DNA from: Candidatus Parcubacteria bacterium
Lineage (GTDB): Bacteria; Patescibacteriota; Patescibacteriia; UBA1558; GWA2-36-10
Direction of reading: 5' to 3'
Assembly: GCA_018669975.1 (NCBI GenBank)
Contig: JABHSK010000008.1
Location: 2,622-66,621 of the forward strand
Length of the DNA: 64,000 nucleotides
Shown: positions 1 through 64,000 of the stretch, piece after piece
Position numbering within the stretch: the stretch's first letter is position 1
Layout: every line of letters begins with the position of its first letter
Notes under the pieces: generated by a model
What the model was told of the DNA's origin: nothing
Seen by the model: only the letters and a program-made list of their open reading frames with translations
The model's database searches: none
Made by a program: the position numbers and the translations under genes

Positions 1-635
1 TCAGGATGAAGTCCAGTAGCAATTAAGCCAGCAATATGAGCCATGTCTACCATTAGATAAGCACCTACTTCATCAGCTATTTGTTTAAATGGTTCAAAGT
101 CGATTTTTCTAGAATAGGCAGATGCACCAGCTAAAATTATTTTTGGTTTATGTTTTTTGGCTTGAGCACGTACCTCGTCCATATCAATCAGCTCTTTTTC
201 TTTATCTACTCCGTAGCTGACAAAATTATAGAATTTTCCAGAGAAATTAACTGGGTGTCCGTGAGTTAAGTGTCCGCCATGGGCTAAATCAAATCCTAAA
301 ATAGTATCACCCAACTCAACTAGCGCGAAATAAGCTTCCATATTAGCTTGTGAGCCAGCGTGTGGTTGCACATTAGCGTGTTCGGCACCGAATAATTCTT
401 TGGCACGTTCAATGGCTAGTGATTCAGATTGATCGATAAATTCATTACCACCATAATATCTTTTACTAGGATAGCCCTCAGCATATTTATTAGTTAGTAC
501 TGACCCAGCCGCTTCTAACACAGCCAATGAAACAAAATTTTCCGAAGCAATCATCTCTGCCCCGTGTCTTTGTCGATTTAGCTCTTTTTTTAAAATATCG
601 GATATTTTCGGATCCGTTTTTTTTAAACTAGCCAT
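1..635 (-). CDS. glyA: Serine hydroxymethyltransferase, N-terminal part; 3' end lies beyond the window start
   Basis: Minus-strand translation from ATG (complement of 633-635) reads [56 protein letters not shown]..., the canonical SHMT N-terminus (IASENF...[11 protein letters not shown]). The ORF runs off the window edge. Confidence 0.9.
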
Positions 636-709
636 GTTGTTTGAGTGATTAATTACGATATTTAGTTTATCATATTAAGCCCGATATGCAATAGCCGAGG
701 TTGCTACCC

Positions 710-738
710 TTGACATTTTTGCCAAAATTAGCTATAGT
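710..738 (+). promoter_or_regulatory. Sigma70-like promoter (TTGACA-17-TATAGT) upstream of the rhomboid gene
   Basis: TTGACA at 710-715, a 17-nt spacer, TATAGT at 733-738. It is followed by the RBS AAGGAGG 7 nt before the ATG at 794. Confidence 0.4.
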
Positions 739-793
739 CCTATGTTATTATTTGATCGTTTCAAAAACCAAAAAAACTTAAAGGAGGAGTCAA

Positions 794-1354
794 ATGAGAC
801 TCAAGTACAACTCGCCGATAATCCTCACCTTTGCTTTGATTAGTACTGTTGTGCTACTGCTTACCAAATATTTGATGCCTGACCTGACCAGCGCCTGGTT
901 TGTTGCGCCGGCACAATTTAGCTTCGGCAACCTTATGGATTATCCACGGATGTTTTCGCATGTCATCGGACATGCTGATGTCAATCATCTACTCGGCAAC
1001 TTCACCTTTATTTTGTTGCTCGGTCCAATCATCGAGGAAAAGTACGGCTCTGGTCGCCTTTTGGCCATGATTCTACTAACAGCTTTGATTACTGGCTTGG
1101 GTAATGCTTTTTTGTTCAAGAGCGGATTACTCGGTGCCAGTGGCATCGTCTTCATGTTGATCATCATTTCTTCTTTTACCAATATCAAGGACAAGGAGAT
1201 TCCGATCACTTTTCTGCTCATCGTTGGTATTTTTCTCAGCAAAGAAATTGTTCACGCCTTTCAGGAGAACAACATTTCTGAGTTTGCTCACATCATCGGC
1301 GGCCTCTGTGGCGGCCTCTACGGTGTAGCTCTAGCCAAGGGCAAAGAAGAATAA
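794..1354 (+). CDS. Rhomboid-family intramembrane serine protease (multi-pass membrane)
   Basis: Hydrophobic helices, a GASG motif (rhomboid GxSG catalytic serine) and a downstream His in a TM helix (AHIIGGLCGGLYG). Strong RBS aaaggagg precedes the start. Confidence 0.65.
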   Translation: MRLKYNSPIILTFALISTVVLLLTKYLMPDLTSAWFVAPAQFSFGNLMDYPRMFSHVIGHADVNHLLGNFTFILLLGPIIEEKYGSGRLLAMILLTALITGLGNAFLFKSGLLGASGIVFMLIIISSFTNIKDKEIPITFLLIVGIFLSKEIVHAFQENNISEFAHIIGGLCGGLYGVALAKGKEE

Positions 1355-1360
1355 CCTCAA

Positions 1361-1395
1361 CAGAGGAGACCACTTTCAAATGGAAGTGGTTTTTT
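1361..1395 (+). terminator. Rho-independent terminator
   Basis: Hairpin accactttcaaatggaagtggt followed by ttttttattt. Confidence 0.6.
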
Positions 1396-1441
1396 ATTTA
1401 TAAAAAAACCGTCGAGAAAATCTCGACGGTCGATATTTTGG

Positions 1442-2212
1442 CTACGTTTGGTCTATTAATACTTCATGGGTAAAGTACCAGTGGCCGCGGTGATTTTTTT
1501 CACCAAAGAGACGACCGGAACGAGCCCAACGACGGATAGTACTGGCATCCTTTTTGAAAAGTTTGGCAACTTTTTGGATATGCCAGTGACTGGTCATCTC
1601 CAGCCAAAGTTGCCAAATCTTGTCCAGCAATTGGGAGATACTCATGCTCCAGCGTTGTCCCAGAGCAACTTCCATATTATGCTCATTGAATTCTCCCTCG
1701 GCTCTGAGGATAGGCAGGATGACCTGATTGATGAATTCACGTTCACGTATTTTGGGGGACTTCTCGAACATAATGGGTTTTTGTCTTTTTTCCAAGTATG
1801 CTTGAAAATCACGTTGGCGGTCAGCAGCCAATTTGATATACCAGTCAATCTTCATGTCCAGCCTCCTTTGGAAAGCCACTAGGAAGTGGCCTCGCATGCT
1901 GTTGGGGATATCCCAATCCATAATCCCCATTTTGATTAATAGAGTCTGAAAATCCTCGTCATCTCGAGGAATTACCCCTCCATTTTTGAGGATGGGAATA
2001 AAGTGTCTGGTTTCTGGATTATCATATAGGAGCCCCATCTTGATTAACAGAGCTTTAAAATCTTCGTCGACAGGAATATAGTGTTCTGTATCTGGATCTT
2101 TATTTTCCAGGATAAAATCTAGGAATATTTGAAGTGTTTGAGGGGAGTCAAAATCAACCCCCAGTTTTCCATCAGATCTTGTTAGTCTGATGGTCATTTC
2201 ATCACTAGACAA
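1442..2212 (-). CDS. Hypothetical protein with C-terminal excisionase/MerR-like HTH (HTH_17-type) and internal DEDF-x-LLIKMG repeats
   Basis: C-terminus ...DASTIRRWARSGRLFGEKNHRGHWYF matches the 'TVYRWI..GKLPA.K.G..WRF' excisionase-family DNA-binding motif. Two internal repeats (EHYIPVDEDFKALLIKMGLL / RHFIPILK..DEDFQTLLIKMGIM). Confidence 0.5.
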   Translation of the reverse strand: MSSDEMTIRLTRSDGKLGVDFDSPQTLQIFLDFILENKDPDTEHYIPVDEDFKALLIKMGLLYDNPETRHFIPILKNGGVIPRDDEDFQTLLIKMGIMDWDIPNSMRGHFLVAFQRRLDMKIDWYIKLAADRQRDFQAYLEKRQKPIMFEKSPKIREREFINQVILPILRAEGEFNEHNMEVALGQRWSMSISQLLDKIWQLWLEMTSHWHIQKVAKLFKKDASTIRRWARSGRLFGEKNHRGHWYFTHEVLIDQT

Positions 2213-2293
2213 AACTAGCCTCTTTTCGTTTTAAGGTTTTGGAAAGATCATTTCGCCTGCATTTAAGTATATTTTAGAGTTTTTGTCAATACT

Positions 2294-3937
2294 TTAGAGG
2301 TTTTTGGTCATATAGGTGCCTTCTAATGTATAACCAAGTTTTTTATAATAATTTCGTACCCCAATTCCGGAAATCACAGCCACTTTATTGAGTTTGTTAG
2401 CTCTGGTTATTTTTTCAGCTTCAGCCATCAATTTTTTTCCAAAACCACTGTGCTGAGTTTGTGATGTTTCGTCATCCAAACCTTCACCATAAGTTGGAAT
2501 CATTTTGCCATAAACATGTAGTTCACGAACTATACTAGCACCTTTTAGCTCCTCAAAAATATTCTGTTGTGAATTTTCATTGAGCCGTAGTCTTAGGAAG
2601 GCATAAATTTTTTGTCTATCTGGACTTTCAAAGCTTAAAAATATTTCACGACCCCTTGAGGACTTATATTCTCTAGTCACTAGTTCAGCTTGAGCGATAC
2701 CTGTGGTATCACCTTTTACTTCACGGCAGCGAATACACTGACAAGCTTTATTTTGTTTTTTGAGTCCCTGTTGTAGATATTGTCGTAGATTTGTAATTTT
2801 GTTACCAGCGGTAATACTTTCTTCAGGGATATCTCTAATTAAACGGTTAATGCGAACATATGGAGGAGTTAGTAATTTTATTTTCATCAATAAATCTGAT
2901 AAATCTTTTTCAGAATATGGTTTATATTTACCATCTTGATACCATTTGTGTAGTTCGGAATATTCGTTGACTATGCAGGGATATATTTTTATTTGATCTG
3001 GCTGCAGGTCAGAGGACTCAAAAACATATTTAAACATTTTTAAATCTTTGTCAGGACTTGAACCTGGTAGGTCAGGCATATAGTGATGATCTACTTTGAA
3101 TCCAGTCTCTTTTAGTAATCTAGTGGCTTCGATACTTGATTGTAGATCATGACCTCTTTGGATTTTGTCTAAAATTTTATTATCAGTGTGCTGAATACCG
3201 ATTTGTACTCTAGTGCAGCCTAAATGACGCATCCTTTTTATTTCAGCGGCTGTGACAAAGTCTGGTCTAGTTTCCAAAGTCAGGCCAATGATTTTATATT
3301 TAGTGTCTTCGTTTATTTTTTGTTCTTCTTCCAGACTTTTAGCGTGTCTTTTTTTCGTATCACCAAAAGTGTTTGCAGCAAAAAAACAATCACGAATAAA
3401 TTCATCCTGATATTTGACTGGATAGACAGACCAGGTGCCACCCAAGACTAATAGTTCTAATTTATCAACCTGATGACCATTGTTTAGTAGTGCCTGAATG
3501 CGCATAGTTACTTGGCGCATAGGATCAAACAAATTCATCTTAGCTCTCGCTGCTGCCGGTTCATTGGAAAGGTAACTTTTTGGCATATCTGGTTCAGATG
3601 GACAGTAAACACATTTGCCCGGACAAGTGAATGGTTTTGATAGAACTGTTATAACTGATACTCCGGATAATGTACGAACAGCTCGTTTTATTAATAATTC
3701 AGAGAATTTTCTATTTTCTTTCAATTTCCCCTTTTTTATCAAGTTTTTATATGCTACAATAAGGTTAGCTTTACTGGTTGGCGTCATTTTATGGCGGCTA
3801 AATACTTGTCGTAGAGCTTTGACAAAATCAAGTTCACTGGAATAGCTTTGTGTGGCCAGTTCCAGTACTATAGTTTCTAATTTTTCCTGCTTGTCAGGAG
3901 CCCGCTTAGCGGGATTATTTACAATATGTTTAGTCAT
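2294..3937 (-). CDS. elp3: Elp3-family tRNA uridine(34) carboxymethyl/acetyl-transferase (radical SAM + GNAT/KAT domain)
   Basis: KCVYCPSEPDMPKSYLSNEPAAARAKMNLFDPMRQVTMRIQALLNNGHQVDKLELLVLGGTW aligns with the Elp3 radical-SAM core ([30 protein letters not shown]...GHSVDKVEFILMGGTF). The C-terminal GNAT fold reads ...QHSGFGKKLMAEAEKI...GIGVRNYYKKLGY. Confidence 0.9.
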   Translation of the reverse strand: MTKHIVNNPAKRAPDKQEKLETIVLELATQSYSSELDFVKALRQVFSRHKMTPTSKANLIVAYKNLIKKGKLKENRKFSELLIKRAVRTLSGVSVITVLSKPFTCPGKCVYCPSEPDMPKSYLSNEPAAARAKMNLFDPMRQVTMRIQALLNNGHQVDKLELLVLGGTWSVYPVKYQDEFIRDCFFAANTFGDTKKRHAKSLEEEQKINEDTKYKIIGLTLETRPDFVTAAEIKRMRHLGCTRVQIGIQHTDNKILDKIQRGHDLQSSIEATRLLKETGFKVDHHYMPDLPGSSPDKDLKMFKYVFESSDLQPDQIKIYPCIVNEYSELHKWYQDGKYKPYSEKDLSDLLMKIKLLTPPYVRINRLIRDIPEESITAGNKITNLRQYLQQGLKKQNKACQCIRCREVKGDTTGIAQAELVTREYKSSRGREIFLSFESPDRQKIYAFLRLRLNENSQQNIFEELKGASIVRELHVYGKMIPTYGEGLDDETSQTQHSGFGKKLMAEAEKITRANKLNKVAVISGIGVRNYYKKLGYTLEGTYMTKNL

Positions 3938-4625
3938 GAGTGAAAAAATAAAAAAAGATTTGCAGAAAACCTATAACGATATTGCTAAGGAGTTTTCAGC
4001 TTCCCGTGTTTATCCCTGGGAAGAATTACAAGTCTTTATACCATACATAAAGGAAAACTTCAAGATACTAGACCTGGGTTGCGGCAATGGTAGATTGCTA
4101 AAATCTTTAGAGCCTTTGGAAAAAAGTTATAATTATATAGGCGTTGATTTTAGTGAAAATTTGATTGTCGAGGCTAAGAAACAATTTGCAGGTGTTAATA
4201 ATGCAGTATTCAAATTGTCAGACATTAATAAGATAAATTTTCCTAGCAATAGTTTTGATATGATTTTTATGATTGCTACCTTCCACCATCTGCCTAAAAA
4301 AACAGAAAGACTAGATTTATTATTTAAAATAAATAGGTGGCTTAAACCAGGTGGGCACCTTTTTATGACTAACTGGAATTTGTGGCAGAAAAAATATTTT
4401 AAGTATTCCATACAAAATTTTTGGCGTAAGCAGTCTTGGAATGATTTTTTTATTCCCTGGACTACCAATGATGGCGTAACAGCTTGGCGTTTTTATCATA
4501 GCTTTACTACTAAGGAACTTGTTAACCTACTTAAGCTTACTGGTTTTGAACTTAGGCCTGGTGGAGTTTATAAAACTAAATATAATATAGACTGTTTTGT
4601 AAAAAAACCTTTTAAGATAGAATAA
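3936..4625 (+). CDS. Trm9/ALKBH8-like SAM-dependent tRNA methyltransferase (class I MTase)
   Basis: ILDLGCGNGRLL (motif I) ... IATFHHLPKKTERLDLLFKINRWLKPGGHLFMTNWNLWQ parallels Trm9 [39 protein letters not shown]. Start chosen at MSEKIKK (ATG 3936), which overlaps the divergent elp3 start by 2 nt; the 3852 start in the ORF track is rejected. Confidence 0.7.
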   Translation: MSEKIKKDLQKTYNDIAKEFSASRVYPWEELQVFIPYIKENFKILDLGCGNGRLLKSLEPLEKSYNYIGVDFSENLIVEAKKQFAGVNNAVFKLSDINKINFPSNSFDMIFMIATFHHLPKKTERLDLLFKINRWLKPGGHLFMTNWNLWQKKYFKYSIQNFWRKQSWNDFFIPWTTNDGVTAWRFYHSFTTKELVNLLKLTGFELRPGGVYKTKYNIDCFVKKPFKIE

Positions 4626-4642
4626 AAAATAAAAATAAAAAT

Positions 4643-5587
4643 ATGGACATTTTAAGTTATCCATTGATCATTAACATGCTACTATTGGTGGTAGTAGCAT
4701 TTTTTTTATTAAGAATGAACAACGGGCAGGACACTGGTAAGAAAGTAAGCGGTGTATTTGGTAAGTCTAAAAGTTTCCAACCAGTGGTTGAAAAATTTAC
4801 TGTTAATCTGACAGATATGGCCAGGCAGCAAAAACTTGATCCAGTGATTGGTCGCGATAAAGAAATCAAAAGAGTTATACAAGTACTATCTCGTCGCAAG
4901 AAAAACAACATTATTTTATTTGGTAAAGCTGGTATTGGCAAGACAGCTGTTGTAGAGGGTTTAGCCATTGCTATAGCTGAAGGAAAAGTACCCAGATCAT
5001 TATTGACCAAAAAAGTATTAAAATTAGACATTTCATCTGTATTGGCAGGCACTAAATATAGAGGTGAATTTGAAAATAGGTTTAAGGCTTTAATTGACGC
5101 TTTTGTAGAAACGAATAAACAAATAATTGTTTTTATTGATGAAATTCATACTATTGTTCAGGCTGGTGGGGTCGATGGCGCTGTTGATGCCGATGACATC
5201 ATTAAGGGTCCGTTAGCCAGGGGTGATTTACAAATGCTTGGGACAACTACTACCAAAGAATATAATCAATATATTGCTACAGACCCCACTTTAACTAGAC
5301 GCTTCGAAGGTCTGTTGGTTTATGAGCCTAGCAAGACTCAAACTGTGGAAATGCTCAAGGCTTTGCGCAAAAACTATGAAGATTATCATAATGTTATTAT
5401 CGGCGATGAAGTTATTAAAAAAATGGTAGAATTATCTGCTAAGATAAAGACTAGAGTTTTTCCAGATAAGGCTATTGATATTATGGATGAAGTCTCAGCT
5501 AAGGTGCGTTTAGATAATATAGATAATAATAAAAAGATTAAAATAACAATCCAGGACATTAAGGAAATTTTAAAAGATTTTAAATAA
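4643..5587 (+). CDS. ClpA/B/C-like AAA+ ATPase containing only a first nucleotide-binding domain, with N-terminal TM helix
   Basis: [53 protein letters not shown] matches Clp NBD1 ([44 protein letters not shown]). Walker B [12 protein letters not shown] is present. The N-terminal hydrophobic helix is [12 protein letters not shown]. The protein is 314 aa with no second AAA module. Confidence 0.6.
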   Translation: [314 protein letters not shown]

Positions 5588-5617
5588 AGATTATATTTAA
5601 AAAAGCTTTAATTTTGT

Positions 5618-5806
5618 ATGCACGGCAATAATATGAAAACCGATACCAAGCAAGAGGTGTCAATTAAGACTAAAACCCTATTAATGGTCAGTGCAGCTTT
5701 GGCAGTTTTTGGCACGGCTATGTTTTTAGCCACCTTGATCAAAGGCATGGAGTCATTTAGTCAAAAAATGGCTACTGAAAATGTAAAGTTTAAAAATATC
5801 AGATAA
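5618..5806 (+). CDS. Small single-pass membrane protein (hypothetical)
   Basis: 62-aa ORF with one TM helix (LLMVSAALAVFGTAMFLATLI). A terminator hairpin follows at about 5811-5845. There is no homology signal. Confidence 0.25.
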   Translation: MHGNNMKTDTKQEVSIKTKTLLMVSAALAVFGTAMFLATLIKGMESFSQKMATENVKFKNIR

Positions 5807-5810
5807 AACA

Positions 5811-5845
5811 GTATAAATACTCCTGTAAATGGGAGTTTTTATTTT
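5811..5845 (+). terminator. Rho-independent terminator
   Basis: aaatactcctgtaaatgggagtttttatttt: the stem is actcc/ggagt and a T-run follows. Confidence 0.5.
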
Positions 5846-5944
5846 GTATAAAACTGCCATAATTATGGCATTATATGGTTGTATTTTTGCTGGGGGCTGT
5901 GTTAAGATATATATAATAATTTTATAACTAAAATAGCTACGTTT

Positions 5945-7315
5945 ATGAAGGATAATATTTTTAAATCTTACGATATCAGGGGTATATATCCAGAGGAGCT
6001 CAATGAACAAGATGTACAGCAAATAGCCCAGGCCTATCTGACCATGTTATCTGAAAAGCTTAATAAACCAATAAAGAAATTAAAGATAGTAGTCTGTAAA
6101 GATGTGCGTGGTTCTTCAGGGTTATTACTTGAGGAGGCTATTAAAGTCTTTTTGGAATATGGGGTTCAGGTAGACGATTATGATTTTATATCTATCAATG
6201 GTTATTATTTTGCAGCTGGATACTATAAGTATGATGGCGGTCTTATGGCTACAGCTTCTCACAACCCACCAGAGTATGGTGGATTTAAAATGGTCATCAA
6301 AAATACAGAGTATAGCGACAGTATAGAATTTATTAGTGGTAAGGAGCTACTAGACAGATTAAAGAAGATAGATTTTCCCATTAAAGACGAAAAGATTAAA
6401 GGTGGCAGAGAAACAAAAGAGCTTAGACATGAGCACCTAAAACATATATTTAGTTTTGTTCAACAAGAGAAATTTAAACCTTTTAAAGTGGTGGTTGATA
6501 CTGGAAATGGTATGAATGGTTTGTTGATTCCTAAAATTTTTGAGAAAACACCCTGTGAGTTGATTAATATGTTTCCAGATCCAGATGGTAGTTTTCCTAA
6601 TCGTAATCCAAATCCTTTAGCTCCTGGCGCGGCTGATAAAATCAGTCAGAGAGTAGTAGCCGAAGGTGCTGATATGGGTTTTATTTTTGATGTAGATGGT
6701 GATCGCATGTTTATGGTTGATGAAAAAGGGCAGTTTATAAGAGGTGATATGATTTTACCTCTAATGGCTAAGCCAATGTTGGAACGTTTTCCTGGTCAGG
6801 GCATAGCTTACAATTTAATTTGTTCTCATACCGTGCCAGAGTTAATTAGAAAATGGGGCGGTAAGCCCATCCGTAGTGAAGTTGGCTATTTAAATTTAGC
6901 TAGACACATGCGAGAAGAGGGTGGGGTTATGAGTGGTGAGGTTTCTGGGCATTTTGCTTTTCGTGACAATTATTATGCTGACTCAGCTTTTATAGCCATG
7001 TTATTAGTCTTGCAACAATTAACAGAAGATGGGCGCAAGTTATCTGAAATTATAAAAGAAAACACGTTTTATTCTAGAGGTGATGAAATAAACATCAAGG
7101 TAGATGACATACCTGCCAAGCTAGATAAAATTCGCCAGACCTATAGTGCTAATATTTTAGATGAGATTGATGGCATCACTGTCGAGTTTGATGATTGGTG
7201 GTTTAACGTTCGTGCATCTAACACAGAGCCTTTATTGAGGGTGACTGTTGAGGCTAGTAATGAAGACAAGCTTAAGGCTAGGCAGCAGGAAATTTTAAAT
7301 CTTATTAATAATTAA
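5945..7315 (+). CDS. Phosphomannomutase/phosphoglucomutase (alpha-D-phosphohexomutase)
   Basis: Active-site serine loop ATASHNPPEYGGFK, Mg-binding loop FDVDGDR and phosphohexomutase domain order. Confidence 0.85.
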   Translation: MKDNIFKSYDIRGIYPEELNEQDVQQIAQAYLTMLSEKLNKPIKKLKIVVCKDVRGSSGLLLEEAIKVFLEYGVQVDDYDFISINGYYFAAGYYKYDGGLMATASHNPPEYGGFKMVIKNTEYSDSIEFISGKELLDRLKKIDFPIKDEKIKGGRETKELRHEHLKHIFSFVQQEKFKPFKVVVDTGNGMNGLLIPKIFEKTPCELINMFPDPDGSFPNRNPNPLAPGAADKISQRVVAEGADMGFIFDVDGDRMFMVDEKGQFIRGDMILPLMAKPMLERFPGQGIAYNLICSHTVPELIRKWGGKPIRSEVGYLNLARHMREEGGVMSGEVSGHFAFRDNYYADSAFIAMLLVLQQLTEDGRKLSEIIKENTFYSRGDEINIKVDDIPAKLDKIRQTYSANILDEIDGITVEFDDWWFNVRASNTEPLLRVTVEASNEDKLKARQQEILNLINN

Positions 7316-7325
7316 TATAAATATT

Positions 7326-8078
7326 ATGTGGTTTATCGTATTACTTATTGTTGTTATTTTCGTACTTTTGATTTCTATTCGTCAGGTTAATCAGTATGAG
7401 CGTGGTATTAAATTCCAGTTAGGTAAATATCGTCGGACTATAGAACCGGGTTGGCGTTTAGTATTCCCTATTTTTCAGTCAATGACTAAGGTAGACATTA
7501 GGGTTAAGGCTGTGGATGTACCAGATCAAGATGCTATCACCAAGGACAATGTTACTGTCAATGTAAATGCAGTGCTTTATTATAAGGTTGTCGCAGCTGA
7601 TAAGGCAATATTAGAGGTGGAACATTATTATTATGCTGTGTCTCAATTGGCACAGACTACTATGCGTGATGTCGTGGGCGAAGTGACTTTGGATGAGTTA
7701 TTGAGTAATCGTGACGAGATTTCTCAACGTATCCAACAGATCGTTGATAAAGCAACTGACCCTTGGGGTATTAAGGTGGTCTCTGTAGACCTTAAGCATA
7801 TTGAGTTGCCAAAAGACATGCAGAGAACCATTGCTAAGCAGGCTGAGGCTGAACGTGAAAGAAGGGCAGTAATTATTAAAGCAGAGGGTGAAGTAGCTGC
7901 TGCTGATAATATGGCCAAGGCTGCTAACATTTTAGCTTCATCAGCTGGCGCTCTACATTTGAGGACACTGCAATCTATCAATGATTTATCTTCAGATCAA
8001 TCTAATACAGTTATCTTTGCTATGCCCCTTGAAATTCTTAGGGCTTTTGAAGGTATAGCCAAGAAAGGTAAAGAATAA
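7326..8078 (+). CDS. SPFH/band-7 (stomatin/prohibitin-like) membrane protein
   Basis: N-terminal TM helix followed by an SPFH core (YERGIKFQLGKY...VDIRVKAVDVPDQDAITKDNVTVNVNAVLYYKV) and a C-terminal coiled-coil with AEAERERRAVI. Confidence 0.85.
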   Translation: MWFIVLLIVVIFVLLISIRQVNQYERGIKFQLGKYRRTIEPGWRLVFPIFQSMTKVDIRVKAVDVPDQDAITKDNVTVNVNAVLYYKVVAADKAILEVEHYYYAVSQLAQTTMRDVVGEVTLDELLSNRDEISQRIQQIVDKATDPWGIKVVSVDLKHIELPKDMQRTIAKQAEAERERRAVIIKAEGEVAAADNMAKAANILASSAGALHLRTLQSINDLSSDQSNTVIFAMPLEILRAFEGIAKKGKE

Positions 8079-8884
8079 TGATTGGAGTTTTTGATTCAGG
8101 ATTTGGTGGTCTAACTATCTTCAAGGATATTGAGACGAGCTTACCCCAGTATAATTATATTTATTTGGGGGACAATGCTCGTGCGCCTTACGGTAATTCT
8201 GATCAAGAAACTATTTATGAATACACTAAACAAGCAGTAGATTATTTATTCGGTCAGGGTTGCAATTTAATTATTTTGGCCTGCAACACTGCTTCAGCTG
8301 GAGCCCTACGACGTATTCAACAGGAACATTTGCCAGACAAATATCCAGGCAAAAATGTTTTGGGAGTTATTAGGCCCTTGGTAGAAGAGGTTAGTCAAAT
8401 GACCAAAAATAAAATCGTAGCTGTAATGGGTACTCTTAGCACAGTCAAATCAAGGACTTACATTGAGGAATTTTTGGAGCAGGATGGTAGTATCGATGTC
8501 ATGCAGCAGGCATGCCCTTTATTGGTGCCACTTATAGAAAAATCTTGGGAGAATAGACCAGAAGTGGATTTACTGATTAGGGAATATGTGGCAGAGCTTA
8601 AGGATAGAAAGCCAGATATAGTGGTTTTAGGCTGTACTCACTATGGTTTTGTACATGATTTAATTCAAGAACATTTTGGAAAAAGGACCAGGGTTTTAGA
8701 TAGTGGGGTAATTGTAGCAAAGAAGTTAGCCGACTATTTAAAAAAACATTATGACTTGGTTCCTATGGCTAAAGGAAAACCAAAAAGAATATTCCTTACC
8801 ACCAATAGCAGAAAAATTTTTGATCAGGCCGCAGAAAAATTTTTGGGGCGTCAGATAAAATCAAAAAAAGTTAAAATAATTTAA
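8078..8884 (+). CDS. murI: Glutamate racemase
   Basis: IGVFDSGFGGLT (DSGxGGL) and ILACNTASA motifs with the catalytic cysteines, and the VLGCTHY second cysteine motif. The ATGA overlap with the upstream gene suggests translational coupling. Confidence 0.9.
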   Translation: MIGVFDSGFGGLTIFKDIETSLPQYNYIYLGDNARAPYGNSDQETIYEYTKQAVDYLFGQGCNLIILACNTASAGALRRIQQEHLPDKYPGKNVLGVIRPLVEEVSQMTKNKIVAVMGTLSTVKSRTYIEEFLEQDGSIDVMQQACPLLVPLIEKSWENRPEVDLLIREYVAELKDRKPDIVVLGCTHYGFVHDLIQEHFGKRTRVLDSGVIVAKKLADYLKKHYDLVPMAKGKPKRIFLTTNSRKIFDQAAEKFLGRQIKSKKVKII

Positions 8885-8887
8885 AAC

Positions 8888-8918
8888 AAAAAATCCCGCT
8901 ATAACGGGATTTTTTGTT
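8888..8918. terminator. Bidirectional rho-independent terminator between convergent murI and the minus-strand ORF
   Basis: aaaaaatcccgctataacgggattttttg: a perfect 7-bp stem flanked by an A-run and a T-run. Confidence 0.7.
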
Positions 8919-9259
8919 TATATTTTTTTGTAGCTTTCAAAGTGTATTCCGTCATCAGTAAATACTCCAGTAACCTTATATTTTCCTTTAGTAAACATTT
9001 GTTTATTTTCTAAGAAGTGTGTAGCCTCTAAAATAACAATGCTAGCCCTAGGTCGTGACAGAACTTCATTACCTTTTGTTTCTAATAAAGGGATTTCACC
9101 GTGAAGCCAATAATTTCTTTGACCACCCTTTAAAAAGTCGTAAGTCTTTCCTGCTTTTAGGTCTTTTGGAATGCACTCTTCGGTAGCCCTGTTACCATTT
9201 TTGTGCTCTTCTATAGAGCGTAGGGCTAAATCCGGATTAAATTCAATTTGGATACCCAT
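8918..9259 (-). CDS. Hypothetical small protein (possible cupin-like fold)
   Basis: 113-aa ORF in an operon position upstream of trpS, with no confident motif. The ATGA-like spacing (9259/9264) to trpS suggests co-transcription. Confidence 0.45.
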   Translation of the reverse strand: MGIQIEFNPDLALRSIEEHKNGNRATEECIPKDLKAGKTYDFLKGGQRNYWLHGEIPLLETKGNEVLSRPRASIVILEATHFLENKQMFTKGKYKVTGVFTDDGIHFESYKKI

Positions 9260-9263
9260 AGTT

Positions 9264-10220
9264 TTAATTTATACCGACTATTTTATTGATTTTAGTTAAA
9301 TTTTTGTCAGCTATTTTTTGAGCATCCCTAGCTCCATGTTCTAAAATTTCATAAACTTTTTTAGGATTTTTTTCATACTCTTTTATTTTGCCTTGAACTG
9401 GTTCTAAGAATTTAATGACCACCCTACTAAGCTCTTCTTTTAATTCAGAATTCATTAGTTTGCCAGCTTTATAATCATTGACCATTTGCTGATGTTTTTT
9501 AGTGGTACCAAAATAGGAATATAGTTCTAGGAGGTTTTTTATGCCCTTGTCGTCAGCTACGGCTTTTTTTATTTTCTTTTTAATAGTCTCTGCATCATCG
9601 CGGATAGCAATGTAACTTCTGTCTCCCAGAGATTTACTCATTTTTTTACTAGGATCATGTAATGACATTACCCTGGGAGTAGGAGATAAAACAGGTTTAG
9701 TTTCTGGAAAAAATTGACCGTATTTATTATTAAATTTTCTAGCTATAATACGAGTTAATTCCAAATGTTGTAATTGATCTTCACCCACTGGTACAGCTTC
9801 GGCTAAATAGAGCAGTATGTCAGCTGCCTGCAGAACGGGATACATTAATAAGCCTGTGTTGGTGCCCTGGTGGTTGGCTTGATCAGATTTTTCTTTAAAT
9901 TGAGTCATTCGACCTAGCTCTCCAATTGGTGTAATACAATTAAATATCCAGGCCAACTCAGTGTGTCCGATTACCTTGGATTGTTGGAAAATTATTGATT
10001 TTTTAGGGTCAATGCCAACTGCTAGTAAATCTACTGTTGCATCAAAAATATTTTGATGTAATTCTTCTGGTTTCATGTTTCCACTTAAAGCGTGGTAATC
10101 GACCACAGAAAAAATACACGCATATTTATCTTGCAAGTCTACCCAATTTTTGACAGCTCCAAGATAATTACCTATGTGTATGTTGCCAGTTGGTTGTATG
10201 CCTGAGAATAAAGTTTTCAT
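9264..10220 (-). CDS. trpS: Tryptophan--tRNA ligase
   Basis: N-terminal FSGIQPTGNIHIGNYLGA (class I HIGH region typical of TrpRS) and a KMSKS motif (KMSKSLGD). Confidence 0.95.
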   Translation of the reverse strand: MKTLFSGIQPTGNIHIGNYLGAVKNWVDLQDKYACIFSVVDYHALSGNMKPEELHQNIFDATVDLLAVGIDPKKSIIFQQSKVIGHTELAWIFNCITPIGELGRMTQFKEKSDQANHQGTNTGLLMYPVLQAADILLYLAEAVPVGEDQLQHLELTRIIARKFNNKYGQFFPETKPVLSPTPRVMSLHDPSKKMSKSLGDRSYIAIRDDAETIKKKIKKAVADDKGIKNLLELYSYFGTTKKHQQMVNDYKAGKLMNSELKEELSRVVIKFLEPVQGKIKEYEKNPKKVYEILEHGARDAQKIADKNLTKINKIVGIN

Positions 10221-10546
10221 TATTTTAGTTTAAATTTTATTATTTTTACTTTTGTATCTTCATTTATTTTTTTACCTACATAATGTTTGGAAAAAGATTG
10301 ATACATCTTTTCATCACTGGAATATTTTTCATGACCATCTCGATCATCTTCTGTTAATTCAGCAAAGGTTTTTTCTTTGACCTCGGTGATTATAGCCTGA
10401 GCAAATTCAGTTTTAGTATATGAATCAAGAAAAGATATTTCATCATCGACTGATAGATTTTTGTCATCCCAAAGACGCCAGGTGGTAGTTTTACTACCCT
10501 CTAATATAAGCTCAACTAAACTAGGATGAAATTTCAGTGTTTTCAT
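10220..10546 (-). CDS. ASCH-domain (PUA-like, RNA-binding) protein
   Basis: About 108 aa with a K-x-x-T-x-R-like core (GSKTTTWRLWDD) typical of ASCH. Its stop overlaps the trpS start by 1 nt. Confidence 0.55.
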   Translation of the reverse strand: MKTLKFHPSLVELILEGSKTTTWRLWDDKNLSVDDEISFLDSYTKTEFAQAIITEVKEKTFAELTEDDRDGHEKYSSDEKMYQSFSKHYVGKKINEDTKVKIIKFKLK

Positions 10547-10591
10547 AGTATGTTAATTTTATCTGAATAAACCTTGGTGGTCAACCAAGTA

Positions 10592-10628
10592 ATAAAAAAC
10601 CGCCCTAAGTGTAGTCGAGTGGGCGGCT
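10592..10628 (-). terminator. Rho-independent terminator downstream of the minus-strand membrane-protein gene
   Basis: On the minus strand: gccgcccactcgactacacttagggcggtttttt. Confidence 0.5.
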
Positions 10629-10637
10629 TGAGTCTGT

Positions 10638-11147
10638 TTAGACTCTATAGTGTCCGGGGAGGTATTTTTTGACATGCTTGGCAGTTCTTTTGCCATGATC
10701 TTTGATTATTTGTAGTGAGTCGTGCATCCTACGGTCATTTTCAAATAAATAGGCAAAGTCATCTTTGAGGCCTTTGACTTTCTTGCCGAAGATATATTTT
10801 CTGCAGATCAGCTTGCCAAGCAAGTTTACGGGAATACAACCAAGTAGCATTAGAAAGAAGATGGTCCAGGTCATATTGGTGTTAATATGTAGGCTTGCAA
10901 ACATCATGGCAAAAACATAGAACATTGTGAGAAAGGCACTGCTCATGCCAATGTTGGATTCCATGCCGACTGCTTGGTTCATTTTTTGTAGTAATTGGAC
11001 AGTGCGGTCTTGGTCTTCTTTGGATAATCCTTGTCGGTAGATTTGTAGCTCGATGTGGTCAGTGTACATTATTACCTCTCCTTTATTGAGATGCAACTTT
11101 GCATCATGTTTTATGGAACGTGAATATGACCATATTGCCATAGACAA
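10638..11147 (-). CDS. Hypothetical membrane protein
   Basis: 169-aa ORF with 2-3 predicted TM helices. There is no family-level motif. Confidence 0.45.
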   Translation of the reverse strand: MSMAIWSYSRSIKHDAKLHLNKGEVIMYTDHIELQIYRQGLSKEDQDRTVQLLQKMNQAVGMESNIGMSSAFLTMFYVFAMMFASLHINTNMTWTIFFLMLLGCIPVNLLGKLICRKYIFGKKVKGLKDDFAYLFENDRRMHDSLQIIKDHGKRTAKHVKKYLPGHYRV

Positions 11148-11157
11148 TATTTTTTGT

Positions 11158-11190
11158 CAAAAAAAACAACCCCACTTTGGGGTTGTTTTG
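11158..11190 (-). terminator. Rho-independent terminator downstream of rnj
   Basis: Minus strand: aacaaccccaaagtggggttgtttttttt. Confidence 0.6.
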
Positions 11191-11196
11191 ATTTGA

Positions 11197-13119
11197 TTAA
11201 ACTTCTATTACAACGGGTAATATCATCGGTCGTCTTTGTGTTTTTTGGAATATAAATTGTCCCAAGTCATTACGGATTGAGTCTTTGATATATGCTTCGT
11301 TGGCCTGACCAGTAGTTTTGTGATGCTCGTTGACCACATTTTTAACTTTGGTGCGGATAGCCTCAACTATGCCCTTGTTTTCTCTCATGTATATAAATCC
11401 ACGTGAGATTATATCCGGTGAGTGTACAAGACGGCCAGTTTTACCAGAGATAGTTGTTATAACAACTACCATACCGTCTTCAGACATCATTTGTCGATCA
11501 CGTAATACGATGTGTGAGACATCGCCAACACCAAGGCCGTCTACAAAGACGTAGTCAGAATTGGCTTTTTGTTTAGTTAATTTACCAAATCCTTTTTTAT
11601 CGAATTCCATGATTTGGCCGTTATCAGGAATAAAGATTCTGTTTTCAGGAATACCTGCTCGTTGAGCTACTTTACCATGTAATTTTAAGAATGAATGGTT
11701 ACCATAGACAGGTATATGGTATCTCGGGTTAACCATCTTAGCCATTTCTAGTAAATCGTCTTGTTTAGCATGACCACCAGCATGAATGTCCATCATTTTG
11801 TAATGAACTACATCTGCTCCTTCACGATAAAGGGAGTCCTTGAGTCTTTGTACAGATCTTTCATTACCTGGAATAACGGATGATGAGAATACGACTGTAT
11901 CTCCTTTTTCAATACGAATTGATCTGTGCTCCCTGTTAGCAATACGCATCAGTACAGCTCGTCCTTCTCCTTGGGCACCAGTACAGAGGATGATGATTTT
12001 ATTGTCAGGATAGTTTTTCATATCCTTAGTTGGGATGATAGTGTCTTTTTTGACTTTCATATATCCCAGTTGTTGGGCCAGTTCAACATTTCGTTTCATG
12101 CTGAAACCCTCAACCACAACTTTTTTATTGATTCTCTCGGCTGCCCAGATGATTTGTTGGATACGACCCAATAGTGAGGCAAAGGTACCCAATATAATTC
12201 TAGCTGGAGCTTGCTTTAATATTTCATCAATATTTGTTTGAATATCACCCTCAGTCAATTGTTTGCCTGGCTCAGGTGCGTTGGTACTATCAGCCATTAG
12301 CGCTAAGACATTTTGTTTTCCCAGAGCTTTAATTTTAGCTATTTCAGTTGGTGCATCACCAGATGATTTTGGGTCTAGTTTAAAATCACCCGTGTGTACG
12401 ACTTTACCAGCTGGACTTTCGATAATTACACCAACAGATCCAGGTATGTTATGGCTAACTCCAAAGAAGCTAACACTAAATTTACCCAATCTCAATTTTG
12501 CGTTAGTAGTAATTGATTTTAGTTTCAAGCTTGGTTTATTTTTAAAGTCTTCTTGTCTTTTGGCAATGATTCCTAAGGTCAGTGGTGTGCCGTAAATAGT
12601 TGGATTGCCAAGTTGAGGTGCTAAATGCGGTACGGCACCAATATGGTCATAATGTCCATGGGTAATGATGACACCGCGGATGTTTTTTTCTTTGCCCTTT
12701 AGGTAATCAATATTAGGTATAATATAGTCAATGCCAGGCATATCTTCCTCAGGCCATTGTAGACCCATATCAACAATAACAATATCATTGTCGTATTCAA
12801 AGACAGTCATATTACGACCAACTTCTTCACAGCCACCTAAAGGTATGATACGCAATTTTTCACCTATGGGTTTAGCAGGGGGTGTAGTTTTTTTACCACC
12901 CCTATTTGGATGAGTAAACCTTGTGTTAGTTTTTTTTGTTCGTTGAAAAGTTTTTTTGGCAGCAGGTTTTTTAGCGGTCGTTTTTGTTTTAACCACATTT
13001 GTTTTTTTAGCCTTGCCAAAGTGTTTAGTTTTTTTAGCCGTACCAGTAGTTTTCTTTTTCCTAGTAACAGCAGTATCTCCTGATAATAGTTTATCAGTTG
13101 AATCTTTCATTTCTTTCAT
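11197..13119 (-). CDS. rnj: Ribonuclease J (metallo-beta-lactamase/beta-CASP RNase) with Lys-rich N-terminal extension
   Basis: IIPLGGCEEVGRNMTVFEYDNDIVIVDMG ... ITHGHYDHIGAVP (HxHxDH metallo-beta-lactamase motif) followed by beta-CASP. The N-terminal 70 aa are Lys/Thr-rich (KKTKHFGKAKKTNVVKTKTTAKK). Confidence 0.9.
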   Translation of the reverse strand: MKEMKDSTDKLLSGDTAVTRKKKTTGTAKKTKHFGKAKKTNVVKTKTTAKKPAAKKTFQRTKKTNTRFTHPNRGGKKTTPPAKPIGEKLRIIPLGGCEEVGRNMTVFEYDNDIVIVDMGLQWPEEDMPGIDYIIPNIDYLKGKEKNIRGVIITHGHYDHIGAVPHLAPQLGNPTIYGTPLTLGIIAKRQEDFKNKPSLKLKSITTNAKLRLGKFSVSFFGVSHNIPGSVGVIIESPAGKVVHTGDFKLDPKSSGDAPTEIAKIKALGKQNVLALMADSTNAPEPGKQLTEGDIQTNIDEILKQAPARIILGTFASLLGRIQQIIWAAERINKKVVVEGFSMKRNVELAQQLGYMKVKKDTIIPTKDMKNYPDNKIIILCTGAQGEGRAVLMRIANREHRSIRIEKGDTVVFSSSVIPGNERSVQRLKDSLYREGADVVHYKMMDIHAGGHAKQDDLLEMAKMVNPRYHIPVYGNHSFLKLHGKVAQRAGIPENRIFIPDNGQIMEFDKKGFGKLTKQKANSDYVFVDGLGVGDVSHIVLRDRQMMSEDGMVVVITTISGKTGRLVHSPDIISRGFIYMRENKGIVEAIRTKVKNVVNEHHKTTGQANEAYIKDSIRNDLGQFIFQKTQRRPMILPVVIEV

Positions 13120-13168
13120 AATTTTAATTAGTTTTTAATTATTATTTTAGTAAAAATCTAGATGATTT

Positions 13169-15013
13169 TTACTGAGAGAACGTTCGTCTGGTTTTAACAA
13201 ACCAAGAATTAACGTTGTTAAAACGATCAGCTGGTAAATTTATAAACTGAAGGTCATCCAGTCCTTGTAATTTATCAGTGGTCGGGTAAATGTATGTAGG
13301 GTTATATAAAAATATAGCAAAATTTAACTCAAGTAATTTTTCTTGAAAATTTTTCAAGGGCTCTAATTTATTCTCGTCAATATTTGCAGCACGTACATCT
13401 TCTAAGTGTTTATCAATATCTTTATTGGCTAACAAGCTAAGGTTTAAACCGGGGTGTTGATTTTGGCTAGAATGCCAAAAAGGGTAGGGTCCAGAGTTTA
13501 TATTAACTACTTCGCCAAATACCAATACTTGATAATCACGTGGCTCTATCACATTTTTTTTTATTTTTTCTTTACTGACTATTTCCAAATCTATTTTAAT
13601 TCCAATTTCTTCCCAGGCTTCTTTAATAATGTTAACAATTTTAACATTTTCGGATTGATCTATAGTTGTTAATTTAATTGAAAGCTCTATTGGGTCTTCA
13701 TCTTCTTCTTCACTAGCTTTTGTTCTGAATGAACCTTCTTCAGGCATTTTCCAGCCTAGTTCATCTAGAGTTACAGCAGCTTGTTCAGGAGAATATTCAG
13801 GAGCTTTTAATTCTGAATCATATCCGAGAAGTCCAGGTAAAATTGGAGTATGAATAATTTGGCCATCACCATTTAATACTTCGGTGAGTACCCTTTCTTT
13901 GTTGATACTTACAGCTAAGGCCTGACGAAATTTTTTGTCAGATAAAAGTTCATTATTTTTTGGATTGAAAAATACAGCTGTAAATTGTGGGAATTGTAAG
14001 TTGTGCAAAGAAACCTTATTCGTATCTATTTGATCTTTAAATTCTTTTGGTAAGTATATTAAACCATCAATGTTTTTATTTTCTAGAGCTGATACGCCAG
14101 TAAAAAAGTCAGGATAAAACTTGAAATGCAATTCGCTGATAAAAGCCGGAGGTAAATGATATCCTTCGTAAGCCTCTAAGGTATAATTTTTTATATTACC
14201 ACTAGTATCTCTAATCAACGATGAGAAACTATAGGGGCCAGAGCCAATTGGTTTGGTATTAAGATCAGTTAGGGACGCACTAAAAGCGGGAACGCTGTAC
14301 CACAAATGTTCAGGGACAATGCCAGTTGTTAAGATAGATAAAAACGGGGAGAATGGTTTTTCTAAATTAAACTGTATTGTCTTATCATTGATGCGTTGGA
14401 TAGTTACTCCGCTAAAGCTATTTTTTAAAGGGCTGTTGTAGTCAGGATTTTTAATACTATCTATTGTAAAGATGATGTCGTCAACAGTTATGGGTTCGTC
14501 ATCGTGCCAACGTAAATTATCACGTAATTCAAAAGTATAGGTTGTTTGTTCAGCATCTATGGTGTAGCTAGAAGCTAGGTCAGGCACTAGATTTCCCTGT
14601 TCATTAAATTTCATTAACCCAGAGAAAATTAACTTGACCAAATCTCTATCCACATCAGATGAAGCCAGGATAGGATTGACTAGGTGGGGAGCGCCTATTA
14701 GGCCTTCAGTATAACTACCTCCAAAATCAGGAATAGCTATAGAGCTTTTTATATACAGACGCCAACCAAAAATTCCAATGGCTAACACAAGAACTATTAA
14801 AGCTGTGCTTAAATTAAATTTTTCCGCTCTATTTAGAAACTTTGGTAATTGTTTGACTTGGGACCAATTGGGTATCTTCTTGTTACTCAGTTGCAATATT
14901 AATTGTTGATTAACGTCGTTTTGTTCAGATGGATTAATTCGTCCCTTTATTTTTTTATAGAAGACAAAAATATACGTACTAGTACGACGAGAATTTTTTC
15001 TAACGAAAAACAA
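13169..15013 (-). CDS. ABC transporter substrate-binding protein, family 5 (oligopeptide/nickel-type)
   Basis: Signal/anchor helix, then an SBP_bac_5-like core (LASSYTIDAEQTTYTFELRDNLRWHDDEPITVDDIIFTIDSIKNP). Confidence 0.75.
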   Translation of the reverse strand: MFFVRKNSRRTSTYIFVFYKKIKGRINPSEQNDVNQQLILQLSNKKIPNWSQVKQLPKFLNRAEKFNLSTALIVLVLAIGIFGWRLYIKSSIAIPDFGGSYTEGLIGAPHLVNPILASSDVDRDLVKLIFSGLMKFNEQGNLVPDLASSYTIDAEQTTYTFELRDNLRWHDDEPITVDDIIFTIDSIKNPDYNSPLKNSFSGVTIQRINDKTIQFNLEKPFSPFLSILTTGIVPEHLWYSVPAFSASLTDLNTKPIGSGPYSFSSLIRDTSGNIKNYTLEAYEGYHLPPAFISELHFKFYPDFFTGVSALENKNIDGLIYLPKEFKDQIDTNKVSLHNLQFPQFTAVFFNPKNNELLSDKKFRQALAVSINKERVLTEVLNGDGQIIHTPILPGLLGYDSELKAPEYSPEQAAVTLDELGWKMPEEGSFRTKASEEEDEDPIELSIKLTTIDQSENVKIVNIIKEAWEEIGIKIDLEIVSKEKIKKNVIEPRDYQVLVFGEVVNINSGPYPFWHSSQNQHPGLNLSLLANKDIDKHLEDVRAANIDENKLEPLKNFQEKLLELNFAIFLYNPTYIYPTTDKLQGLDDLQFINLPADRFNNVNSWFVKTRRTFSQ

Positions 15014-15072
15014 AGTTTTCTTTATGATTGACGAGAAAGGTTTTATGAGCTTGTTTTAATTATTAACTATAA

Positions 15073-15291
15073 TTAGTCAACGAAAAGATTAGCCAAAGCA
15101 GTGGCTAAGAATAAAACACTTAAAAGTATAGTAATCCTAAAAATAAATTTTTCGGCTCCTCTCTTGGTGCGATAAACTGCGCTGTCTCCGCCGAAAGCAG
15201 AACCAAGTCCGGACCCTTTTTGTTGCATCAAAATAACGATAATCAAAAGAATCGAAATCACGATCTGAGCAATGTAAAGAATGTTTTTCAT
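15073..15291 (-). CDS. secG: Preprotein translocase subunit SecG
   Basis: 72 aa: two TM helices flanking LMQQKGSGLGSAFGGDS, the SecG signature. Confidence 0.8.
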   Translation of the reverse strand: MKNILYIAQIVISILLIIVILMQQKGSGLGSAFGGDSAVYRTKRGAEKFIFRITILLSVLFLATALANLFVD

Positions 15292-15388
15292 TGTTTGAGC
15301 GAATAAATTAACTACCTTATACTAGCAAATACAGGGTATTTTGTCAAGTGAATAGAGTATTGGTTTTTTTGGTCTCAACCTTTAATTC

Positions 15389-15417
15389 TTGACGCAGCAG
15401 TAAATCCGTGATACTAT
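15389..15417 (+). promoter_or_regulatory. Sigma70-like promoter upstream of uvrA (TTGACG-17-TACTAT)
   Basis: TTGACG at 15389-15394, a 17-nt spacer, TACTAT at 15412-15417, about 45 nt upstream of the uvrA ATG. Confidence 0.4.
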
Positions 15418-15460
15418 GGTCGAGATTAGTGTTTTTAAATTTATAAAATACAAATAAATT

Positions 15461-18313
15461 ATGCCAAAAGATATTATTATCAAGGGGGCAAAAGTACACA
15501 ATCTCAAAAATATAGATGTTAAAATTCCACGTGATAAATTTGTAGTGGTAACAGGCCTTTCTGGTTCAGGAAAGTCTTCTTTAGCATTTGATACTATTTA
15601 TGCCGAAGGACAGAGGCTCTATGTAGAGTCACTATCAGCCTATGCTAGGCGTTTTTTAGATATGATGGATAAGCCAGATGTAGAACGCATCGAGGGCTTG
15701 TCACCAGCTATATCTATTAGTCAAAACTCTTCTTCTCGTAATCCTCGTTCAACAGTAGGAACCATTACGGAAATTTATGATTACATGAGACTTTTGTTTG
15801 CTAAGGTTGGAACACCCTTTTGTCATAAATGTGGGCAAGCTCTAGTTAAGCAAGTATTGCAGCAAATTGCAGACCAAATTTGGGCCTTACCAGCTGAGAC
15901 AGCCTTTATGTTGCTCTGCCCAATTGTGCGTGAGAAAAAAGGTGAACATCGTAAAGCTTGGGAAAGAGTAAAGTTGGCTGGTTATAAAAAGGTTAGGGTC
16001 GATGGCGAGATAATAAATATTGATGAAGCTGAAAAACTAGACTTAGATAAATATAAACAACACACCATTGAAATAGTGATTGATCAGCTACGTAGAGATG
16101 GTAATAAAAAAACCAAATCACATTTGTCAGATGTTTTAAAAGTAGCCTTAGATTTGGGTAATGGTTTTGTGACTGTACATATTCCCAAAGAAGGTGAAGA
16201 TATGAATTTTAGCCAGCACTTTACCTGCCCCGATCATCGGGAGGTTAATTTTGCTAGCATTGAGGCTCGTGATTTTTCATTTAATAATCCCCATGGTGCC
16301 TGTCCAGCCTGTACAGGTCTAGGTACAAAGCTTTTAGTTGATCCAGAGTTGGTTATGCCAAATAAGAGACTGTCCATAGCAGAGGGTGCTATTAGGCCTT
16401 GGTCAAGAACCGCTGCTAATCAAGGTTGGTACAATGCTATTTTAGAAGCAGTAGCTAAAAAATATAAGTTTTCTACTAGAACTGCGGTTGGTAAGCTTAG
16501 CAAAAAACAAGTAGAAGTAATATTGAAGGGTACTGGTAGTACAGAATATAAATTAGACTGGAGTGGTGATAAATTTTCTGGTGACCACAGACGCACCTTT
16601 GAGGGTGTAATGCCGAACTTAGAAAGAAGATATAGAGAGACTGATTCAGATTATATTCGCAGTGAGATTGAAAGATACATGAGAATAGAGATTTGCGAAT
16701 CATGTCATGGAAAAAGGTTAAAACCAGAAATTTTAAGTATTAGAGTAAATAATAAAAATATTTCAGAAGTATCCTCTTTTAATATTACCGAACTGCAGAA
16801 GCTTTTTAACGGTTTGCCAAAGAAGATTAGTGAAACGCAGTTGATTATTGCTAGGCAGATTATCAAAGAGATAAAAGAACGTTTGAATTTTTTACATAAT
16901 GTTGGTTTAGACTATCTAACTTTAGATAGGTCAGCTACCACCTTATCAGGCGGTGAAGCACAACGTATTCGTTTAGCCACACAGATTGGGTCCTCATTAA
17001 CTGGTGTTTTATATATTTTAGATGAGCCATCCATTGGACTGCATCAACGTGATAATAAGAGGTTGATAGAGACTCTTAAAAAGTTACGTGATTTAGGCAA
17101 TACAGTTATTGTGGTAGAGCACGATGAAGAAACTATATTGTCCGCGGACCATGTAATTGATATTGGTCCAGGAGCAGGTAAGCATGGTGGAGAAGTTACA
17201 GCTCAAGGTACACCCAGTGTAGTTAAAAAGAATAAGAAGTCTTTGACTGGAAAATATTTATCAGGAGTAATGTCTATACCAGTGCCGAAGAAAAAACGTA
17301 AGGGTAATGGTAAAACATTGTCTATTTTGGGAGCCTCTGAATTTAATCTTAAAGATATTGATATAAATTTACCCCTAGGTAAATTTATTAGCATTACCGG
17401 AGTTTCAGGTTCAGGTAAGTCTACTTTAATGACCGGAATTTTATCTAAGGCGCTATCTAAACACTTTTATCGTTCTAAAGATAAGCCTGGTCAGCATAAA
17501 GAAATTAAAGGCTTGGATAATGTAGATAAGGTAATTAGTATAGATCAGTCACCTATTGGCCGTACTCCAAGGTCTAATCCAGCTACCTATACTGGAGTCT
17601 TTACTTATATCAGGGATTTATTTGCTGAATTACCAGAAGCAAAGTTACGTGGTTATAAAGCTGGTCGTTTTAGCTTTAATGTTAAAGGTGGCCGTTGTGA
17701 AAATTGTCAGGGTGATGGTGTCATCAAGATTGAAATGAATTTTTTACCCAATGTTTATGTTGAGTGTAAAGAGTGTCATGGCCGACGTTATAATAATGAT
17801 GCTTTGGAGATTCACTATAAGAGCAAGGACATATCGGAGATATTAAAAATGACAGCTGAAGAAGCAATGAATTTTTTCTCTGATATACCTAATATTTTTA
17901 ATAAACTTAAAACCTTAGTAGACGTTGGTCTGGGCTATATTAGGCTAGGTCAGCCAGCCACCACCTTGTCAGGCGGTGAAGCACAGAGAATTAAGCTGGC
18001 CACTGAGTTGTCACGTCGTTCATCAGGTAAAACTTTATATATTCTAGATGAGCCGACCACTGGTTTGCATTTTGATGATATAAAACGTTTATTGGAAGTT
18101 CTGCATCGATTGGTAGACAAGGGCAATACGGTTTTAGTGATAGAACACAATCTAGATGTTATTAAAAGTTCTGATTGGGTAATAGATTTAGGTCCAGAGG
18201 GTGGTGACAAAGGAGGTTATATAGTAGCCGAAGGTACGCCGCAGCAAGTTTCTAAGGTTAAGGAAAGCTATACAGGACAATATTTAGCAGAAATTTTTAA
18301 GAGAAAGAAATAA
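15461..18313 (+). CDS. uvrA: Excinuclease ABC subunit A
   Basis: [60 protein letters not shown], two ABC modules ([12 protein letters not shown] ×2) and zinc-finger Cys clusters. Confidence 0.95.
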
Positions 18314-18407
18314 ACCTATTTATTATTTTAAGTCCCTCCGCCGTTTGGTGGGGGGATTTTATGTTGCTAAAAAGGGTTATATTTAGTAATATATTATTAT
18401 AGACATT

Positions 18408-19373
18408 ATGACAAATTTAGAAAAATCTATTTTAAAAACGCTGATATTTTTCGATATTTTTGATTATCCTTTGACCGCTACTGAAATTTGGAAATGGCTT
18501 TATCGGCCAGGTAAAAAATATAGCTTATCACAAGTCAGGCAGACTTTGTCTGATAGTCAGTTTTTGAATAAGAAAATAGATAGTGCAGAAGGTTTTTATG
18601 GTCTTCAGGGAAGGATACATATTTTTCTTCGCAGTAAACATAATAATAATTTAGCCGAGAGAAAGTTTGCTAAAGCAGTACGCCTAGCTAAGCTTTATCG
18701 TTTTATTCCTTTTGTGCGTATGATAGCTATAGTTAATTCTTTAGCCTATAGTAATGCCAAAGAAAATAGTGATATAGATTTTTTCATTATCACTAAACGA
18801 AATAAAATTTGGTTGGCGCGTTTCTTTTCGATATTTTTTGTTAGAATGTTTGGTCTGCGTCCAAGTACCGAGAGTAATCGAGATGCTTTTTGTATGAGTT
18901 TTTTTATTGAGGAGGATAGTCTGAACATCAAGAATATTATGCTGCATAGTAAAGATATATATATGCCCTATTGGGTGCAGCAAATGTTGCCAATCTATGA
19001 TCCAGATGGTTTACATCAAAAATTTTTGGAGGCCAATAGTTGGTTTAGAGATTATCTACCCAATGGTTATGCTAATCAATTCTCTAAAGAAGTTAAAGAA
19101 AATTTTTGGACACGCTTATTTGGAAACATTTTTGGCTTTGTGGTTTCACCGCCGATTATTAGTCGTTGGTTAAACAATGTCTATCGTCGAGTGCAAACAA
19201 ATATTATTGATAATAATTTAAAATCACTAGTCAACATAGACACTAGGGTAATCATCAATGAAAAGATGCTTAAGTTTCACGCTAATGACCGTCGAGAAAT
19301 TTTTTATAAAAAATGGCGTGAGAAAGTTTCTAAGATCATTAAACCCAACTCAGAACTTATAATAAATAGGTAA
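18408..19373 (+). CDS. Hypothetical protein with nucleotidyltransferase-like (Pol-beta superfamily) motif
   Basis: ...NAKENSDIDFFIITK resembles the [GS]-x-D-x-D NTase motif. It lies directly upstream of cell-envelope polymer genes. Confidence 0.35.
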   Translation: MTNLEKSILKTLIFFDIFDYPLTATEIWKWLYRPGKKYSLSQVRQTLSDSQFLNKKIDSAEGFYGLQGRIHIFLRSKHNNNLAERKFAKAVRLAKLYRFIPFVRMIAIVNSLAYSNAKENSDIDFFIITKRNKIWLARFFSIFFVRMFGLRPSTESNRDAFCMSFFIEEDSLNIKNIMLHSKDIYMPYWVQQMLPIYDPDGLHQKFLEANSWFRDYLPNGYANQFSKEVKENFWTRLFGNIFGFVVSPPIISRWLNNVYRRVQTNIIDNNLKSLVNIDTRVIINEKMLKFHANDRREIFYKKWREKVSKIIKPNSELIINR

Positions 19374-19395
19374 ATTTATACAATAAAATAAAAAT

Positions 19396-20724
19396 ATGTT
19401 TTTCAAAAAAACAAACAAGGAGGCAATAAAGGCACATCAACGTTTATTCAAATTTTTTATAGCTTTATTTATTTTCCTTATACCCTGGCAGACCCGATTT
19501 ATCTTTTATGATTGGAGATTAGGAGATCAAGTATGGCAATATGGCCGCCTGAGTATCTATTTTAGTATGACATTTTTGTTGGTAGCGGGAGTATTTTTTA
19601 TATTAGCGCACAAAAAAGAACTTCGTTTTTCTAAAAATAAGTTTCTTTATTTAATTTTTGGATTTTCAATATTAGCAAGTTTTTTCGCTGCTCAACCATT
19701 GGTGTCATTTTATTATTTGGCAATGATATACATGGCGGTGTTGTTTGCCTACCTGGTAAAATTTTTACCAAAGCATTTTATTTTTAGGGCATTCTTGTTT
19801 AGTGGTTTAATACAGGGATTGATAGCGCTACAGCAATTTTTGGCCCAAAGAATTTTTGCCAATAAATGGCTTGGTATAGCTGAACATCTACCTGAAATTG
19901 CTGGCACTTCAGTAGTTGAGGTGGCTGGGCAGAGGATATTGAGATCCTATGGGGCTTTACCACATCCAAATATTTTGGGTGGTTTTATGTTTCTGGTTAT
20001 TTTTTTAGGAATATATCTTTGGATAAATTTTTATCAAAAATGTGCAAAAAATAATTGGAAGAGCTCTTTTCTACAAAAACACCTGCCAGAATTTATTTTT
20101 ATTTTATCTACTTTAGTAATCAGTACCTATGGTTTACTTACTTCATTCTCTCGTAGTGCTTTGCTAGCTTTATTTTTAGGATTACTGAGTGTGTTACTGA
20201 TCAATACACTTAGAAACAATTGGCTGGTAGTCAATGTGATTATTAAATATGCTGTAGTTTTCATGTTAATTTTTTGGTCATTCAATTTTTGGTCACCCGG
20301 CACTTGGTCTAATCGTTGGCATATGGAAGGTCGCTTAGAGGAGCAGGCAATTGAGGAGAGGATTAGTACCATGGAACAGTTGGGCTTTGACTCTTATAAA
20401 AATATGATGATTGGTCAGGGCTTGGGAATGAATACTTATTTAACTTTCCAAAAAGATTTAAATCGCCCTGTTTATAATATTCAACCGATTCATAATATAT
20501 TCATGCTGTCTTTAGCGGAATTGGGTATTATTGGAGTGTTACTTTTATTCAATATTATAGCGATGGTTTTTAAGGCGGCCAACAAGGTAGACATTATGTC
20601 GACCAGTCTAATACTGGGTCTAGCTGTCATTGGTATGTTTGATCATTATTTATGGACCTCTTGGGTTGGTGTGTTGATGCTCGCTTTTGCGTTCATAAAT
20701 TTATTTAAACAGCAGGAGAAGTAA
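19396..20724 (+). CDS. O-antigen ligase/polymerase-like (Wzy_C family) multi-pass membrane protein
   Basis: About 11 predicted TM helices with a large loop plus a GxxMFLxxxxG-type segment, typical of O-antigen ligase-like proteins. This is a topology-based call. Confidence 0.5.
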   Translation: MFFKKTNKEAIKAHQRLFKFFIALFIFLIPWQTRFIFYDWRLGDQVWQYGRLSIYFSMTFLLVAGVFFILAHKKELRFSKNKFLYLIFGFSILASFFAAQPLVSFYYLAMIYMAVLFAYLVKFLPKHFIFRAFLFSGLIQGLIALQQFLAQRIFANKWLGIAEHLPEIAGTSVVEVAGQRILRSYGALPHPNILGGFMFLVIFLGIYLWINFYQKCAKNNWKSSFLQKHLPEFIFILSTLVISTYGLLTSFSRSALLALFLGLLSVLLINTLRNNWLVVNVIIKYAVVFMLIFWSFNFWSPGTWSNRWHMEGRLEEQAIEERISTMEQLGFDSYKNMMIGQGLGMNTYLTFQKDLNRPVYNIQPIHNIFMLSLAELGIIGVLLLFNIIAMVFKAANKVDIMSTSLILGLAVIGMFDHYLWTSWVGVLMLAFAFINLFKQQEK

Positions 20725-20796
20725 ATTTTATTTTATATTTTTTTAAAGAAGAGATTGGTCATTGGCTAATCTCTTTTTGTATAATATAATATCTAC

Positions 20797-22255
20797 ATGT
20801 TGTTCAATTCTATACATTTTTTGATATTTTTTCCGCTTATTGTCTTATTATATTTTAGTTTAAGTCATAAATATCGGTGGATTTTATTGTTATTAGCCAG
20901 CTATTATTTTTATATGAGCTGGAAGGTTGAGTATGTAATTTTAATTATATTCTCAACCTTAGTGGATTATTTTGTAGCCATAGCCATAGCCAAAGAGGAT
21001 GATAAACGCATTAAAAAAACCCTGTTGTTTACTAGTATACTCGTCAACGTTGGGCTTTTATTTGTTTTTAAATATTTTAATTTTGTTAGTGATTCCCTAA
21101 GATTAGTTTTAGCTAATTTTAGTATACAATTTTCAGCACCTACTTTGAATATCTTGTTGCCGGTTGGAATATCTTTTTATACTTTCCAAACTTTAGGCTA
21201 CACTATTGATGTTTATCGAGGCAAAATTAATCCAGAAAAACATTTGGGTATATTTGCTCTTTATGTTTCATTTTTCCCCACAGCTTGTAGCTGGACCGAT
21301 TGAGCGTGCCAAAAATTTATTGCCACAGTTTTTTAGAAAAGTTTATTTTGACTATATTAGGGTGACTGATGGGCTTAAGTTGATGCTGTGGGGTATGTTT
21401 AAAAAAATAGTTATAGCTGACAACTTAGCGAAATATGTCAATCTTGTTTATAATGATGTCCACGCTTATACTGGGTTGCCACTTATTATAGCGACTATAT
21501 TTTTTGCTTTTCAAATATACTGTGATTTTTCCGGATATTCAGATATTGCTATTGGTGCTAGTCAGGTGATGGGATTCAAGTTGATGGACAATTTTAAGCG
21601 GCCATATTATTCCAAGTCAATTGCAGAGTTTTGGAAGAGATGGCACATCTCCCTGTCTTCTTGGTTCCGGGATTATTTATATATAACCTTAGGAGGGAAC
21701 AGAGTTTCAATATCACGTTTACATTTTAATTTATTTATAACCTTCTTAGTTAGTGGCTTATGGCATGGTGCAAACTGGACCTTTGTTATTTGGGGAGCAC
21801 TACATGCTTTTTATATTATTTTTGCTTTATTTTCTAAAGGTATTAGAGAAAGAATAGTTGCCTTTATCAAAATTAGGCGTCTGCCCACTTTAAATAAATA
21901 TTCGCAAGTATTAACCACTTTTTCTTTAGTTAGTTTTGCTTGGATATTTTTTCGATCTAATAATGTGTCAGACGCTTTTTATGTAGTAGGTAATTTATTT
22001 AATTGGCAGGGATTTACAGATTTTAGTTATATTCGTGCATCTTTATTTTTGGCTTCCCCATATATCTTTATTGTGAGTGTGGTGGGGATTATATTTTTAG
22101 AGTTTGTTCATTATATCCAACGACAGGGTAGTATACGACATATGATGTCGAATAAGCCCGTCTACCTTAGGTTTTTTGTTTATTATGTTTTACTTTTTAG
22201 CATCTTGTTATTTGGTAACTTTACTAGTCAAGAGTTTATTTATTTCCAATTTTAA
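20797..22255 (+). pseudogene. MBOAT-family membrane O-acyltransferase (DltB/AlgI-like) interrupted by a +1 frameshift in a C4 homopolymer
   Basis: The N-terminal piece (20797-21303) begins MLFNSIHFLIFFP (DltB/AlgI N-terminus). The second piece (21206-22255) carries FSPQLVAGPIERA and FWKRWHISLSSWFRDYLYITLGG with the catalytic His (MBOAT signature). The frames join if one C is removed from cccc at 21276-21279 (YVSFFPQLVAGPIE). Confidence 0.7.
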
Positions 22256-22257
22256 TT

Positions 22258-23319
22258 ATGAAAAATATTTGGTTAAAATTATTAATTTTTATATCTCCAT
22301 TGATTGTTTTAGTGGTTGTTGATTTGTATGTATTGCCACCAGGATATTTTACTTATCGTAGCTGGGAGGAAGTTTCATATAATAGATTTGATAATTTTAA
22401 AGTAGGACCATTTTATCCCAATGTTAAAGTAAACAGGTTGGAGGAGGGTAACCTAGGGCACCATAGTGGGTATGCAGAAATTAAAGAAGTTGAATGGGTT
22501 ACAGATCAGTATGGTTATAGAAGTTATGAAGGTAAGGGACACGACACAGTAGTAATTGGAGATAGTTTCATAGCGGGAGCTACCCTTGATCAGGTAGATA
22601 CTTTTACAGAGGTTTTAGAGAGCATGATAGATGGTGATGTTTATTCAATGGCTAACGCTAACATCAATGATTATTTGAGCGATAAAAGATTTTCAGAAGA
22701 GCCTCCTAAAAGAGTAATTATGGCAAGTATTAGATTGTTATCAAATATAGAAACAAAAACGACGAACGAAAGTAGCGTGGAGAAATTTTTTAAGGAGAAA
22801 GATATTACACAAGAAATTATTAAAGAGATTGATAGATTTTTAAAGTTAAGGATAATACGTTATACAAATAGTGCACTTAAAAGAACCATTAATCAGTTTT
22901 TTGATAAAGATACAGTAGCTGACATTGCTTTTATTAGTAATGACGTTTTATTTTTAAAATTGAAAAATGATTATTTACGAAGAACTGATGATGATGTGAA
23001 GCCAGCTGTTTCCATTATAAAAAGTTATCATGATTATTTTACTTCTCAGGGGATAGAATTTATGTTTTTACCTATACCTAATAAGAGAGATATCTATCAT
23101 GAGTTATTACCACAGGAACAAAAATCAAATTTTGTACCTTTATTAGTAGATAGTTTGCAAGATGAGGGGGTGGGGGTTGTAAATATATATACAGTTTTTG
23201 AGGAAGCCTATGAAAACGGAGAAGACTTTTATCATCTTGATGATACACATTGGAACAAAGAGGGTGCTCGCGTAGCTGCCGGGTTAACAGCTGACATGAT
23301 AAATAATACTGAAGAGTAG
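22258..23319 (+). CDS. AlgJ/AlgX/DltD-like SGNH-fold acyltransferase partner of MBOAT
   Basis: N-terminal anchor, GDSF block (VVIGDSFIAG) and the C-terminal YHLDDTHWN motif (D-x-H-W of the AlgJ family). It lies immediately downstream of the MBOAT gene. Confidence 0.6.
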   Translation: MKNIWLKLLIFISPLIVLVVVDLYVLPPGYFTYRSWEEVSYNRFDNFKVGPFYPNVKVNRLEEGNLGHHSGYAEIKEVEWVTDQYGYRSYEGKGHDTVVIGDSFIAGATLDQVDTFTEVLESMIDGDVYSMANANINDYLSDKRFSEEPPKRVIMASIRLLSNIETKTTNESSVEKFFKEKDITQEIIKEIDRFLKLRIIRYTNSALKRTINQFFDKDTVADIAFISNDVLFLKLKNDYLRRTDDDVKPAVSIIKSYHDYFTSQGIEFMFLPIPNKRDIYHELLPQEQKSNFVPLLVDSLQDEGVGVVNIYTVFEEAYENGEDFYHLDDTHWNKEGARVAAGLTADMINNTEE

Positions 23320-23339
23320 TCTCTTTTTGGTATAATATA

Positions 23340-23368
23340 TTGACAAAATATAGTTAGCACTCTATAAT
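23340..23368 (+). promoter_or_regulatory. Sigma70-like promoter of groES-groEL (TTGACA-17-TATAAT)
   Basis: TTGACA at 23340-23345, a 17-nt spacer, TATAAT at 23363-23368. It overlaps the CIRCE operator. Confidence 0.6.
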
Positions 23369-23380
23369 ATGGAGTGCTAA
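23354..23380 (+). promoter_or_regulatory. CIRCE inverted repeat (HrcA operator)
   Basis: TTAGCACTC-tataatatg-GAGTGCTAA is a perfect match to the CIRCE consensus TTAGCACTC-N9-GAGTGCTAA, located directly upstream of groES. Confidence 0.9.
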
Positions 23381-23407
23381 TTTTAATTAATATTAATATT
23401 AAAAAAT

Positions 23408-23683
23408 ATGAACTTAAAGCCATTGGGCGATAGGGTCATTGTTCAACCAATGCCCAAAGAAGAAACCACAAAATCAGGTATTATCTTACCAGAAACAGTC
23501 AATAAAGAGGCTCGTCAAGAAGGTAAATTAGTAGCCATTGGCAATGGTGAAAAAGTCAGCCAGCTTAATCTAGCTACTGGACAAAAAGTTGTATTCTCTG
23601 AATATGGCGGTTCAGATATTAAAGTTGATGATCAAGAGTATAAAATTTTAAATCATGATGATTTACTCGCAATAGTTGAGTAA
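23408..23683 (+). CDS. groES: Co-chaperonin GroES
   Basis: MNLKPLGDRVIVQPMPKEETTKSGIILPE..., 91 aa. Confidence 0.95.
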   Translation: MNLKPLGDRVIVQPMPKEETTKSGIILPETVNKEARQEGKLVAIGNGEKVSQLNLATGQKVVFSEYGGSDIKVDDQEYKILNHDDLLAIVE

Positions 23684-23697
23684 TTTTTTATTAATAA

Positions 23698-25356
<1,659 letters not shown>

Positions 25357-25387
25357 TAATCTAGAATAATATATAAATATGCAAAAA

Positions 25388-25410
25388 TACCCTTTACGGG
25401 TGTTTTTGTG
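25388..25410 (+). terminator. Weak rho-independent terminator after groEL
   Basis: taccctttacgggtgtttttg: a short 4-5 bp stem plus a T-run. Confidence 0.35.
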
Positions 25411-25473
25411 TTATAATAGAAAAGTTATAATATTTTATATATATTGCTTTAAAAACTAATAATTTTAAACATT

Positions 25474-28191
25474 ATGAACAAGAAAATTATTTTAATGACT
25501 ACAATTCTAGCTATGGTAGGCTTGCTTTTTGTAAACCTAGTCGAAGCCAGACAATATGTTGGTCGTTATTCCACTATTTTTGATTTAGATGGTGGAGGAG
25601 ATATTGACTTAACGGATATATCATTAATTGCTAGTTATTTACAAACTAGTAATAACGATGCTTGCTTTAATCAATATGAACCATTTTTAACCTCAGCTTT
25701 TATGGAGTCTGACAGCTGGTGCAGCTCTCTATTAGGGATTACGGGGGCTACTTTAAGATCAGGAGAATATGATGCAGTGGCTGATCTAAACGATGATGGT
25801 ATAGTAAATATTTCAGACCTTGCTTTAATTGCCACTTATTACGGAAATGACTACGGGCAAGTTTGTATGGCTCAGATTGCCAACAACTATAGTATGGAAG
25901 GCACCCCTTGGTGTGATGGTATTTATCAAGGTATTGCTGATACTATCGGTGAGGCTGATGGTGGTCCTGATTTAAGTCCGGAGACTATTACGATATCTCC
26001 AGAGGAGCCTATTGTTTGGACAGAAACAGAAATAACTGTTCAGGTTAGGAATACTGGCACTACTTCTTTTACAGATCAGAGCACTATCAATGATTTTTAT
26101 AGGATGTTAGGAAATTTTGAAGTAGAGCAAGAAATACTACCAGAAGTTTCTACTAGTAATCCAATAGAGCCAGGTGAAACTTACGAGGTTATTTTTCGAG
26201 GTAAATATACTAGACTGGGCAATCAACACTTGAGTTTTGTGGTTGATCCTCAGGATAATTTAGATGAACTAAATGAATATAATAACAGTATAACAGCTAG
26301 AGTTAGCGCTTCAGCATCTTCTGATATTGATTTATCTGTTGAAGATATTAATTTTGAGTCAGATAACAATTTACCCAATGAGACAGGTGTGCTATCCGTT
26401 ACTTTGAAGAATAATGGAGAAGCTATTACCAGTTCACTTGGTGTTTATAGTATATCTAATAATTTTGCTAATAAAGGTTTTGTGTTTTCTGGTGGATCTA
26501 ATAACTATACAGTAGACAGAGACAATAAACATATAACTGGTAGCTTTCCTTTTCACGCTGGAGACACCTTGACCATGTCTTGGCAGGGGCACTTTGCTTC
26601 AGAAGGTAATAAATCTCTACAGTGTGATGCAGATAGATATAATCATTTAGCGGAGACCAATGAGTTAAATAATAGTTTAACTAAAGTAATAGTTATTAGT
26701 TCAAATCAGACCACTTTACCAGATTATCCCGTTTGTGATCACAATGGCGATGGTTTGTATAATTTAAGTGATGTTGCTTTGTTTGCTGGTTGTCAAAACA
26801 CCTTTGATGCTAACGGTGACGGAGTACACAATTTAACCGATCTTTCTTTGTATGCTAGTAACTATAGTGATGCAGCTTGGTGCGCAACTAATTTACCTGA
26901 ATGTGCTCCAGAAGAAGCAGATGAAATGCCCGAACATACAACTTGTGATCATAACAGTGATGGTTTGTATAATTTAGCAGACATTTCTTTGTTTGCTAGT
27001 TGTATGGATACTTTTGATGCCAACGATGATGGTGTACATAATTTAACCGATCTTTCTTTGTATGCTAGTAATCACAATGATCAAGATTGGTGTGAACAAT
27101 ATTTACCTGAATGTGCCTCTGAGGACGATACAGATGATAACAGTGATTATTTAACCATTGTTAAGACTAGAGTAGATCAAATCACGCAAACCTCAGCTAG
27201 AGTGTATTGGCAGGCTAGTATGGGTAGCATGGGCGAATATCGTTATGCTACTTCTACCCAAGGTTTAGCTAGTGCAAGTAGCTGGTCAAATGGTATAGAT
27301 AACCATCCAGACCAGACAGGAAACATGTTTGCTAGTATGGTTACATTGAATAATTTGGAATCTAATACTAAATATTACATAGAGCTCAAAAAATTCTATA
27401 TGGATGGCCCTAACTATGTTTACGGAGATCCTAAGATAATTACTTTCGTTACTTTAGGTGAAGATGATGAGGGTCCAGAGGAAAAAATAACCATTTGTCA
27501 CACAACAGGTAGTGGTAAGAATCAGACTTTAAGTGTCGCAGAGTCTGCTTGGGTAGCCCATCAGAGACACGGGGATACTAGAGGTGCTTGTGAAGAAATT
27601 GACTTGCCACCGGTTATAGTCAAGCCACCAACAATAGTAGACAGTAGTTTAGTTGGTAGAGTTCGTGGTCGAATTTTGCTCCAAGTAGAAAACAATGGTG
27701 AAGCTTGGTATGTGCGCCCTAGTAACGGTAAGAAGGTTTATATGAAAGATGGTGGCGCTGCCTATGGTATGATGAGAAATCTTGGTTTAGGCATTACCAA
27801 TGCGAATTTAAAGAAAATTCCAGTTGGTGTAGAAGATAGGTTTGAGTCACGCGATACAGATGGTGATGGTTTGCCAGATAAACTGGAAGAAGGTCTAGGC
27901 ACAGATCCGAATAATCCTGATACAGATGGTGATGGTCACAATGACCGAACCGAGGTGCTTAATGGATATAATCCACTAGGAACAGGTCAGATGACTTACG
28001 ATAGTAATCTAGTCAATGGTATCTTGGGCAAGATTGTACTTCAGGTAGAGTCTCGTGGTGAAGCCTGGTACATTAATCCTGTAGATGGTAAGCGCTATTA
28101 TATGAAAGATGGTCCCGCTGCCTATCAGATTATGAGATACCTTAGTTTGGGTATTACTAACAAGGATTTAAATAGTATTGATACAGAGTAG
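25474..28191 (+). CDS. Large secreted/anchored repeat protein with dockerin-like Ca-binding modules, TSP3-like D-x-D-x-D-G repeats and a duplicated C-terminal GEAWY repeat module
   Basis: N-terminal signal/anchor (MNKKIILMTTILAMVGLLFV). Four dockerin-like segments (DLNDDGIVNISDLALIATYYGN; CDHNGDGLYNLSDVALFAG ... DANGDGVHNLTDLSLYAS ×2). TSP3-like DTDGDGLPDKLEEGLGTDPNNPDTDGDGHNDRTE. Two copies of LLQVE..GEAWYV.P..GK..YMKDG.AAY.MMR.LGLGITN. Confidence 0.6.
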   Translation: MNKKIILMTTILAMVGLLFVNLVEARQYVGRYSTIFDLDGGGDIDLTDISLIASYLQTSNNDACFNQYEPFLTSAFMESDSWCSSLLGITGATLRSGEYDAVADLNDDGIVNISDLALIATYYGNDYGQVCMAQIANNYSMEGTPWCDGIYQGIADTIGEADGGPDLSPETITISPEEPIVWTETEITVQVRNTGTTSFTDQSTINDFYRMLGNFEVEQEILPEVSTSNPIEPGETYEVIFRGKYTRLGNQHLSFVVDPQDNLDELNEYNNSITARVSASASSDIDLSVEDINFESDNNLPNETGVLSVTLKNNGEAITSSLGVYSISNNFANKGFVFSGGSNNYTVDRDNKHITGSFPFHAGDTLTMSWQGHFASEGNKSLQCDADRYNHLAETNELNNSLTKVIVISSNQTTLPDYPVCDHNGDGLYNLSDVALFAGCQNTFDANGDGVHNLTDLSLYASNYSDAAWCATNLPECAPEEADEMPEHTTCDHNSDGLYNLADISLFASCMDTFDANDDGVHNLTDLSLYASNHNDQDWCEQYLPECASEDDTDDNSDYLTIVKTRVDQITQTSARVYWQASMGSMGEYRYATSTQGLASASSWSNGIDNHPDQTGNMFASMVTLNNLESNTKYYIELKKFYMDGPNYVYGDPKIITFVTLGEDDEGPEEKITICHTTGSGKNQTLSVAESAWVAHQRHGDTRGACEEIDLPPVIVKPPTIVDSSLVGRVRGRILLQVENNGEAWYVRPSNGKKVYMKDGGAAYGMMRNLGLGITNANLKKIPVGVEDRFESRDTDGDGLPDKLEEGLGTDPNNPDTDGDGHNDRTEVLNGYNPLGTGQMTYDSNLVNGILGKIVLQVESRGEAWYINPVDGKRYYMKDGPAAYQIMRYLSLGITNKDLNSIDTE
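26735..27152. repeat. Tandem ~209-bp intragenic duplication (2 units) encoding Cys-containing dockerin-like modules
   Basis: Unit 1 starts at tgtgatcacaatggcgatggtttgtataatttaagtgat (26735). Unit 2 starts at tgtgatcataacagtgatggtttgtataatttagcagac (26944). They are roughly 85% identical at the DNA level by eye. Confidence 0.6.
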
Positions 28192-28197
28192 TATAAG

Positions 28198-28228
28198 AAA
28201 AACCCCGCTAAAAGCGGGGTTTTTTATT
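28198..28228 (+). terminator. Rho-independent terminator
   Basis: aaaaaccccgctaaaagcggggttttttattt: a perfect 7-bp GC-rich stem plus a T-run. Confidence 0.8.
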
Positions 28229-28279
28229 TATTTTAATAATGCTATAATTAACATAATAAAAAATAAGTAATTAAAATTT

Positions 28280-30151
28280 ATGAAAAAATTATTATTATTT
28301 TTCGGTCTACTATTAACCTCTCTTGTTATAGCTGACAGTGTTAGCGCTGCTTCTTTAGAGGTGGTTTATCCAAGTGGAGGTGAAAGATTAAAGGGTGGCG
28401 AGACCTATGAGTTTCGGTTGAATCAAGTGGGCTTAAAGTCAGTCAGGATTCGGTTAGAAAATTCGGAGGGCTATACTATGACCGGAACCTCTGCCTCTAT
28501 AGATATAGATTCAGACGCTAGTCAAGTGAGTTATCAGTACACAGTTCCGAATAGACCAGATTTAGAGGGGGACAATGAATATAAAGTGGACCTGACAGGG
28601 TATAAATTAGATTCTTCTGAACCAGGGGGTAATCCCAGCGCCCAGAGCGATGGTTATTTTTCTATATATCGTGATTTGCCAGATTTAGTGATTACAGATC
28701 TACAGGTTAAACAGTCTGTTGGTTGGTTAATTAACTGGTCTTCTGAGCCTCTAGTTTCTAATAACCGTCTATATTTTGATATTGTAACGGCTAACGAGGC
28801 TAATCCTATAGGTAATTATAGCTCAAAGATTAGAATAGAAGTAGGAGGCATGGTTTGTGAAAGAGAATATTCTACATCAGTACTTTCAGAATACACGACT
28901 TCTTGTTCTTCTTCTGATTTGAAGTTGTCGCCAGGTACTTATCAGGCTATTGCTACTATTGATCCAGAAAATAATGTTGCGGAAGTAGATGAAAATAATA
29001 ATACACAAACAATGACTCTTGAAATTATCGATGCCAACGAATATGTCTGGCCTATAAACGAATGCCAGTCTATTTATCCGCTGCCAGAAGGACACTATCA
29101 TGAGACATGTCTGGATATATTTATTGAAGACATCGAATTATCTTCAGCTAGTCCAAAGGTGAATGAAGAAATAACAATAGCAGTCAAAGGTGTTACTGAT
29201 TTTACCGGTGGACCTGTCACATTAGGAGATTTGGATAGGTATGACAATAATTTTCAAGATTTTATAACAACCAATATAGCGATTACCGAAGAACTTATAA
29301 ATCCAGGCGGACCCTTTGAATATTTATTTACAGGTCATTTTACATCCATTGGACAGAAAGAACTTCATTTTCAATATGACCCATTGAATAGAAAAAATGA
29401 AGCGAGCGAAAGCAATAATGAATATACGGAGGTAGTCTCTGTAGTTGCCAGCTCTAATGGTGATATAGGGGACGCTGATGGTGATGATGAAGCAACGGAC
29501 GATGACGAGCCAACAGAATGTATTGGTGGAACAGGTGATGGTCAGTTGGAATGCATGGATGATTCCGATGACGATACACCACCTGTGCCAACACTCTATG
29601 TAGATCAAAATTTAACCAATCGTCTTAAAGGTAAAATTTTATTGCAAGTGGAAGAACACGGTGAAGCTTGGTATGTTAGGCCAGATGATGGCAAGAGAAT
29701 GTACATGGCCGATGGTGATGCGGCCTATGGTATGATGAGAAATCTAGGTCTAGGTATCACCAACGCTGATTTAGCTAAAATACCAATTGGCTTTGAAGAT
29801 AGATTTGAATGTTTGGATACTGATGGCGATGGTTTATGTAATAAGTTAGAAGATGGGCTAGGCACTGATAAGTATAAAGCAGACTCTGACGGTGATGGTT
29901 TTGATGATGGCACAGAAATACGTAGTGATTATCAACCCCTAGGACCCGATAAGCTAAGTTATGATAATAATTTAATTAATCGTCTTAAAGGTAAGATTTT
30001 ATTGCAAGTTGAGGCTCATGGTGAAGCTTGGTACATAAATCCAGATGACGGCAAGAGGTATTATATGCCAGATGGTCCATCTGCCTATCAAATTATGAGG
30101 TTTCTCAGTTTGGGTATTACCAACAGCGATTTAGCTAAGATTGATACATAA
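28280..30151 (+). CDS. Paralogous secreted repeat protein sharing the C-terminal GEAWY-repeat / TSP3-like module with the upstream gene
   Basis: Signal peptide MKKLLLFFGLLLTSLVIADSVSA. C-terminus ...LLQVEEHGEAWYVRPDDGKRMYMADGDAAYGMMRNLGLGITNADLAKIPIGFEDRFECLDTDGDGLCNKLEDGLGTDKYKADSDGDGFDDGTE...LLQVEAHGEAWYINPDDGKRYYMPDGPSAYQIMRFLSLGITNSDLAKI. About 75% DNA identity to the corresponding part of 25474-28191 by eye. Confidence 0.6.
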   Translation: MKKLLLFFGLLLTSLVIADSVSAASLEVVYPSGGERLKGGETYEFRLNQVGLKSVRIRLENSEGYTMTGTSASIDIDSDASQVSYQYTVPNRPDLEGDNEYKVDLTGYKLDSSEPGGNPSAQSDGYFSIYRDLPDLVITDLQVKQSVGWLINWSSEPLVSNNRLYFDIVTANEANPIGNYSSKIRIEVGGMVCEREYSTSVLSEYTTSCSSSDLKLSPGTYQAIATIDPENNVAEVDENNNTQTMTLEIIDANEYVWPINECQSIYPLPEGHYHETCLDIFIEDIELSSASPKVNEEITIAVKGVTDFTGGPVTLGDLDRYDNNFQDFITTNIAITEELINPGGPFEYLFTGHFTSIGQKELHFQYDPLNRKNEASESNNEYTEVVSVVASSNGDIGDADGDDEATDDDEPTECIGGTGDGQLECMDDSDDDTPPVPTLYVDQNLTNRLKGKILLQVEEHGEAWYVRPDDGKRMYMADGDAAYGMMRNLGLGITNADLAKIPIGFEDRFECLDTDGDGLCNKLEDGLGTDKYKADSDGDGFDDGTEIRSDYQPLGPDKLSYDNNLINRLKGKILLQVEAHGEAWYINPDDGKRYYMPDGPSAYQIMRFLSLGITNSDLAKIDT

Positions 30152-30159
30152 TAAACTAT

Positions 30160-30192
30160 ATGACCCTCGAGTTTTTCTCGGGGGTTTTTAAA
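30160..30192 (+). terminator. Rho-independent terminator (imperfect stem)
   Basis: gaccctcgagtttttctcgggggttttta. Confidence 0.45.
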
Positions 30193-30222
30193 TTAAGCTA
30201 ATTTTTGGTATAATATAGATGT

Positions 30223-30747
30223 ATGATTTTTAGAAGTTCAAAACATAGTGTAGACTCCGACACAGGCTTAGAGTTTGATGAAACTACCGAGGTTTGGGTA
30301 GCAGACTTCGGATCTCATAATGTTGAGACTGAGATCAGAGAACAGGTTTTAAAATTAAAGCCGAAAAAGGAAAAAGGCATTAGTTGGATACTGACCTCTA
30401 TTATATTATTATTGTTTATAGTGGCTACAGAGTTTTCATTACGGCAATTTGCAATAAGCTTATATTGGTCTGAATTTACTATTTTTTGGGTCACCTGGCT
30501 GTGGAGATTACTTTTGATTGTTGTTTGGATGTACCTGTCTAGATTTGTCTGGTATGTCAAAATAGATAAAATGTTTGCAGTGGCTATAGTGTCTTTTACT
30601 TTAGCAGTTATTATTCTAGCCATACTCAAGATTTTTTATGTACAAGCTGCTTGGACATGGCTTAATTTATTGGTGGAGCCAATTTGGATGGTTTTAATTG
30701 TTACTTTATTAGGCGTTTTGTTTTTAAAATTTAATAAATATAAATAA
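30223..30747 (+). CDS. Hypothetical membrane protein
   Basis: 174 aa with about 4 TM helices in the C-terminal two-thirds. No family assignment. Confidence 0.4.
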   Translation: MIFRSSKHSVDSDTGLEFDETTEVWVADFGSHNVETEIREQVLKLKPKKEKGISWILTSIILLLFIVATEFSLRQFAISLYWSEFTIFWVTWLWRLLLIVVWMYLSRFVWYVKIDKMFAVAIVSFTLAVIILAILKIFYVQAAWTWLNLLVEPIWMVLIVTLLGVLFLKFNKYK

Positions 30748-30767
30748 TTAATAAAATAAAAATAAAG

Positions 30768-31088
30768 ATGGAAGAACACAAGAAAGAAGTCAAACCAGAC
30801 GCAAAGGATATTGAAGCAAATAAAACAATAGCAGCTTTAGCCTATATTGGAATTATTTGTTTTGTACCTTTACTCTTAAAAAAGAGGTCTAAGTTTGCTC
30901 AATTCCATGCTAAGCAGGGCTTACTTTTATTGATCATTGAGGTAGTCGCTTGGCTAATACCGTTTATTGGTTGGTTCTTGATGATGATAGCCATCATCTA
31001 TTCTGTTTTAGGCATTATCAATGCCATGGACGGCAAGTATTGGAAGATGCCTTATCTAGGCAAGTACACAGCTAAATTAAATTTATAA
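30768..31088 (+). CDS. Small two-pass membrane protein (DUF4870-like)
   Basis: AALAYIGIICFVPLLL...HAKQGLLLLIIEVV...AIIYSVLGIINAMDGKYWKMPYLG: two TM helices with an HAKQG loop, resembling the widespread small DUF4870-type proteins. Confidence 0.45.
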   Translation: MEEHKKEVKPDAKDIEANKTIAALAYIGIICFVPLLLKKRSKFAQFHAKQGLLLLIIEVVAWLIPFIGWFLMMIAIIYSVLGIINAMDGKYWKMPYLGKYTAKLNL

Positions 31089-31179
31089 TTTGACAATTAT
31101 CGATTAAGCGAGATTGAGTCCGGCTTTTTGGTATTGTCTGGCTTAATTTTTATCAACATTAAGATATTAAAAAAATATT

Positions 31180-33582
31180 ATGGCAAAGAAAAAATCTATT
31201 CTATGGTTTAATCAAATAAGTAATACAGACGTACCTAAGGTTGGTGGTAAAAATGCATCTCTAGGAGAGATGTATAGTAAGCTAACAAAAAAAGGTGTGG
31301 CTATCCCAAATGGTTTTGCGGTTACTGCCGATGCTTATGATGATTTTGTTACTACCACAGGAGTTAAAAAAGAAATCAGGAGAATTCTAAAAGGTTTGAA
31401 TACTCACGACATACGTGATTTACAGGCAAAAGCTAAGGCGGTTAGGCAGGCAATTTTGCAAGCAGATTTTCCAGAAGATCTAGAGCAAGACATTATTAAA
31501 GCTTACGAAAAGTTATCAAAAGAATTTAAGAAAAAAGATGTTGATGTAGCTGTTAGAAGCTCTGCTACAGCTGAAGACTTACCAGATGCTTCTTTTGCTG
31601 GTCAGCAGGATACCTATTTGAATGTCGAAGGCGCAGAAGAACTTTTAGATGCTTGTAAGAGATGCATGGCTTCGCTTTTTACAGATCGAGCTATATCCTA
31701 TCGTACTGATAAGGGCTTTAGTCATTTTAAAGTAAAATTATCTATCACCATACAGAAAATGGTACGCTCAGACAAGGCTACTTCTGGCGTGATGTTTTCT
31801 ATTGATACAGAATCTGGGTTTAAAGACGCGGTGCTTATTAACTCTATTTATGGCTTGGGAGAGTACATTGTACAAGGTGCGGTTAATCCAGATGAATATT
31901 ATGTATTCAAACCAACTCTAGCCAAGGGCTTTAATGCTATTATTAGTCGTCGTCTAGGAGAAAAGAGGAAGAAGTTGGTTTATGATAGTAAGGCCAAAAC
32001 CAACATGAAGAGTTTGCCAGTGACCAGAAAAGATCAACACAGGTTTGCTTTATCTGATAAAGAAGTGCATCAGCTGGCTAAATGGGCAGTGACCATTGAA
32101 GAACATTATAAAAAGCCAATGGATATGGAATGGGCTAAGGATGGTTTTACTGGCAAGTTATACATTGTTCAAGCTAGACCAGAGACTGTTCGCTCACAGG
32201 ATGATCCAAATACTTTGACAGAATATAAATTAAAGGAGCACGGAAAGCTTTTAACTATTGGAGCTTCCGTTGGCAACAAGATTGGTCAGGGTAAGGCACA
32301 CATCATTAGAGATGTTAAAGATATTCATAAATTTAAGGAAGGCGAGGTCTTAATTACAGAAATGACAGACCCAGATTGGGAGCCGATTATGAAAATTGCC
32401 GCAGCAATTGTCACTGAGTCTGGTGGTCGAACTTGTCACGCAGCTATCATTTCTCGTGAGTTAGGCATTCCTTGTGTTGTTGGTACTAGAGACGCCACTA
32501 AAAAGATCAAAGATAAACAAAATATCACAGTGTCTTGTGTAGAGGGCGAAAAGGGATTTGTATATAATGGTTTACTTGATTTTGACGTAACCAAACATAA
32601 TCTTAAGAATTTCAAGAAGTCCAAAACTAAAGTCATGATGAATGTTGGTAATCCAGAAATGGCCATGGCCCAAAGCTTTATTCCTAACGAAGGTGTCGGT
32701 TTAGCCCGTGAGGAATTCATTATTTCTAATTACATTCGTATTCATCCTTTGGCCTTGCTAAACTTTTCTAAAGTTAAAGATGCAAAAGCCAAAAAGATTA
32801 TTGAAAATCACACAGCCGCCTATAAGAGTAAACCACAATTTTTTATAGATAAATTAGCTGAGGGTGTAGCTCGTATTGCCGCTAGTTTTTATCCCAAAGA
32901 TGTAATCATGAGATTGTCCGATTTTAAATCAAATGAATACGCTAGTCTGATCGGCGGAGAGCAGTTTGAGCCCGAAGAAAGAAATCCAATGATTGGTTGG
33001 CGTGGAGCTAGTAGGTATTATAGTCCAAAATATTTACCAGCCTTTATACTAGAGTGCAAAGCTCTAACTAAGGTGCGTAAAGAAATGGGTCTTAAAAATT
33101 TAAAAATCATGGTTCCATTTTGCCGAACCATAGAAGAAGGTAAAAAGGTTCTCAAGATTATGGCAGACAATGGCTTAAAGCGAGGGGTGGATGGATTAGA
33201 GGTTTATGTGATGTGCGAGATTCCATCCAACGTTATTTTAGCTGATGAGTTCTCTAAAATTTTTGACGGATTTTCTATTGGTTCCAACGATTTAACACAG
33301 TTAGTGCTTGGTGTTGATCGTGATAGTGAATTGGTTGCCCATGTCTATGATGAGAGAAATGAAGCGGTCAAAAGTATGGTCAGGCAAGTTATTGCAGCTG
33401 CTAGAAAGAATAAGAGGAAAATTGGTATCTGTGGGCAAGCGCCATCAGACTTTCCAGACTTTGCTCAATTTTTAGTAGAAGAAAATATTGATTCCATTTC
33501 TTTGATCCCAGATACAGTCATTAAAACTATGTTAGCTATTAAAAAAACAGAGAGTAAGAAAAAAAGAAAAAAGAAAAAATAA
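31180..33582 (+). CDS. ppsA: Phosphoenolpyruvate synthase (pyruvate, water dikinase) with Lys-rich C-terminal tail
   Basis: SILWFNQISNTDVPKVGGKNASLGEMY (PpsA N-terminus), phosphohistidine domain GGRTCHAAIISRELGIPCVVG and a C-terminal PEP-utilising TIM barrel (SIGSNDLTQ). The tail is KKTESKKKRKKKK. Confidence 0.9.
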   Translation: MAKKKSILWFNQISNTDVPKVGGKNASLGEMYSKLTKKGVAIPNGFAVTADAYDDFVTTTGVKKEIRRILKGLNTHDIRDLQAKAKAVRQAILQADFPEDLEQDIIKAYEKLSKEFKKKDVDVAVRSSATAEDLPDASFAGQQDTYLNVEGAEELLDACKRCMASLFTDRAISYRTDKGFSHFKVKLSITIQKMVRSDKATSGVMFSIDTESGFKDAVLINSIYGLGEYIVQGAVNPDEYYVFKPTLAKGFNAIISRRLGEKRKKLVYDSKAKTNMKSLPVTRKDQHRFALSDKEVHQLAKWAVTIEEHYKKPMDMEWAKDGFTGKLYIVQARPETVRSQDDPNTLTEYKLKEHGKLLTIGASVGNKIGQGKAHIIRDVKDIHKFKEGEVLITEMTDPDWEPIMKIAAAIVTESGGRTCHAAIISRELGIPCVVGTRDATKKIKDKQNITVSCVEGEKGFVYNGLLDFDVTKHNLKNFKKSKTKVMMNVGNPEMAMAQSFIPNEGVGLAREEFIISNYIRIHPLALLNFSKVKDAKAKKIIENHTAAYKSKPQFFIDKLAEGVARIAASFYPKDVIMRLSDFKSNEYASLIGGEQFEPEERNPMIGWRGASRYYSPKYLPAFILECKALTKVRKEMGLKNLKIMVPFCRTIEEGKKVLKIMADNGLKRGVDGLEVYVMCEIPSNVILADEFSKIFDGFSIGSNDLTQLVLGVDRDSELVAHVYDERNEAVKSMVRQVIAAARKNKRKIGICGQAPSDFPDFAQFLVEENIDSISLIPDTVIKTMLAIKKTESKKKRKKKK

Positions 33583-33599
33583 TTTAATATTATATAAAA

Positions 33600-33630
33600 A
33601 GGGTGTCTAGGCACTCTTTTTATTATTGAC
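33600..33630 (+). terminator. Putative rho-independent terminator after ppsA
   Basis: agggtgtctaggcactctttttatt: a 7-bp stem with wobble pairs and a T-run. Confidence 0.35.
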
Positions 33631-33662
33631 TAAAAAGGCAAGAAAAATTATACTTTATCCAT

Positions 33663-35249
33663 ATGAATGAAGGAAAAATTTTCAAAGAACCAGTTAATCC
33701 CGATCAGGACATAGTTAGTTCTGAAAAGATACCATTGGCTGATGATTATATAGAAACCTTGCAAGCCGAGGGGCTAGAAGGGCATGCGGAGGCTTACCAA
33801 AAAGTGATAGAATTATCACAAGCTGTTGGTGAGGCTGGCGGTCGTTCTCTTTTAGTTGGCGGTAGTGTCAGAGATATGGTCTTTGGTAAAATTTCTAAAG
33901 ATTACGATATTGAGATTTATGGCTTGGAGGCCCAACAGGTTGAAGAGATAGTAGCTAGATTTGGCAAAGTATCTGATGTTGGCAAAGCTTTTGGTATTTT
34001 AAAAATATTTCTCGGACAGGGTATAGATATTGATGTGTCTTTACCAAGAACAGATTCTAAAATAGGTGAGGGACATCGGGGTTTTGAAGTTAAGACTGAT
34101 CCGAATATGAGTATTGCTGAAGCTGCTAAGCGTCGTGATTTTACGATGAATTCTGTAGCCGCCGATCCTTTGACTGGTGAACTATTTGATGCCTATGGTG
34201 GTGTGGAGGATATTAAAAATAGGACGCTAAAGATTACTGATCCAGAGAGGTTTCGTGATGATCCACTACGTGTCATGAGAGCCTTGCAATTTATTGGACG
34301 TTTTGGTTTACAGTTAGATCCAGACAGCGCTAAGATTATCCAGGAGATGACACCAGAGTTAAAAGAGTTACCAAAGGAAAGAATTTTTGAAGAGTGGAAA
34401 AAATTATTATTGAAGTCAAGTAAACCATCTTTAGGCTTAGCAGCCGGGATGACTTTGGGAGTTTTCAAAGAGTTGCACCCTGAATTTCCACCTTTAGCTA
34501 AAACAGAACAAGATCCAGAGTGGCACCCAGAGGGAGACGCCTGGATACACACCTTAATGACAGTTGATGAAGCAGCTCAGATAACACGAGAAGAAAATTT
34601 AGATAGTAAGGAAAGTTTGACTGTTATGCTGGCGACCCTGTGTCATGATTTAGGTAAGGCTGATACTACAGAAATAAAAGATGGACGGATTATTTCACAT
34701 GGTCATGAGCAGGCTGGTGGAGAACCTACTAAAGAATTTTTGAATTCAGTTGGAGCTGATAAGCTAACTAAACAAAAAGTTAAACAACTTGTAGAAAATC
34801 ATTTGATGCCAACTATGTTGTATATCAATGCGGTTGTTAAACAAGAAAAAGTTAGTGATGGAGCAATTCGTCGTTTAGCCAAGCGTATTTATCCAGCTAC
34901 TATCAATGAATTGGTTTTAGTGGCTCAAGCTGATCATGCAGGCCGAGGACCATATATGGATCCAAAGCATCCAGAGCAATATTTAATGCCAGATGGATTC
35001 CCAGCAAAAAAGTGGTTACTAAAAAAAGCTAGAGAATTAGCAGTAGAAGATAGTAAGCCAGCAGATTTGTTAGCAGGTAGAGATTTAATTGCCACTGGTT
35101 TGAAGCCTGGTAAGGATTTTGGTCAGTTGATAGAGTTGGCTAATAGATTGCGTGACGAGAAAGATTTTGATAAGCGTCGTGTTTTGCAAGCCTTGTATGA
35201 AATTATTGATAATGCGCAGGCTATTGTAAAGTTGAGCTCTTTGTTGTAA
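33663..35249 (+). CDS. cca: CCA-adding tRNA nucleotidyltransferase with HD domain
   Basis: Class-II NTase head LLVGGSVRDMVFGKISKDYDIEIYG plus RRDFTMN. The HD domain reads LATLCHDLGKADT...HGHEQ. Confidence 0.85.
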   Translation: MNEGKIFKEPVNPDQDIVSSEKIPLADDYIETLQAEGLEGHAEAYQKVIELSQAVGEAGGRSLLVGGSVRDMVFGKISKDYDIEIYGLEAQQVEEIVARFGKVSDVGKAFGILKIFLGQGIDIDVSLPRTDSKIGEGHRGFEVKTDPNMSIAEAAKRRDFTMNSVAADPLTGELFDAYGGVEDIKNRTLKITDPERFRDDPLRVMRALQFIGRFGLQLDPDSAKIIQEMTPELKELPKERIFEEWKKLLLKSSKPSLGLAAGMTLGVFKELHPEFPPLAKTEQDPEWHPEGDAWIHTLMTVDEAAQITREENLDSKESLTVMLATLCHDLGKADTTEIKDGRIISHGHEQAGGEPTKEFLNSVGADKLTKQKVKQLVENHLMPTMLYINAVVKQEKVSDGAIRRLAKRIYPATINELVLVAQADHAGRGPYMDPKHPEQYLMPDGFPAKKWLLKKARELAVEDSKPADLLAGRDLIATGLKPGKDFGQLIELANRLRDEKDFDKRRVLQALYEIIDNAQAIVKLSSLL

Positions 35250-35262
35250 TATATTCTTTCGT

Positions 35263-35353
35263 GGAGAGGTCGCATAGTTGGTCTAGTGCGCCCGCTTGGA
35301 AAGCGGGTAGAGTGTCAAAACTCTCGCAGGTTCGAATCCTGTCCTCTCCGCCA
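35263..35353 (+). tRNA. tRNA-Ser (anticodon GGA), long variable arm, CCA encoded
   Basis: GGAGAGG...CCTCTCC acceptor stem. The anticodon stem-loop is CCCGC-TTGGAAA-GCGGG (anticodon GGA). There is a long extra arm (GTAGAGTGTCAAAACTCTCGCAG) and a T-loop GGTTCGAATCC, ending GCCA. Confidence 0.85.
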
Positions 35354-35675
35354 CATCGTGTCAGCACAATAATATATTTACACTAATCATTCCAAAGAAA
35401 GGGGTGATTTTTATTATCATCTGAGCTTAGAAAAAGTAATTTTTTTGAGGGCCACTTTACAAATTTATATACATAAGGTATTGTAAATTAGATGAAACAA
35501 ATCAAACAAAATTTTAACTCTTTGAAGCATAATGCTTATTACAGCGCTTATATTGTTAAGCGGTGATTTGTTATTTATAACTTTATAATATTAGATACTA
35601 GTTCGTCGCTTACCAATAAGCGGCTTTTTTGTTCTTTGCAATGCTTACTATAAGTAAGCCAAAAACGGAGGTAGG

Positions 35676-36239
35676 TTGATGATGGATACTTTAATTTTGG
35701 TTTCTGGACTTCCAGGAGCAGGGAAGACAACGGTAGCCAAAAAACTGGCTTATCGGCTAGGAGATCAAGCTATACATTTTGATATCGATGACATAAAGAG
35801 AGGGGTTGTTGTCGATAGCGTAGCGCTTGAGAATGATATTGACCCAGATGAAATACGTTGGGTTTATTATCAGGAAGCCCTGAACCTTACTCATAGAACG
35901 TTTGAGGAAGGTGTATACAATTGCGTTATCATGGACGAGGTTTTTCACAGCAAAGAACTTCGTACAAGAATAAGTGATTGGTGTATTTGTCAGGGCGTAC
36001 AATCCCAGTGGGTTGTTGTGCAGTGTTCATATGAGGTGATTGAGCGTCGTCTCAATAGTAATCCCCGGGATGGGCATATTCTCACGGCCGAACAATGCTT
36101 AAAACTTAATCGTAGATTCGAAGAGTTATTTGATGAATTTACGATTGAAGAATCTGTCACTGTTATAAATAGTGACGGAAAGCATGTGTCTAATTTTGAC
36201 ATGTCCAAAATTAGACAGTCTAAAGTTCCGCCACTTTAG
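35676..36239 (+). CDS. P-loop kinase-like protein (AAA_33/zeta-toxin-like nucleotide kinase fold)
   Basis: LILVSGLPGAGKTTVAKKLA Walker A at the N-terminus. Small, 187 aa. G+C is modestly higher than the neighbours by eye. Confidence 0.5.
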   Translation: MMMDTLILVSGLPGAGKTTVAKKLAYRLGDQAIHFDIDDIKRGVVVDSVALENDIDPDEIRWVYYQEALNLTHRTFEEGVYNCVIMDEVFHSKELRTRISDWCICQGVQSQWVVVQCSYEVIERRLNSNPRDGHILTAEQCLKLNRRFEELFDEFTIEESVTVINSDGKHVSNFDMSKIRQSKVPPL

Positions 36240-36305
36240 ATATTTTACACCTGTGCTCCCTCTTTTTAGAGGGAGCCAACCAACTTAAAAATGTAAAACA
36301 ATATT

Positions 36306-37019
36306 ATGATTTCACAAAAACAAATTAAAGAAATTAAACAGATTGGTCTAAAAATAGACCACGACGTTTCTTTTAATGGAAAATCAAAAGGTAATAATCA
36401 TTTACAAAGAACAGTAAATTTAGCAAGTCATATTGCAAAAAAAGTAGGAGCAAATTTACAGGTTGTTGTAGCTGCAGCATGGCTTCATGATACGGCACTT
36501 CCGACAGGAGATGATTATAATTACAAAAATAATTTACAGATCGTTAAAGATATATTAAAAGATATCACTCTGTCAGAAGATGATAGAAATGCAGTTGCAG
36601 AGTGCGTTGCTTCACACGAGGGAACAAAGATTCCGGAATCATTAGAAGCAAAGGTAGTGCATGATGCAGATGTATTAGAAAAAGTTGGTATATTAGGATT
36701 AATTAGACATACTTGGAAGATGACTAATCTTAAAAATATTGATTCAGAAAAAATTATATCTGATGATCTTAAAAAAATTATCGAACACATTGAATGGAGG
36801 AAGAATATGCTTCAGTTAGAAGAATCAAAAAATATTGCTAAAAATTTAACAATAGAAATTGATAATAATATTATTTTGAAGCTTATAGAACGTTCTGCGC
36901 AGATGGCTAATAAAGGAGTAATAACGGAAAAAATTGCCGTAACATTAAAAGATATATTGAATAAAAACCAATTATTAATATTAGAAAAACAATTAAATCA
37001 AAAATATTTAACAATATAA
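36306..37019 (+). CDS. HD-domain phosphohydrolase
   Basis: H...HD motif (AAAWLHDTALP) and a downstream D (VVHDADVLEKVG), typical of the HD superfamily. Very AT-rich. Confidence 0.55.
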   Translation: MISQKQIKEIKQIGLKIDHDVSFNGKSKGNNHLQRTVNLASHIAKKVGANLQVVVAAAWLHDTALPTGDDYNYKNNLQIVKDILKDITLSEDDRNAVAECVASHEGTKIPESLEAKVVHDADVLEKVGILGLIRHTWKMTNLKNIDSEKIISDDLKKIIEHIEWRKNMLQLEESKNIAKNLTIEIDNNIILKLIERSAQMANKGVITEKIAVTLKDILNKNQLLILEKQLNQKYLTI

Positions 37020-37110
37020 TATTAATTTTAAAGAAAAACCTTATCGTCTAGCGGAGAGTTTTTGTTTTACACTTATCGTTATTTATTGTAGAATTTAAGT
37101 ACTTTTATCA

Positions 37111-37830
37111 TTGAAAAATATTATGCTACAAAGATTAATATCAGCAGGAGAGTACTCCATTGAACAGGTATTATCTAAGGCCTGGAGACTTTACAAGGAT
37201 AATTTTAAATTGATTTTAAAAATTATTGTAGTTGTTTATTTGCCTATTAATATTGTCCTGGGCATGATACCTGTTGGAGACACTGCAGAGGATGCAAGGT
37301 ATTATATGACTATAGTGCAAACACTAGAAGGTTTATTTGGTATTGTGGCGGTTATGGCGGTTACTTTTGTAGCAAAATATAAGATTGATAACAAAAAAAT
37401 AGATTTTCAAAAAGCCTTTGAAAAATCTTTTTCTCGATGGTGGCCAGTTGTTTGGACAAATATAGTAGCCGGAGTCTTTTTGCTAGGCTTATTTTTATTA
37501 TTAGTGGTGCCTGGTATTATTTTTTCAGTCTACTGGATATTTATTATTTATATAGCAATTTTATTTGATAAAACAGGTAAGGAAGCCCTAGATAGAAGTA
37601 AGGCAATTGTTAAGGGTAGGTGGTGGACAACTTTCTTGTATACTCTTATTTTAACCTTACTGTTTTTCTTGGCTGTAGCAATTGGGTCCTCATTAACCTA
37701 TTTATCAGGTACCTATATATTTAATCTAATTATTGAAATGTTACTGGATGTAGTCGGCGCCTATTTTATGGTAGCCTGGACTATACTTTTTCTCAATTTT
37801 GATAAAACTAAAAAAAAGGCAGTTAAATAA
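37111..37830 (+). CDS. Hypothetical multi-pass membrane protein (DUF975/YciC-like appearance)
   Basis: N-terminal amphipathic segment, then 4-5 TM helices. Weak resemblance to DUF975-type proteins. Confidence 0.4.
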   Translation: MKNIMLQRLISAGEYSIEQVLSKAWRLYKDNFKLILKIIVVVYLPINIVLGMIPVGDTAEDARYYMTIVQTLEGLFGIVAVMAVTFVAKYKIDNKKIDFQKAFEKSFSRWWPVVWTNIVAGVFLLGLFLLLVVPGIIFSVYWIFIIYIAILFDKTGKEALDRSKAIVKGRWWTTFLYTLILTLLFFLAVAIGSSLTYLSGTYIFNLIIEMLLDVVGAYFMVAWTILFLNFDKTKKKAVK

Positions 37831-37836
37831 TTTTTT

Positions 37837-38556
37837 ATGCAGCATAGGTACAACCCAGATTATATTCATCATCGTGATTCAAAATTAATCTCAAGCATGA
37901 GAGAGGTGGTTTTTGGAATGGAGGATGGTATGGTTTCTACCCTAGGCGCGGTTACTGGTATTGCCGTGGGCAGTCAGGATCCTTTTACTGTTATTTTGGC
38001 TGGTTGTGTTATTATTGCAGTAGAATCTATCTCCATGGGCATGGGTTCTTATATATCAAGTTTGTCAGAGCAAGATATTAGGACGAGGATGTTGTATGAA
38101 GAGAAGATGGAGATAGATGAGTTCCCCTTTGAAGAAGAAAGGGAGTTGCAGGGCATGTATATAGAGGATGGCTGGCCAAAGAAACTAGCAGCAGAGATGT
38201 CCAGGGTAGCCAAAGGAAATAAAAATCTTATGCTGCAGGAAATGGCTTATAGAGAGTTGAATTTTTCTATGAAAGAAAAGAAGCACCCGTGGCGCAATGG
38301 CATCTTCATGTTTTTTGCCTATATAGTGGGTGGTCTAATTCCTTTATTTGCTTATTTTATGGCACCGATTAATACAGCTACCAAGATTTCAGTGGTGATT
38401 ACATTACTTGGTTTGTTTACTCTAGGTGCGGCCACTACTAAATATACCAAAGGAAACTGGATTAAAATGGGCTTTAGAATTTTAATCTTAGGAAGCATTG
38501 CCCTGTTAATGGGTTATTTTATAGGTAAGTTAGCCACTGTTATAAACTTAACATAA
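37837..38556 (+). CDS. VIT1/CCC1-family iron/manganese transporter
   Basis: REVVFGMEDGMVSTLGAVTGIAVG matches the VIT-family REAVFGANDGIVSTFALVAGVAGA motif. About 5 TM helices with a central cytoplasmic acidic loop. Confidence 0.75.
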   Translation: MQHRYNPDYIHHRDSKLISSMREVVFGMEDGMVSTLGAVTGIAVGSQDPFTVILAGCVIIAVESISMGMGSYISSLSEQDIRTRMLYEEKMEIDEFPFEEERELQGMYIEDGWPKKLAAEMSRVAKGNKNLMLQEMAYRELNFSMKEKKHPWRNGIFMFFAYIVGGLIPLFAYFMAPINTATKISVVITLLGLFTLGAATTKYTKGNWIKMGFRILILGSIALLMGYFIGKLATVINLT

Positions 38557-38562
38557 AACGAT

Positions 38563-38790
38563 ATGGATATTTTTAAGATAGCTGGAATAGTTGGCTTGGT
38601 GTTGATTTCTATTGGGGTCATTACACAAAAGAAAGAGAGTGAAGATTTGATATATATTTTTGGCGGAGTCTGCCTATTGGTGTATAGTAGTTATATTGGC
38701 GATTTGATATTTATTGTCTTGCAAATAATTTTTATAATATCCGCTGTTTTTCATTTTTTAAAAACAAGAAGAGCAAAGGGTGCTAAATAA
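38563..38790 (+). CDS. Small two-pass membrane protein (hypothetical)
   Basis: 75 aa with two hydrophobic helices. Tightly spaced after the VIT gene. Confidence 0.3.
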   Translation: MDIFKIAGIVGLVLISIGVITQKKESEDLIYIFGGVCLLVYSSYIGDLIFIVLQIIFIISAVFHFLKTRRAKGAK

Positions 38791-38798
38791 TAATATAT

Positions 38799-39143
38799 AT
38801 GAAGAAAAAAATATTTTTAGTTATAATATCTCTTATTATCATCGGTGGTGGAGTTTATATCTGGCAGCTTAAAAGTTCATTTTGTGTTAATTATGTTTTA
38901 GATGAAACGCACGCGGTTTTTAATAGAGATCAAATTCCCTATAAAGAAGATGGGAAAATGAAGTCTCCCTGGGATAAGTCAGAATTAGAATTAATAGTGA
39001 TTGACCCCGATGATCCTGAGATTATGGACGAGCCTTGGCGTTATGCTTATTATTCTAAAAATGATGACACTTTTTGGATAGCTGAAATGCCAGGAAAATT
39101 TTTACAATGGTTTGGACCATACACTGGGCATCCTTGCGATTAA
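38799..39143 (+). CDS. Hypothetical exported/anchored protein
   Basis: 114 aa with an N-terminal signal/anchor helix. No motif. Confidence 0.35.
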   Translation: MKKKIFLVIISLIIIGGGVYIWQLKSSFCVNYVLDETHAVFNRDQIPYKEDGKMKSPWDKSELELIVIDPDDPEIMDEPWRYAYYSKNDDTFWIAEMPGKFLQWFGPYTGHPCD

Positions 39144-39203
39144 TAATTATTTAAACTTAATCATATAGAATTTCCTAGACAACCAGAAAACCCCACAGAA
39201 ACG

Positions 39204-39827
39204 ATGGACAGATTGGTTGGTTTTGATGTTCAGAAAGTGGTCGGCAGGCACTATGAGAATTTACCCTACCATAATTTTCAACACGCTTTAAATGTGGTAG
39301 CAGAGTGTCAGAAATTGGTAGAGAAATGCAAAACATACGATGTTCAAGTAGATGAACAAGTTGTTATACTAGCAGCATTATTTCATGACGCGGGTTATCA
39401 TCAAGATCATGAAGAACAGGGTTTTGAATCTAAAGAAGAATACAGTGCTGATATAGCGGAGCAAGAATTAAATAGACTAGGTCTAGAAACAGGGGTTATT
39501 AATTTAGTAAAAGAGTGTATAATAGCCACTCATAGAAACAAGCCATTTGTTTTGGTAGAGCAGAAAGTTTTACGGGCAGCAGATCTGGCAGGCTTAGCAG
39601 GATCATACGAAGACTTTTTATATAATAATGAAATTCTTAAACAGGAGCTGGAAGAGGTGCATCAGCAAGAGATAGGTGACGAAGAATGGAAAGATGTGGT
39701 CGCTAGCCTGATAAAGTTTTATTTGTCACAGGATATAAAACTTACTCCTGAGCATGATGATGAAGAGGGGTTTTCTATTTTTCATCGGCAGGCTCAAGAA
39801 AATCTAGATAGATTTTTAAAAAGATAA
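39204..39827 (+). CDS. HD-like metal-dependent phosphohydrolase (putative)
   Basis: YHNFQHALNV ... LFHDAGYHQDHEE ... D: His / HD / Asp spacing compatible with an HD domain. Confidence 0.45.
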   Translation: MDRLVGFDVQKVVGRHYENLPYHNFQHALNVVAECQKLVEKCKTYDVQVDEQVVILAALFHDAGYHQDHEEQGFESKEEYSADIAEQELNRLGLETGVINLVKECIIATHRNKPFVLVEQKVLRAADLAGLAGSYEDFLYNNEILKQELEEVHQQEIGDEEWKDVVASLIKFYLSQDIKLTPEHDDEEGFSIFHRQAQENLDRFLKR

Positions 39828-39843
39828 AATAACCAAAATAATT

Positions 39844-40767
39844 ATGTCAAAAAACAACGCACCTAAATTTGCTTTTTTCTACTTACTGTCATTGGTGGCC
39901 TTAGTTTTTACATCTGTGTCAGTGGGCATTATAATTTTTCAAATTATAAACAAAGAAATTGTTGATATTATTGATCAATTTCAAGGTAGCTATTCAGACG
40001 GGGCAATGAAATTCGCTATTTCTACTATCATTATCTCCACACCTATTTATTATTTGACTTCACGGCAGATTTATAAAAACTTATTTAAAGGCAACCTTGA
40101 TGAAGAGTCAGGAGTTCGCAAATGGCTAACTTATCTTATATTGTTAGTATCTATTATAGTAATGATTGGTTGGTTGATTGGTATCATCAACGGCTTCCTA
40201 GACGGCGAATTGACCACAAAGTTTATGCTTAAAGGATTAACTGCCTTAGTTATATCTGGTAGTATTTTCTCTTTTTATCTCTACGACATTCGCCGAGAAA
40301 ATATTAAAGGCAAAAAAGACAAGGTGATTAAAGTTTATTTTTACGCTTCCCTACTAGTTATTTTAGTAGCCTTTGTGTCATCTTGGTTCATCGTTGAATC
40401 TCCTGCTGAAACTAGGAAAAGAAAATCAGACCAAAATATTATTAGTGATTTTTACACAATTGATAGTAGTCTGAGTAATTATTATCAGAAGAATGATGTT
40501 CTGCCACAGAGCTTGGATGATTTGGATATGGATAAATATTCAAGGCTAGATTTAGATGATCTGACAAACCCATTTACTGATAAGAAATATGAATATAAAG
40601 TTATCTCTGAAGATGAATATGAGGTATGTACAGATTTTCAAACTTCAAATAAGGAAGAAGAGTATGACCGCTATAAAGATGATCAGTGGCAGCACGAAGT
40701 AGGTTATCAATGTATAGGGCAGAGAGTAATGGATAGAAAACTTAATGATGTTGAAGTGATAAGATAA
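39844..40767 (+). CDS. Hypothetical membrane protein with extracellular acidic C-terminal domain
   Basis: 307 aa with 4 TM helices in the first 200 aa, then an Asp/Tyr-rich soluble domain. Confidence 0.4.
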   Translation: MSKNNAPKFAFFYLLSLVALVFTSVSVGIIIFQIINKEIVDIIDQFQGSYSDGAMKFAISTIIISTPIYYLTSRQIYKNLFKGNLDEESGVRKWLTYLILLVSIIVMIGWLIGIINGFLDGELTTKFMLKGLTALVISGSIFSFYLYDIRRENIKGKKDKVIKVYFYASLLVILVAFVSSWFIVESPAETRKRKSDQNIISDFYTIDSSLSNYYQKNDVLPQSLDDLDMDKYSRLDLDDLTNPFTDKKYEYKVISEDEYEVCTDFQTSNKEEEYDRYKDDQWQHEVGYQCIGQRVMDRKLNDVEVIR

Positions 40768-40770
40768 TAT

Positions 40771-41508
40771 ATGATTAGCAAAACACAATTAAAATTTTTA
40801 ACTTCTTTGAAACAAAAGAAATATCGTCTTGAGCACCAGCAATTTTTAGTTGATAACCCTAAAGTCATTTTTGAAGAAATAAGTAATGATGCTCTAGATA
40901 GTATTTTTGCTACCCAAAAGTTTTTTCAAGCAAACGAAAATAGTATACCAGTTGATTTGTTTGAGACACTACGTGATAGCGATCTTAAAAAAATAACTTC
41001 TAGTGTTACACCACAGGGAATCGTAGCAGTTTTTAATATAGTTGATCCAAAAGAATTTGATATGCGAGATAAAAGTATTTTGCTTTTGGAAAATATTCAG
41101 GATCCCGGCAACATGGGGACTATTATCAGAACAGCAGACTGGTTTGGATTTGAGAATGTTTTTCTCAGTGAGGACTGTGTAGATATTTACAATCCCAAAG
41201 TGGTAGCAGCTAGTATGGGTTCTATTTTTCATATAAATATTTTTCAAGATCTAGATTTAATGGAATTTGCCAAAGAGTTGAAGCAAAATAAATATCGAGT
41301 GATAGTGAGTGACTTAGAGGGTGGTCAGGATAAAATTGACACCAAGAATAAAGCTGCTTTAGTGATTGGCAATGAAGCTCAAGGTGTATCACTAGAATTA
41401 AAGTCCTTGGCAGATACTAAAGTTAAAATTCCTAAAATTGGCCAGGCAGAGTCACTTAATGCAGCCGTGGCAGCCGGTATTTTTATGCACAAAATAAAGC
41501 AACCATAA
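40771..41508 (+). CDS. TrmH/SpoU-family RNA 2'-O-methyltransferase (RlmB-like)
   Basis: LLLENIQDPGNMGTIIRTADWFGF (SpoU motif 1), LVIGNEAQGVS (motif 2) and IPKIGQAESLNAAVAAGI (motif 3). Confidence 0.8.
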   Translation: MISKTQLKFLTSLKQKKYRLEHQQFLVDNPKVIFEEISNDALDSIFATQKFFQANENSIPVDLFETLRDSDLKKITSSVTPQGIVAVFNIVDPKEFDMRDKSILLLENIQDPGNMGTIIRTADWFGFENVFLSEDCVDIYNPKVVAASMGSIFHINIFQDLDLMEFAKELKQNKYRVIVSDLEGGQDKIDTKNKAALVIGNEAQGVSLELKSLADTKVKIPKIGQAESLNAAVAAGIFMHKIKQP

Positions 41509-41546
41509 GACTTGATTGAAACGCCCATATGTTGTAGTTTATTGTT

Positions 41547-43937
41547 ATGGTAATAAAGGATATATATCTTAGATACAGGGGGGCAATTATAACGACATTC
41601 GCGCTATTTTCTTTTATGATTATAGTATATGTCGTTATTTTTTATGGCTTATCTACTGGTCAAAGGTATATGATGATGCGTAATCCGATTGGTTATAAAA
41701 TCTTGGCCAATTGGCACTCTTTGCGTAAAATAGTCAATATAGTCCATCTTCCCTATTGGTTCAAAGATTCTCAACTAGAGATCTATACTATCGTCATTAG
41801 TCCTAATAATACTCAGGAGATGAACAACTATAAACCAGTCGGTGATGATGGTCTGACATTTGGTAGGATGTTTGATGATCTCAAGCATTATGTTAATGCT
41901 TACTTTGTCGGGAGCCAAGAGTATATTGAAGAAATAGATATTCGCTATCGCGGTATACAAAATAACAATTGGGATGCAGAGAAAACTGCCTTTAGGATAA
42001 AGTTTCCCAAAGAAAATTTATTTCAGGGTCAAAGAAGTTTAAATTTATTTTTACCATATGACCGTGGATTTTTTATTGAGCCGCTGAATTCTCATCGAGC
42101 TGATAAGCTGGGAGTGTTTAGCGCTGAATTTGAATTTGTTCGAGCCATGATCAATGGCCGTGATTTGGGAGTTTACCTAGCATCTGAGCCATGGTCTAAA
42201 GAATTTTTGGCCAAGCAAAATATCATGGACAGTAATAATATTTTTTCCAATAAAGACATAGATGTGTCTGAAGAGGTGATCAAACTATCAATGGATAGAT
42301 TGTCAGATTGGAAAAGCTATACAGCTGAAATAGAGGAAGGTCCATTTGAAGAACTGGCAGCCTTGCTGACTTTGATAGACAAGGCTGACGAACAAGAGTT
42401 TGCAAATAAAATATCAACTCTGGTTAATTTGGAAGAATTTTATGCCTGGCACGCTCTCAATGTTTTGGCAGGCTCCAGTCATCAGAGTGATAACAGTAAT
42501 TCAGTTTTACTTTTTAGACAGGAAACTGGAAGATTTGAGCTAGCGTCTTGGGACGTAAATATTGATAATCCAGATCATTATACTTTGGAGAAAACAAATA
42601 TACTAGCTAGGCGCATTTTAGCTAATCAGCATTTTTTTGAAGAATCTCAAAAAGTCTTGAGTGAATATGTTGAAGATGAAAATAACTTGGTGGATGATTT
42701 AAAGTTTTATGATGATATTTATGAACGCATGAAGCCAGAGTTTTATAATGATCAAGCTAAACTCTACAATGATTTTATGTTTGATGACACTATTGTTAAA
42801 TATCGTGATTGGTTGATTGGTAATTTTGCTAATGCCAAGGAGATAGCTAGTTTAGAACAAACACCGTTTACTTTTCATGCCCCAGAGTCTAGTGGAGAGA
42901 TAGATTTTCAAGGCAGTTTTAAATATCTTAATGATGTATCTTTAAGTTTAGAGCAGTTTTTGGTTAAACATCCACAGTTTATAAAATACGATCAGAATAC
43001 TGTTTGGTTGCCAGGTGGCTCACATATATTTAGAGAGACAGTTGTTGTGCCGCAAGGATTAAAGCTGGAGATTAGACCAGGAGCGCGTTTGTTTTTTGAT
43101 GAGGGTGTATCTATGATTTCCTATAGCCCAGTAGAAGCCAAAGGCAATAAACATTGGCCAATCATTATGAAACCTTTAGCCGCCAATAGGCCATGGGGTA
43201 GTTTTGCTGTAGTTAATGTTGAACAAGAAAATATTTTTGAATATCTAGAGCTTAGCGGAGGATCCAACGATTTGATAAATGGTACATTGTTGACTTCACA
43301 GTTTTCATTGCACAATACAAAATCTATTATTAATTATTGTACTTTCAGCAACAGTCAATCTGATGATGCTTTCCATGCCATACTAGGCTCAGTTAATATC
43401 AGTGATAGTATTTTTAAAAATAATATGGCAGATGCCATCGATGTTGATTATGTGCAAAATAGTTATATTATGAATTCCTTTTTTGACAATGATCAAGCCA
43501 GTGACCACAATGGAGACGCCATTGATCTGTCTGGGGTTGATGATTTCTTTATTATGGACAATGATATTCGCAATCATGGAGATAAATGTATCAGTGTGGG
43601 GGAAGCAGCTAACTTAGACATTACTAATAATATTATTAGTGGTTGTAATATTGGCATTGCCGTTAAAGATAATTCACGAGTCGTTATGGATAATAATATA
43701 ATTATTGGTAATCATGACAGTGGTCTATCTTTATATAGAAAAAAACAGGAGTTTATTAGTGGTGGAGAAGCGTTGCTGCAAGATTCTATTTTATGGGGTA
43801 ATCAAGAACAGCTGAACCAAGATGAACTTTCAAACTTAGAAATTAAAGATTCAATTATTCAGGGTGAGCAGGAGCAGCCAGATTTTCAAACATTATTACC
43901 AAAAGATTTATATCTTTTATATCAGGATAAATTATGA
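41547..43937 (+). CDS. CotH-family atypical protein kinase fused to right-handed parallel beta-helix (NosD/pectate-lyase-like) repeats
   Basis: N-terminal TM helix. CotH core spans about 100-360 (IRYRGIQNNNWDAEKTAFRIKFPKE...LNLFLPYDRGFFIEPL...FEFVRAMINGRDLGVYLASE). The C-terminal 300 aa hold repeated beta-helix turns (ISGCNIGIAVKDNSRVVMDNNIIIGNHDSGLSLY). Confidence 0.6.
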   Translation: MVIKDIYLRYRGAIITTFALFSFMIIVYVVIFYGLSTGQRYMMMRNPIGYKILANWHSLRKIVNIVHLPYWFKDSQLEIYTIVISPNNTQEMNNYKPVGDDGLTFGRMFDDLKHYVNAYFVGSQEYIEEIDIRYRGIQNNNWDAEKTAFRIKFPKENLFQGQRSLNLFLPYDRGFFIEPLNSHRADKLGVFSAEFEFVRAMINGRDLGVYLASEPWSKEFLAKQNIMDSNNIFSNKDIDVSEEVIKLSMDRLSDWKSYTAEIEEGPFEELAALLTLIDKADEQEFANKISTLVNLEEFYAWHALNVLAGSSHQSDNSNSVLLFRQETGRFELASWDVNIDNPDHYTLEKTNILARRILANQHFFEESQKVLSEYVEDENNLVDDLKFYDDIYERMKPEFYNDQAKLYNDFMFDDTIVKYRDWLIGNFANAKEIASLEQTPFTFHAPESSGEIDFQGSFKYLNDVSLSLEQFLVKHPQFIKYDQNTVWLPGGSHIFRETVVVPQGLKLEIRPGARLFFDEGVSMISYSPVEAKGNKHWPIIMKPLAANRPWGSFAVVNVEQENIFEYLELSGGSNDLINGTLLTSQFSLHNTKSIINYCTFSNSQSDDAFHAILGSVNISDSIFKNNMADAIDVDYVQNSYIMNSFFDNDQASDHNGDAIDLSGVDDFFIMDNDIRNHGDKCISVGEAANLDITNNIISGCNIGIAVKDNSRVVMDNNIIIGNHDSGLSLYRKKQEFISGGEALLQDSILWGNQEQLNQDELSNLEIKDSIIQGEQEQPDFQTLLPKDLYLLYQDKL

Positions 43938-44665
43938 ATCAGGATCGACACAGATTTGAATTCAAATATCAAATGACAGTTCAGACTGCCGAGGAGATTG
44001 CTAAATATATTCAAAAATTTGGCATGAAGCGAGACAAGCACGCTTCACCCATAGATGGTAGCTATGTAGTCACTAGCCTTTATTTTGATTCTTTTAGATT
44101 GTCTGATTATGTGGAAAAATCTGCTGGATTGACTAAACGAAAAAAAATACGTATGCGTATTTATGAGCCATATCTTAAAGATTCTGATTATGTTTTTTTT
44201 GAAATTAAGCACAAGGAAGATATGACCAATCGCAAGACCAAGGTCATGCTATCTAGACAGGAAGCAGAGGATCTTATGAAGTATGGCACGTCAGTTTTAG
44301 CTAGACGGGAATGGAAAGAGGGCGAGGATGAAATTAGAAATCGTTTTTTACATTTTTTAATCAGAGAGCCAGTCAAACCAAATTTGATTGTCAGATACAA
44401 GCGTCGGCCATTCATGAACCACGATAAAAGTCTGCGCGTTACCTTTGACTCTAATATTGAGGCCTGCCTGCAAAGAAATTTAGTTGATAATAAATTTATG
44501 GAGCAGGTTAGTGGCGACATGGTGACCATGGAAGTAAAATTTGCCTATACGTTGCCTTTTTGGTTAAAATCTGTAATAGTAAAGCATAATCTTAAGCGGG
44601 ATGCCTATTCTAAATACGCTCGTAGCCTAGAAGAGATTTATAAATATACCCCATTACTTCGTTAA
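43934..44665 (+). CDS. VTC-domain (polyphosphate-polymerase-like / CYTH-like) protein
   Basis: RFEFKYQMTVQTAEEI...TSLYFDSFRLSDY...KIRMRIYEP...FFEIKHKEDMTNRKTKV follows the VTC-domain pattern (E-x-K-Y ... YFD ... R-x-R ... E-x-K). The ATGA overlap with the CotH gene suggests translational coupling. Confidence 0.6.
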   Translation: MNQDRHRFEFKYQMTVQTAEEIAKYIQKFGMKRDKHASPIDGSYVVTSLYFDSFRLSDYVEKSAGLTKRKKIRMRIYEPYLKDSDYVFFEIKHKEDMTNRKTKVMLSRQEAEDLMKYGTSVLARREWKEGEDEIRNRFLHFLIREPVKPNLIVRYKRRPFMNHDKSLRVTFDSNIEACLQRNLVDNKFMEQVSGDMVTMEVKFAYTLPFWLKSVIVKHNLKRDAYSKYARSLEEIYKYTPLLR

Positions 44666-44686
44666 TAAAAATTAAATTTAAATACT

Positions 44687-45367
44687 ATGGAAGATCTATT
44701 GAATTTTTCAAACCTTACCCTAATAGAATATAGCTCAGCAGTTATTGTAACTAATATTTTAGTAGCCTTTGTACTTAGTTTGTTAATTGCCTGGGTTTAT
44801 CAGAAAACTCATCGGGGCATTTCCTATTCCCAGTCATTTGTTACATCTTTGGTGATGATGAATGTGTTGTCTACTATCGCAATGATGATATTAGGTAATA
44901 ATTTGATACGGGCCTTAGGAATTTTAGGTGTATTTACCTTGCTTAGATTTAGAACGATAATCAAAGATACTCGTGATGCTACTTATTTATTTTTCGCCTT
45001 AGCTATTGGTATGGCAGTTGGTACGAACAACTATACTATTGCTGCCATCGGCACAGTGATGCTGCTTTTGATCAATATCATCTTATATAAAGTAAATTTT
45101 GGTTCAGTGGTACGCGAGGGATTTTTATTAACCTTAACTATCAATAAAGATTTTGAAGAGAGTTCCTACAAAGACATTTTTTCTAAAAATCTCTTATCTC
45201 ATAAGCTATTACAAATTAAAACCAGATCAGAAGGTGATGGTGAGTATTATTTTTCTGTGCGTTTCAAAAAAGACGATGTCAAAGAAGTGTTTCTTAAGGA
45301 AATTAAATCTTTGCCCGGAGTTATGTTCGTGGATCTAGTCACTAGTCGTGATGCAGCTGAGTATTAA
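44687..45367 (+). CDS. DUF4956-family membrane protein
   Basis: 4 TM helices with the characteristic LGILGVFTLLRFRT..KD.RD..Y.F.A...G...G segment of DUF4956, which is recurrently encoded next to VTC-domain and CotH genes. Confidence 0.6.
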   Translation: MEDLLNFSNLTLIEYSSAVIVTNILVAFVLSLLIAWVYQKTHRGISYSQSFVTSLVMMNVLSTIAMMILGNNLIRALGILGVFTLLRFRTIIKDTRDATYLFFALAIGMAVGTNNYTIAAIGTVMLLLINIILYKVNFGSVVREGFLLTLTINKDFEESSYKDIFSKNLLSHKLLQIKTRSEGDGEYYFSVRFKKDDVKEVFLKEIKSLPGVMFVDLVTSRDAAEY

Positions 45368-45368
45368 T

Positions 45369-45824
45369 ATGCATAAAGCATATTATAAATCACCCATCGG
45401 TATTTTAGAGATTGTGGCTAATAATAAAGGAATTACGGCCATTAGTTTTGTTAAAATTAAATCAAATAATTCAAAATCCAATGCACTTATCACTAGGTGC
45501 ATTGTTCAATTAAAAGAATATTTTTCTGGACAAAGAAAAACATTTGATGTTCCGATAGTCATCGAGGGTACCGAATGGCAAGTTAGGGTTTGGACCGAGT
45601 TAACCAAAATACCCTTTGGTAGTATTATAGCCTATCAAGATTTAGCTGCTATGTCTGGCAACAAGCAAGCAGCTAGGGCGGTTGGTAATGCAGTCAATAA
45701 AAATAAAATTCCAATAATTATACCCTGTCACAGAGTCCTAGGTAGTAGCGGAAAACTTGTTGGCTATGAAGGGGGTTTGTGGCGTAAAAAATACTTATTA
45801 GAGCAAGAAATTAAATATAGTTAA
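45369..45824 (+). CDS. ogt: Methylated-DNA--protein-cysteine methyltransferase
   Basis: IPIIIPCHRVLGSSGKLVGYEGGLWRKKYLLEQE: the PCHRV active site and the helix-turn-helix of the MGMT family. Start chosen at MHKAYYK (ATG 45369) to avoid overlap with the upstream stop. Confidence 0.85.
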   Translation: MHKAYYKSPIGILEIVANNKGITAISFVKIKSNNSKSNALITRCIVQLKEYFSGQRKTFDVPIVIEGTEWQVRVWTELTKIPFGSIIAYQDLAAMSGNKQAARAVGNAVNKNKIPIIIPCHRVLGSSGKLVGYEGGLWRKKYLLEQEIKYS

Positions 45825-45862
45825 TTTTTGACTTATATGTAATTTTGGCATAATATAACTAT

Positions 45863-47650
45863 ATGAATCCGGTAGAAGAAGTTAAGAATAAACTTGATAT
45901 TGTGGAGATAGTTTCAGGCTATATTAGCTTGAATCAGGTCGGTGGCAACTTTAAAGCTTGCTGCCCTTTTCATAATGAAAAAACACCAAGTTTCATGGTA
46001 TCTAAAGAAAAACAAATTTACCATTGTTTTGGCTGTGATAAGGGTGGAGATGTAATTAGTTTTGTGCAGGAGTATGAAGGGATAGATTTTAAAGAGGCCT
46101 TGAGAATTTTAGCTCAAAAAGCCAACGTGCCTCTTAGTGGGTTTAGCTTTAAACAAAAACAAGATTATAGTCGTCTTTATGAAATAAATAACTTAGCCGC
46201 CGATTTTTATCACAACTTGTTGATGCAGGATTCGCAAGTTGGTAAAAAAGTACTCAAATATTTAGATAATAGAAAAATCAATAAAGGCAGTCTCACTAAT
46301 TGGAGACTGGGTCTATCAGGAGAAAGTTGGGATGGGCTACTCAAGTATTTAATTTCCAAAGGTTTTAAAGAGCAGGATATATTTGAGGCCGGTCTTATTT
46401 TAAGGAAAAAAGATGGTAGTGGGTATTTAGATCGTTTTCGTAAACGATTAATGTTTCCCATTTCTGATACACAGGGTAGGGTGGTTGCTTTTACTTCACG
46501 AACTTTATCTGGTATTGCCTATGATGAAATTGAGCAGGGTGGTAAATATATAAACAGTCCCCAAACCGCCATTTATGATAAGAGTAAAGTTTTGTATGGC
46601 TGGCATTTAGCCAAAGATACGATTCGCAAGAAAAAATATTTGATTATAGTAGAGGGCAACATGGATGCCATCGCTGTATCTCAGACTAGTTCCAAAAATG
46701 TTGTGGCAGTATCTGGTACAGCTCTAACCGCTGATCATATTAAATTGATTAAAAGGTACGCTAATAATATTATTTTGGCCTTTGATGGTGATGCAGCTGG
46801 ATCACGAGCAGCTTTTAGGAGTGTGGTGCTAGGTTGGCAAAATGATATGAACCTGAAGATATTGATTTTACTCAAAGGAAAGGATCCGGCAGACATCGTC
46901 AAAGAGGATCCGCAGAAGTGGTTGCAATTGGTCAAAGATTCAGTGCAGGTCATGGATTATTATTTTAAACGTATTATTGCTGGCGTTGATTTGAGTCGGG
47001 CAGATCACAAGAAGATAGCTATTAGTAAATTATTGCCGATTATTAAATTTCTAAAGAGTCAGGTAGAGCAGGCGCACTATTTAAAATTGATTTCCGATAG
47101 GTTGCAAATACCTTTAGAGATATTACAACAAGATTTAACTAGTACAAAGTCTTTTATAGAAAATCAACAAACCCCGACTACTAAGAGTAATGAAACACAG
47201 AAGAGGGTCTCGTTTTCTCTTAGCGAAGAGTTGTTGTCACTGGTCTTTTTAAAGGGTATTTATCTTGAAAAATTGGTCGCCGAAGTCGAGCCAGAGATGG
47301 TTTCTTCTGACCTAGAGTCCCTTTACAGAAAGGTTGTAATCTACTATACTAAGCATCAGAATTTGGATAATTTCATAGATTATTCAGAATTAGACAATAA
47401 TGAAAAAGAAGCATGGGTAAGATTGTCTATGCTAGGCGAGAAAGACTATCAAAGTTTATCAGATACTGAATTGCTAGATAGTTTTGAAAGTATGTTGTCC
47501 AATCTCAAATTACGTCATCTAGAGGATAAACGGAAAGAGTTAATTGTTGATATTAAGCAGTCGGAATTGACGGGTGATGAACAAAAAGTCAATCAATTAG
47601 AAAGTGAAATTCATTTATTAGGAAAAGAAATAGAAAAGTTAAAAAAATAA
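45863..47650 (+). CDS. dnaG: DNA primase
   Basis: CHC2 zinc finger [35 protein letters not shown]. The Toprim domain reads [13 protein letters not shown] ... AFDGDAAG. Confidence 0.9.
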
Positions 47651-47663
47651 TTTACAGCTAAAT

Positions 47664-49028
47664 ATGCCTGTAAAGAAAAAGACTACAATTAAAAAGAAGA
47701 TCACTAAGAAAGTGGTCAAAAAAAACACTGCCAAAAAAAGCAGTGCTACCAAACCTATCAAGGTACGTAAACCGGTTGCCAAAAAGAAAAAAGCAACGGT
47801 CAAAAAAACTACCAGCAAAAAGGTAACTAAAAAAACTCCTAAAAAAGTGGTTAAGAAAACCAAGGCAGTTAAAAAAGTTGCCAAGAAAACAACTAAGATT
47901 GCCAAGAAAAAGGCGGTCAAAAAAGTAAAAGCTCCAAAGGCAAAACTTAATAAGGACTTGGTTGAAAATTTAATCAAGAAATCTCGTTCACGTAGCTTTA
48001 TTACAGAAGACGAGGTCTTGAGGATTTTTACAGACATGGAAGATTATACTTCAAGCTTTGAAGATTTCCTAGATACATTGGATGACCTAGCTATTCAGAT
48101 TATTGCCACCGAAGGCGGTATTCTGGATATGCAAGCCAATGCTTCCGATATTTTATCAAAATCAGGATTAGGTAGCGACAAGAATCGTGGTGACCTGACA
48201 GATATTGCATCGGATTCTATTCAGATGTATCTCAGAGAAATAGGCAAAGTGCCTTTGCTAAAAGGAGAGGAAGAGGTAATGTATGCCAAGCGTAAGGAAA
48301 GAGGACAGTTGGATGCTAAAAAGAAGTTGATTGAAGCAAATCTTCGTTTGGTAGTTAGTATTGCCAAAAAATTTACTGGCAGGTCACTGACACTTTTGGA
48401 TTTGATCCAAGAAGGTAACATCGGGTTATTTAGAGCAGTGGAGAAATTTGATTACCGCAAGGGGTATAAATTTTCTACCTATGCAACTTGGTGGATTCGC
48501 CAGGCTATTACTCGTGCCCTAGCTGATCAATCTAGAACTATCAGAATTCCAGTTCATATGGTTGAAACAATTAATCGTTTTAATCAAATAGAGCGTAGAC
48601 TAGTCCAAGAATTGGGCAGAGATCCATTGCCAGAAGAAATTGCTGCTGAGATGGGCGAAGAAGTTGACAAGATTAGACAGATTATAAAAATATCCCAAGA
48701 GACAGTTTCTTTGGAAGCATCAGTTGGTGATGATGATGAAGATAGTACTCTAGGAGACTTCATTGAAGATGAGAAGAATATCGGTCCTGACAAAGTAGCT
48801 TCATTAAAGTTATTAAGTGATCATGTTAAAAAAGTTATTTCTGATTTGACTCCTCGAGAGCAGAAAATTTTGGAGATGCGCTTCGGTCTAAGTGACGGAG
48901 TAGCACATACCTTGGAAGAAGTTGGACAGGAATTTGGTGTGACTCGTGAGCGTATTAGACAGATAGAAGCCAAGGCTCTAGAGCGTATCAAAAAGCACGA
49001 AGACATGAGAAAATTGAGAGATTACTAA
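47664..49028 (+). CDS. rpoD: RNA polymerase sigma-70 factor RpoD with Lys-rich N-terminal extension
   Basis: Region 2 [40 protein letters not shown]. Region 4 [24 protein letters not shown]. The N-terminal roughly 95 aa are a K/T/V-rich low-complexity tract. Follows dnaG as in the conserved macromolecular-synthesis operon. Confidence 0.9.
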
Positions 49029-49046
49029 AGATATATTACAATTTAA

Positions 49047-49082
49047 AACCCGCCCAGTCGAATAGATTTAGGGCGGGTTTTA
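49047..49082 (+). terminator. Rho-independent terminator after rpoD
   Basis: aaacccgccc-agtcgaatagattta-gggcgggtttta. Confidence 0.8.
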
Positions 49083-49094
49083 CTTATCATTTTT

Positions 49095-49571
49095 TTGTGT
49101 TATCATAAACTTATGTTTCTAACACCACATACTTCAGTAGCTTTATGGATAACCACCAAGGTCGATAATCCCGGCCTGGCTTTTGTTTTTGCCCTAATTT
49201 CTCATTTTATTTTGGACATTATTCCACACGGAGACGAGTCTATCGGCAAGCATAAAGCCAAGGGTCGAGCAAGATTTTTTTATCTAGTTAAGGTAGCTTT
49301 TGTGGACATTATTTTAGCAACTATATTGGTATATTATTATATAATGCAAAACAATGGTTTTGACAGAATGATTATGGTTGGTGCACTGATGGGTGCTTGG
49401 GTACCTGATTTTCTCTGGATAGGCATTGAGACTTTTAGACTTCGCTTTCTAAACTTCTACATAAGGTTTCATAGTCGGGTGCATCGTTTGATAGATTGGC
49501 ATTATTCACCAGTATATGGTGTGCCTTTTCAAATCATATTCACCCTGTTTATGATTAAGATGGCTTTTTGA
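49095..49571 (+). CDS. Hypothetical membrane protein
   Basis: 158 aa with 4 predicted TM helices. Confidence 0.4.
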   Translation: MCYHKLMFLTPHTSVALWITTKVDNPGLAFVFALISHFILDIIPHGDESIGKHKAKGRARFFYLVKVAFVDIILATILVYYYIMQNNGFDRMIMVGALMGAWVPDFLWIGIETFRLRFLNFYIRFHSRVHRLIDWHYSPVYGVPFQIIFTLFMIKMAF

Positions 49572-49581
49572 TAACAAGCAA

Positions 49582-51219
49582 ATGATGGAAATAGCTAAAA
49601 GAAAATTTTATCATCCATTAGTCTGGTTGATTTTTTTAGTGGTCGCCCTATTGGCATATCATAAGTCACTGGGAAATTATTTTGTTTCAGATGATTGGCA
49701 TTGGCTATCATTGGCTAGAGATACCAGTTGGAGCTGGCATATTTTTTGGTCTAACTATGAGGGCACCAACTTAGGTGGGTCCTATAATCCATTATTAATT
49801 TCAATCTGGAAGTTATTTTTTAATATTTTTCAGCTCAAATATTCTGCTTATCATTTAGTGAGTTTGATTTTGCATGCCAGTAACGCTTTTGTGCTTTATC
49901 TACTCGCTAAAAAAATATTTACTTTGACCAAACTAGCCAGTAAAGAATTTTGGTCTATTGTGGCTGCTAGTTTATTTTTGTTGTGGCCAGTGCAGGTAGA
50001 GGCTGTTACTTGGATTTCAGCTTGGCCACATCCTTGGGTAACTATACTTTATTTACTATCATTATTATTTTATTTTTCCTGGCGTCAGCAAGGACGCAGA
50101 AAGCACATTTACGTATCTTTAATATTTTTTGTTTTAGCTTTATTGATTAAAGAAGTGGCCATTAGTTTGCCATTTGTGATTTTATTGTGGGAAGCTTATT
50201 TTCATTCTACTAGAGATAGAATCAAAACCAAGACATTGCCCATCTATTTTATTATTCTAGCCTTGTTTATTTTTATTCGCTATCAAGCTACGGCAGTTTT
50301 ATTTGGTTATTATGGTCGCAGTTCGTTTGGTTGGCCAATTAAAGAATGGATCGGCAACATAGGCGGACTCCTTAATGATTTTCTATCAGCTGGATATTTT
50401 AGGGAAATGTATTTTAAGGGATGGTATCATTATCTTGATTCGCTGGTTATTGTGATCACGGTTGCTCTGGGAATATATTTTTATTATCTACTGGCAAAGA
50501 AAAAATTTTTACAGTTTACTATTTTCTTCTCTTTGCTACTTAGCATGGTGCCAGCTTTACCGCTTGGTCTTAGTCGAACAACTTTTGAAGGAGAGCGATA
50601 TCTTTATCTACCGAGTATATTTTTTATTCTTTGGTTTGTATATATCCTAGCTAAGATACGTTTAGCTCAAAAATTTAAATATATATTGCTAGTAGTTTTA
50701 TTGTTGTCTAATCTGGTTACTGTTTGTTATAAAAATAATATTTGGCGAGCAGCCGCAGATTTAAGCAATCAAATAGTCAGTAGTTTTGATAGATTGGATT
50801 CCCCAGCTGGGCAAAAACTAATGACAGTGGCCCTGCCTGATAATCTATCTGGCGCTCAAGTCTTTCGTAACAATTTACAGCAGGCGCTAGAATTTACTTA
50901 TCCAGACAAAGCCCCACGAATTTTATCACTACCAGTTTATCAGAGATTTACTATGTTTAATATTAACGATCGTTTGTTGAATTGGCAGTCTAAAGATGTA
51001 GGTTGGTTGGCTGAGAGTCAGAGTGGCGATTTTGTTGTCACCGGCATCACCTCCATAGAAGTAGAGAACATGTATTTTGAACTTTGGAATTATAATTATC
51101 AAAATTATACCTCAAATATAATTCGTTTAATCCCCAATGAAATTTTGGCGGAGCAATTAAACTCGCAAGACATTAATTTACTTATTTTTGACAGAGGATT
51201 GTTGAAGCTTTTTAAGTAA
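49582..51219 (+). CDS. Large multi-pass membrane protein, GT-C-like glycosyltransferase (PMT/ArnT-like) candidate
   Basis: 545 aa with more than 10 TM helices. The first loop has the D-D-W-H acidic motif (FVSDDWHWLSLA) seen in GT-C (PMT_2/ArnT) family transferases. Confidence 0.4.
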   Translation: MMEIAKRKFYHPLVWLIFLVVALLAYHKSLGNYFVSDDWHWLSLARDTSWSWHIFWSNYEGTNLGGSYNPLLISIWKLFFNIFQLKYSAYHLVSLILHASNAFVLYLLAKKIFTLTKLASKEFWSIVAASLFLLWPVQVEAVTWISAWPHPWVTILYLLSLLFYFSWRQQGRRKHIYVSLIFFVLALLIKEVAISLPFVILLWEAYFHSTRDRIKTKTLPIYFIILALFIFIRYQATAVLFGYYGRSSFGWPIKEWIGNIGGLLNDFLSAGYFREMYFKGWYHYLDSLVIVITVALGIYFYYLLAKKKFLQFTIFFSLLLSMVPALPLGLSRTTFEGERYLYLPSIFFILWFVYILAKIRLAQKFKYILLVVLLLSNLVTVCYKNNIWRAAADLSNQIVSSFDRLDSPAGQKLMTVALPDNLSGAQVFRNNLQQALEFTYPDKAPRILSLPVYQRFTMFNINDRLLNWQSKDVGWLAESQSGDFVVTGITSIEVENMYFELWNYNYQNYTSNIIRLIPNEILAEQLNSQDINLLIFDRGLLKLFK

Positions 51220-51255
51220 TTTAGACAAAAAATTCACCTTGACCTTATCCATGAC

Positions 51256-51290
51256 GCGTGTTATAAATAAGTGTTTTTGTAGTACTTTTA
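51256..51290 (+). promoter_or_regulatory. Candidate sigma70-like promoter (TTGACC-17-TATAAA) upstream of the MutS-domain gene
   Basis: ttgacc ttatccatgacgcgtgt tataaat, about 100 nt upstream of the RBS aaaaggagag. Confidence 0.3.
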
Positions 51291-51388
51291 TATTTAGAGA
51301 ATAACTAGTGTTTTAGACTAGTGCTATATAGATTATCGTAAGTATTGTCACGGTAAAAACCTAAAACCACACTCAAAAGGAGAGTCAA

Positions 51389-53425
51389 ATGGCCGCAACC
51401 GTACCGAAGATTCCCTATCCGGAACCTGATAAGCTCACTCTTTGGAACACCAGTGTTTCCAAGAAGGATCGTCTCAGGATTATTAATGAGGAAGATTTTC
51501 CTCGCGAGGAGATTCTCAGTAGTCTGGGTCTGGGTAAGAAATCGGAATTGGTCAAAAGTTTTGGTATCACTGATGAAGGTGAGCTTCGTGCTCGTCATGC
51601 ACTCGGTGCCATGCTCTTAGCCGACGATGATTTCATGGACTGGTCACGACAGAATCATCGTTCGTTACCCAATATTCCCGCGAACGAAGGAGCTTTTTTG
51701 GAGTTCTATGATCCCCAGTTGGAGCACAATCCCTACTGGACTGAAGTTCATCGTTTCCTGGCTTTCGTGGACAACTATCCCGATCCGCCTGTCAGGCTCA
51801 AGCAAGTAGCTGACAAGCTGCGCGAAGGCTTACCTCTCGAGGACATGGAGACCGAAATGGCTCGGCAGATTGCTGAGCGACTCAAGGTCGTCACGGTTAT
51901 CGAGGGTGTCATGCACATGAGACTGGTTGTGGATCACTATACGCCTACCAAGAAAAATGCCGAAGGCGAGAAGGTTCCCAATGGTCCGTCATTTTGGAGA
52001 CTGAAAGATATTTCTCATTCACACAGCAGGGTATTTGGCCATCGGCTCTATAGTCAAGGCCTGTCCTCTGTGCGTATGGTGGAAAATCCCGACTGGAACA
52101 AAAGCAAGTGGAATCCGGCCATCTGGCTGGGTATTGCTAAGGCTTGGCGGGGTGTCGTTAATCTGCGTAACTGGTGGCGTCGCCGTAAGGCTTATCGTCA
52201 GATGGTGATCACCGGGCAAAGCAAAGATATGGTTAAGGATGTTGGCGACGCTATCAAGCGACGCATTTCTAAGGTTCCTATGAGCGATAAGTTCAATGGA
52301 GCGCTAGTGACAGTGTCTTTTGTCTATGACAAGGATGGTCTTAGGGTTCAGATTATGGACATCAAGTCTGCCAAGCGTACCCTGGATAGTGATCAACGTC
52401 GCGAGATTTCTTCGGGCGTCGATAATTTCGAGGGCTATACTTCATTACAGAAGGAGCAGATCGAAAGGGCTCACGTCGAGCGACGTGAAGCTGCTATGGA
52501 ACTGCAACGTTGTCAGAAGTCCGACGCTCTGCGCCTACTTTTAGCAGCAGTTAATCCAAGCTTCTTCAGTAGTCTGACAACCGAGCGCTCAACGGAGATG
52601 GACAAAGAGTATCGCTGGTTCGCTATCAGTAATGAATACTACGGTCGCTGGGATGAGCTTTATCAAGCTCTGCGTCAGAATCGTGGTTTCTTTACCCGTC
52701 ACTTCAATCGACTGAGCCAGGTGGCTGAGTTGGTCAACAAGGTGGCTGATAAGGGTAGAGATCTCGGTGTCCCTGTTTGTTCACCGGAGATTGTTTCCAA
52801 TGGTCATATTGTGGTCTTTGAAAAACTCTGGCCTACACACCTGCTTTTCCGTTTGGATCGCAAGTCGGTAGTTCCGATCGAGCGTTTGCCCGAGCTCAAT
52901 GGGCAGATGATCGGTTTGACTGGCAAGCATGGTGGCGGCAAGACTGAAACTCAGATTGCGGTGGTAGCCAACATCTATCTGGCCCATTCTGGTGTACCGG
53001 TCTTCGGCAGCTACTTCAAGTCCAACGTCAAAAAGGTGTTGGGTATGGTCTTTATTGCCCAGCGTGGTGATGGCTCGACCTGCGAGATGTTGCTGGCCAA
53101 GATCCGCAAGGTCCTCGAAGGTATCAAAAAGTGCGACGGCAGAGAAGTCGTACTGGTACTGGACGAGGTCGGTTCGGCTACTCAGGAAGTGGCTGGCTTC
53201 GAACTCGGTCGTGACCTGCTGTCCACTCTGTCCGGACGAAACGTCTCTGTGCTCTTTAGCACGCAGATCACTTCGCTGGCAGAGTATGCTGACACTGAAC
53301 TGGGAGCTTTGAGTTTCCAGATGGATCGCAAGCACAGGATTAATACCGGCATCGGTGATGGCGGCATGACTGACTTGCGTCGTTCCATGGGAGTGGATAA
53401 GTTCCTGACCAAAGTCGCTAGCTAA
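51389..53425 (+). CDS. Standalone MutS domain V-like ABC ATPase with large uncharacterised N-terminal region
   Basis: C-terminal 230 aa: IGLTGKHGGGKTETQIAVVANIYLAHSGVPVFG (compare MutS [31 protein letters not shown]), GDGSTCEMLLAKI (MutS GRSTFMVEM), VVLVLDEVGSATQEVAGFELGRDLLSTL (MutS [23 protein letters not shown]), VLFSTQITSLAE (MutS TLFATHYFELT). The N-terminal roughly 450 aa have no recognisable motif. The coding DNA is visibly G+C-richer than the genome background. Confidence 0.6.
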   Translation: MAATVPKIPYPEPDKLTLWNTSVSKKDRLRIINEEDFPREEILSSLGLGKKSELVKSFGITDEGELRARHALGAMLLADDDFMDWSRQNHRSLPNIPANEGAFLEFYDPQLEHNPYWTEVHRFLAFVDNYPDPPVRLKQVADKLREGLPLEDMETEMARQIAERLKVVTVIEGVMHMRLVVDHYTPTKKNAEGEKVPNGPSFWRLKDISHSHSRVFGHRLYSQGLSSVRMVENPDWNKSKWNPAIWLGIAKAWRGVVNLRNWWRRRKAYRQMVITGQSKDMVKDVGDAIKRRISKVPMSDKFNGALVTVSFVYDKDGLRVQIMDIKSAKRTLDSDQRREISSGVDNFEGYTSLQKEQIERAHVERREAAMELQRCQKSDALRLLLAAVNPSFFSSLTTERSTEMDKEYRWFAISNEYYGRWDELYQALRQNRGFFTRHFNRLSQVAELVNKVADKGRDLGVPVCSPEIVSNGHIVVFEKLWPTHLLFRLDRKSVVPIERLPELNGQMIGLTGKHGGGKTETQIAVVANIYLAHSGVPVFGSYFKSNVKKVLGMVFIAQRGDGSTCEMLLAKIRKVLEGIKKCDGREVVLVLDEVGSATQEVAGFELGRDLLSTLSGRNVSVLFSTQITSLAEYADTELGALSFQMDRKHRINTGIGDGGMTDLRRSMGVDKFLTKVAS

Positions 53426-53502
53426 TTCTCTAATCTATATTCCCTGTCACTTCGGTGGCAGGGCTTTTTATTTTCTTGAAAAACAGAATACCCCTTTAAT
53501 CG

Positions 53503-53531
53503 TTGACATTTCGTAAAAAATATGGTATTAT
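53503..53531 (+). promoter_or_regulatory. Strong sigma70-like promoter (TTGACA-17-TATTAT) followed by a leader hairpin
   Basis: ttgaca-tttcgtaaaaaatatgg-tattat. About 30 nt downstream is the hairpin accacg-gggttt-cgtggt, within the 5' leader of the 53576/53606 ORF. Confidence 0.45.
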
Positions 53532-53605
53532 TTCTAATCGCGTAAATTTAAGCGCAAAACCCACCACGGGGTTTCGTGGTAGCACTTTCACAAAGAGGTT
53601 GTGCA

Positions 53606-54205
53606 ATGCACGATTACACGGTTGTACTGGGTGTTGGAGCAGCTTTGTTCCACGGTGCAGCCTACGTGTTGTACAACATCCAAACTCACTTCGGAAAATC
53701 AAAACCAAATCCAGCTAGCTGGGCCATTTGGACACTGTTGTCTATTTTAAATGCCTGGTCTTTTAAGGAAGTTAGTGCGGACAATCTGTCCACTCTGCAA
53801 TTTTTTACTGGCTCGGTGGCCTGCATGATCACTTTTTTCTATACCTGGTATCGAGGTAAACTCAAAAGCCTCAAGCCTAGCGAATGGAGAATTTTAGCTC
53901 TAGCTTTGTCAGTCATCCTAGTCTGGCGAATATTTAACAGCGCTACTGGTGCTAACATGCTCGTCGTCCTAACTTTCATCATTTCATTTATTCCCACCCT
54001 TAAGGGTGTACTAGCTGATCCGTTCAAGGAGTCACCGCGTTCTTGGTGGCTATGGACTATGGCTTTTGCCCTTACCATCGGTAGTATCCTACTGCGTTGG
54101 AGGGGAGAACCTCTAGCACTGGTCATGCCGATCGTTCTGTTGATTGCTCACGGCAGTATTGCCGTACTTTCATCGCAGAAGCGTAAAGATAAATTTTCCA
54201 CTTGA
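53606..54205 (+). CDS. Hypothetical multi-pass membrane protein (G+C-rich island)
   Basis: About 200 aa with 6 predicted TM helices (VVLGVGAALFHGAAYVLY...; WAIWTLLSILNAW...). The start is ambiguous between GTG/ATG 53576 and ATG 53606 (MHDYTVVL). G+C is higher than the flanking genome. Confidence 0.45.
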   Translation: MHDYTVVLGVGAALFHGAAYVLYNIQTHFGKSKPNPASWAIWTLLSILNAWSFKEVSADNLSTLQFFTGSVACMITFFYTWYRGKLKSLKPSEWRILALALSVILVWRIFNSATGANMLVVLTFIISFIPTLKGVLADPFKESPRSWWLWTMAFALTIGSILLRWRGEPLALVMPIVLLIAHGSIAVLSSQKRKDKFST

Positions 54206-54217
54206 GTTATTCGACAC

Positions 54218-54265
54218 CGAGGCAAGTATTTCACAGCATGTGAAACAACTACCTCGGTTTTTTAA
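54218..54265 (+). terminator. Rho-independent terminator
   Basis: accgagg-caagtatttcacagcatgtgaaacaactac-ctcggtttttt. Confidence 0.55.
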
Positions 54266-54305
54266 TAAATAAAAGAACAGCTCCACGGGGAGTTGTTCTT
54301 CAAGT

Positions 54306-54797
54306 CTAATTTTTACTAGTACCTATCACTATCAAAGTTTTTCCATTGTCTTCTCCAATGGTAATGGAGACACTACGGTCATCTTTCTCAGCGCCTAGCA
54401 TGACATTGTTTTCAATCACGAAAGACATGGTTGTATTCCAGCCTTCTTCTTCTAATTTGTTTTCATACTCCTCTTGTAGCTCGGTGACAGATTTAGTAGA
54501 TTCAATACTGACATTAAAGATTCCATTTTCATGACTAGAGGCAGAAGTAATTGCACCTTCGGCAATATAAATGTCATCTGGCCAATCTTCAGGTAATTCT
54601 GTTCCAGCGCCAACTTGCATCGTGCCTTCATCAGTTTTTATTTTTACAGAGTCATCGTCTAGATCCACATCTGCATTGCCACCCATGGAGTTTTCAATTT
54701 GTTTCTCCATTGATTTTTCAGTAGCCGTTTTCTTGCCACAAGCACTAAGTGTTAGTGATAGCAACAAACAAAAGCTAATAATAAAGAGTTTTTTCAT
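54306..54797 (-). CDS. Putative lipoprotein (hypothetical)
   Basis: Signal peptide plus lipobox: MKKLFIISFCLLLSLTLSACGKK. The mature part is acidic and soluble. Confidence 0.5.
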   Translation of the reverse strand: MKKLFIISFCLLLSLTLSACGKKTATEKSMEKQIENSMGGNADVDLDDDSVKIKTDEGTMQVGAGTELPEDWPDDIYIAEGAITSASSHENGIFNVSIESTKSVTELQEEYENKLEEEGWNTTMSFVIENNVMLGAEKDDRSVSITIGEDNGKTLIVIGTSKN

Positions 54798-54806
54798 ATG
54801 CTTTTA

Positions 54807-55454
54807 TTAATTATTGAATAAATAATTTCCTCCGGTAGCACTACAGGTGCCGGCTGCATAGGTGATTAAGTCACCAGTGATTGGATCACCACCATGAGGA
54901 TAATACCAAATAATTGTTTCGTAACTAGTACCAACAGAATTTTGGCAGCCTCCTGAGGTGGGTTGCGGACAAGGATTATCACTATATATGCCTACACCTT
55001 GGCAGTTTAAATCTTTGACACTTGGGGTTGCCCAATAAGAGCCAATATAGTCTGTGCAAACACTAGAATCGTTTATCACATTACATGAACCAATAGCATT
55101 AGACTCCTCACCACTACCTGGTCCGTTTGGTTCATCATCTTCTAGTCCAGCATAATAATCGTCTGATCCGGGTCCTTGTGGCTCTGGTTCATATGGCAGT
55201 TCTTCACCTGATCCGGGTCCAGTTGGTTCTGGTGAATAATCGAATTCACCACTGCCAGGACCATCGTAGGCGGGATCATGTTCTAGTCCAGCATTATAAT
55301 CATCTGAACCGGGATTATCGTATTCGGCAAAATCTCCACTACCTGGTCCTGTCGGTTCGTCGGGAAACCAATCATCAAGTTGAGTATAAATAATGCCACC
55401 AACAATTACTAAAGCAGCTGCTCCTCCTATGGCAATTCCCTTTAATCTATCCAT
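54807..55454 (-). CDS. Secreted/anchored acidic repeat protein with GPGSG(E/D) repeats and Cys-rich C-terminal domain
   Basis: N-terminal TM helix, then at least 5 repeats of (E/D)P-x-GPGSG(E/D)... (PTGPGSGDFAEYDNPGSDDY / DGPGSGEFDYSPEPTGPGSGEELPYEPEPQGPGSDDYY / PNGPGSGEE). The C-terminal roughly 90 aa contain 8 Cys. Confidence 0.45.
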   Translation of the reverse strand: MDRLKGIAIGGAAALVIVGGIIYTQLDDWFPDEPTGPGSGDFAEYDNPGSDDYNAGLEHDPAYDGPGSGEFDYSPEPTGPGSGEELPYEPEPQGPGSDDYYAGLEDDEPNGPGSGEESNAIGSCNVINDSSVCTDYIGSYWATPSVKDLNCQGVGIYSDNPCPQPTSGGCQNSVGTSYETIIWYYPHGGDPITGDLITYAAGTCSATGGNYLFNN

Positions 55455-55543
55455 AATAGTTATTAATTTTATTATATAAGCATTATAGCACTAAAATTTT
55501 TTATGTAAAATAAAAGGAGCCGCTAAGCGACTCCAGGATAAAA

Positions 55544-56614
55544 TTAATTGGGTTGGCGATAAGCGAATTTGTATTTCAGTTCTTTTTCTACCAACTCACC
55601 CTCCCAGGGACCAACAAAGGTAGCTCCGGCCAACCAGTCTTTGCTCTCAGTGCTGTAGCTACGACTAGCTCGGTAGGCCTTTTTGCCATCTCGGCCAACA
55701 CGGTAACACAAAAAGCCTCCGTAGTTATTGAGTGCAACTACAACCCAGTCAAGCTGATCATTAAGCCACTCATCTGATCCTTTGGATTGTTTTCTTACAT
55801 TGACTCTGACATGGGCTGGTAGCGGCAGGTCTCTGATAGTTCCCTTACGGATGATATCACCTGACTTGAATGTCTTAGGCACTCTTTCTTTCTTAGGCTT
55901 TTGAGCCTGTGCCTTGGGTACGTCTGCCAAGCCTCGTTGTTCCAGTGTTTCGCAGAGAAGATTCAGGAATTCGATATCCCGTTCGACACGAGTGGCCTTG
56001 AAAGAAGCATCGTAATCGACTACTTCAAAGTCAGGGTCTGCATCCCGTATTTCTTCTTCTACATCAGCGTAGGACATAAGCACTTGGGCATAGGCCGAAC
56101 GTTTGTCGGCAAGGATTTCACAGATAGCTGTGATATTTTTTTCTTTCCAGCCATAGTCTTTGCCAAACATCCCAGCGCCATGATACTCAGCACCCTTTTG
56201 TTTGCCAACGCCTCTGAGGAAGCGGACAAAAGCTGAGCGAGCCCAAGTCTTGGGAATTTCTGTCAGTGCCCGAAGGATAGTATAGAGCTCTCGGCGGCTT
56301 TGAGGGTTGTTGTGAATATCGAGCACTTCAATTGTTTTTGGTGCATCAGAATTAACAAATGCACCGTCCAAGGAAATGAATAATTCACCACGACTGCCAA
56401 CAAAAATCAGCAGAGCATTGAGGAATTCGTTTGGCCGTGCTTGTACACGGCGAACCTTGGTAATTAGATGAGCTCCCTCGATAGCTTCTTTCTGAGCCCA
56501 ATACTCACTATGTGACATGCCGGCATCTCGTTTTTGAGCATATTCAGTGCTGGCAGCATCCAAACTCTTTTTTAATGCTACTAACTCTGTCTTAGTGAAA
56601 AGTGGTTTAGCCAT
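55544..56614 (-). CDS. Hypothetical 356-aa protein (orphan, G+C-rich)
   Basis: Good RBS (aaaggaggcc-ATG on the minus strand) and uninterrupted coding potential. No family motif recognised. G+C is clearly above the genome background. Confidence 0.5.
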   Translation of the reverse strand: MAKPLFTKTELVALKKSLDAASTEYAQKRDAGMSHSEYWAQKEAIEGAHLITKVRRVQARPNEFLNALLIFVGSRGELFISLDGAFVNSDAPKTIEVLDIHNNPQSRRELYTILRALTEIPKTWARSAFVRFLRGVGKQKGAEYHGAGMFGKDYGWKEKNITAICEILADKRSAYAQVLMSYADVEEEIRDADPDFEVVDYDASFKATRVERDIEFLNLLCETLEQRGLADVPKAQAQKPKKERVPKTFKSGDIIRKGTIRDLPLPAHVRVNVRKQSKGSDEWLNDQLDWVVVALNNYGGFLCYRVGRDGKKAYRASRSYSTESKDWLAGATFVGPWEGELVEKELKYKFAYRQPN

Positions 56615-56763
56615 TTTGGCCTCCTTTGTTTGTGGTCTTGTTTCAAGGTGCTATATTAAAAACAATAGATATGCCATAATATTTCACCTTACCTTAGCAC
56701 TTAGCCATTTATTCTGTCAAACAAAAAACCGATCAATCTAGATCAGTTTTTATATTCAAAATT

Positions 56764-57399
56764 TTATTTAACGAGATATCGTTGAGCCTCTGCCAGTTTG
56801 TTTTTGAAGTGGGTATCTGTATTGTATAGTTTTAAGTTATATTTTTTTGCCTCCCTATTAAAAAATTTACTGAGCTCAACTATCATATGAGCAATTTTCA
56901 AGTAGGTTGTTTCATTTTTCGTTCTATTCACAAACCAATCATTTTTATCTGCAAATTTTTTACCCTTACTTACAATATCCTCGGCGTCCATTTTTGTAAA
57001 AAAGACAGCCCTTACATTGCGTGGTCCATATTTCTTGCTTAGTTTTTTAACTAGCTCAGGATGAATATGGTAGCCTTCGATAACAATACTCCTACCCTCA
57101 TATAATTCACAGTCAACAAATGTCTCAACGGCAGTCCATATTGCCCGTGACTGTTTGAGGTAAGTGGAGGTTATTTGCTTAGTGGTATATTGACTGTACA
57201 TTAAATCATTGCTGTATTTGGTTTTTCTTCTGATGACAGTTTTGGGAAATTTTTTTGTTATTTCTTTTGCTGACATACAAGATCGGACAACTCTTTCAAG
57301 GGTGTCTGTAGATAACCAACTAACATTCAATTTTTTGCTTAGTCTTTTTGCGGTAGTTGTTTTACCACAGCGTGGTGCACCACCTATTAAATAAATCAT
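56764..57399 (-). CDS. P-loop NTPase/kinase-like protein
   Basis: MIYLIGGAPRCGKTTTAKRLS Walker A at the N-terminus. An internal Met was chosen as the start rather than the upstream MFIKKCYNLC extension. About 210 aa, AT-rich (native composition). Confidence 0.5.
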   Translation of the reverse strand: MIYLIGGAPRCGKTTTAKRLSKKLNVSWLSTDTLERVVRSCMSAKEITKKFPKTVIRRKTKYSNDLMYSQYTTKQITSTYLKQSRAIWTAVETFVDCELYEGRSIVIEGYHIHPELVKKLSKKYGPRNVRAVFFTKMDAEDIVSKGKKFADKNDWFVNRTKNETTYLKIAHMIVELSKFFNREAKKYNLKLYNTDTHFKNKLAEAQRYLVK

Positions 57400-57425
57400 G
57401 CATAAATTATAGCATTTTTTTATAA

Positions 57426-57453
57426 ACAAAAAAACCGCCAGTAGGCGGTCTTT
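57426..57453 (-). terminator. Rho-independent terminator downstream of typA
   Basis: Minus strand: agaccgcc-tact-ggcggttttttt. Confidence 0.65.
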
Positions 57454-57459
57454 AATATA

Positions 57460-59277
57460 TTAGGCTTTAGTACTTCTCTTTCTATCGTTTTCAGTTAAAC
57501 CTTGTTTACGTAGGCGGATACTATCTGGAGTTATTTCTAAATATTCATCTTCAGAGATTATTTCTAAACCAGTTTCAATAGTCAGTATAGCTGGTGGAGT
57601 CAAAGTAATAGCATCATCAGCACCTGAACTACGCATATTAGTCAGTTGCTTACCTTTGATTGGATTGACTGCCATATCAAAGCCTTTGGCGGTATTACCA
57701 ATGACCATGCCTTCGTAGACATCTACGCCAGGTCCAATATATAGATCACCACGTTCTTGCAGATTGAATAATGAAAAACCTAGAGCTTTACCAGTAGCCA
57801 TTGAAATCATAGAACCAACATTACGTTTTTTGATCTCACCAGTATAAGGACGATATTCAAGGAAGTGTGAGCAAAGGATTCCTTCACCACGAGTATCAAC
57901 AGTAAATTCACCACGATAGCCAAGCAGGCCTCTGGTTGGTATTTCAAACACCAAACGCATTTGGCCATTTTCAGTGTTCATAGAAGTGACAATACCTTTT
58001 CGTTTGCCAAGTTTTTCCATCACTACACCAGAACTGACTTCCGGCACATCGATAGTCACTTCTTCAAAAGGTTCAAATTTTTTGCCATCTCTTTCTTCGA
58101 TAATTACTTTTGGTTGAGATACTTGCAATTCATAACCTTCACGACGCATTTGTTCAATCAAGATAGCAGCGTGTAATTCACCACGACTATATACTTTGAA
58201 GTATTCACCAGAAAAATCAATTTTCATTCCAACATTAACTTCTAGTTCTTTTTCCAAACGTTCTTTGATTTGTTTGCTGGTCACATATTTACCTTCACGA
58301 CCAGCTAGAGGAGAGTTGTTTACCAAAAAATCTAGAGAGATAGTTGGTTCATCTACAGTGATAGCAGGTAGAGCTTCTTGCTCGGTGTTTAGACATAGAG
58401 TTTCACCAATATCAATACCAGGAAAACCAGCGATCATCACAATATCACCAGCCACAGCTTCTTCGGTTTCTTTTCTTTCCAAACCATGAAAGGTAAACAG
58501 CTTGCTGACACGACCAGTTTCATTTGTGCCATCCATTTTCTTTAGAGTCAAATTAGAACCAGTTTTTAGACTACCTTCATAGATACGGCCAATAGCCATA
58601 CGTCCCAAGAAATTGTCATAGGCTAGATTGAAAACCTGACAACGTAGATCAGTTTTTAAGTCTGATTTAGCAGCTGGTACTTTTTCCAAGACCACATCCA
58701 ACAGAGGCATGATATCTTTATCTTCATCAGTTAGATAGCGTTTGGCAGTACCATTTTTGGCAATAGCATAGACAGTAGTAAAATCTAATTGTTCATCAGT
58801 AGCACCCAGGTCCATAAACAATTCAAAAACTTGTTCATGAGCTAGATTAGGATTAGCAGCTGGTTTATCGATTTTGTTTAGTATAACAATTGGCTTCAAA
58901 CCCAATTCCAAAGATTTCTTTAAAACAAATCTAGTTTGAGGCATTGGACCTTCTTGAGCATCAACTACCAAGAGCACAGAGTCGATTGAACGGAGTACTC
59001 GTTCTACTTCTGAACCAAAATCAGCATGACCAGGAGTATCAACAATATTGATCTTTGTGTCTTTATAGAAGACAGAGGCGTTTTTTGAGTATATCGTAAT
59101 TCCACGCTCTTTTTCGAGTGTGTTTGAGTCCATACTGACACTTTCGTCTGATAGGGCACCTGTTTGCTTGAGGATAGCATCCGTCAAAGCAGTCTTGCCG
59201 TGATCAACGTGTGCGATAATTGCAATATTTCTTATTTCCATAGCCGCAAGGATAACAGGAATAGGGTTAAATGTCAA
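57460..59277 (-). CDS. typA: Translational GTPase TypA/BipA
   Basis: IRNIAIIAHVDHGKTALTDAIL (G1), DTPGHADF (G3), NKIDK (G4), then EF-G-like domains and the BipA C-terminal domain. Confidence 0.9.
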   Translation of the reverse strand: MTFNPIPVILAAMEIRNIAIIAHVDHGKTALTDAILKQTGALSDESVSMDSNTLEKERGITIYSKNASVFYKDTKINIVDTPGHADFGSEVERVLRSIDSVLLVVDAQEGPMPQTRFVLKKSLELGLKPIVILNKIDKPAANPNLAHEQVFELFMDLGATDEQLDFTTVYAIAKNGTAKRYLTDEDKDIMPLLDVVLEKVPAAKSDLKTDLRCQVFNLAYDNFLGRMAIGRIYEGSLKTGSNLTLKKMDGTNETGRVSKLFTFHGLERKETEEAVAGDIVMIAGFPGIDIGETLCLNTEQEALPAITVDEPTISLDFLVNNSPLAGREGKYVTSKQIKERLEKELEVNVGMKIDFSGEYFKVYSRGELHAAILIEQMRREGYELQVSQPKVIIEERDGKKFEPFEEVTIDVPEVSSGVVMEKLGKRKGIVTSMNTENGQMRLVFEIPTRGLLGYRGEFTVDTRGEGILCSHFLEYRPYTGEIKKRNVGSMISMATGKALGFSLFNLQERGDLYIGPGVDVYEGMVIGNTAKGFDMAVNPIKGKQLTNMRSSGADDAITLTPPAILTIETGLEIISEDEYLEITPDSIRLRKQGLTENDRKRSTKA

Positions 59278-59354
59278 GTATTTTGGGTAAATAAGGCACT
59301 AAAAGTGGTATAAAGAAATTGGCTAAAACAACAGCTTTTTGATATGATTTAGAT

Positions 59355-59972
59355 ATGAAAAATATACTTTTAGCCTCAAACTCAGATGCTATCTTTGACC
59401 TAGACTATACTATAGTCGGCAAAGCTAAAGACAAGGTCAAATGGGCCTATATTACTACTGCTGGAGATGATGTGCCTAGCAGGGATTATTTAGAAAGGAC
59501 CGAGGCTCGACTAAAAGAGTTGGCTTGGGACTATGAAGAAATGGATATCACTGGTAAAACAGGGGACGAGGTATATAATATGTTAAAGGGTAAAGACGCT
59601 ATTTTTATGCAAGGCGGTAATACTTTTTATTTACTAAAACAAGCCCTGGCTTGTAATTTTTCAAAAGTGCTTAAAAGATTACTATCTGAAGGCAAGTTTT
59701 ATGCTGGCACTAGTGCTGGTAGTTATCTACTTTGTCCAAATATAGATATGATGGATTGGACGGAAGATACAAAGTTTAATAGACATGGAGTAAGTGATTT
59801 AACTGCTTTAGGTATTGTGCCTTTGCAAGTAGTTTGCCACATGAATAGAAAAGAAGATATTTATGATAAAATAAAAAAACAAGCAGACAAATCTCCTTAT
59901 GACGTAGAACTTTTAAATGATGGTCAGGCAATCTTGGTAGAAGATGATAAGGTGACTTTGTTGGAAACATAA
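59355..59972 (+). CDS. Peptidase S51 (dipeptidase E-like, class I glutamine amidotransferase-like fold)
   Basis: IFMQGGNTFYLLK ... YAGTSAGSYLLCPNI (the Ser nucleophile in an S-A-G context) ... H further downstream. Size 205 aa. Confidence 0.6.
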   Translation: MKNILLASNSDAIFDLDYTIVGKAKDKVKWAYITTAGDDVPSRDYLERTEARLKELAWDYEEMDITGKTGDEVYNMLKGKDAIFMQGGNTFYLLKQALACNFSKVLKRLLSEGKFYAGTSAGSYLLCPNIDMMDWTEDTKFNRHGVSDLTALGIVPLQVVCHMNRKEDIYDKIKKQADKSPYDVELLNDGQAILVEDDKVTLLET

Positions 59973-60017
59973 AAAATAAATAAAGCATTTGCAGCATATA
60001 AAATTTAAATTAAAAAT

Positions 60018-60917
60018 ATGAAAAAAATCGTTACACTTGGAGCCAAACTAAACGACGACTACAAACAAAGATTGGAAGCAGTAGGAGAACTGGAAGTATT
60101 AGAATCCCCAACATCTGTTGAAGATTTTCTACAAAAAGCAGAGGGCGCTGATGTACTCTATAGCAACGGAGCATTTTTGCTAGACAGTCTTCCCAAACTA
60201 AAAAATGTTTTTATTACCTATCCCTATGTTGAGTTAGGTGTTTTTGATAGCGATGAGCTAACCAAGAATGGAGTGACTATTGCCAACTCTCAAGGTGGAA
60301 ACAGGGATTCAATTGCTGAGTGGGTAATGTTTATGGTCTTGTCTTTGTTTAGAAACTTTGCTCCCATGGTCAGAGCCACTGAAAATTTTCCAGTTGAACT
60401 CCAGCAAAGTCTAGTTGCCAAAAAAGTCCTTATCGTCGGTCACGGTAGTATTGGTAGTCAGATTGGAGTATTGTGTCAGGCATTTGGTATGGACGTAAAC
60501 TTTTTTGACAGAGGAGATGATCTAGCAGTTAGCTCCAAAGAAGTTGACTTAGTTATCAATTCTCTAAATTGTAATTCCAGTAGTAAAAATCTTTTGGATG
60601 AAACATTTTTTATGAATCTGAAACCAGGAGCCTACTATCTGACTTTTTCTAGACCATATACCTATGATATTGATGGTTTGATTAAGTCTATTGAAGCAGG
60701 AGTAGTTGGCGGTGCAGCCATTGACTGTGATCCAGAAAAGTTTGGTGATACCACCAATGATTTTTATCAAAAAGCTTTGAGTAATGACAAGATACTGGTG
60801 ACGCCTCACATTGCTTTTTCAACCACTCAGGCTGTGGCTCAGGGAGGCGAGATTGCCATCGGGAATATAGAAGCATTTTTGGCAGGTAAACCAAGGAATA
60901 TATTAAAGAAAAAATAA
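60018..60917 (+). CDS. D-isomer-specific 2-hydroxyacid dehydrogenase family protein
   Basis: NAD-binding Rossmann VLIVGHGSIGSQIGVLCQAFGMDV, the catalytic region ...LKPGAYYLTFSR...D...TPHIAFST (His/Glu/Arg triad context). Confidence 0.75.
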   Translation: MKKIVTLGAKLNDDYKQRLEAVGELEVLESPTSVEDFLQKAEGADVLYSNGAFLLDSLPKLKNVFITYPYVELGVFDSDELTKNGVTIANSQGGNRDSIAEWVMFMVLSLFRNFAPMVRATENFPVELQQSLVAKKVLIVGHGSIGSQIGVLCQAFGMDVNFFDRGDDLAVSSKEVDLVINSLNCNSSSKNLLDETFFMNLKPGAYYLTFSRPYTYDIDGLIKSIEAGVVGGAAIDCDPEKFGDTTNDFYQKALSNDKILVTPHIAFSTTQAVAQGGEIAIGNIEAFLAGKPRNILKKK

Positions 60918-60921
60918 AATT

Positions 60922-61401
60922 ATGATTACTTGTAAATTCGAAGATGAGGGTAAAGGCAATTTACGTCACGTAACTGTTGATGCATTACTCGTTGAAGACG
61001 ATAAAATTTTAATAGTTAAAAGATCAGCTGAAGAATTACTTGGTAGTGGTAAATATTGTTTGCCGGGTGGATTTTTAGATCGTGATGAAACAACTAGGCA
61101 AGCTGTAATAAGAGAAATAAGGGAAGAGACGGGTTATAAGGCAAAGGTAAAAGAATGTTTTTTTGTAAATGATGATCCAAAGAGAGAAGGGGAAGACAGA
61201 CAAAATGTTAGTTTTATATATATAATGGAGCCTATAAAAAAAGTTGGTGAATCAGACTCGGAAGTTGATAGTATACATTGGTTTAAACTAGACGAAATAA
61301 AAGACAAGGATAGCTTTGCTTTTGATCATTATAAAACTATTATGCTTTACAAGGCTTACTTAAAAGAGAAATTTGATTTACCTGTTATTGGTAATAAATA
61401 A
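60922..61401 (+). CDS. NUDIX hydrolase
   Basis: Nudix box GGFLDRDETTRQAVIREIREETGY (GG-x5-E-x7-REUxEExGU). Confidence 0.8.
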   Translation: MITCKFEDEGKGNLRHVTVDALLVEDDKILIVKRSAEELLGSGKYCLPGGFLDRDETTRQAVIREIREETGYKAKVKECFFVNDDPKREGEDRQNVSFIYIMEPIKKVGESDSEVDSIHWFKLDEIKDKDSFAFDHYKTIMLYKAYLKEKFDLPVIGNK

Positions 61402-61405
61402 ATCT

Positions 61406-61798
61406 ATGAAAAAAATTATTATTGTAGTTGGCCTAATCTTTGTGCTAGGAGCTGGCACAGCCATGGCTGGCACTGGTGAGAAAAATCCATTTGCAGCTAT
61501 ATGGAAAGCTATCTCTAGCTTACAAGATAAAGACAATGAACTAGAAAGAAAAAATAGTGAACTGGAAAAGAAAATTTATTGTTTGGAATTAATTAAAAAA
61601 ACACCTAGCTGGGGACACTCCTCTTATATAAATACCGATATAGTTAATTTTTATGAAGATGCAAAAGAGCGATGGACAGCATGCCAGGCAGACCCAGGCA
61701 CATGTGATTATCCAGGAATGCCTGCAAAATGGGAAACAGCATTTAATGAGTCGCAACCGCTTTACACAAAATATATGGAAGAGTGCGGTGAATTATAA
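61406..61798 (+). CDS. Hypothetical secreted protein
   Basis: Signal peptide MKKIIIVVGLIFVLGAGTAMA, a coiled-coil-like segment and conserved Cys pairs at the C-terminus. The ATG at 61406 is preferred over the overlapping upstream start. Confidence 0.4.
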   Translation: MKKIIIVVGLIFVLGAGTAMAGTGEKNPFAAIWKAISSLQDKDNELERKNSELEKKIYCLELIKKTPSWGHSSYINTDIVNFYEDAKERWTACQADPGTCDYPGMPAKWETAFNESQPLYTKYMEECGEL

Positions 61799-61816
61799 AA
61801 ATTTAAATTAAGATTA

Positions 61817-62308
61817 ATGAAAATTTTAAAAACAATAGGTATTATACTCGGAGTAATTGCTTTGTTTGTTATTTGTTTTAGAACATGGGTTCTATATACT
61901 GTCTATGATAGAAATTATGACTACGTAGCTGAATATAAAATAGAAAATAGTAACTATAGATATGTTGATGCATCTGATAGTAGTCGTGGTTCTATGTGTG
62001 GCGATATAATTATTTTCTTACCAGATAATAAAAATAAATACATTGATTCATTTAGACTGTGTGAGGATAATGTAAGTGTTGCCAAACAAGAGGGGGATGA
62101 TTTACTTTTTGAAACTAGTTTGGGATTTTATAAAAAAAATATTAAAACTGGCAGATCGTCTTTAGAAAAAAAAGAGTTTGAGACAGAGATAGTAAAAATA
62201 GGAGATACAGAGTTTGTAGCTGGTGGGTCAGTGGGCGCAATTGAAAAAAATAGTTCAATTTTTTTTAGAAAAGTTGTTCCAGAAATAACAAAGCCTTTAG
62301 AGGAATAA
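61817..62308 (+). CDS. Hypothetical membrane-anchored protein
   Basis: N-terminal TM helix (ILKTIGIILGVIALFVICF) plus a soluble domain. No motif. Confidence 0.4.
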   Translation: MKILKTIGIILGVIALFVICFRTWVLYTVYDRNYDYVAEYKIENSNYRYVDASDSSRGSMCGDIIIFLPDNKNKYIDSFRLCEDNVSVAKQEGDDLLFETSLGFYKKNIKTGRSSLEKKEFETEIVKIGDTEFVAGGSVGAIEKNSSIFFRKVVPEITKPLEE

Positions 62309-62390
62309 ATTTTAATTAGTTGACAGTTTTAGCTATATTATATAATATTATTTGAAACTTCGTGAATTCCCCCAATCAAAGGAGAAAGTG

Positions 62391-62630
62391 ATGTTACGAA
62401 GATTGTTCCGAAAAGTATTCAGAAGAAAACACAGTTTGACCCTTTTGGTCAATCAACCGATGCAAGATGCCATCGAAGAGATTGGCCGCAATCAAGGGTT
62501 GACCACTCCCCAGGTTCTCCGTCGATCAATTGCAGTACTCAAGTTCTGCAGGGACGAAGTCAGATCTGGCAAAAGGATTATTATCCGTGATGCCGAAGGC
62601 GAGCCAGTCAAGGAGATAGTGGGTCTCTGA
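62391..62630 (+). CDS. Small basic protein, possible DNA-binding (ribbon-helix-helix-like) regulator, G+C-rich
   Basis: RBS aaaggagaaagtg-ATG. 79 aa: MLRRLFRKVFRRKHSLTLLVNQPMQDAIEEIGRNQGLTTPQVLRRSIAVLKF... The beta-strand then two helices pattern is compatible with RHH. Composition is distinct from the neighbours. Confidence 0.35.
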   Translation: MLRRLFRKVFRRKHSLTLLVNQPMQDAIEEIGRNQGLTTPQVLRRSIAVLKFCRDEVRSGKRIIIRDAEGEPVKEIVGL

Positions 62631-62668
62631 AAAAAAACAACCCCGTACATTGAGTGCGGGGTTTTTAA
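62631..62668. terminator. Bidirectional rho-independent terminator between convergent small genes
   Basis: aaaaaaaacaa-ccccgtacattgagtgcgggg-ttttt. Confidence 0.65.
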
Positions 62669-62697
62669 ATTATTTTGCTATGGGATATTATATTGTC

Positions 62698-62931
62698 CTA
62701 CTGTGAGGACTTCGGAGTATACTCGATGGTGAGCATAAAGACGATTTCGGGCTCGAGCTTTTCACGATCACGGACAGTGAGAGCGGTTTGAGTTTTCATC
62801 TCAGTGTCGGGTTCGACATTTTCTTCGATCCATTGGGATACACCATAGTCGAATTCAATTCTTGGATTGGCATGAATTGCATTGGTTTTACCCTGATCAC
62901 AGCGTCCGATAAACGTCTTGATTTTTCGCAT
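62698..62931 (-). CDS. Hypothetical 77-aa protein, G+C-rich
   Basis: Open frame with the same elevated G+C as the convergent partner. No motif. Confidence 0.35.
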   Translation of the reverse strand: MRKIKTFIGRCDQGKTNAIHANPRIEFDYGVSQWIEENVEPDTEMKTQTALTVRDREKLEPEIVFMLTIEYTPKSSQ

Positions 62932-63038
62932 TTTAAATCCTCCTAGGGATGAGTTAAATGAACTACAACCACCTTATATAAAATAGTGATATATGTCAAT
63001 AAAAACAAAAGACTGCCTAGTCGGCAGTCTTTAAGTAT

Positions 63039-64000
63039 CTAGATGCTTTCTCCAGCTACAAAACCCGTACTCCAACAAGCTTGTAGATTGTAGCCTCCAG
63101 TCGGACCATCCAGATCTAGGATTTCACCAGCTAGGTAGAGATTGTTGATAATTTTTGATTGCATGGTCTTGGGGTCTACTTCTTTTAGTAGGACGCCACC
63201 GGCGGTGACTATTGCTTTATCAAAACCATATAAAGATTTGATATTTAATTCAAAGTTTTTTAGCAGGTGTAATAATCTTTTTCTTTCTTCTTTGGTGATA
63301 GCATTAGCTGGTTGGTCAGGATTTATTTTTGACAACTTTATTATCAGCGGGATTAGTTTTTTGGGTAGTAAATCACCTAGGCTGTTTCTAAATAATTTTT
63401 TATTAGATTTAGCAAAATCATTTTGTACCCGTTGATCTAGAGTTTTAAAATCTAAACTTGGTTTAAAATCAATCTCTAGTTTAACAGCGCCATCTTTTAG
63501 GGCTAGACCAATTTTTTTACTCATGTCCAATATAATCGGACCACTCATGCCGTCACCAGTAAATAGTGCTTCCCCAAAACGGGAGTCTATTTTTTTATTA
63601 TTTTGATAGATATTGATATCTACATTTTTTAAACTCAAACCCTCTAGCTCTTTGACCAACGATTCTTTGATTAGCAGGGGAGTTAGAGCAGGATTAGTGT
63701 CTACTATAGTATGACCCATGGCAGTTAGCCATTTATAGCCATCTCCACTGGAGCCAGTCATGGCATAGGATTTACCACCAGTGGCGATTAGATATTTTTT
63801 AGCCTGCAACTCACTCTTGTCAGACAATATTATTTTATCGATAACTTTATTTTTAGTGACAATAGATTTAATTTGAACTTTAGTCCTCACCTCTACCTTG
63901 CCTTTGTTTAAATAATCTTTTAGTATAGCCAAAACATCAAGGGAGTTACCGTTTTCAGGGAATACTCGATTACCCCTTTCTACATTAGTCGGTAGATTTC
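63039..64000 (-). CDS. HI0933/BaiN-family FAD-dependent flavoprotein (aminoacetone-oxidase-like), C-terminal part; 5' end beyond window
   Basis: ...FPENGNSLDVLAILKDYLNKGKVEVRTKVQIKSI...YLIATGGKSYAMTGSSGDGYKWL...GPTGGYNLQACWSTGFVAG is characteristic of HI0933-like proteins. The reading frame stays open through position 64000 (the TTG at 63930-63932 is an internal codon, not the start). Confidence 0.7.
   Translation of the reverse strand, partial: NLPTNVERGNRVFPENGNSLDVLAILKDYLNKGKVEVRTKVQIKSIVTKNKVIDKIILSDKSELQAKKYLIATGGKSYAMTGSSGDGYKWLTAMGHTIVDTNPALTPLLIKESLVKELEGLSLKNVDINIYQNNKKIDSRFGEALFTGDGMSGPIILDMSKKIGLALKDGAVKLEIDFKPSLDFKTLDQRVQNDFAKSNKKLFRNSLGDLLPKKLIPLIIKLSKINPDQPANAITKEERKRLLHLLKNFELNIKSLYGFDKAIVTAGGVLLKEVDPKTMQSKIINNLYLAGEILDLDGPTGGYNLQACWSTGFVAGESI

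Follow-up and report, generated by a model that had tools for sequence, protein, structure and literature searches.

A conserved divergent gene pair encoding Elp3 and a Trm9-like methyltransferase in a Candidatus Parcubacteria bacterium, with a predicted role in tRNA wobble uridine modification

Within the 64,000-nucleotide stretch of DNA analysed here (the window), two genes lie head to head and overlap at their start codons. One encodes an Elp3 protein and the other a class I methyltransferase that resembles Trm9. Among the other genes of the window are those for RpoD sigma-70, DnaG, RNase J and TypA, which mark the host as a bacterium. The features of the Elp3 side and of the junction are as follows:

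2294–3937, minus strand: Elp3 radical-SAM/GNAT protein of 547 aa, predicted tRNA U34 carboxymethylating enzyme (TIGR01211, Pfam and PDB matches)
3602–3625, minus strand: radical-SAM [4Fe-4S] Cys triad C105-x3-C109-x2-C112 (CPGKCVYC), read directly and aligned to CPHGKCIFC of M. infernus Elp3 (MinElp3)
2726–2743, minus strand: Zn-binding linker motif C399-x-C401-x2-C404 (CQCIRC), aligned to CRCIRC of MinElp3
2438–2455, minus strand: GNAT acetyl-CoA-binding motif QHSGFG (residues 495–500), aligned to QHMGYG of MinElp3
3935–3938, no strand: palindromic CATG holding both start codons, the Elp3 ATG being the complement of 3935–3937 and the methyltransferase ATG lying at 3936–3938

Judged by its alignments, the minus-strand ORF is a full-length, intact member of the Elp3 family. 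It scores 536.4 bits against the NCBIfam model TIGR01211 'Elp3' (cut-off 350), with residues 55–547 matching positions 28–522 of 522. Pfam recognizes Radical_SAM and Radical_SAM_C, and the Elp3 structures 6iaz, 5l7j and 8ptx are matched in the PDB with E-values from 1e-114 to 1e-94. An earlier note, made from the letters alone, had described an Elp3 homologue with a CVYCP radical-SAM core and a C-terminal acetyltransferase fold, and all three points are borne out. The Cys triad, whose absence the note had named as counter-evidence, stands in the context FTCPGKCVYCP, and C105, C109 and C112 align with the triad of MinElp3. The GNAT part is sub-threshold by Pfam alone (Acetyltransf_10, E 0.0076) and still falls inside the Elp3 alignments, which for 6iaz and 5l7j (E ~1e-114) reach residue 547, the last of the protein, and include QHSGFG. 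In addition, the Cys-x-Cys-x2-Cys zinc linker motif is a feature of bacterial and archaeal Elp3 (PMC6367351). The protein also carries an N-terminal extension of ~83 aa of the type found in archaeal and eukaryotic Elp3, which is required for tRNA binding in archaeal Elp3 (PMC6367351).

On the opposite strand, the methyltransferase gene starts at ATG 3936 (MSEKIKK...) and stops at 4625. A longer ORF beginning at GTG-3852, present in the mechanical ORF list, lacks support because homologues align from residues 1–5. The protein matches Methyltransf_25/11 in Pfam, and its AF2 model (pLDDT 93.8) has the class I strand order. Motif I (LDLGCGNG, 45–52) and the post-motif region NWNLWQ (146–151), both pointed out previously, are read in the protein together with IATFHHL (113–119). 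Compared with yeast Trm9 (ScTrm9) and with 115 relatives, its features are:

3936–4625, plus strand: Trm9-like class I SAM-dependent methyltransferase of 229 aa, predicted tRNA (carboxymethyluridine34-5-O)-methyltransferase
3972–4019, plus strand: N-terminal Trm9 signature Y13-NDIAKEFSAS-R24-VYP-W28, aligned to VYEQIASHFSSTRYKPW of fungal Trm9
4071–4091, plus strand: SAM-binding motif I D46-LGCGNG; D46 corresponds to ScTrm9 D72 and is D in 114/115 relatives
4284–4289, plus strand: H117-H118, corresponding to ScTrm9 H115 and essential H116; H118 in 111/115
4374–4388, plus strand: W147-NLW-Q151; W147 corresponds to essential ScTrm9 W145 (115/115), Q151 to dispensable Q149
4458–4460, plus strand: W175 in FFIPW, corresponding to essential ScTrm9 W168 and aligned to VMVPW; W in 100/115, aromatic in 113/115
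4488–4499, plus strand: R185-F-Y187-H188, corresponding to ScTrm9 R241-Y-Y243-H (RYYH), of which R and Y are essential in yeast
4584–4586, plus strand: N217, at the start of the last beta-strand, candidate equivalent of essential ScTrm9 N271

Mutation of R29, D72, H116, W145, W168, R241 or Y243 inactivates yeast Trm9, and N271 is also essential (PMC4678810). Seven of these eight residues align exactly with the protein of the window (R24, D46, H118, W147, W175, R185 and Y187), each being kept in 84–115 of 115 relatives. R24, the counterpart of R29, is invariant (115/115), Y13 (ScTrm9 Y18) is kept in 111/115, and R185, Y187 and H188 are found in 108, 84 and 109 of the 115, respectively. The roles of H115/H116 and the dispensability of Q149 come from mutant data (PMC4678810), and the variability of Q151 (67/115) mirrors the latter. 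As for the eighth residue, N217 is the probable equivalent of N271. It is near-invariant (90 of the 99 sequences having a residue there) and sits two positions after the Trm9 Asn in sequence alignments, where a 1-residue gap would match them.

Family-level comparisons point in the same direction. When a profile built from 45 relatives was run against PDB sequences, the best match was Yarrowia Trm9 (5cm2_Z; E 1.3e-26, 96.8 bits, 196 of 223 profile positions), followed by 3sm3 at 79 bits and phosphoethanolamine methyltransferases at 54 bits for the best stretch. Alignment of the family with 28 fungal Trm9 sequences by hhalign gave a probability of 100% and an E-value of 8e-40 over 200 columns, at ~25% identity. 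A fungal Trm9 HMM matched only the methyltransferase among the 296 window ORFs (82.5 bits); among 3556 ORFs from 135 loci it recovered 122 members of the family at 56–122 bits, besides a single unrelated methyltransferase (18 bits). Reciprocal HMM scores were 66–120 bits for Trm9 and 2–46 bits for six E. coli methyltransferases; with the CPR (Patescibacteria) methyltransferase HMM, fungal Trm9 reached 103–120 bits vs 46 for UbiE, 35.7 for CmoA, 28 for BioC, 27 for UbiG, 23.7 for CmoM and 10.5 for CmoB. In a crude NJ tree, the E. coli enzymes were split from CPR and Trm9 with a bootstrap of 179/200. The Trm9 references throughout were fungal only, with no archaeal or animal sequences. Fold alone does not pick out Trm9, as Foldseek against the PDB ranks 3sm3 first, METTL6 second and Trm9 third. 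Some relatives are labelled TRM9 or ALKBH8 by JGI.

Taken together, profile, alignment and tree group the methyltransferase with Trm9 and away from UbiE, CmoA and CmoM. The parallel with Trm9/ALKBH8-MT drawn in the earlier note is thus upheld, and so are the profile-HMM and phylogeny checks it had proposed: the Elp3 ORF passes TIGR01211, and the Methyltransf_25/11 protein is closest to Trm9 by family profile and stays apart from UbiE and other non-tRNA enzymes.

The divergent adjacency of the two genes is strongly conserved across Patescibacteria. Of 42 Patescibacteria Elp3 loci from GTDB genomes, 36 have a methyltransferase directly upstream of, and divergent from, Elp3, and the other 6 have no adjoining methyltransferase. 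Conversely, among 70 metagenomic methyltransferase loci whose sequence extends far enough upstream, 67 have a divergent Elp3, and the 3 exceptions belong to a different methyltransferase subgroup, closer to eukaryotic Trm9. Adjacency persists in relatives down to identities of 35% for the methyltransferase and 41% for Elp3, and a score of E <= 1e-30 is reached by ~1,360 methyltransferase clusters (50% identity). The arrangement recurs in >100 independent loci, and with the E-values above this excludes chance. These counts also answer the question of co-occurrence in related genomes: bacterial Elp3 does have a genetically linked Trm9-like partner, as had been suggested, in a pair that appears intact and retains the Trm9 substrate-binding residues. 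The description of bacterial Elp3 as sporadic, however, does not hold within Patescibacteria, where Elp3 is common.

These findings allow us to propose that the pair forms a two-enzyme module predicted to convert U34 of tRNA to cm5U and then to mcm5U in a Patescibacteria bacterium related to Komeilibacteria, a reading to which we give a probability of roughly 0.75; the activities of both enzymes and their tRNA substrates are predicted. In the first step, the stand-alone Elp3 would carboxymethylate U34 at C5, with the radical-SAM [4Fe-4S] and the acetyl-CoA-binding GNAT domains both taking part. Archaeal Elp3 has been shown to carry out this chemistry. In the second step, the Trm9-type methyltransferase would esterify the carboxylate of cm5U with SAM to give mcm5U, a possible substrate for further thiolation to mcm5s2U.

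The alternative that deserves most attention accepts that the pair modifies U34 via Elp3, and places the departure in the end product, which would not be simple mcm5U: the substrate may be another Elp3-dependent intermediate, or thiolation, amidation to ncm5U or hydroxylation may intervene. In this regard, cm5U was undetected in a trm9-delta Haloferax strain (PMC6144793) and ncm5U accumulates in yeast trm9 mutants (PMC3110198), so that the relation among cm5U, ncm5U and mcm5U is not straightforward in either organism. The shifted alignment of the N271-equivalent residue and the replacement of Y187 by V, I, L or F in 27/115 relatives are also in line with such a departure. Against it, all of the proposed contacts to the carboxylate of cm5U and to the uracil ring are kept (R24, R185, Y13, H117/H118 and W147), and we consider it improbable, though worth weighing.

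A very improbable explanation is that the methyltransferase serves cell-envelope glycopolymer synthesis with a WecG/TagA glycosyltransferase, its synteny with Elp3 having no functional link. Five cluster representatives (50% identity) are seamless methyltransferase–Glyco_tran_WecG fusions with no internal stop, and WecG is a separate downstream gene in 4 loci, an association that no tRNA role explains. Such cases are nevertheless few, amounting to 5 of the 150 best representatives and to 4 of 80 loci, and no WecG lies beside the methyltransferase gene in the window. Moreover, the WecG-fused proteins retain the Trm9 signature residues, the fusion locus L141 keeps its divergent upstream Elp3, L069 and L120 do likewise, and linkage to Elp3 is almost universal.

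Equally, a general small-molecule or lipid methyltransferase of the UbiE, MenG, BioC or phosphoethanolamine type, placed beside Elp3 incidentally, is an explanation that single-sequence searches might invite. Pfam and NCBIfam then return nothing more specific than general class I models, led by UbiE, BioC and ArsM, plant phosphoethanolamine methyltransferases outscore Trm9 in phmmer, and relatives are annotated as 'class I SAM-dependent methyltransferase' (NCBI) or, in some cases, 'ubiquinone/menaquinone...' (JGI). By the curated NCBIfam models, the UbiE/MenG, UbiG, BioC, CmoA and CmoB assignments were rejected at 27–47 bits vs cut-offs of 103–420: UbiE NF001244 47 vs 216, MenG/UbiE TIGR01934 45 vs 158, BioC 46.7 vs 185, UbiG 41.9 vs 103, CmoB 32 vs 275 and CmoA 27 vs 193. 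The small-molecule models match only the SAM-binding core (residues 38–147), whereas Trm9 aligns end to end. This explanation is largely refuted, and scarcely credible to us, because these cut-offs are missed, the HMM and hhalign comparisons favour Trm9 and adjacency to Elp3 is conserved. Hardly tenable, finally, is the notion that Elp3 is a protein lysine acetyltransferase or acts on another RNA, with a non-tRNA target for the methyltransferase: it draws on the historical annotation of Elp3 as a histone acetyltransferase, a name still on PDB entries, but in published work it is tRNA, and not peptides, that specifically triggers Elp3 from bacteria, archaea and eukaryotes (PMC6367351), and the partner carries the Trm9 cm5U-binding residues.

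Returning to the proposed two-step module, its second enzyme would work without Trm112. Eukaryotic and Haloferax Trm9 require this small Zn-knuckle protein. In H. volcanii, it is the Trm9–Trm112 pair that makes mcm5U (PMC6144793). A phmmer search with E. coli YcaR (PF03966) found no Trm112/YcaR-like ORF (nothing below E 0.9) among window ORFs of at least 35 aa and the ORFs of 135 loci, a negative that is weak because the window (~64 kb) and the loci cover a small part of each genome. Nor did a conserved small gene turn up in the neighbourhood. Additionally, neither MnmE nor MnmG is encoded in the 64-kb window.

At the junction, the DNA reads ...GTCATGAG..., with an intergenic distance of -2. 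The 2-nt overlap of the ATGs reported in the earlier note is as described (CAT 3935–3937, ATG 3936–3938). The same CATG geometry occurs in 46 of 87 divergent Elp3–methyltransferase pairs, and the exact overlap in 49 distinct loci whose Elp3 identity spans 41–86%. The intergenic distance is zero or negative; therefore, the shared control region once envisaged between the genes does not exist there, and any promoter would lie inside the partner's first codons, which leaves co-regulation of the pair conjectural. The zero-length spacer would force each promoter and 5' end into the first, A-rich codons of the partner, and the abutting starts may mean leaderless or near-leaderless mRNAs whose initiation is coupled or mutually exclusive. 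Around the CATG, promoter-like matches do not exceed their frequency in shuffled sequence. The genome is mostly without Shine-Dalgarno sequences.

The closest known counterparts are archaeal (M. infernus Elp3, H. volcanii HVO_1032–Trm112 and Sulfolobus solfataricus), with an Elp3 that likewise stands alone, without Elp1, 2, 4, 5 or 6. Archaeal Elp3 shares the N-terminal extension and the Zn motif with the protein of the window, which scores 386 bits to MinElp3. The clustering of Elp3 and Trm9 genes in Sulfolobus (PMC6144793), here S. solfataricus, is a precedent for the linkage. Unlike the archaeal systems, the pair described here is bacterial, is fixed head to head, usually on one shared CATG, and has no Trm112 found in the window; three archaeal Elp3 loci (L050, L052 and L053) have no adjoining methyltransferase. 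Eukaryotic Elongator (Elp1-6) with Trm9–Trm112 or ALKBH8–TRMT112 uses the same two catalytic folds for the same predicted chemistry, and yeast, mouse and human Elp3 give 318–333 bits with the Elp3 of the window. The pair lacks, however, the accessory Elongator subunits, and its methyltransferase is without the AlkB or RRM domains of ALKBH8 and the insertion specific to yeast Trm9.

The Mnm (MnmE–MnmG–MnmC; cmnm5U/mnm5U) and Cmo (CmoA–CmoB–CmoM; cmo5U/mcmo5U) routes share the target, U34, and the logic of a carboxyl-bearing C5 side chain that is then methylated. CmoM, as Trm9, methyl-esterifies the side-chain carboxylate of U34. These enzymes are nonetheless unrelated to the pair, the family HMM scoring CmoM, CmoA and CmoB far below Trm9. 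Among bacteria, the Elp3 of Dehalococcoides mccartyi (DmcElp3; 385 bits) also stands alone with the same domain arrangement, but its alignment begins only at residue 84 of the Elp3 of the window. DmcElp3 lacks the N-terminal extension and is weakly active (PMC7663514), and no Trm9 partner is reported for Dehalococcoides in the literature examined.

A more ambitious joint reading would hold that the Elp3–Trm9 route, by which archaea and eukaryotes make mcm5U, replaces the canonical bacterial MnmE–MnmG pathway across much of CPR, making mcm5U-type wobble uridines a normal bacterial modification; that Trm9 is Trm112-free; that both mRNAs are leaderless from one palindromic CATG, with promoters inside the partner's first codons, in a unique, selected arrangement; and that initiation is obligatorily coupled or mutually exclusive. 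As a whole, we regard it as rather unlikely.

A bacterial Elp3–Trm9 pair is apparently unreported in the literature searched. According to a 2020 review, Dehalococcoides was the only bacterial clade with Elp3, and xcm5U derivatives had never been shown in bacteria (PMC7663514). Another review found homologues of Trm112-dependent methyltransferases undetectable in bacterial genomes, and prokaryotic Trm9 restricted to Sulfolobales and Halobacteriales (PMC5372719). In contrast, this locus and >100 relatives in Patescibacteria, among the largest bacterial radiations, have a complete, tightly linked Elp3 and Trm9 pair.

With its recurrent shared CATG, the pair is a clean natural example in which to study how fully abutting divergent genes initiate transcription and translation in a Shine-Dalgarno-poor genome. 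Eukaryotic Elongator and Trm9 are hard to handle, and the pair, if active, would supply mechanistic work with bacterial forms of both that are small, soluble and stand-alone. An active pair would also make the origin of the Elongator pathway testable, as vertical descent vs CPR–archaea transfer. In that case, mcm5U-type decoding would be no marker of archaea and eukaryotes, and CPR translation would gain another archaeal/eukaryote-like trait.

The earlier note had described two head-to-head genes whose start codons overlap by 2 nt, and this holds in the raw sequence: a CATG lies at 3935-3938, in which the Elp3 start codon is read as the complement of 3935-3937 and the ATG of the methyltransferase occupies 3936-3938. 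The motifs that it quoted (CVYCP, LDLGCGNG and IATFHHL...NWNLWQ) are likewise all found in the window proteins. The two genes, as read from the ORF listing and the raw sequence, are:

2294..3937, minus strand: Elp3 gene, 547 aa
3936..4625, plus strand: Trm9-like methyltransferase gene, ATG at 3936 (the start with biological support), stop at 4625, 229 aa

The window has a low GC content (about 36%) and is a bacterial chromosome segment, with genes for RpoD, DnaG, RNase J, TypA and TyrRS/TrpRS-type synthetases; its nearest relatives by Elp3 identity (74-76%) are Komeilibacteria and Parcubacteria MAGs.

On sequence comparison, the minus-strand ORF 2294..3937 is an Elp3. It scores 536 bits against NCBIfam TIGR01211 (Elp3; cut-off 350), spanning the entire model, and aligns to the last residue with the solved Elp3 proteins of M. 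infernus and D. mccartyi (E ~1e-114) and to the final residue with each of the yeast, mouse and human proteins (E 1e-94 to 1e-98). Three motifs can be located in the minus-strand product:

C105/C109/C112: radical-SAM triad, by direct reading
residues 399-404: Zn motif CQCIRC, of the bacterial/archaeal type
residues 495-500: GNAT motif QHSGFG

Compared with Dehalococcoides Elp3, with which the alignment begins at residue 84, the window protein has an added N-terminal extension. This is of the same kind as that of archaeal Elp3, in which the N-terminal extension is needed for tRNA binding (PMC6367351).

The plus-strand gene was less readily placed. Searches with the single sequence against Pfam, NCBIfam and the PDB (phmmer) gave generic or misleading top matches, UbiE among them, and were replaced by family profiles: Pfam returned generic class I models only, plant phosphoethanolamine methyltransferases ranked above Trm9 in the PDB, and the protein fell far below the cut-offs of the NCBIfam UbiE, BioC, ArsM, CmoA and CmoB models. 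An alignment profile of 45 relatives, in turn, had as its top PDB match the Yarrowia Trm9 structure 5cm2_Z (E 1.3e-26, 96.8 bits, positions 22-217 of 223), with only the SAM-binding core of other PDB methyltransferases being aligned. The M. mazei structure 3sm3, considered as an archaeal Trm9 candidate, was rejected, its aligned sequence having neither the HH nor the W motif. Named fungal Trm9 proteins were then gathered with the Trm9 fragment from the 5cm2_Z alignment, and the 28 that were aligned matched the profile of relatives in hhalign with 100% probability (E 8e-40, 200 columns aligned).

The window has 296 stop-to-stop ORFs, and the HMM built from fungal Trm9 matched exactly one, this methyltransferase (82.5 bits). 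Among 3556 ORFs of the 135 fetched loci it recovered 122 family members at 56-122 bits, the sole outside match being one unrelated methyltransferase at 18 bits, and it gave 2-10 bits for the E. coli enzymes UbiE, CmoA, BioC, UbiG, CmoM and CmoB. Reciprocally, the profile of the window methyltransferase's family, here called the CPR HMM after the candidate phyla radiation (Patescibacteria), scored fungal Trm9 at 103-120 bits and the E. coli enzymes at 46 (UbiE), 36 (CmoA), 28 (BioC), 27 (UbiG), 24 (CmoM) and 10 (CmoB). In a crude neighbour-joining tree (Kimura distances, 227 columns), which does not resolve CPR monophyly, the six E. coli enzymes split off from the CPR and Trm9 sequences with a bootstrap of 179/200, falling to 140/200 once the 3sm3 fragment is added; the tree also hints that eukaryotic Trm9 lies within or beside the CPR clade. 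The AF2 model of the protein is confident (pLDDT 93.8), and its Foldseek comparison with the PDB (3sm3, METTL6, Trm9, in that order) does not discriminate. Evidence at the level of the family clearly assigns the plus-strand gene as a Trm9-type methyltransferase. This family comprises about 1,363 cluster representatives (50% identity, E <= 1e-30), a figure that counts in non-CPR relatives of Trm9.

Mutagenesis of yeast Trm9 has defined eight essential residues (Letoquart et al., PMC4678810). Seven of them align exactly between the S. cerevisiae protein and the window protein (R29=R24, D72=D46, H116=H118, W145=W147, W168=W175, R241=R185 and Y243=Y187), and these positions are kept in 84-115 of 115 distinct relatives. 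At the position of Q149, which yeast Trm9 can do without, the family varies (67/115), mirroring the yeast functional data. The eighth residue, N271 (N222 in the Trm9 of 5CM2), has a near-invariant counterpart in N217, whose equivalence is probable and unproven because N217 sits two positions further on in the alignments (a one-residue gap).

The divergent pair is widely conserved. A search of GTDB genomes, one for each species, with Elp3 as the query yielded 49 loci, and at 36 of the 42 bacterial ones with at least 600 nt upstream the methyltransferase lies directly upstream of Elp3 on the opposite strand; the lineages include Komeilibacteria, Nomurabacteria, Buchananbacteria, Paceibacterota and one Saccharibacteria MAG (L047). 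The partner is absent at the remaining six, one Peregrinibacteria MAG among them, and no adjacent methyltransferase was found at the three archaeal Elp3 loci. Starting from the methyltransferase profile, 80 metagenomic loci were retrieved, and a divergent Elp3 is present at 67 of the 70 with upstream room, down to 35% methyltransferase and 41% Elp3 identity. Many of the GTDB loci (L008, L013, L014, L017 and others) carry the TPA MAG title 'uncultured Gammaproteobacteria bacterium' together with gene content typical of Patescibacteria; such titles seem to be placeholders or wrong labels and are no guide to taxonomy. The three exceptions among the 70, Trm9-like methyltransferases with no Elp3 neighbour, are:

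L090, 3959-4699
L110, 3818-4639
L118, 2409-3128

These three score 113-119 bits with the fungal Trm9 HMM, above typical CPR members; the tree places L110 with fungal Trm9, and its source is a high-GC, possibly archaeal organism. Because of the higher scores and at least one high-GC source, they are taken as a different subgroup. Another locus, L040, has a CPR Elp3 without a Trm9-like partner; a different class I methyltransferase of 374 aa lies downstream of Elp3 (4014-5135), for which the CPR HMM gives only 44 bits and the Trm9 HMM 18.

When the closest in-frame ATG 5' of each conserved core is taken as the start, the intergenic distance of 87 divergent pairs is exactly -2, with a common CATG, in 46, at most 0 in 62 and at most 30 nt in 74. 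A CATG common to both starts, with both frames open, is found at 49 distinct junctions (41-86% Elp3 identity to the window). The window's own CATG and examples from the relatives are:

window, 3935-3938
L001, L007, L057, L083 and L124 (relative loci)

The exact 2-nt ATG overlap is the modal arrangement of the pair across lineages, and its conservation suggests that selection acts on the initiation geometry. In both proteins the first codons are A-rich and encode much Lys, Asn and Glu, which brings the junction flanks to about 85% A+T. Around the CATG, a sigma-70 promoter scan gave 11 matches against 9.2 +/- 2.6 in shuffles, which is chance level, and the position-specific profile of the 49 aligned junctions has A+T richness alone and no sharp -10 box. 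Shine-Dalgarno sequences are rare in the genome as a whole: only about 4 of 38 well-defined window genes are preceded by one, most having A/T-rich upstream regions. In some window genes an extended -10 box lies about 8 nt ahead of the start codon:

30198-30222: stretch with the box TGGTATAAT, which ends 8 nt before the ATG of the gene at 30223
45838-45862: stretch with the box TGGCATAAT, which ends 8 nt before the ATG of the gene at 45863 (dnaG)

The position of these boxes suggests leaderless mRNAs for both genes. Given the scarce Shine-Dalgarno sites and the extended -10 boxes near ATGs, it is reasonable to infer that the pair would be expressed leaderless or nearly so, from promoters inside the partner's first codons.

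Clustering the neighbours of 127 loci revealed no universal third partner gene. Partial synteny is seen with serine hydroxymethyltransferase (SHMT, 38 loci), phosphoglucomutase (PGM, 32) and FolD (30), and the window shares it:

3..674, minus strand: SHMT, cut by the window start
5945..7315: PGM

SHMT and FolD share the strand of Elp3 and lie downstream of it (e.g. L001 1120-3313, L003 2177-4325), and in L003 they follow it directly, with operon-like gaps of 51 and 1 nt. The proximity of one-carbon/SAM metabolism genes to two enzymes that consume SAM could have a functional meaning or reflect synteny alone. No Trm112 was matched by phmmer with E. coli YcaR over the window ORFs and the 135 loci, a small part of each genome, and neither MnmE nor MnmG is encoded within the 64-kb window. 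Among the best 150 cluster representatives, five methyltransferases are seamlessly fused, with no internal stops, to a C-terminal WecG/TagA-family glycosyltransferase; one representative, P0357, is fused to a NUDIX hydrolase. WecG is also the next gene downstream at four loci. The representatives and loci concerned are:

P0319, P0328, P0337, P0365, P0373: WecG/TagA fusions
L069 4602-5564, L120 3272-4051, L108, L113: WecG as next gene downstream

We know of no tRNA-related rationale for the WecG/TagA and NUDIX fusions.

Three other features of the window were observed:

1442-2212, minus strand: 256-aa protein with an HTH_17/MerR-like helix-turn-helix at its C terminus; the gene lies 81 nt downstream of Elp3
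4643-5587, plus strand: 314-aa protein, starting 17 nt 3' of the methyltransferase gene
49582-57429: seven consecutive ORFs (158-678 aa) without a Pfam match at E 1e-5

The 256-aa protein, a possible local regulator, contains an internal repeat (HFIPVDEDFKALLIKMG / DDEDFQTLLIKMG); related ORFs lie downstream of Elp3 in 14 loci, and the 149-aa gene at the equivalent position in L001 is weakly similar (E 0.001). The 314-aa protein has a hydrophobic N-terminal helix followed by one Clp/Hsp100 D1 AAA+ module and lid, and matches ClpB positions 154-400 at 318 bits, far under the cut-off of 1232; it looks like a truncated, membrane-anchored Clp-like ATPase, and L001 has another gene at the syntenic position. 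The third region is possibly a foreign island or one specific to the lineage: GC reaches 0.455 at 52-56 kb, against ~0.35 elsewhere, and it contains two of the genome's few strong Shine-Dalgarno sites (before 51389 and 55544-56614).

From family knowledge (PMC6367351, PMC4678810, PMC6144793) and the conservation seen here, a two-step mechanism can be proposed. Elp3 would carboxymethylate C5 of U34 through acetyl-CoA and radical SAM chemistry, and the Trm9-like enzyme would then methyl-esterify cm5U to mcm5U; we infer both activities, as well as the tRNA substrates, Trm112 independence and any thiolation. Weighing against this reading are the lack of a Trm112 match in the sequence searched, the six of 42 Elp3 loci without the methyltransferase, and the WecG/TagA and NUDIX fusions. 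There are archaeal precedents, as the Elp3 and Trm9 genes are clustered in Sulfolobus and H. volcanii Trm9-Trm112 makes mcm5U (PMC6144793). As for bacteria, a 2017 review considered homologues of Trm112-partner methyltransferases undetectable in bacterial genomes and gave Sulfolobales and Halobacteriales as the limit of prokaryotic Trm9 (PMC5372719), and a 2020 review cited Dehalococcoides as the sole bacterial Elp3 and xcm5U as without evidence in bacteria (PMC7663514); a 2026 paper mentions Elp3 in 'numerous bacteria'. The literature searched does not link Elp3 to the Candidate Phyla Radiation, Patescibacteria, Parcubacteria or Saccharibacteria. Database names partly anticipate the assignment: NCBIfam names Elp3, and JGI/KEGG-derived names give TRM9 or ALKBH8 for some relatives of the methyltransferase, which NCBI names as generic class I methyltransferases. 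Taking together the Sulfolobus and Haloferax precedents, the reviews on bacteria, the database names and the negative literature search, we rate the finding as a known pathway in a lineage that is new for it and very large, with a gene architecture that is both unusual and conserved.

What the first reader, a model, noticed from the sequence alone, without database searches (positions are those of the whole stretch)
25474..30151. Tandem paralogous giant secreted proteins sharing an uncharacterised C-terminal 'GEAWY' double-repeat module bridged by TSP3-like Ca-binding motifs
Two consecutive genes (905 and 623 aa), each with its own signal sequence and strong terminator, end with the same roughly 190-aa architecture: repeat A (LLQVE-x-GEAWYV-P-DGK-x-YM-DG-AAY-MMR-LGLGITN-DL-KIP), then thrombospondin-type-3-like DTDGDG...D-DGDG calcium-binding motifs, then a second copy of repeat A. 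This module is about 75% identical between the genes at the DNA level by eye, indicating gene duplication. The first gene additionally has dockerin-like Ca-binding pairs and a conserved Cys/His stretch (ICHTTGSGKNQTLSVAESAWVAHQRHGDTRGACE). I cannot assign the GEAWY repeat to any named domain. For a reduced-genome (possibly episymbiotic) organism, such Ca-dependent surface proteins are prime candidates for cell-cell attachment or S-layer-like structures.
Basis: partly seen in the sequence, partly recalled or inferred. Interest (0 to 1): 0.65.

Follow-up and report, generated by a model that had tools for sequence, protein, structure and literature searches.

The report
Unnamed paired surface-protein module of Patescibacteria
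Two neighbouring exported proteins of a Patescibacteria (CPR) genome end in the same cassette of about 185 residues, built from two copies of an unnamed 60-residue domain; thousands of otherwise unrelated exported CPR proteins carry this cassette, so it most likely holds proteins on the cell surface.

Summary
ORFs 25474-28191 (905 aa) and 28280-30151 (623 aa) each have a Sec signal peptide and their own terminator. Each ends in unit A, a 56-aa TSP3-type Ca-binding linker, then unit B. The two modules share 67-69% aa and 72% nt identity.

The 'GEAWY' unit matches nothing in Pfam, NCBIfam or PDB sequences. Foldseek against PDB and BFVD also finds nothing, and the motif is absent from the searched literature.

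It is not peculiar to this pair:
- An exhaustive profile search finds 3,601 cluster representatives.
- All named hits are Patescibacteria 'hypothetical proteins', apart from two short-contig partials.
- 360 of 365 collected proteins have exactly two units.
- The cassette sits at the extreme C-terminus, or directly after the signal peptide.
- Passengers are unrelated: proteases, DsbA, cupredoxin, a ComEA-type HhH domain, Kazal, Ig/lectin arrays and one S-layer domain.
- The cassette is far more conserved than the passengers.
- The TSP3 bridge is optional; about a third of the family lacks it.

An alignment-based AlphaFold model is confident (pLDDT 87, pTM 0.78).

Best reading (inferred, about 0.5): a lineage-specific, non-covalent cell-envelope anchoring module. 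The window pair would be surface-displayed CARDB/dockerin-like proteins. The tandem pair is not a recent duplication, and mis-assembly is excluded.

The parts
25474..28191 (+). Gene 1, 905-aa exported protein (the end coordinate includes the stop codon)
   Evidence: ORF list. Reproduced 100% in an independent assembly, L081.
25474..25548 (+). Gene 1 Sec-type signal peptide (aa 1-25, ...VEA|RQ)
   Evidence: Read from the sequence. 66 of 73 complete family genes have a similar N-terminus.
25582..25836 (+). Dockerin-type Ca-binding loop pair (aa 37-121) with an unusually long spacer
   Evidence: Pfam Dockerin_1 scores 29 bits (cut-off 22.9) when the segment is scanned alone, but 15 bits in the full protein.
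25966..26706 (+). Two CARDB beta-sandwich domains (about aa 165-274 and about aa 283-411)
   Evidence: Pfam CARDB, 65 bits, 2 stretches. 25-36% identical to the CARDB region of gene 2.
26734..27117 (+). Two tandem Cys-flanked EF-hand/dockerin-like modules (aa 421-478 and 491-548)
   Evidence: Internal DNA repeat, 26733-26906 against 26943-27116, 81% identical. The Dockerin_1 matches are weak, at 17 and 12 bits. DxNxDG motifs are present.
27169..27390 (+). fn3-like / purple-acid-phosphatase-N-like beta-sandwich (aa 566-639)
   Evidence: The Pfam matches are below threshold: Pur_ac_phosph_N 22.8 bits and fn3 19.3 bits. The same domains pass threshold in other family members.
27493..27594 (+). 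Cys/His element ICHTTGSGKNQTLSVAESAWVAHQRHGDTRGACE (aa 674-707)
   Evidence: No Pfam hit. The same CH..GNG...TL.(I/V)A..A..AH..HG motif occurs about 60 aa upstream of the module in 5 other family members. It is absent from the gene 1 ortholog P0069.
27637..27828 (+). Gene 1 GEAWY unit A (aa 722-785)
   Evidence: Profile match with i-E 1.5e-33. In the AF2 model each unit is alpha-beta-beta-beta-alpha-beta-alpha.
27829..27996 (+). Gene 1 TSP3-type Ca-binding linker (aa 786-841, 2 x DTDGDG)
   Evidence: Pfam TSP3_bac 29.5 bits, above the cut-off of 25. In the model of gene 2's module, Foldseek matches this part to the Ca-binding Bap B domain 7c7r, 44-47 aa at 36-39% identity.
27997..28188 (+). 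Gene 1 GEAWY unit B (aa 842-905, extreme C-terminus)
   Evidence: Profile match with i-E 6.6e-33. Unit B is the more conserved unit family-wide.
28197..28225 (+). Intrinsic terminator of gene 1
   Evidence: 13-bp stem with 6 GC pairs, followed by a T-run.
28280..30151 (+). Gene 2, 623-aa exported protein (the end coordinate includes the stop codon)
   Evidence: ORF list. The identical protein is found on 7 contigs from other assemblies.
28280..28348 (+). Gene 2 Sec-type signal peptide (aa 1-23, ...VSA|AS)
   Evidence: Read from the sequence.
28682..29458 (+). Two CARDB-like beta-sandwich domains (about aa 135-244 and 279-393)
   Evidence: Pfam CARDB 32.9 bits, 2 stretches. BLASTP to the CARDB region of gene 1.
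29459..29599 (+). Acidic low-complexity spacer between passenger and module (aa 394-440)
   Evidence: Read from the sequence. Comparable acidic or Pro-rich spacers precede the module in gene 1 and in P0069.
29600..29791 (+). Gene 2 GEAWY unit A (aa 441-504)
   Evidence: Profile match with i-E 3.1e-36. This is the first sequence of the alignment used for the AF2 model, pLDDT 87.
29792..29959 (+). Gene 2 TSP3-type linker (aa 505-560; DTDGDG, DSDGDG; a Cys pair, C511 and C520)
   Evidence: TSP3_bac scores 15-19 bits, below the cut-off. It is homologous by alignment to linkers that pass the cut-off. This region has the highest pLDDT in the model, 90-96.
29960..30148 (+). Gene 2 GEAWY unit B (aa 561-623, extreme C-terminus)
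   Evidence: Profile match with i-E 6.6e-34.
30162..30186 (+). Intrinsic terminator of gene 2
   Evidence: 10-bp stem with 6 GC pairs, followed by a T-run.

Best explanation
The two GEAWY units, with or without the TSP3 insert, form one compact cassette. I propose it is a Patescibacteria-specific, non-covalent cell-envelope retention (anchoring) module.

Proposed sequence of events:
1. The protein is exported by Sec and the signal peptide is cleaved.
2. The cassette folds as a pseudo-dimer of two alpha-beta3-alpha-beta-alpha units. In this subfamily an acidic Ca-binding TSP3 loop stiffens it.
3. The cassette binds a conserved component of the cell's own envelope: peptidoglycan, a secondary wall polymer or the S-layer.
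4. The variable passenger is thereby held at the surface on a flexible acidic or Pro-rich spacer.

In the window, the passengers are CARDB/Ig-like beta-sandwiches. Gene 1 additionally carries dockerin-type Ca-binding modules and an fn3-like domain. So these two genes would encode surface-displayed structural or adhesive proteins.

Shown here: the family, its obligate pairing, its terminal position, its promiscuous passengers, its higher conservation than the passengers, the export signals, and a confident fold model.

Inferred, not shown: binding to the envelope, the identity of the ligand, and Ca dependence.
For: - The family is large and sharply delimited: 3,601 representatives at E<=1e-3, of which 3,290 are at E<=1e-10.
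- 360 of 365 collected proteins have exactly two units; the other five have one.
- The cassette sits at the extreme C-terminus in 106 of 150 representatives, and directly after the signal peptide in 40 of 150.
- 66 of 73 complete genes have a signal peptide.
- Neither window protein has a TM segment, lipobox or LPXTG motif, so without a binding module they would be released (sequence).
- Passengers are unrelated exported functions: trypsin-like peptidases and subtilases, DsbA/thioredoxin, Kazal, CAP, glycosidases and Ig/lectin arrays.
- Some passengers must stay cell-associated: cupredoxin, a ComEA-type HHH_3 domain, and a PF07752 S-layer domain (96 bits) with the cassette where SLH or CWB2 would sit.
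- The module matches all 274 proteins collected up to that point at about 65-78% identity, while the passengers match only 9-11 of them. In P0033 the passenger is 37% identical and the module 75%.
- There is evidence of module exchange between paralog lineages.
- Several module genes can occur in one locus: 10 of 80 metagenome loci have 2-3.
- There is no conserved neighbouring partner gene.
- A conserved Cys pair in one subfamily fits an extracytoplasmic location.
- These properties are the ones listed for swappable anchoring domains in bioRxiv 10.1101/2025.04.02.646754.
Against: - There is no experimental or structural evidence for any ligand.
- No similarity to a known wall-binding fold was detected.
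- The units are near-neutral (pI 6.8 and 8.3), unlike the basic anchors that bind anionic wall polymers.
- Stand-alone proteins with a signal peptide plus the module only (about 200 aa) exist, so the module does something on its own.
- Some proteins combine the module with SH3b, itself a wall-binding domain.
- The phage copies are not on an endolysin.
- Copy number per complete genome could not be measured.
- The S-layer-domain example is a single protein.
Confidence: 0.5

Rival explanations
1. The cassette is a protein-protein docking module, analogous to a dockerin. It would plug diverse exported proteins onto a conserved surface scaffold such as an S-layer subunit, a pilus or a dedicated receptor protein, rather than onto a wall glycopolymer.
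For: - Like a dockerin, the cassette is an internally duplicated, Ca-associated module appended to the end of many unrelated enzymes.
- pTM 0.78 indicates a single rigid body with pseudo-twofold symmetry.
- Unit B is extremely conserved, as expected for a fixed protein interface.
- The units are not basic.
Against: - No conserved partner gene lies near module genes in 80 loci.
- The Ca-binding insert is dispensable in about a third of the family.
- Stand-alone modules exist.
- No cohesin-like family was identified.
Confidence: 0.2
2. The cassette is a lectin-like targeting module that binds the surface of the host or another cell. It would deliver or tether proteases, glycosidases and adhesive domains onto the partner cell of an episymbiont. 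This is closest to the first reader's cell-cell attachment idea.
For: - Cultivated Patescibacteria are episymbionts (abstract of PMC11623550, listed).
- Many passengers are hydrolases or adhesin-type Ig/lectin arrays.
- A cassette with two units could be bivalent and cross-link cells.
- Proteins that combine SH3b with the module could bridge two walls.
- The conserved W/Y residues are typical of sugar-binding sites.
Against: - The housekeeping passengers (DsbA, cupredoxin, ComEA-type HhH, an S-layer domain) make sense on the cell's own surface, not on a host.
- The module is about 61% identical on average among the 100 highest-scoring TSP3-linker modules, each representing a different 50%-identity cluster; named family members come from several Patescibacteria lineages. 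These lineages presumably have different hosts, which argues for a ligand conserved within Patescibacteria themselves.
Confidence: 0.2
3. The cassette is a sorting or secretion signal, or an intramolecular chaperone or pro-domain, that is recognised by an export or processing machine and then removed. It would resemble a T9SS C-terminal domain, or PepSY-type and protease pro-domains.
For: - The position is mostly C-terminal (106 of 150).
- It is frequently attached to proteases.
- One member gives a weak PepSY hit and five give weak Pro_Al_protease hits.
Against: - 40 of 150 cassettes are N-terminal, right after a normal Sec signal peptide, and 4 of 150 are internal.
- Most passengers are not proteases.
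- At about 130-185 residues with two folded domains, it is far larger than a sorting tag.
- Stand-alone modules exist.
- The Pfam hits are at chance level.
Confidence: 0.05

Closest known systems
Swappable non-covalent cell-wall/S-layer anchoring modules of monoderm bacteria (SLH x3, CWB2 x3, LysM, SH3b, choline-binding repeats)
   Same: - Sits at the N- or C-terminus and has a fixed number of repeated units.
- Attached to many unrelated exported proteins.
- Several such proteins can occur per genome or locus.
- More conserved than the passenger.
- Found on an S-layer-domain protein.
- Separated from the passenger by a flexible spacer (framework).
   Different: - No sequence or Foldseek similarity to any of these modules.
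- The secondary-structure order alpha-beta3-alpha-beta-alpha differs from what I recall for LysM, SLH, CWB2 and SH3b (my own knowledge, not tested).
- The copy number is two.
- The ligand is unknown.
- Restricted to Patescibacteria.
- The units are not basic.
Type I dockerin (PF00404) of cellulosomal enzymes
   Same: An internally duplicated, Ca-associated terminal module that is appended to many different enzymes. Gene 1 also contains real dockerin-type loops elsewhere in the protein.
   Different: - The GEAWY units themselves do not match Dockerin_1.
- The Ca motifs lie in an optional insert between the units, not inside them.
- The cassette is 2-3 times larger than a dockerin.
- No cohesin-like partner was found.
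Bacterial TSP3 repeats (PF18884), as in CglD, MtsD and the Bap B domain (PDB 7c7r)
   Same: The 56-aa linker carries two DxDxDG motifs. It passes the Pfam cut-off in gene 1. In the model it superposes on the Ca-binding Bap B domain at 0.9-1.7 A over 44-47 residues.
   Different: This covers only the linker. It explains nothing about the GEAWY units, and it is absent from about a third of the family.
CARDB (PF07705) surface proteins
   Same: Both window proteins contain two CARDB beta-sandwich domains, and 14 of 138 family representatives also have CARDB.
   Different: CARDB is the variable passenger, not the shared module. It is only 25-36% identical between the two genes.

Membership tests
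Any curated protein family for the GEAWY unit (Pfam-A 2025, NCBIfam 20.0) | Score at or above the family's curated cut-off on the repeat unit | tested here: not met
   Nothing matches the units in either full protein at E<=1. 25 diverse modules scanned at E<=10 gave only chance-level hits on the units (DUF4785_2nd, SH3_15, Spin-Ssty, NigD_N; best E 0.002-0.05).
Any solved structure for the GEAWY unit | Significant sequence or fold match to a PDB chain | tested here: not met
Bacterial TSP3 repeat (PF18884) | Pfam gathering score of 25 bits; DxDxDG Ca-binding motifs | tested here: met
   Gene 1 scores 29.5 bits. Gene 2 scores only 15-19 bits but has the same two motifs in alignable positions. 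All 25 modules scanned match, best E 1.8e-13.
CARDB (PF07705) | Pfam gathering score of 22.7 bits | tested here: met
   65.2 bits (gene 1) and 32.9 bits (gene 2), two stretches each.
Type I dockerin (PF00404) | Pfam gathering score of 22.9 bits; two adjacent Ca-binding loop-helix segments of about 22 residues | tested here: inconclusive
   Gene 1 aa 26-159 scanned alone scores 29 bits as two separate stretches about 45 aa apart. The full protein scores 15 bits. The Cys-flanked pairs score 17 and 12 bits.
Type I dockerin (PF00404) | A cognate cohesin partner | not tested
   No cohesin search was run.
Cell-envelope anchoring domain (functional class, as defined in 10.1101/2025.04.02.646754) | Terminal position on exported proteins | tested here: met
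   146 of 150 representatives are terminal. 66 of 73 complete genes have signal peptides.
Cell-envelope anchoring domain (functional class) | Shared by many functionally unrelated proteins, with several per genome | tested here: met
   More than 40 different Pfam passenger families were seen. There are 2-3 module genes in 10 of 80 loci and 2 in the window. Whole-genome counts were not obtainable.
Cell-envelope anchoring domain (functional class) | Higher conservation than the passenger; swapping between proteins | tested here: met
   The module is 65-78% identical to modules of proteins whose passengers are unrelated or only 27-43% identical. The module of P0069 is closer to gene 2's although its passenger is orthologous to gene 1's.
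Cell-envelope anchoring domain (functional class) | Physical binding to peptidoglycan, a secondary wall polymer or the S-layer | not testable with these tools
   This needs binding assays or localisation experiments.
C-terminal sorting domains (T9SS CTD, LPXTG, PEP-CTERM type) | Strictly C-terminal position; short, or cleaved on export | tested here: not met
   40 of 150 cassettes are N-terminal and 4 are internal. The window proteins have no LPXTG motif or C-terminal TM segment (sequence).

The most novel reading that the evidence does not exclude
The paired GEAWY cassette is the hallmark of a previously unrecognised, Patescibacteria-specific cell-surface display system. It would be a new fold that binds a lineage-specific envelope component. 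Under this reading, a single profile search would list much of the CPR surface proteome, including S-layer candidates, adhesins, proteases and DNA-uptake receptors. It would also supply a ready-made affinity tag for labelling or capturing uncultivated CPR cells.
Probability: 0.4. Interest if true: 0.75.

Novelty: new variant of a known kind. Interest (0 to 1): 0.6.

Why it matters
Patescibacteria make up a large share of bacterial diversity. Most are uncultivated, and how they build their surface and attach to hosts is largely unknown.

A conserved, easily recognised module that marks thousands of exported proteins would give three things:
- a sequence-based catalogue of the CPR surface proteome;
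- candidate S-layer and adhesion proteins to study;
- a direct experiment, namely a fluorescent module fusion used to ask what it binds, and possibly to label or enrich CPR cells from environmental samples.

At the least, it is a large domain family (at least 3,600 clusters at 50% identity) that is missing from Pfam and NCBIfam and deserves a curated entry.

Tried and rejected
- **Known domain for the unit:** rejected by Pfam, NCBIfam, PDB sequence and profile searches, and by Foldseek against PDB and BFVD.
- **Single-sequence AlphaFold:** useless at pLDDT 37. The alignment-based run worked.
- **Mis-assembly or collapsed repeat:** rejected.
- **Recent tandem duplication or gene conversion:** rejected, because the two modules are not each other's nearest relatives.
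- **Conserved operon partner or receptor gene:** none found in 80 loci.
- **Phage endolysin carrying the module as a wall-binding domain:** this would have supported wall binding directly, but it was not found. Only two viral contigs carry a unit, on a small exported protein and not on a lysin.
- **Literature:** the motif string is absent from the searchable library, and no paper describing the domain was found.
- **Other copies nearby:** none elsewhere in the 64-kb window or in 80 GroEL-anchored loci.
- the single genome-contig scan went on GroEL for taxonomy. That prevented counting copies per complete genome.
Full report
**1. The observation**

The window holds two consecutive + strand ORFs, 25474-28191 (905 aa) and 28280-30151 (623 aa). 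Each begins with a typical Sec signal peptide. Each is followed by a strong intrinsic terminator, at 28197-28225 and 30162-30186.

GEAWY occurs twice near each C-terminus. The C-terminal regions align at 67% aa identity over 195 residues (E 1e-79) and at 72.4% nt identity over 514 nt. The only other similarity between the proteins is 25-36% identity in their CARDB regions.

Between the two units lie two DxDxDG motifs. Pfam calls these TSP3_bac, at 29.5 bits in gene 1 and below threshold in gene 2.

Gene 1 also has other features:
- a dockerin-type loop pair at aa 37-121, which scores 29 bits when scanned alone;
- two tandem Cys-flanked EF-hand-like modules, visible as an 81%-identical internal DNA repeat at 26733-26906 and 26943-27116;
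- an fn3-like domain;
- the Cys/His element at aa 674-707, which has no Pfam match.

The mis-assembly objection fails. An independent assembly is 100% identical over 5,403 bp covering both genes, and the longest exact word shared by the two modules is 23 nt.

The organism is a Patescibacterium. The adjacent GroEL is 65-67% identical to Buchananbacteria and Falkowbacteria MAGs. The window is about 35% GC.

**2. The repeat is unnamed, but it is not rare**

Nothing in Pfam-A (2025), NCBIfam (2026) or PDB sequences matches the unit. A profile search of PDB and permissive Pfam scans of 25 diverse modules also give nothing. The motif string does not occur in the searchable literature.

An exhaustive HMMER search of 1.84 billion cluster representatives, using a 9-sequence profile, found:
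- 3,601 proteins at E<=1e-3;
- 3,290 at E<=1e-10;
- 2,272 at E<=1e-30.

So the family is large and sharply bounded.

Every source name attached to the hits shown is 'hypothetical protein'; a few JGI automatic names are evidently unrelated. The organisms are Falkowbacteria, Buchananbacteria, Uhrbacteria, Komeilibacteria, the Parcubacteria group or the Patescibacteria group. The only exceptions are two partial proteins on 2-4 kb contigs, binned as Omnitrophica and Syntrophales.

**3. Anatomy of the family**

The other five have one.
- In the 150 best representatives, the cassette is at the extreme C-terminus in 106, directly after the signal peptide in 40, and internal in 4.
- Linkers fall into discrete classes:
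  - about 55 aa with DxDxDG motifs, as in the window (about two thirds of representatives);
  - 12-13 aa, with a conserved Cys pair in unit B;
  - 3-5 aa.
- The TSP3 bridge is therefore an optional insertion, not part of the core.
- Units A and B are distinct, conserved subtypes. Unit B is the more conserved, with mean column entropy 0.79 against 1.13 bits. The internal duplication therefore predates the family's spread.
- Among the 100 TSP3-type modules taken from the 150 best-scoring hits, each representing a different 50%-identity cluster, mean pairwise identity is 61%.

**4. Structure**

A single-sequence AlphaFold run failed (pLDDT 37). With a 25-sequence alignment, the 183-residue module of gene 2 is predicted confidently (pLDDT 87, pTM 0.78).

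Each unit is helix, three-stranded meander, helix, short strand, short helix. The TSP3 insert is the most confident region. The pTM value suggests that the two units and the insert form one rigid body.

Foldseek against PDB and BFVD gave no hit at E<=0.001. The top hits (probability about 1.0) cover only the insert. They match the Ca-binding B domain of the biofilm-associated protein Bap (7c7r, 7c7u), at 0.9-1.7 A over 44-47 residues.

**5. What the cassette is attached to**

Pfam scans of 138 representatives and of selected loci show unrelated passengers:
- trypsin-like peptidases and subtilases;
- DsbA/thioredoxin;
- Kazal inhibitors and CAP;
- glycosidases;
- CARDB, fn3, TIG, PKD and Big_7 arrays, and Laminin_G lectin domains, in proteins up to 2,132 aa;
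- SH3b;
- cupredoxin;
- a ComEA-type HHH_3 domain;
- one PF07752 S-layer domain (96 bits), with the cassette at its C-terminus.

Stand-alone proteins of about 200 aa, with a signal peptide plus the cassette only, also exist on long contigs.

The module regions of the window genes match all 274 proteins collected up to that point at about 65-78% identity. Their passengers match only 9-11 of them.

66 of 73 complete genes in metagenome loci have a signal peptide. No neighbouring gene family recurs in more than 5 of 80 loci.

10 of 80 loci carry two or three module genes, and these are often adjacent. Examples are L090 with three, L146 with 1,704- and 2,132-aa proteins, and L141. Arrangements like the window pair therefore recur.

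**6. The tandem pair is not a recent duplication**

The two window modules are 68.9% identical. Of 99 modules from other clusters, 11 are closer to gene 1's module than gene 2's is. Likewise, 20 are closer to gene 2's module than gene 1's is.

P0069 has a passenger 75% identical to gene 1's over 661 residues. It carries a module closer to gene 2's (77.6% against 71.2%) and lacks the Cys/His insert. This points to module shuffling between paralog lineages.

**7. Mechanism**

The properties found here are:
- terminal position;
- a fixed small number of repeated units;
- promiscuous passengers, including proteins that must stay cell-associated;
- several module-bearing proteins per locus;
- higher conservation than the passengers;
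- flexible spacers before the module;
- presence on an S-layer-domain protein.

These are the properties of swappable non-covalent anchoring domains such as SLH and CWB2, as set out in bioRxiv 10.1101/2025.04.02.646754.

The window proteins have no membrane, lipid or sortase anchor. I therefore take the cassette to be a Patescibacteria-specific envelope-retention module (confidence about 0.5). On this reading, the window genes encode surface-displayed CARDB/dockerin-like proteins.

The ligand, the Ca dependence and the binding itself are all inferred.

Rival explanations:
- a dockerin-like protein docking module (0.2);
- a lectin-like module that targets host surfaces (0.2);
- a sorting signal or pro-domain (0.05). 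The N-terminal and stand-alone forms argue against this one.

Points against the favoured model:
- the units are near-neutral (pI 6.8 and 8.3);
- some proteins combine the cassette with SH3b;
- the phage copy sits on a small exported protein, not on an endolysin.

**8. Verdict**

Three points need revision. The shared C-terminus reflects a widespread mobile cassette rather than a local duplication. The bridge is optional. The cassette is more likely the anchor than the adhesive part.

This is a large unannotated domain family of a probably familiar functional kind. It is worth a curated family entry and a simple binding experiment.

Noticed in passing
L165 7944-8573 (+); also L164 547-759: Two IMG/VR viral contigs encode a 209-aa protein made of an N-terminal signal peptide or TM segment, a single GEAWY unit, and an unknown C-terminal domain of about 120 aa. 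It sits between a tyrosine integrase and a Cys-peptidase-like ORF plus tail-fibre-like genes, which is a moron-like position in a putative Patescibacteria phage.
   Followed up: partly
window 26733-26906 and 26943-27116: Gene 1 contains an internal tandem duplication, 81% nt identical. It encodes two Cys-flanked modules, each with two DxNxDG EF-hand/dockerin-like loops (CDHN(G/S)DG...FDAN(G/D)DG...C...PEC).
   Followed up: partly
window 27493-27594 (gene 1 aa 674-707): The Cys/His element CH..G.G...TL.(I/V)A..A..AH..HG recurs about 60 aa upstream of the cassette in five other family members (P0014, P0017, P0031, P0033, P0060). It is absent from the gene 1 ortholog P0069. It may be a small metal-binding insert; it has no Pfam family.
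   Followed up: partly
L098 7970-10561 (+) and proteins P0035, P0141, P0137, P0034, P0152, P0115; L111 1-3255: A Cys-rich repeat of about 45 aa (W-(S/T)-C-x-x-W-S-x-C-x-N-x-x-Q-x-R-x-C-x-D-x-N-x-C-G) occurs in many module-bearing proteins. It resembles thrombospondin type 1 repeats (a resemblance recalled from memory, not tested).
   Followed up: no
window 21206-23319 (+): An MBOAT acyltransferase (80 bits) is followed directly by an AlgX-like SGNH protein (63 bits). Together they form a cell-envelope glycopolymer O-acylation pair, about 2 kb upstream of the finding with GroEL in between. This could relate to modification of the envelope polymer, but the linkage is not conserved in other loci.
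   Followed up: no
window 28199 and 28226 (the starts of contigs L082 and L083): Two other assemblies that carry gene 2 break their contigs inside or just after the gene 1 terminator hairpin, so gene 1 is missing from them. This may reflect strain-level variability or low coverage of gene 1.
   Followed up: no
window 51389-54205: A GC-rich island (48.5% against about 35% background) holds a 678-aa ORF with a C-terminal P-loop-like motif (GLTGKHGGGKTE...VLVLDEVG) and a 209-aa multi-TM ORF. Neither has a Pfam hit at E<=1e-3, and Rfam finds nothing at E<=0.01. It may be horizontally acquired.
   Followed up: partly
P0318, P0363, P0324 (family members): A divergent subfamily replaces Y-M-K-D-G-x-A-A-Y with Y-(F/Y)-L-G-R-P-x-D-A-F and joins the two units almost without a linker. 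It is fused to a cupredoxin or to a ComEA-type HhH domain.
   Followed up: partly

What the first reader, a model, noticed from the sequence alone, without database searches (positions are those of the whole stretch)
41547..45367. CotH kinase (fused to a beta-helix domain) - VTC domain - DUF4956 three-gene module
Three tightly packed, partly translationally coupled genes encode a membrane-anchored CotH-family atypical kinase extended by right-handed beta-helix repeats, a VTC (polyphosphate-polymerase/CYTH-like) domain protein and a DUF4956 polytopic membrane protein. CotH, VTC and DUF4956 genes recur together in diverse bacteria, but the biochemical function of the triad is not established. 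A membrane-associated polyphosphate or phospho-transfer system acting on an extracellular/cell-wall substrate is a reasonable hypothesis. The beta-helix fusion on CotH is an additional unusual feature, suggesting carbohydrate or surface-polymer binding.
Basis: partly seen in the sequence, partly recalled or inferred. Interest (0 to 1): 0.6.

Follow-up and report, generated by a model that had tools for sequence, protein, structure and literature searches.

The report
CotH–VTC–DUF4956 surface phosphorylation gene module
Three adjacent genes in a tiny candidate-phyla-radiation (CPR) bacterium pair an intact polyphosphate-polymerase enzyme inside the cell with a membrane protein and an outward-facing kinase-like, sugar-binding protein, a widespread set of unknown function that probably puts phosphate on the cell-surface sugar coat.

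Summary
Pfam places the three ORFs in CotH + Beta_helix, VTC and DUF4956, and CotH and VTC overlap by ATGA.

The host is a Patescibacteria (Parcubacteria) genome. VTC keeps all nine Vtc4 triphosphate/Mn ligands, including K458, which inactive Vtc2/3 lack. The same residues are kept in 80-83 of 83 prokaryotic homologues.

DUF4956 is an MgtC-like protein with five membrane helices and a C-terminal ACT-like domain. CotH–beta-helix is anchored N-in, so both its domains face outward.

In 80 loci seeded on VTC:
- VTC→DUF4956 adjacency holds in 75.
- CotH lies within 6 kb in 48.
- The CotH–beta-helix fusion occurs in 35, so it is common, not unusual.

All six CotH-seeded relatives carry the triad inside glycan-synthesis clusters. 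One relative fuses a processive GT2 synthase to VTC.

The triad is already published as a Pel-locus accessory set of unknown function. Here it lies outside any Pel locus.

Best model, inferred: polyphosphate is made inside the cell, passed through or at DUF4956, and used outside by CotH–beta-helix to phosphorylate a surface glycan. The canonical catalytic Asp of CotH is displaced, so kinase chemistry is uncertain.

The parts
41547..43937 (+). Gene for a 796-aa membrane-anchored CotH–beta-helix protein
   Evidence: Pfam finds CotH, Beta_helix and NosD. The AF2 model has mean pLDDT 92.8. Forty-nine homologues share the architecture, and those that carry a source name are Patescibacteria.
41586..41654 (+). 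N-terminal signal-anchor helix, about aa 14-36, predicted N-in/C-out
   Evidence: It is the single hydrophobic peak in the protein. Across 41 family members the N-flank net charge is +3.5 against +0.9 for the C-flank, with 36 N>C and 0 N<C.
41772..42866 (+). CotH kinase-like domain, about aa 76-440. The catalytic-loop region is H312-Q-S-D315-N-S-N318, and W335-D336 follows.
   Evidence: phmmer against B. cereus CotH 5jd9 gives E 1.8e-7. Foldseek against 5jd9 gives E 1.3e-15 and TM 0.82.
42981..43862 (+). Right-handed parallel beta-helix, about aa 479-772, with a conserved ladder of Asp and Lys residues
   Evidence: Pfam Beta_helix and NosD match. Foldseek hits include AlgG/AlgE epimerases, PL6 lyases, GH28, GH87, phage tailspikes and NosD. 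Near-invariant residues are D606, D607, H610, D629, D632, D634, D657, D660, D679, K680, E686, K707, D708, K732 and K733.
43934..43937 (+). ATGA overlap of the CotH stop and the VTC start (translational coupling)
   Evidence: Read directly from the sequence.
43934..44665 (+). Gene for a 243-aa stand-alone VTC (Vtc4-like triphosphate-tunnel) protein with no hydrophobic segment
   Evidence: Pfam VTC, E 7.8e-34. A family profile hits Vtc4 3g3q at E 1.7e-10. All Vtc4 ligand residues are conserved. No hydrophobic peak is present.
44687..45367 (+). Gene for a 226-aa DUF4956 (MgtC-like) membrane protein
   Evidence: Pfam DUF4956 matches and MgtC is sub-threshold. NCBIfam gives a weak MgtC/SapB hit. 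The AF2 model has pLDDT 78.8.
44735..45094 (+). Five predicted membrane helices (aa 17-136). The conserved loops T41-x2-G44-x2-Y47-S48 and R87-F88-R89...D97 lie on the predicted cytoplasmic side.
   Evidence: Helices come from the AF2 secondary structure. Conservation across 80 sequences from many phyla and the loop charges are.
45122..45343 (+). C-terminal beta-alpha-beta-beta-alpha-beta (ACT-like) domain, aa 146-219, predicted cytoplasmic
   Evidence: Secondary structure. Foldseek hits the ACT domains of phosphoglycerate dehydrogenase, IlvN, Rel and NikR, with ribosomal protein S6 as the top hit.

Best explanation
The three genes form one envelope module that adds phosphate to a cell-surface glycan.

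Step 1. The soluble VTC protein is a Vtc4-type, metal-dependent polyphosphate polymerase. It works in the cytoplasm and uses the gamma-phosphate of ATP. The active site is shown to be intact; the activity is inferred.

Step 2. The MgtC-like DUF4956 protein is its obligatory membrane partner. It plays the part that the transmembrane ring plays in the yeast VTC complex: it docks the tunnel enzyme at the membrane and passes the nascent polyphosphate, or its phosphoryl groups, across. Its ACT-like domain acts as a regulatory sensor. The near-obligatory gene pairing is shown; the conduit role is inferred.

Step 3. CotH–beta-helix is anchored by one N-terminal helix, with both domains outside the cell. 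The beta-helix groove holds a surface polysaccharide. The CotH kinase-like domain transfers phosphate to it, or to an associated protein, drawing on the exported polyphosphate because ATP is not available outside the cell. Topology and folds are shown or predicted; donor and acceptor are inferred.
For: VTC active site
- All Vtc4 residues that bind triphosphate and Mn are present in the window protein: K200, R264, R266, K281, Y359, R361, E426, S457 and K458. Each is needed for polyP synthesis, and K458 is the one residue that differs in inactive Vtc2/3.
- They correspond to K11, R73, R75, K92, Y155, R157, E200, S226 and K227.
- They are conserved in 80-83 of 83 prokaryotic homologues.

VTC–DUF4956 pairing
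- VTC→DUF4956 adjacency on the same strand holds in 75 of 80 VTC-seeded loci. Three of the five exceptions are contig ends.
- The loci span Patescibacteria, Peregrinibacteria, Planctomycetota, Myxococcota, Chloroflexota, Bacillota, Actinomycetota and the archaeon Methanolobus.
- The DUF4956 residues conserved across phyla fall in the two positively charged loops predicted to be cytoplasmic: T41, G44, Y47, S48 and R87-F88-R89 with D97.

CotH link and topology
- CotH lies within 6 kb in 48 of 80 loci.
- 6 of 6 CotH–beta-helix relatives are followed by VTC and DUF4956.
- 53 of 59 complete module-linked CotH ORFs have a hydrophobic N-terminus, whereas VTC has none. The anchor is N-in by the positive-inside rule.

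Glycan link
- All six CotH-seeded relatives sit among GT4/GT2 transferases, sugar-nucleotide enzymes, a flippase, NeuB or deacetylase genes. The commonest neighbour families in 133 flanking ORFs are of the same kinds.
- In one relative a processive GT2 synthase is fused to VTC and followed by DUF4956 and CotH. Alkaliphilus has GT2–VTC–DUF4956–CotH as separate genes.
- Where CotH is absent, the third gene can be a Cthe_2159 beta-helix carbohydrate-binding protein, as in Methanolobus and Anaerolineaceae.
- The beta-helix resembles polysaccharide epimerases, lyases and hydrolases and has a conserved Asp/Lys ladder.

Experimental support
- In S. intermedius, deleting the DUF4956 or the CotH homologue changes Pel levels and lowers aggregation.
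Against: - No experiment shows polyP synthesis by any prokaryotic VTC protein. No kinase-fold enzyme is known to me to use polyP as donor (my own knowledge).
- The canonical catalytic Asp (B. cereus D224, inferred to equal B. subtilis D228) aligns without gaps to Q313. The candidate substitute D315 is Tyr in 9 of 48 close relatives, and D336 is Asn in 6 of 48. Some family members are therefore probably not kinases, yet they keep the module.
- The DUF4956 membrane domain matches no solved channel.
- About a third of VTC–DUF4956 pairs, mainly Bacillales such as Sporosarcina, have no CotH or beta-helix gene nearby. The pair can therefore work without CotH.
- Deleting the VTC homologue SIR_1593 gave no reported aggregation phenotype.
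- In this window the triad is flanked by housekeeping genes, not glycan genes.
Confidence: 0.4

Rival explanations
1. VTC–DUF4956 is a self-sufficient polyphosphate synthase, either a membrane depot or an exporter. It would serve phosphate or cation storage, or a polyanionic envelope layer. CotH–beta-helix is then an accessory that binds, anchors or trims the exported polymer or a glycan, without acting as a kinase.
For: - The pair occurs without CotH in roughly a third of loci.
- The CotH catalytic loop is divergent, and the two Asp residues are lost together in a subclade: 5 of the 6 proteins with N336 also have Y315.
- The third gene can be a non-kinase beta-helix protein, Cthe_2159.
- The conserved acidic and Lys ladder on the beta-helix could bind a metal-bridged polyanion (inference).
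Against: - Most family members keep H312, D315, N318 and D336 (33 of 48), together with N-lobe residues shared with the active B. cereus kinase.
- The canonical NWD...NY catalytic motif is retained in module-linked CotH proteins of other clades.
- This points to selection for catalysis.
Confidence: 0.27
2. CotH is a regulatory protein Ser/Thr kinase, as in Bacillus spore coats. It would control exopolysaccharide synthesis or surface proteins using ATP. VTC and DUF4956 would act as a phosphate- or energy-sensing input.
For: [quoted passage not shown]
- This role was proposed for the Pel-linked cotH.
- MgtC proteins affect PhoR and the ATP synthase in Salmonella.
Against: - The kinase domain is predicted to lie outside the membrane, where ATP is scarce.
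- It is fused or linked to carbohydrate-type domains: beta-helix, CHB_HEX_C_1 and LTD.
- A purely regulatory role does not explain the strict conservation of the polymerase active site in VTC.
Confidence: 0.15
3. The VTC protein is not a polymerase. It is another triphosphate-tunnel enzyme, such as a triphosphatase or a nucleotide cyclase, whose product regulates the MgtC-like protein.
For: The triphosphate-tunnel superfamily includes hydrolases and cyclases (my own knowledge). No prokaryotic VTC enzyme has been assayed: the literature searches found none.
Against: The match is to the VTC family specifically (117.7 bits). Every residue required for polyP synthesis is kept, including K458, which separates active Vtc4 from inactive Vtc2/3.
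Confidence: 0.1
4. The adjacency is incidental gene packing in a streamlined CPR genome.
For: All genes from about 15 to 51 kb are co-directional with tiny gaps. Unrelated SpoU and Ogt genes abut the triad. The promoter and terminator scan is uninformative.
Against: The same order recurs in 6 of 6 CotH-seeded relatives and across many phyla and an archaeon. A gene fusion links VTC to a synthase next to DUF4956 and CotH.
Confidence: 0.02

Closest known systems
cotH – polyphosphate polymerase – DUF4956 accessory genes of Gram-positive Pel loci (S. intermedius SIR_1594/1593/1592; Whitfield et al. 2020; mBio 2025, PMC12345266)
   Same: The same three protein families are adjacent to one another. 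CotH is secreted, DUF4956 has MgtC-like membrane helices plus an ACT domain, and the set is linked to an exopolysaccharide. The function is unknown.
   Different: - No pel genes occur anywhere in the 64-kb window.
- The gene order is CotH–VTC–DUF4956.
- CotH is fused to a beta-helix rather than an FN3 domain, and there is no DUF4832 hydrolase.
- The host is a Patescibacteria genome.
- The mBio paper reports not finding the triad outside Pel loci. The census here finds it widely outside them.
Yeast VTC complex (Vtc4 catalytic subunit with the Vtc1/2/3 membrane ring)
   Same: The tunnel domain is homologous and has an identical ligand set. The catalytic domain is obligatorily associated with a polytopic membrane component, which suggests that synthesis is coupled to membrane transit.
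   Different: - The prokaryotic protein is stand-alone at 243 aa, with no SPX domain and no fused membrane helices.
- The membrane partner is an unrelated MgtC-like 5-helix protein with an ACT-like domain.
- Translocation has not been demonstrated.
Bacillus CotH spore-coat protein kinase (PDB 5jd9/5jda)
   Same: The atypical kinase fold is shared (TM 0.82). Also shared are the YRG...K, NG..GVY...E, N318 and W-D336 motifs.
   Different: - The window protein is extracytoplasmic and membrane-anchored, whereas the Bacillus enzyme acts in the mother cell.
- It is fused to a beta-helix.
- The canonical catalytic Asp position is Gln, with an Asp two residues later.
- No CotB/CotG-like substrate is evident.
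MgtC/SapB family
   Same: Both have five membrane helices plus a C-terminal ACT-like domain. Profile matches are weak: Pfam 25.1 bits and NCBIfam PRK09977 E 1e-7.
   Different: The match falls below the family thresholds. The protein carries its own conserved RFR and T-x2-G-x2-YS loops and is always paired with VTC.
Polysaccharide-active right-handed beta-helix enzymes (AlgG/AlgE epimerases, PL6 lyases, GH28, tailspikes) and Cthe_2159
   Same: The fold is shared, and conserved acidic residues line successive rungs.
   Different: Only part of the GH28 motif is kept: NGD and the first Asp of the DD pair are present, but the second Asp is Lys680. No known catalytic signature is complete.

Membership tests
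CotH (PF08757) atypical kinase | Profile match above the curated threshold | tested here: met
   79.8 bits against a cut-off of 23.8. Only profile positions 1-213 of 322 are matched.
CotH (PF08757) atypical kinase | CotH kinase fold | tested here: met
   AF2 model with pLDDT 92.8. Foldseek against 5jd9 gives E 1.3e-15 and target TM 0.82.
CotH (PF08757) atypical kinase | Catalytic Asp (B. subtilis D228; B. cereus D224 by inference from equal spacing) | tested here: inconclusive
   Gapless alignment puts Q313 at this position. D315, two residues later, is conserved in 36 of 48 relatives, and its loss goes together with loss of D336.
CotH (PF08757) atypical kinase | Metal-binding Asp (B. subtilis D251; B. 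cereus D247) and the Asn of the catalytic loop | tested here: met
   D336 is conserved in 41 of 48 and N318 in 47 of 48.
CotH (PF08757) atypical kinase | Phosphotransferase activity | not testable with these tools
   Needs biochemistry.
Vtc4-type polyphosphate polymerase (VTC domain PF09359) | Profile match above threshold and homology to Vtc4 | tested here: met
   117.7 bits against a cut-off of 23, full length. A family profile hits 3g3q at E 1.7e-10.
Vtc4-type polyphosphate polymerase (VTC domain PF09359) | The nine triphosphate/Mn ligands, including K458, which inactive Vtc2/3 lack | tested here: met
   K11, R73, R75, K92, Y155, R157, E200, S226 and K227 are all present. They are conserved in 80-83 of 83 homologues.
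Vtc4-type polyphosphate polymerase (VTC domain PF09359) | SPX domain and C-terminal membrane helices in the same polypeptide, as in eukaryotic Vtc4 | tested here: not met
   The protein is 243 aa and single-domain, with no hydrophobic segment.
Vtc4-type polyphosphate polymerase (VTC domain PF09359) | PolyP synthesis from ATP | not testable with these tools
   No assay of any prokaryotic member was found in the literature.
DUF4956 (PF16316) | Profile match above threshold | tested here: met
   52.3 bits against a cut-off of 30.6.
MgtC family (PF02308) | Profile match above threshold | tested here: not met
   25.1 bits against a cut-off of 31.4. NCBIfam PRK09977 gives 31.7 against 214. The architecture is similar, with five helices plus an ACT-like domain.
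Right-handed beta-helix (PF13229) | Profile match and fold | tested here: met
   49.7 bits against a cut-off of 25.9. Foldseek finds AlgG, AlgE, PL6 and GH28 enzymes.
GH28 polygalacturonase | Catalytic Asp triad (NTD, DD) and the GHG and RIK motifs | tested here: not met
   In the alignment to 2iq7, NGD and the first Asp are kept, but the second Asp is K680 and the His is absent. E is only 0.21.
Gram-positive Pel accessory gene set | Contiguity with pelDEADAFG | tested here: not met
   No Pel family appears in any of the 51 window ORFs scanned with Pfam (every ORF of 150 aa or more except three, plus one of 114 aa), nor among the listed (most frequent) neighbour families of related loci.

The most novel reading that the evidence does not exclude
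Prokaryotes, including CPR bacteria and some archaea, have their own VTC-type polyphosphate polymerase. It is coupled to an MgtC-like membrane conduit that extrudes polyphosphate. Outward-facing CotH kinase-like enzymes, here fused to a glycan-binding beta-helix, then use that polyphosphate as phosphoryl donor.

This would solve the problem of how a kinase can work outside the cell without ATP. It would also define a new route of surface-glycan phosphorylation, and it would give a biochemical role to the MgtC superfamily.
Probability: 0.2. Interest if true: 0.85.

Novelty: new variant of a known kind. Interest (0 to 1): 0.6.

Why it matters
Bacterial polyphosphate synthesis is attributed to PPK1 and PPK2, and VTC is treated as a eukaryotic enzyme. 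Yet the profile search found 11,173 cluster representatives at E ≤ 1e-3, and the 150 best are almost all stand-alone proteins of about 220-280 aa. The 83 prokaryotic VTC ORFs examined here keep an intact active site, and DUF4956 follows VTC directly in 75 of the 80 VTC-seeded loci.

If the module exports polyphosphate for extracellular phosphotransfer, four things would follow:
- It would explain how secreted CotH proteins obtain a phosphoryl donor.
- It would assign a function to the accessory genes of streptococcal Pel loci, which influence aggregation.
- It would suggest what MgtC-like proteins do.
- It would reveal a surface-modification system in CPR bacteria, whose host attachment depends on their envelope.

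The hypothesis is directly testable with three proteins and existing point-mutant designs.

Tried and rejected
- Single-sequence phmmer of VTC against PDB gave only marginal hits. A family profile was needed.
- The Nguyen et al. 2016 CotH structure paper is not held. The B. cereus/B. subtilis catalytic-residue equivalence therefore rests on equal spacing.
- Model coordinates are not exposed, so active-site superposition and electrostatics could not be done.
- The promoter and terminator scan was uninformative: 34 promoter-like sites against 26.7 expected, and no + strand terminator between the three genes.
- My own CotH HMM, built from Patescibacteria, missed five Firmicute or Chloroflexota CotH genes that Pfam found. 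The count of 48 of 80 is a lower bound.
- Literature searches found no functional study of a prokaryotic VTC or DUF4956 protein beyond the two Pel papers.
- Rejected: chance adjacency, a GH28 hydrolase role for the beta-helix, and membership of a Pel locus.

Full report
**Observation**

The three ORFs exist exactly as described: 41547-43937, 43934-44665 and 44687-45367, all on the + strand. Pfam assigns them as follows:
- ORF1: CotH (79.8 bits against a cut-off of 23.8, aa 132-339) plus Beta_helix and NosD (aa 589-771).
- ORF2: a full-length VTC domain (117.7 bits).
- ORF3: DUF4956 (52.3 bits), with a sub-threshold MgtC match. NCBIfam adds a weak MgtC/SapB hit.

CotH and VTC overlap by ATGA. 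Local packing is not itself informative. The unrelated SpoU methylase and Ogt genes abut the triad, and Ogt most likely starts at ATG 45369. A promoter and terminator scan adds nothing.

**Organism and family**

The CotH–beta-helix protein has 49 homologues with the same architecture. Those that carry a source name are Patescibacteria: Azambacteria, Yanofskybacteria and 'Patescibacteria group'. The identical protein lies on an 844-kb contig, and the DUF4956 protein is named as from a Parcubacteria bacterium. The window has about 35% GC and a single tRNA.

**VTC protein**

A profile of 17 relatives hits the catalytic domain of yeast Vtc4 (3g3q, E 1.7e-10).

The cryo-EM study of the VTC complex lists the residues that hold the triphosphate and Mn: K200, R264, R266, K281, R361, K458, S457, Y359 and E426. 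It shows that each matters for polyP synthesis, and that K458 is the one residue replaced in the inactive Vtc2 and Vtc3.

All nine are present in the window protein, as K11, R73, R75, K92, R157, K227, S226, Y155 and E200. They are conserved in 80-83 of 83 prokaryotic VTC ORFs collected here. The protein has no hydrophobic segment, so it is cytoplasmic.

The family is large: 11,173 cluster representatives at E ≤ 1e-3 and 5,798 at E ≤ 1e-10. The 150 best hits are almost all stand-alone proteins of about 220-280 aa.

**DUF4956 protein**

The AF2 model (pLDDT 78.8) has five helices at aa 17-136 and a C-terminal beta-alpha-beta-beta-alpha-beta domain. The domain has a ferredoxin-like fold: Foldseek's hits are ribosomal protein S6 (the top hit, E 7.6e-4) and the ACT domains of phosphoglycerate dehydrogenase, IlvN and Rel.

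Loop charges predict an N-out, C-in topology. The residues conserved across phyla all lie in or next to the two basic loops predicted to be cytoplasmic: Y38, T41, G44, Y47, S48, then R87-F88-R89 and D97. The membrane part resembles no solved structure.

**CotH–beta-helix protein**

The model is confident (pLDDT 92.8). The CotH part superposes on B. cereus CotH (TM 0.82). The C-terminal half resembles alginate epimerases, PL6 lyases, GH28 and GH87 enzymes, tailspikes and NosD.

The single N-terminal helix is a signal anchor. In 41 relatives the N-flank carries +3.5 net charge against +0.9 on the C-flank, and the order is never reversed. Both domains should therefore be outside the cell.

The active site is only partly canonical:
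- N-lobe motifs, N318 and W335-D336 match the Bacillus enzyme. D336 corresponds to B. cereus D247 and, by inference, to B. subtilis D251, whose mutation inactivates the kinase.
- The canonical catalytic Asp (B. cereus D224, inferred to equal B. subtilis D228) aligns with Q313.
- An Asp two residues on, D315, is kept in 36 of 48 relatives. H312 is kept in 46 of 48.
- Loss of D315 (to Tyr) and loss of D336 (to Asn) go together: 5 of the 6 proteins with N336 have Y315. This suggests D315 is functionally tied to the metal-binding Asp, and that one subclade has become catalytically dead.

The beta-helix carries a near-invariant ladder of Asp and Lys residues over successive rungs: D606, D607, H610, D629, D632, D634, D657, D660, D679, K680, E686, K707, D708, K732 and K733. 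That points to a conserved binding or catalytic groove. It is not a GH28 site.

**Synteny census**

I seeded on VTC and took 80 loci from one-genome-per-species GTDB. I scored their ORFs with HMMs built here and with Pfam.

- DUF4956 follows VTC on the same strand within 300 nt in 75 of 80 loci. Two loci have an inserted ORF, and three end at a contig edge.
- CotH lies within 6 kb in at least 48 of 80.
- CotH fused to a beta-helix occurs in 35 of 80. These include Peregrinibacteria, Planctomycetota (Kuenenia) and Myxococcota.
- In Methanolobus, Anaerolineaceae, Oscillospiraceae and Erysipelotrichaceae the third gene lies downstream. It is either CotH or a Cthe_2159 beta-helix carbohydrate-binding protein.
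- A Bacillales group (Sporosarcina and relatives) has only the VTC–DUF4956 pair.

Seeding on CotH–beta-helix instead, 6 of 6 relatives are followed by VTC and DUF4956.

Among 59 complete module-linked CotH ORFs, 53 start with a hydrophobic segment, while VTC proteins have none.

**Link to glycans**

- All six CotH-seeded loci are embedded in surface-glycan clusters. These contain GT4/GT2 transferases, epimerases and dehydratases, aminotransferases, methyltransferases, B12-radical-SAM enzymes, a flippase, NeuB/CMP-transferase or a deacetylase.
- The commonest neighbour families over 133 flanking ORFs are of the same kinds.
- One representative, P0329, is a processive GT2 synthase fused to a C-terminal VTC domain. 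It is followed by DUF4956 and a CotH protein and preceded by DUF2334.
- Alkaliphilus has the same genes unfused.
- The window itself is an exception. The nearest glycan-related genes (Wzy_C, MBOAT, AlgX-like) lie about 20 kb away, and no glycosyltransferase or pel gene was found in the 51 ORFs scanned.

**What is known**

- The set cotH – polyphosphate polymerase – DUF4956 (± DUF4832) was described as accessory genes next to Gram-positive pel operons.
- In S. intermedius, deleting the DUF4956 gene (SIR_1592) or the CotH gene (SIR_1594) altered Pel levels and halved aggregation in artificial sputum medium. Deleting the VTC gene (SIR_1593) did not.
- Those authors report not finding the triad outside Pel loci. 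The census here shows that it is widespread outside them.
- C. perfringens NELoc-2 also has VTC, a membrane protein, CotH and a chitin-synthase-like gene.
- I found no biochemical study of a prokaryotic VTC or DUF4956 protein.

**Mechanism**

Shown:
- The polymerase active site is intact.
- The VTC–DUF4956 gene pairing is near-obligatory.
- CotH, a beta-helix protein or both are a frequent third partner.
- The cytoplasmic location of VTC and the extracytoplasmic location of CotH are consistent across the loci.
- The module is associated with, and in one case fused to, polysaccharide-synthesis genes.

Inferred:
- VTC makes polyphosphate at the membrane.
- DUF4956 docks it and conducts the polymer or its phosphoryl groups outward, by analogy with the yeast VTC membrane ring.
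- The outward-facing CotH–beta-helix uses this to phosphorylate a surface glycan.

I give the whole chain a confidence of about 0.4. The weakest links are translocation by DUF4956 and polyP as donor for a kinase fold. The rival explanations are listed separately, each with the evidence for and against it and the result that would refute it.

**Verdict**

The finding is real and correctly annotated. It is a beta-helix-fused variant, outside any Pel locus and in a CPR genome, of a gene set already published but not characterised. It is of moderate to high interest because it makes a specific and unusual hypothesis testable.

Noticed in passing
L087:3251-5407 (also L088:607-2763): A 718-aa protein fuses a processive GT2 synthase (Glyco_tranf_2_3) to a C-terminal VTC domain. 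DUF4956 follows it with an overlap, then a CotH protein with LTD, ILEI and CHB_HEX_C_1 domains. DUF2334 precedes it.
   Followed up: yes
L025-L028 (Methanolobus spp.), around 5950-9070: The VTC–DUF4956 pair also occurs in an archaeal genus. The third gene is a Cthe_2159 beta-helix carbohydrate-binding protein in L026 and L027, and CotH in L028.
   Followed up: partly
window 41547-43937, aa 315 and 336; relatives P0029, P0038, P0039, P0042: A subclade of the CotH–beta-helix family has Tyr in place of D315 (9 of 48). Five of those also have Asn in place of D336. They are possible pseudokinases that still keep the VTC–DUF4956 partners.
   Followed up: partly
L031, L034, L039, L045, L046, L077 (Peregrinibacteria/Peribacteria and one unnamed bacterial MAG), upstream of VTC: Two CotH genes lie in tandem: a CotH of about 460-590 aa without a beta-helix, directly followed by a CotH–beta-helix of about 900 aa. 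In Parcubacteria-like loci L015, L016 and L019 the order is reversed.
   Followed up: no
window 51389-53425 (+): A 678-aa ORF with a P-loop (GKHGGGKTE) has no Pfam family. It lies in a stretch of 48.5% GC (52-54 kb), against about 35% elsewhere. It may be foreign DNA or a MutS-like ATPase.
   Followed up: no
window 19396-23319 (+): A cluster of surface-polymer genes: a Wzy_C (O-antigen-ligase-like) protein, MBOAT and an AlgX-like SGNH acetyltransferase. The MBOAT may be split between ORFs 20797-21303 and 21206-22255.
   Followed up: no
window 25474-30151 (+): Two large proteins (905 and 623 aa) with CARDB domains and a bacterial TSP3 repeat. They are probably surface proteins.
   Followed up: no
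window 47664-49028 (+) and 47639-48037 (-): RpoD carries an N-terminal extension of about 100 aa that is extremely rich in Lys, Ala and Thr. The 132-aa antisense ORF over it is almost certainly an artefact of that composition.
   Followed up: no
window 45348-45824 (+): The Ogt/MGMT ORF is listed from GTG 45348, which overlaps DUF4956 by 20 nt. An ATG at 45369, one base after the DUF4956 stop, is the more likely start.
   Followed up: partly
L004, L089, L090, L091 (flanks of the triad in Parcubacteria): B12-binding radical-SAM enzymes recur immediately next to the CotH gene in several glycan clusters.
   Followed up: no
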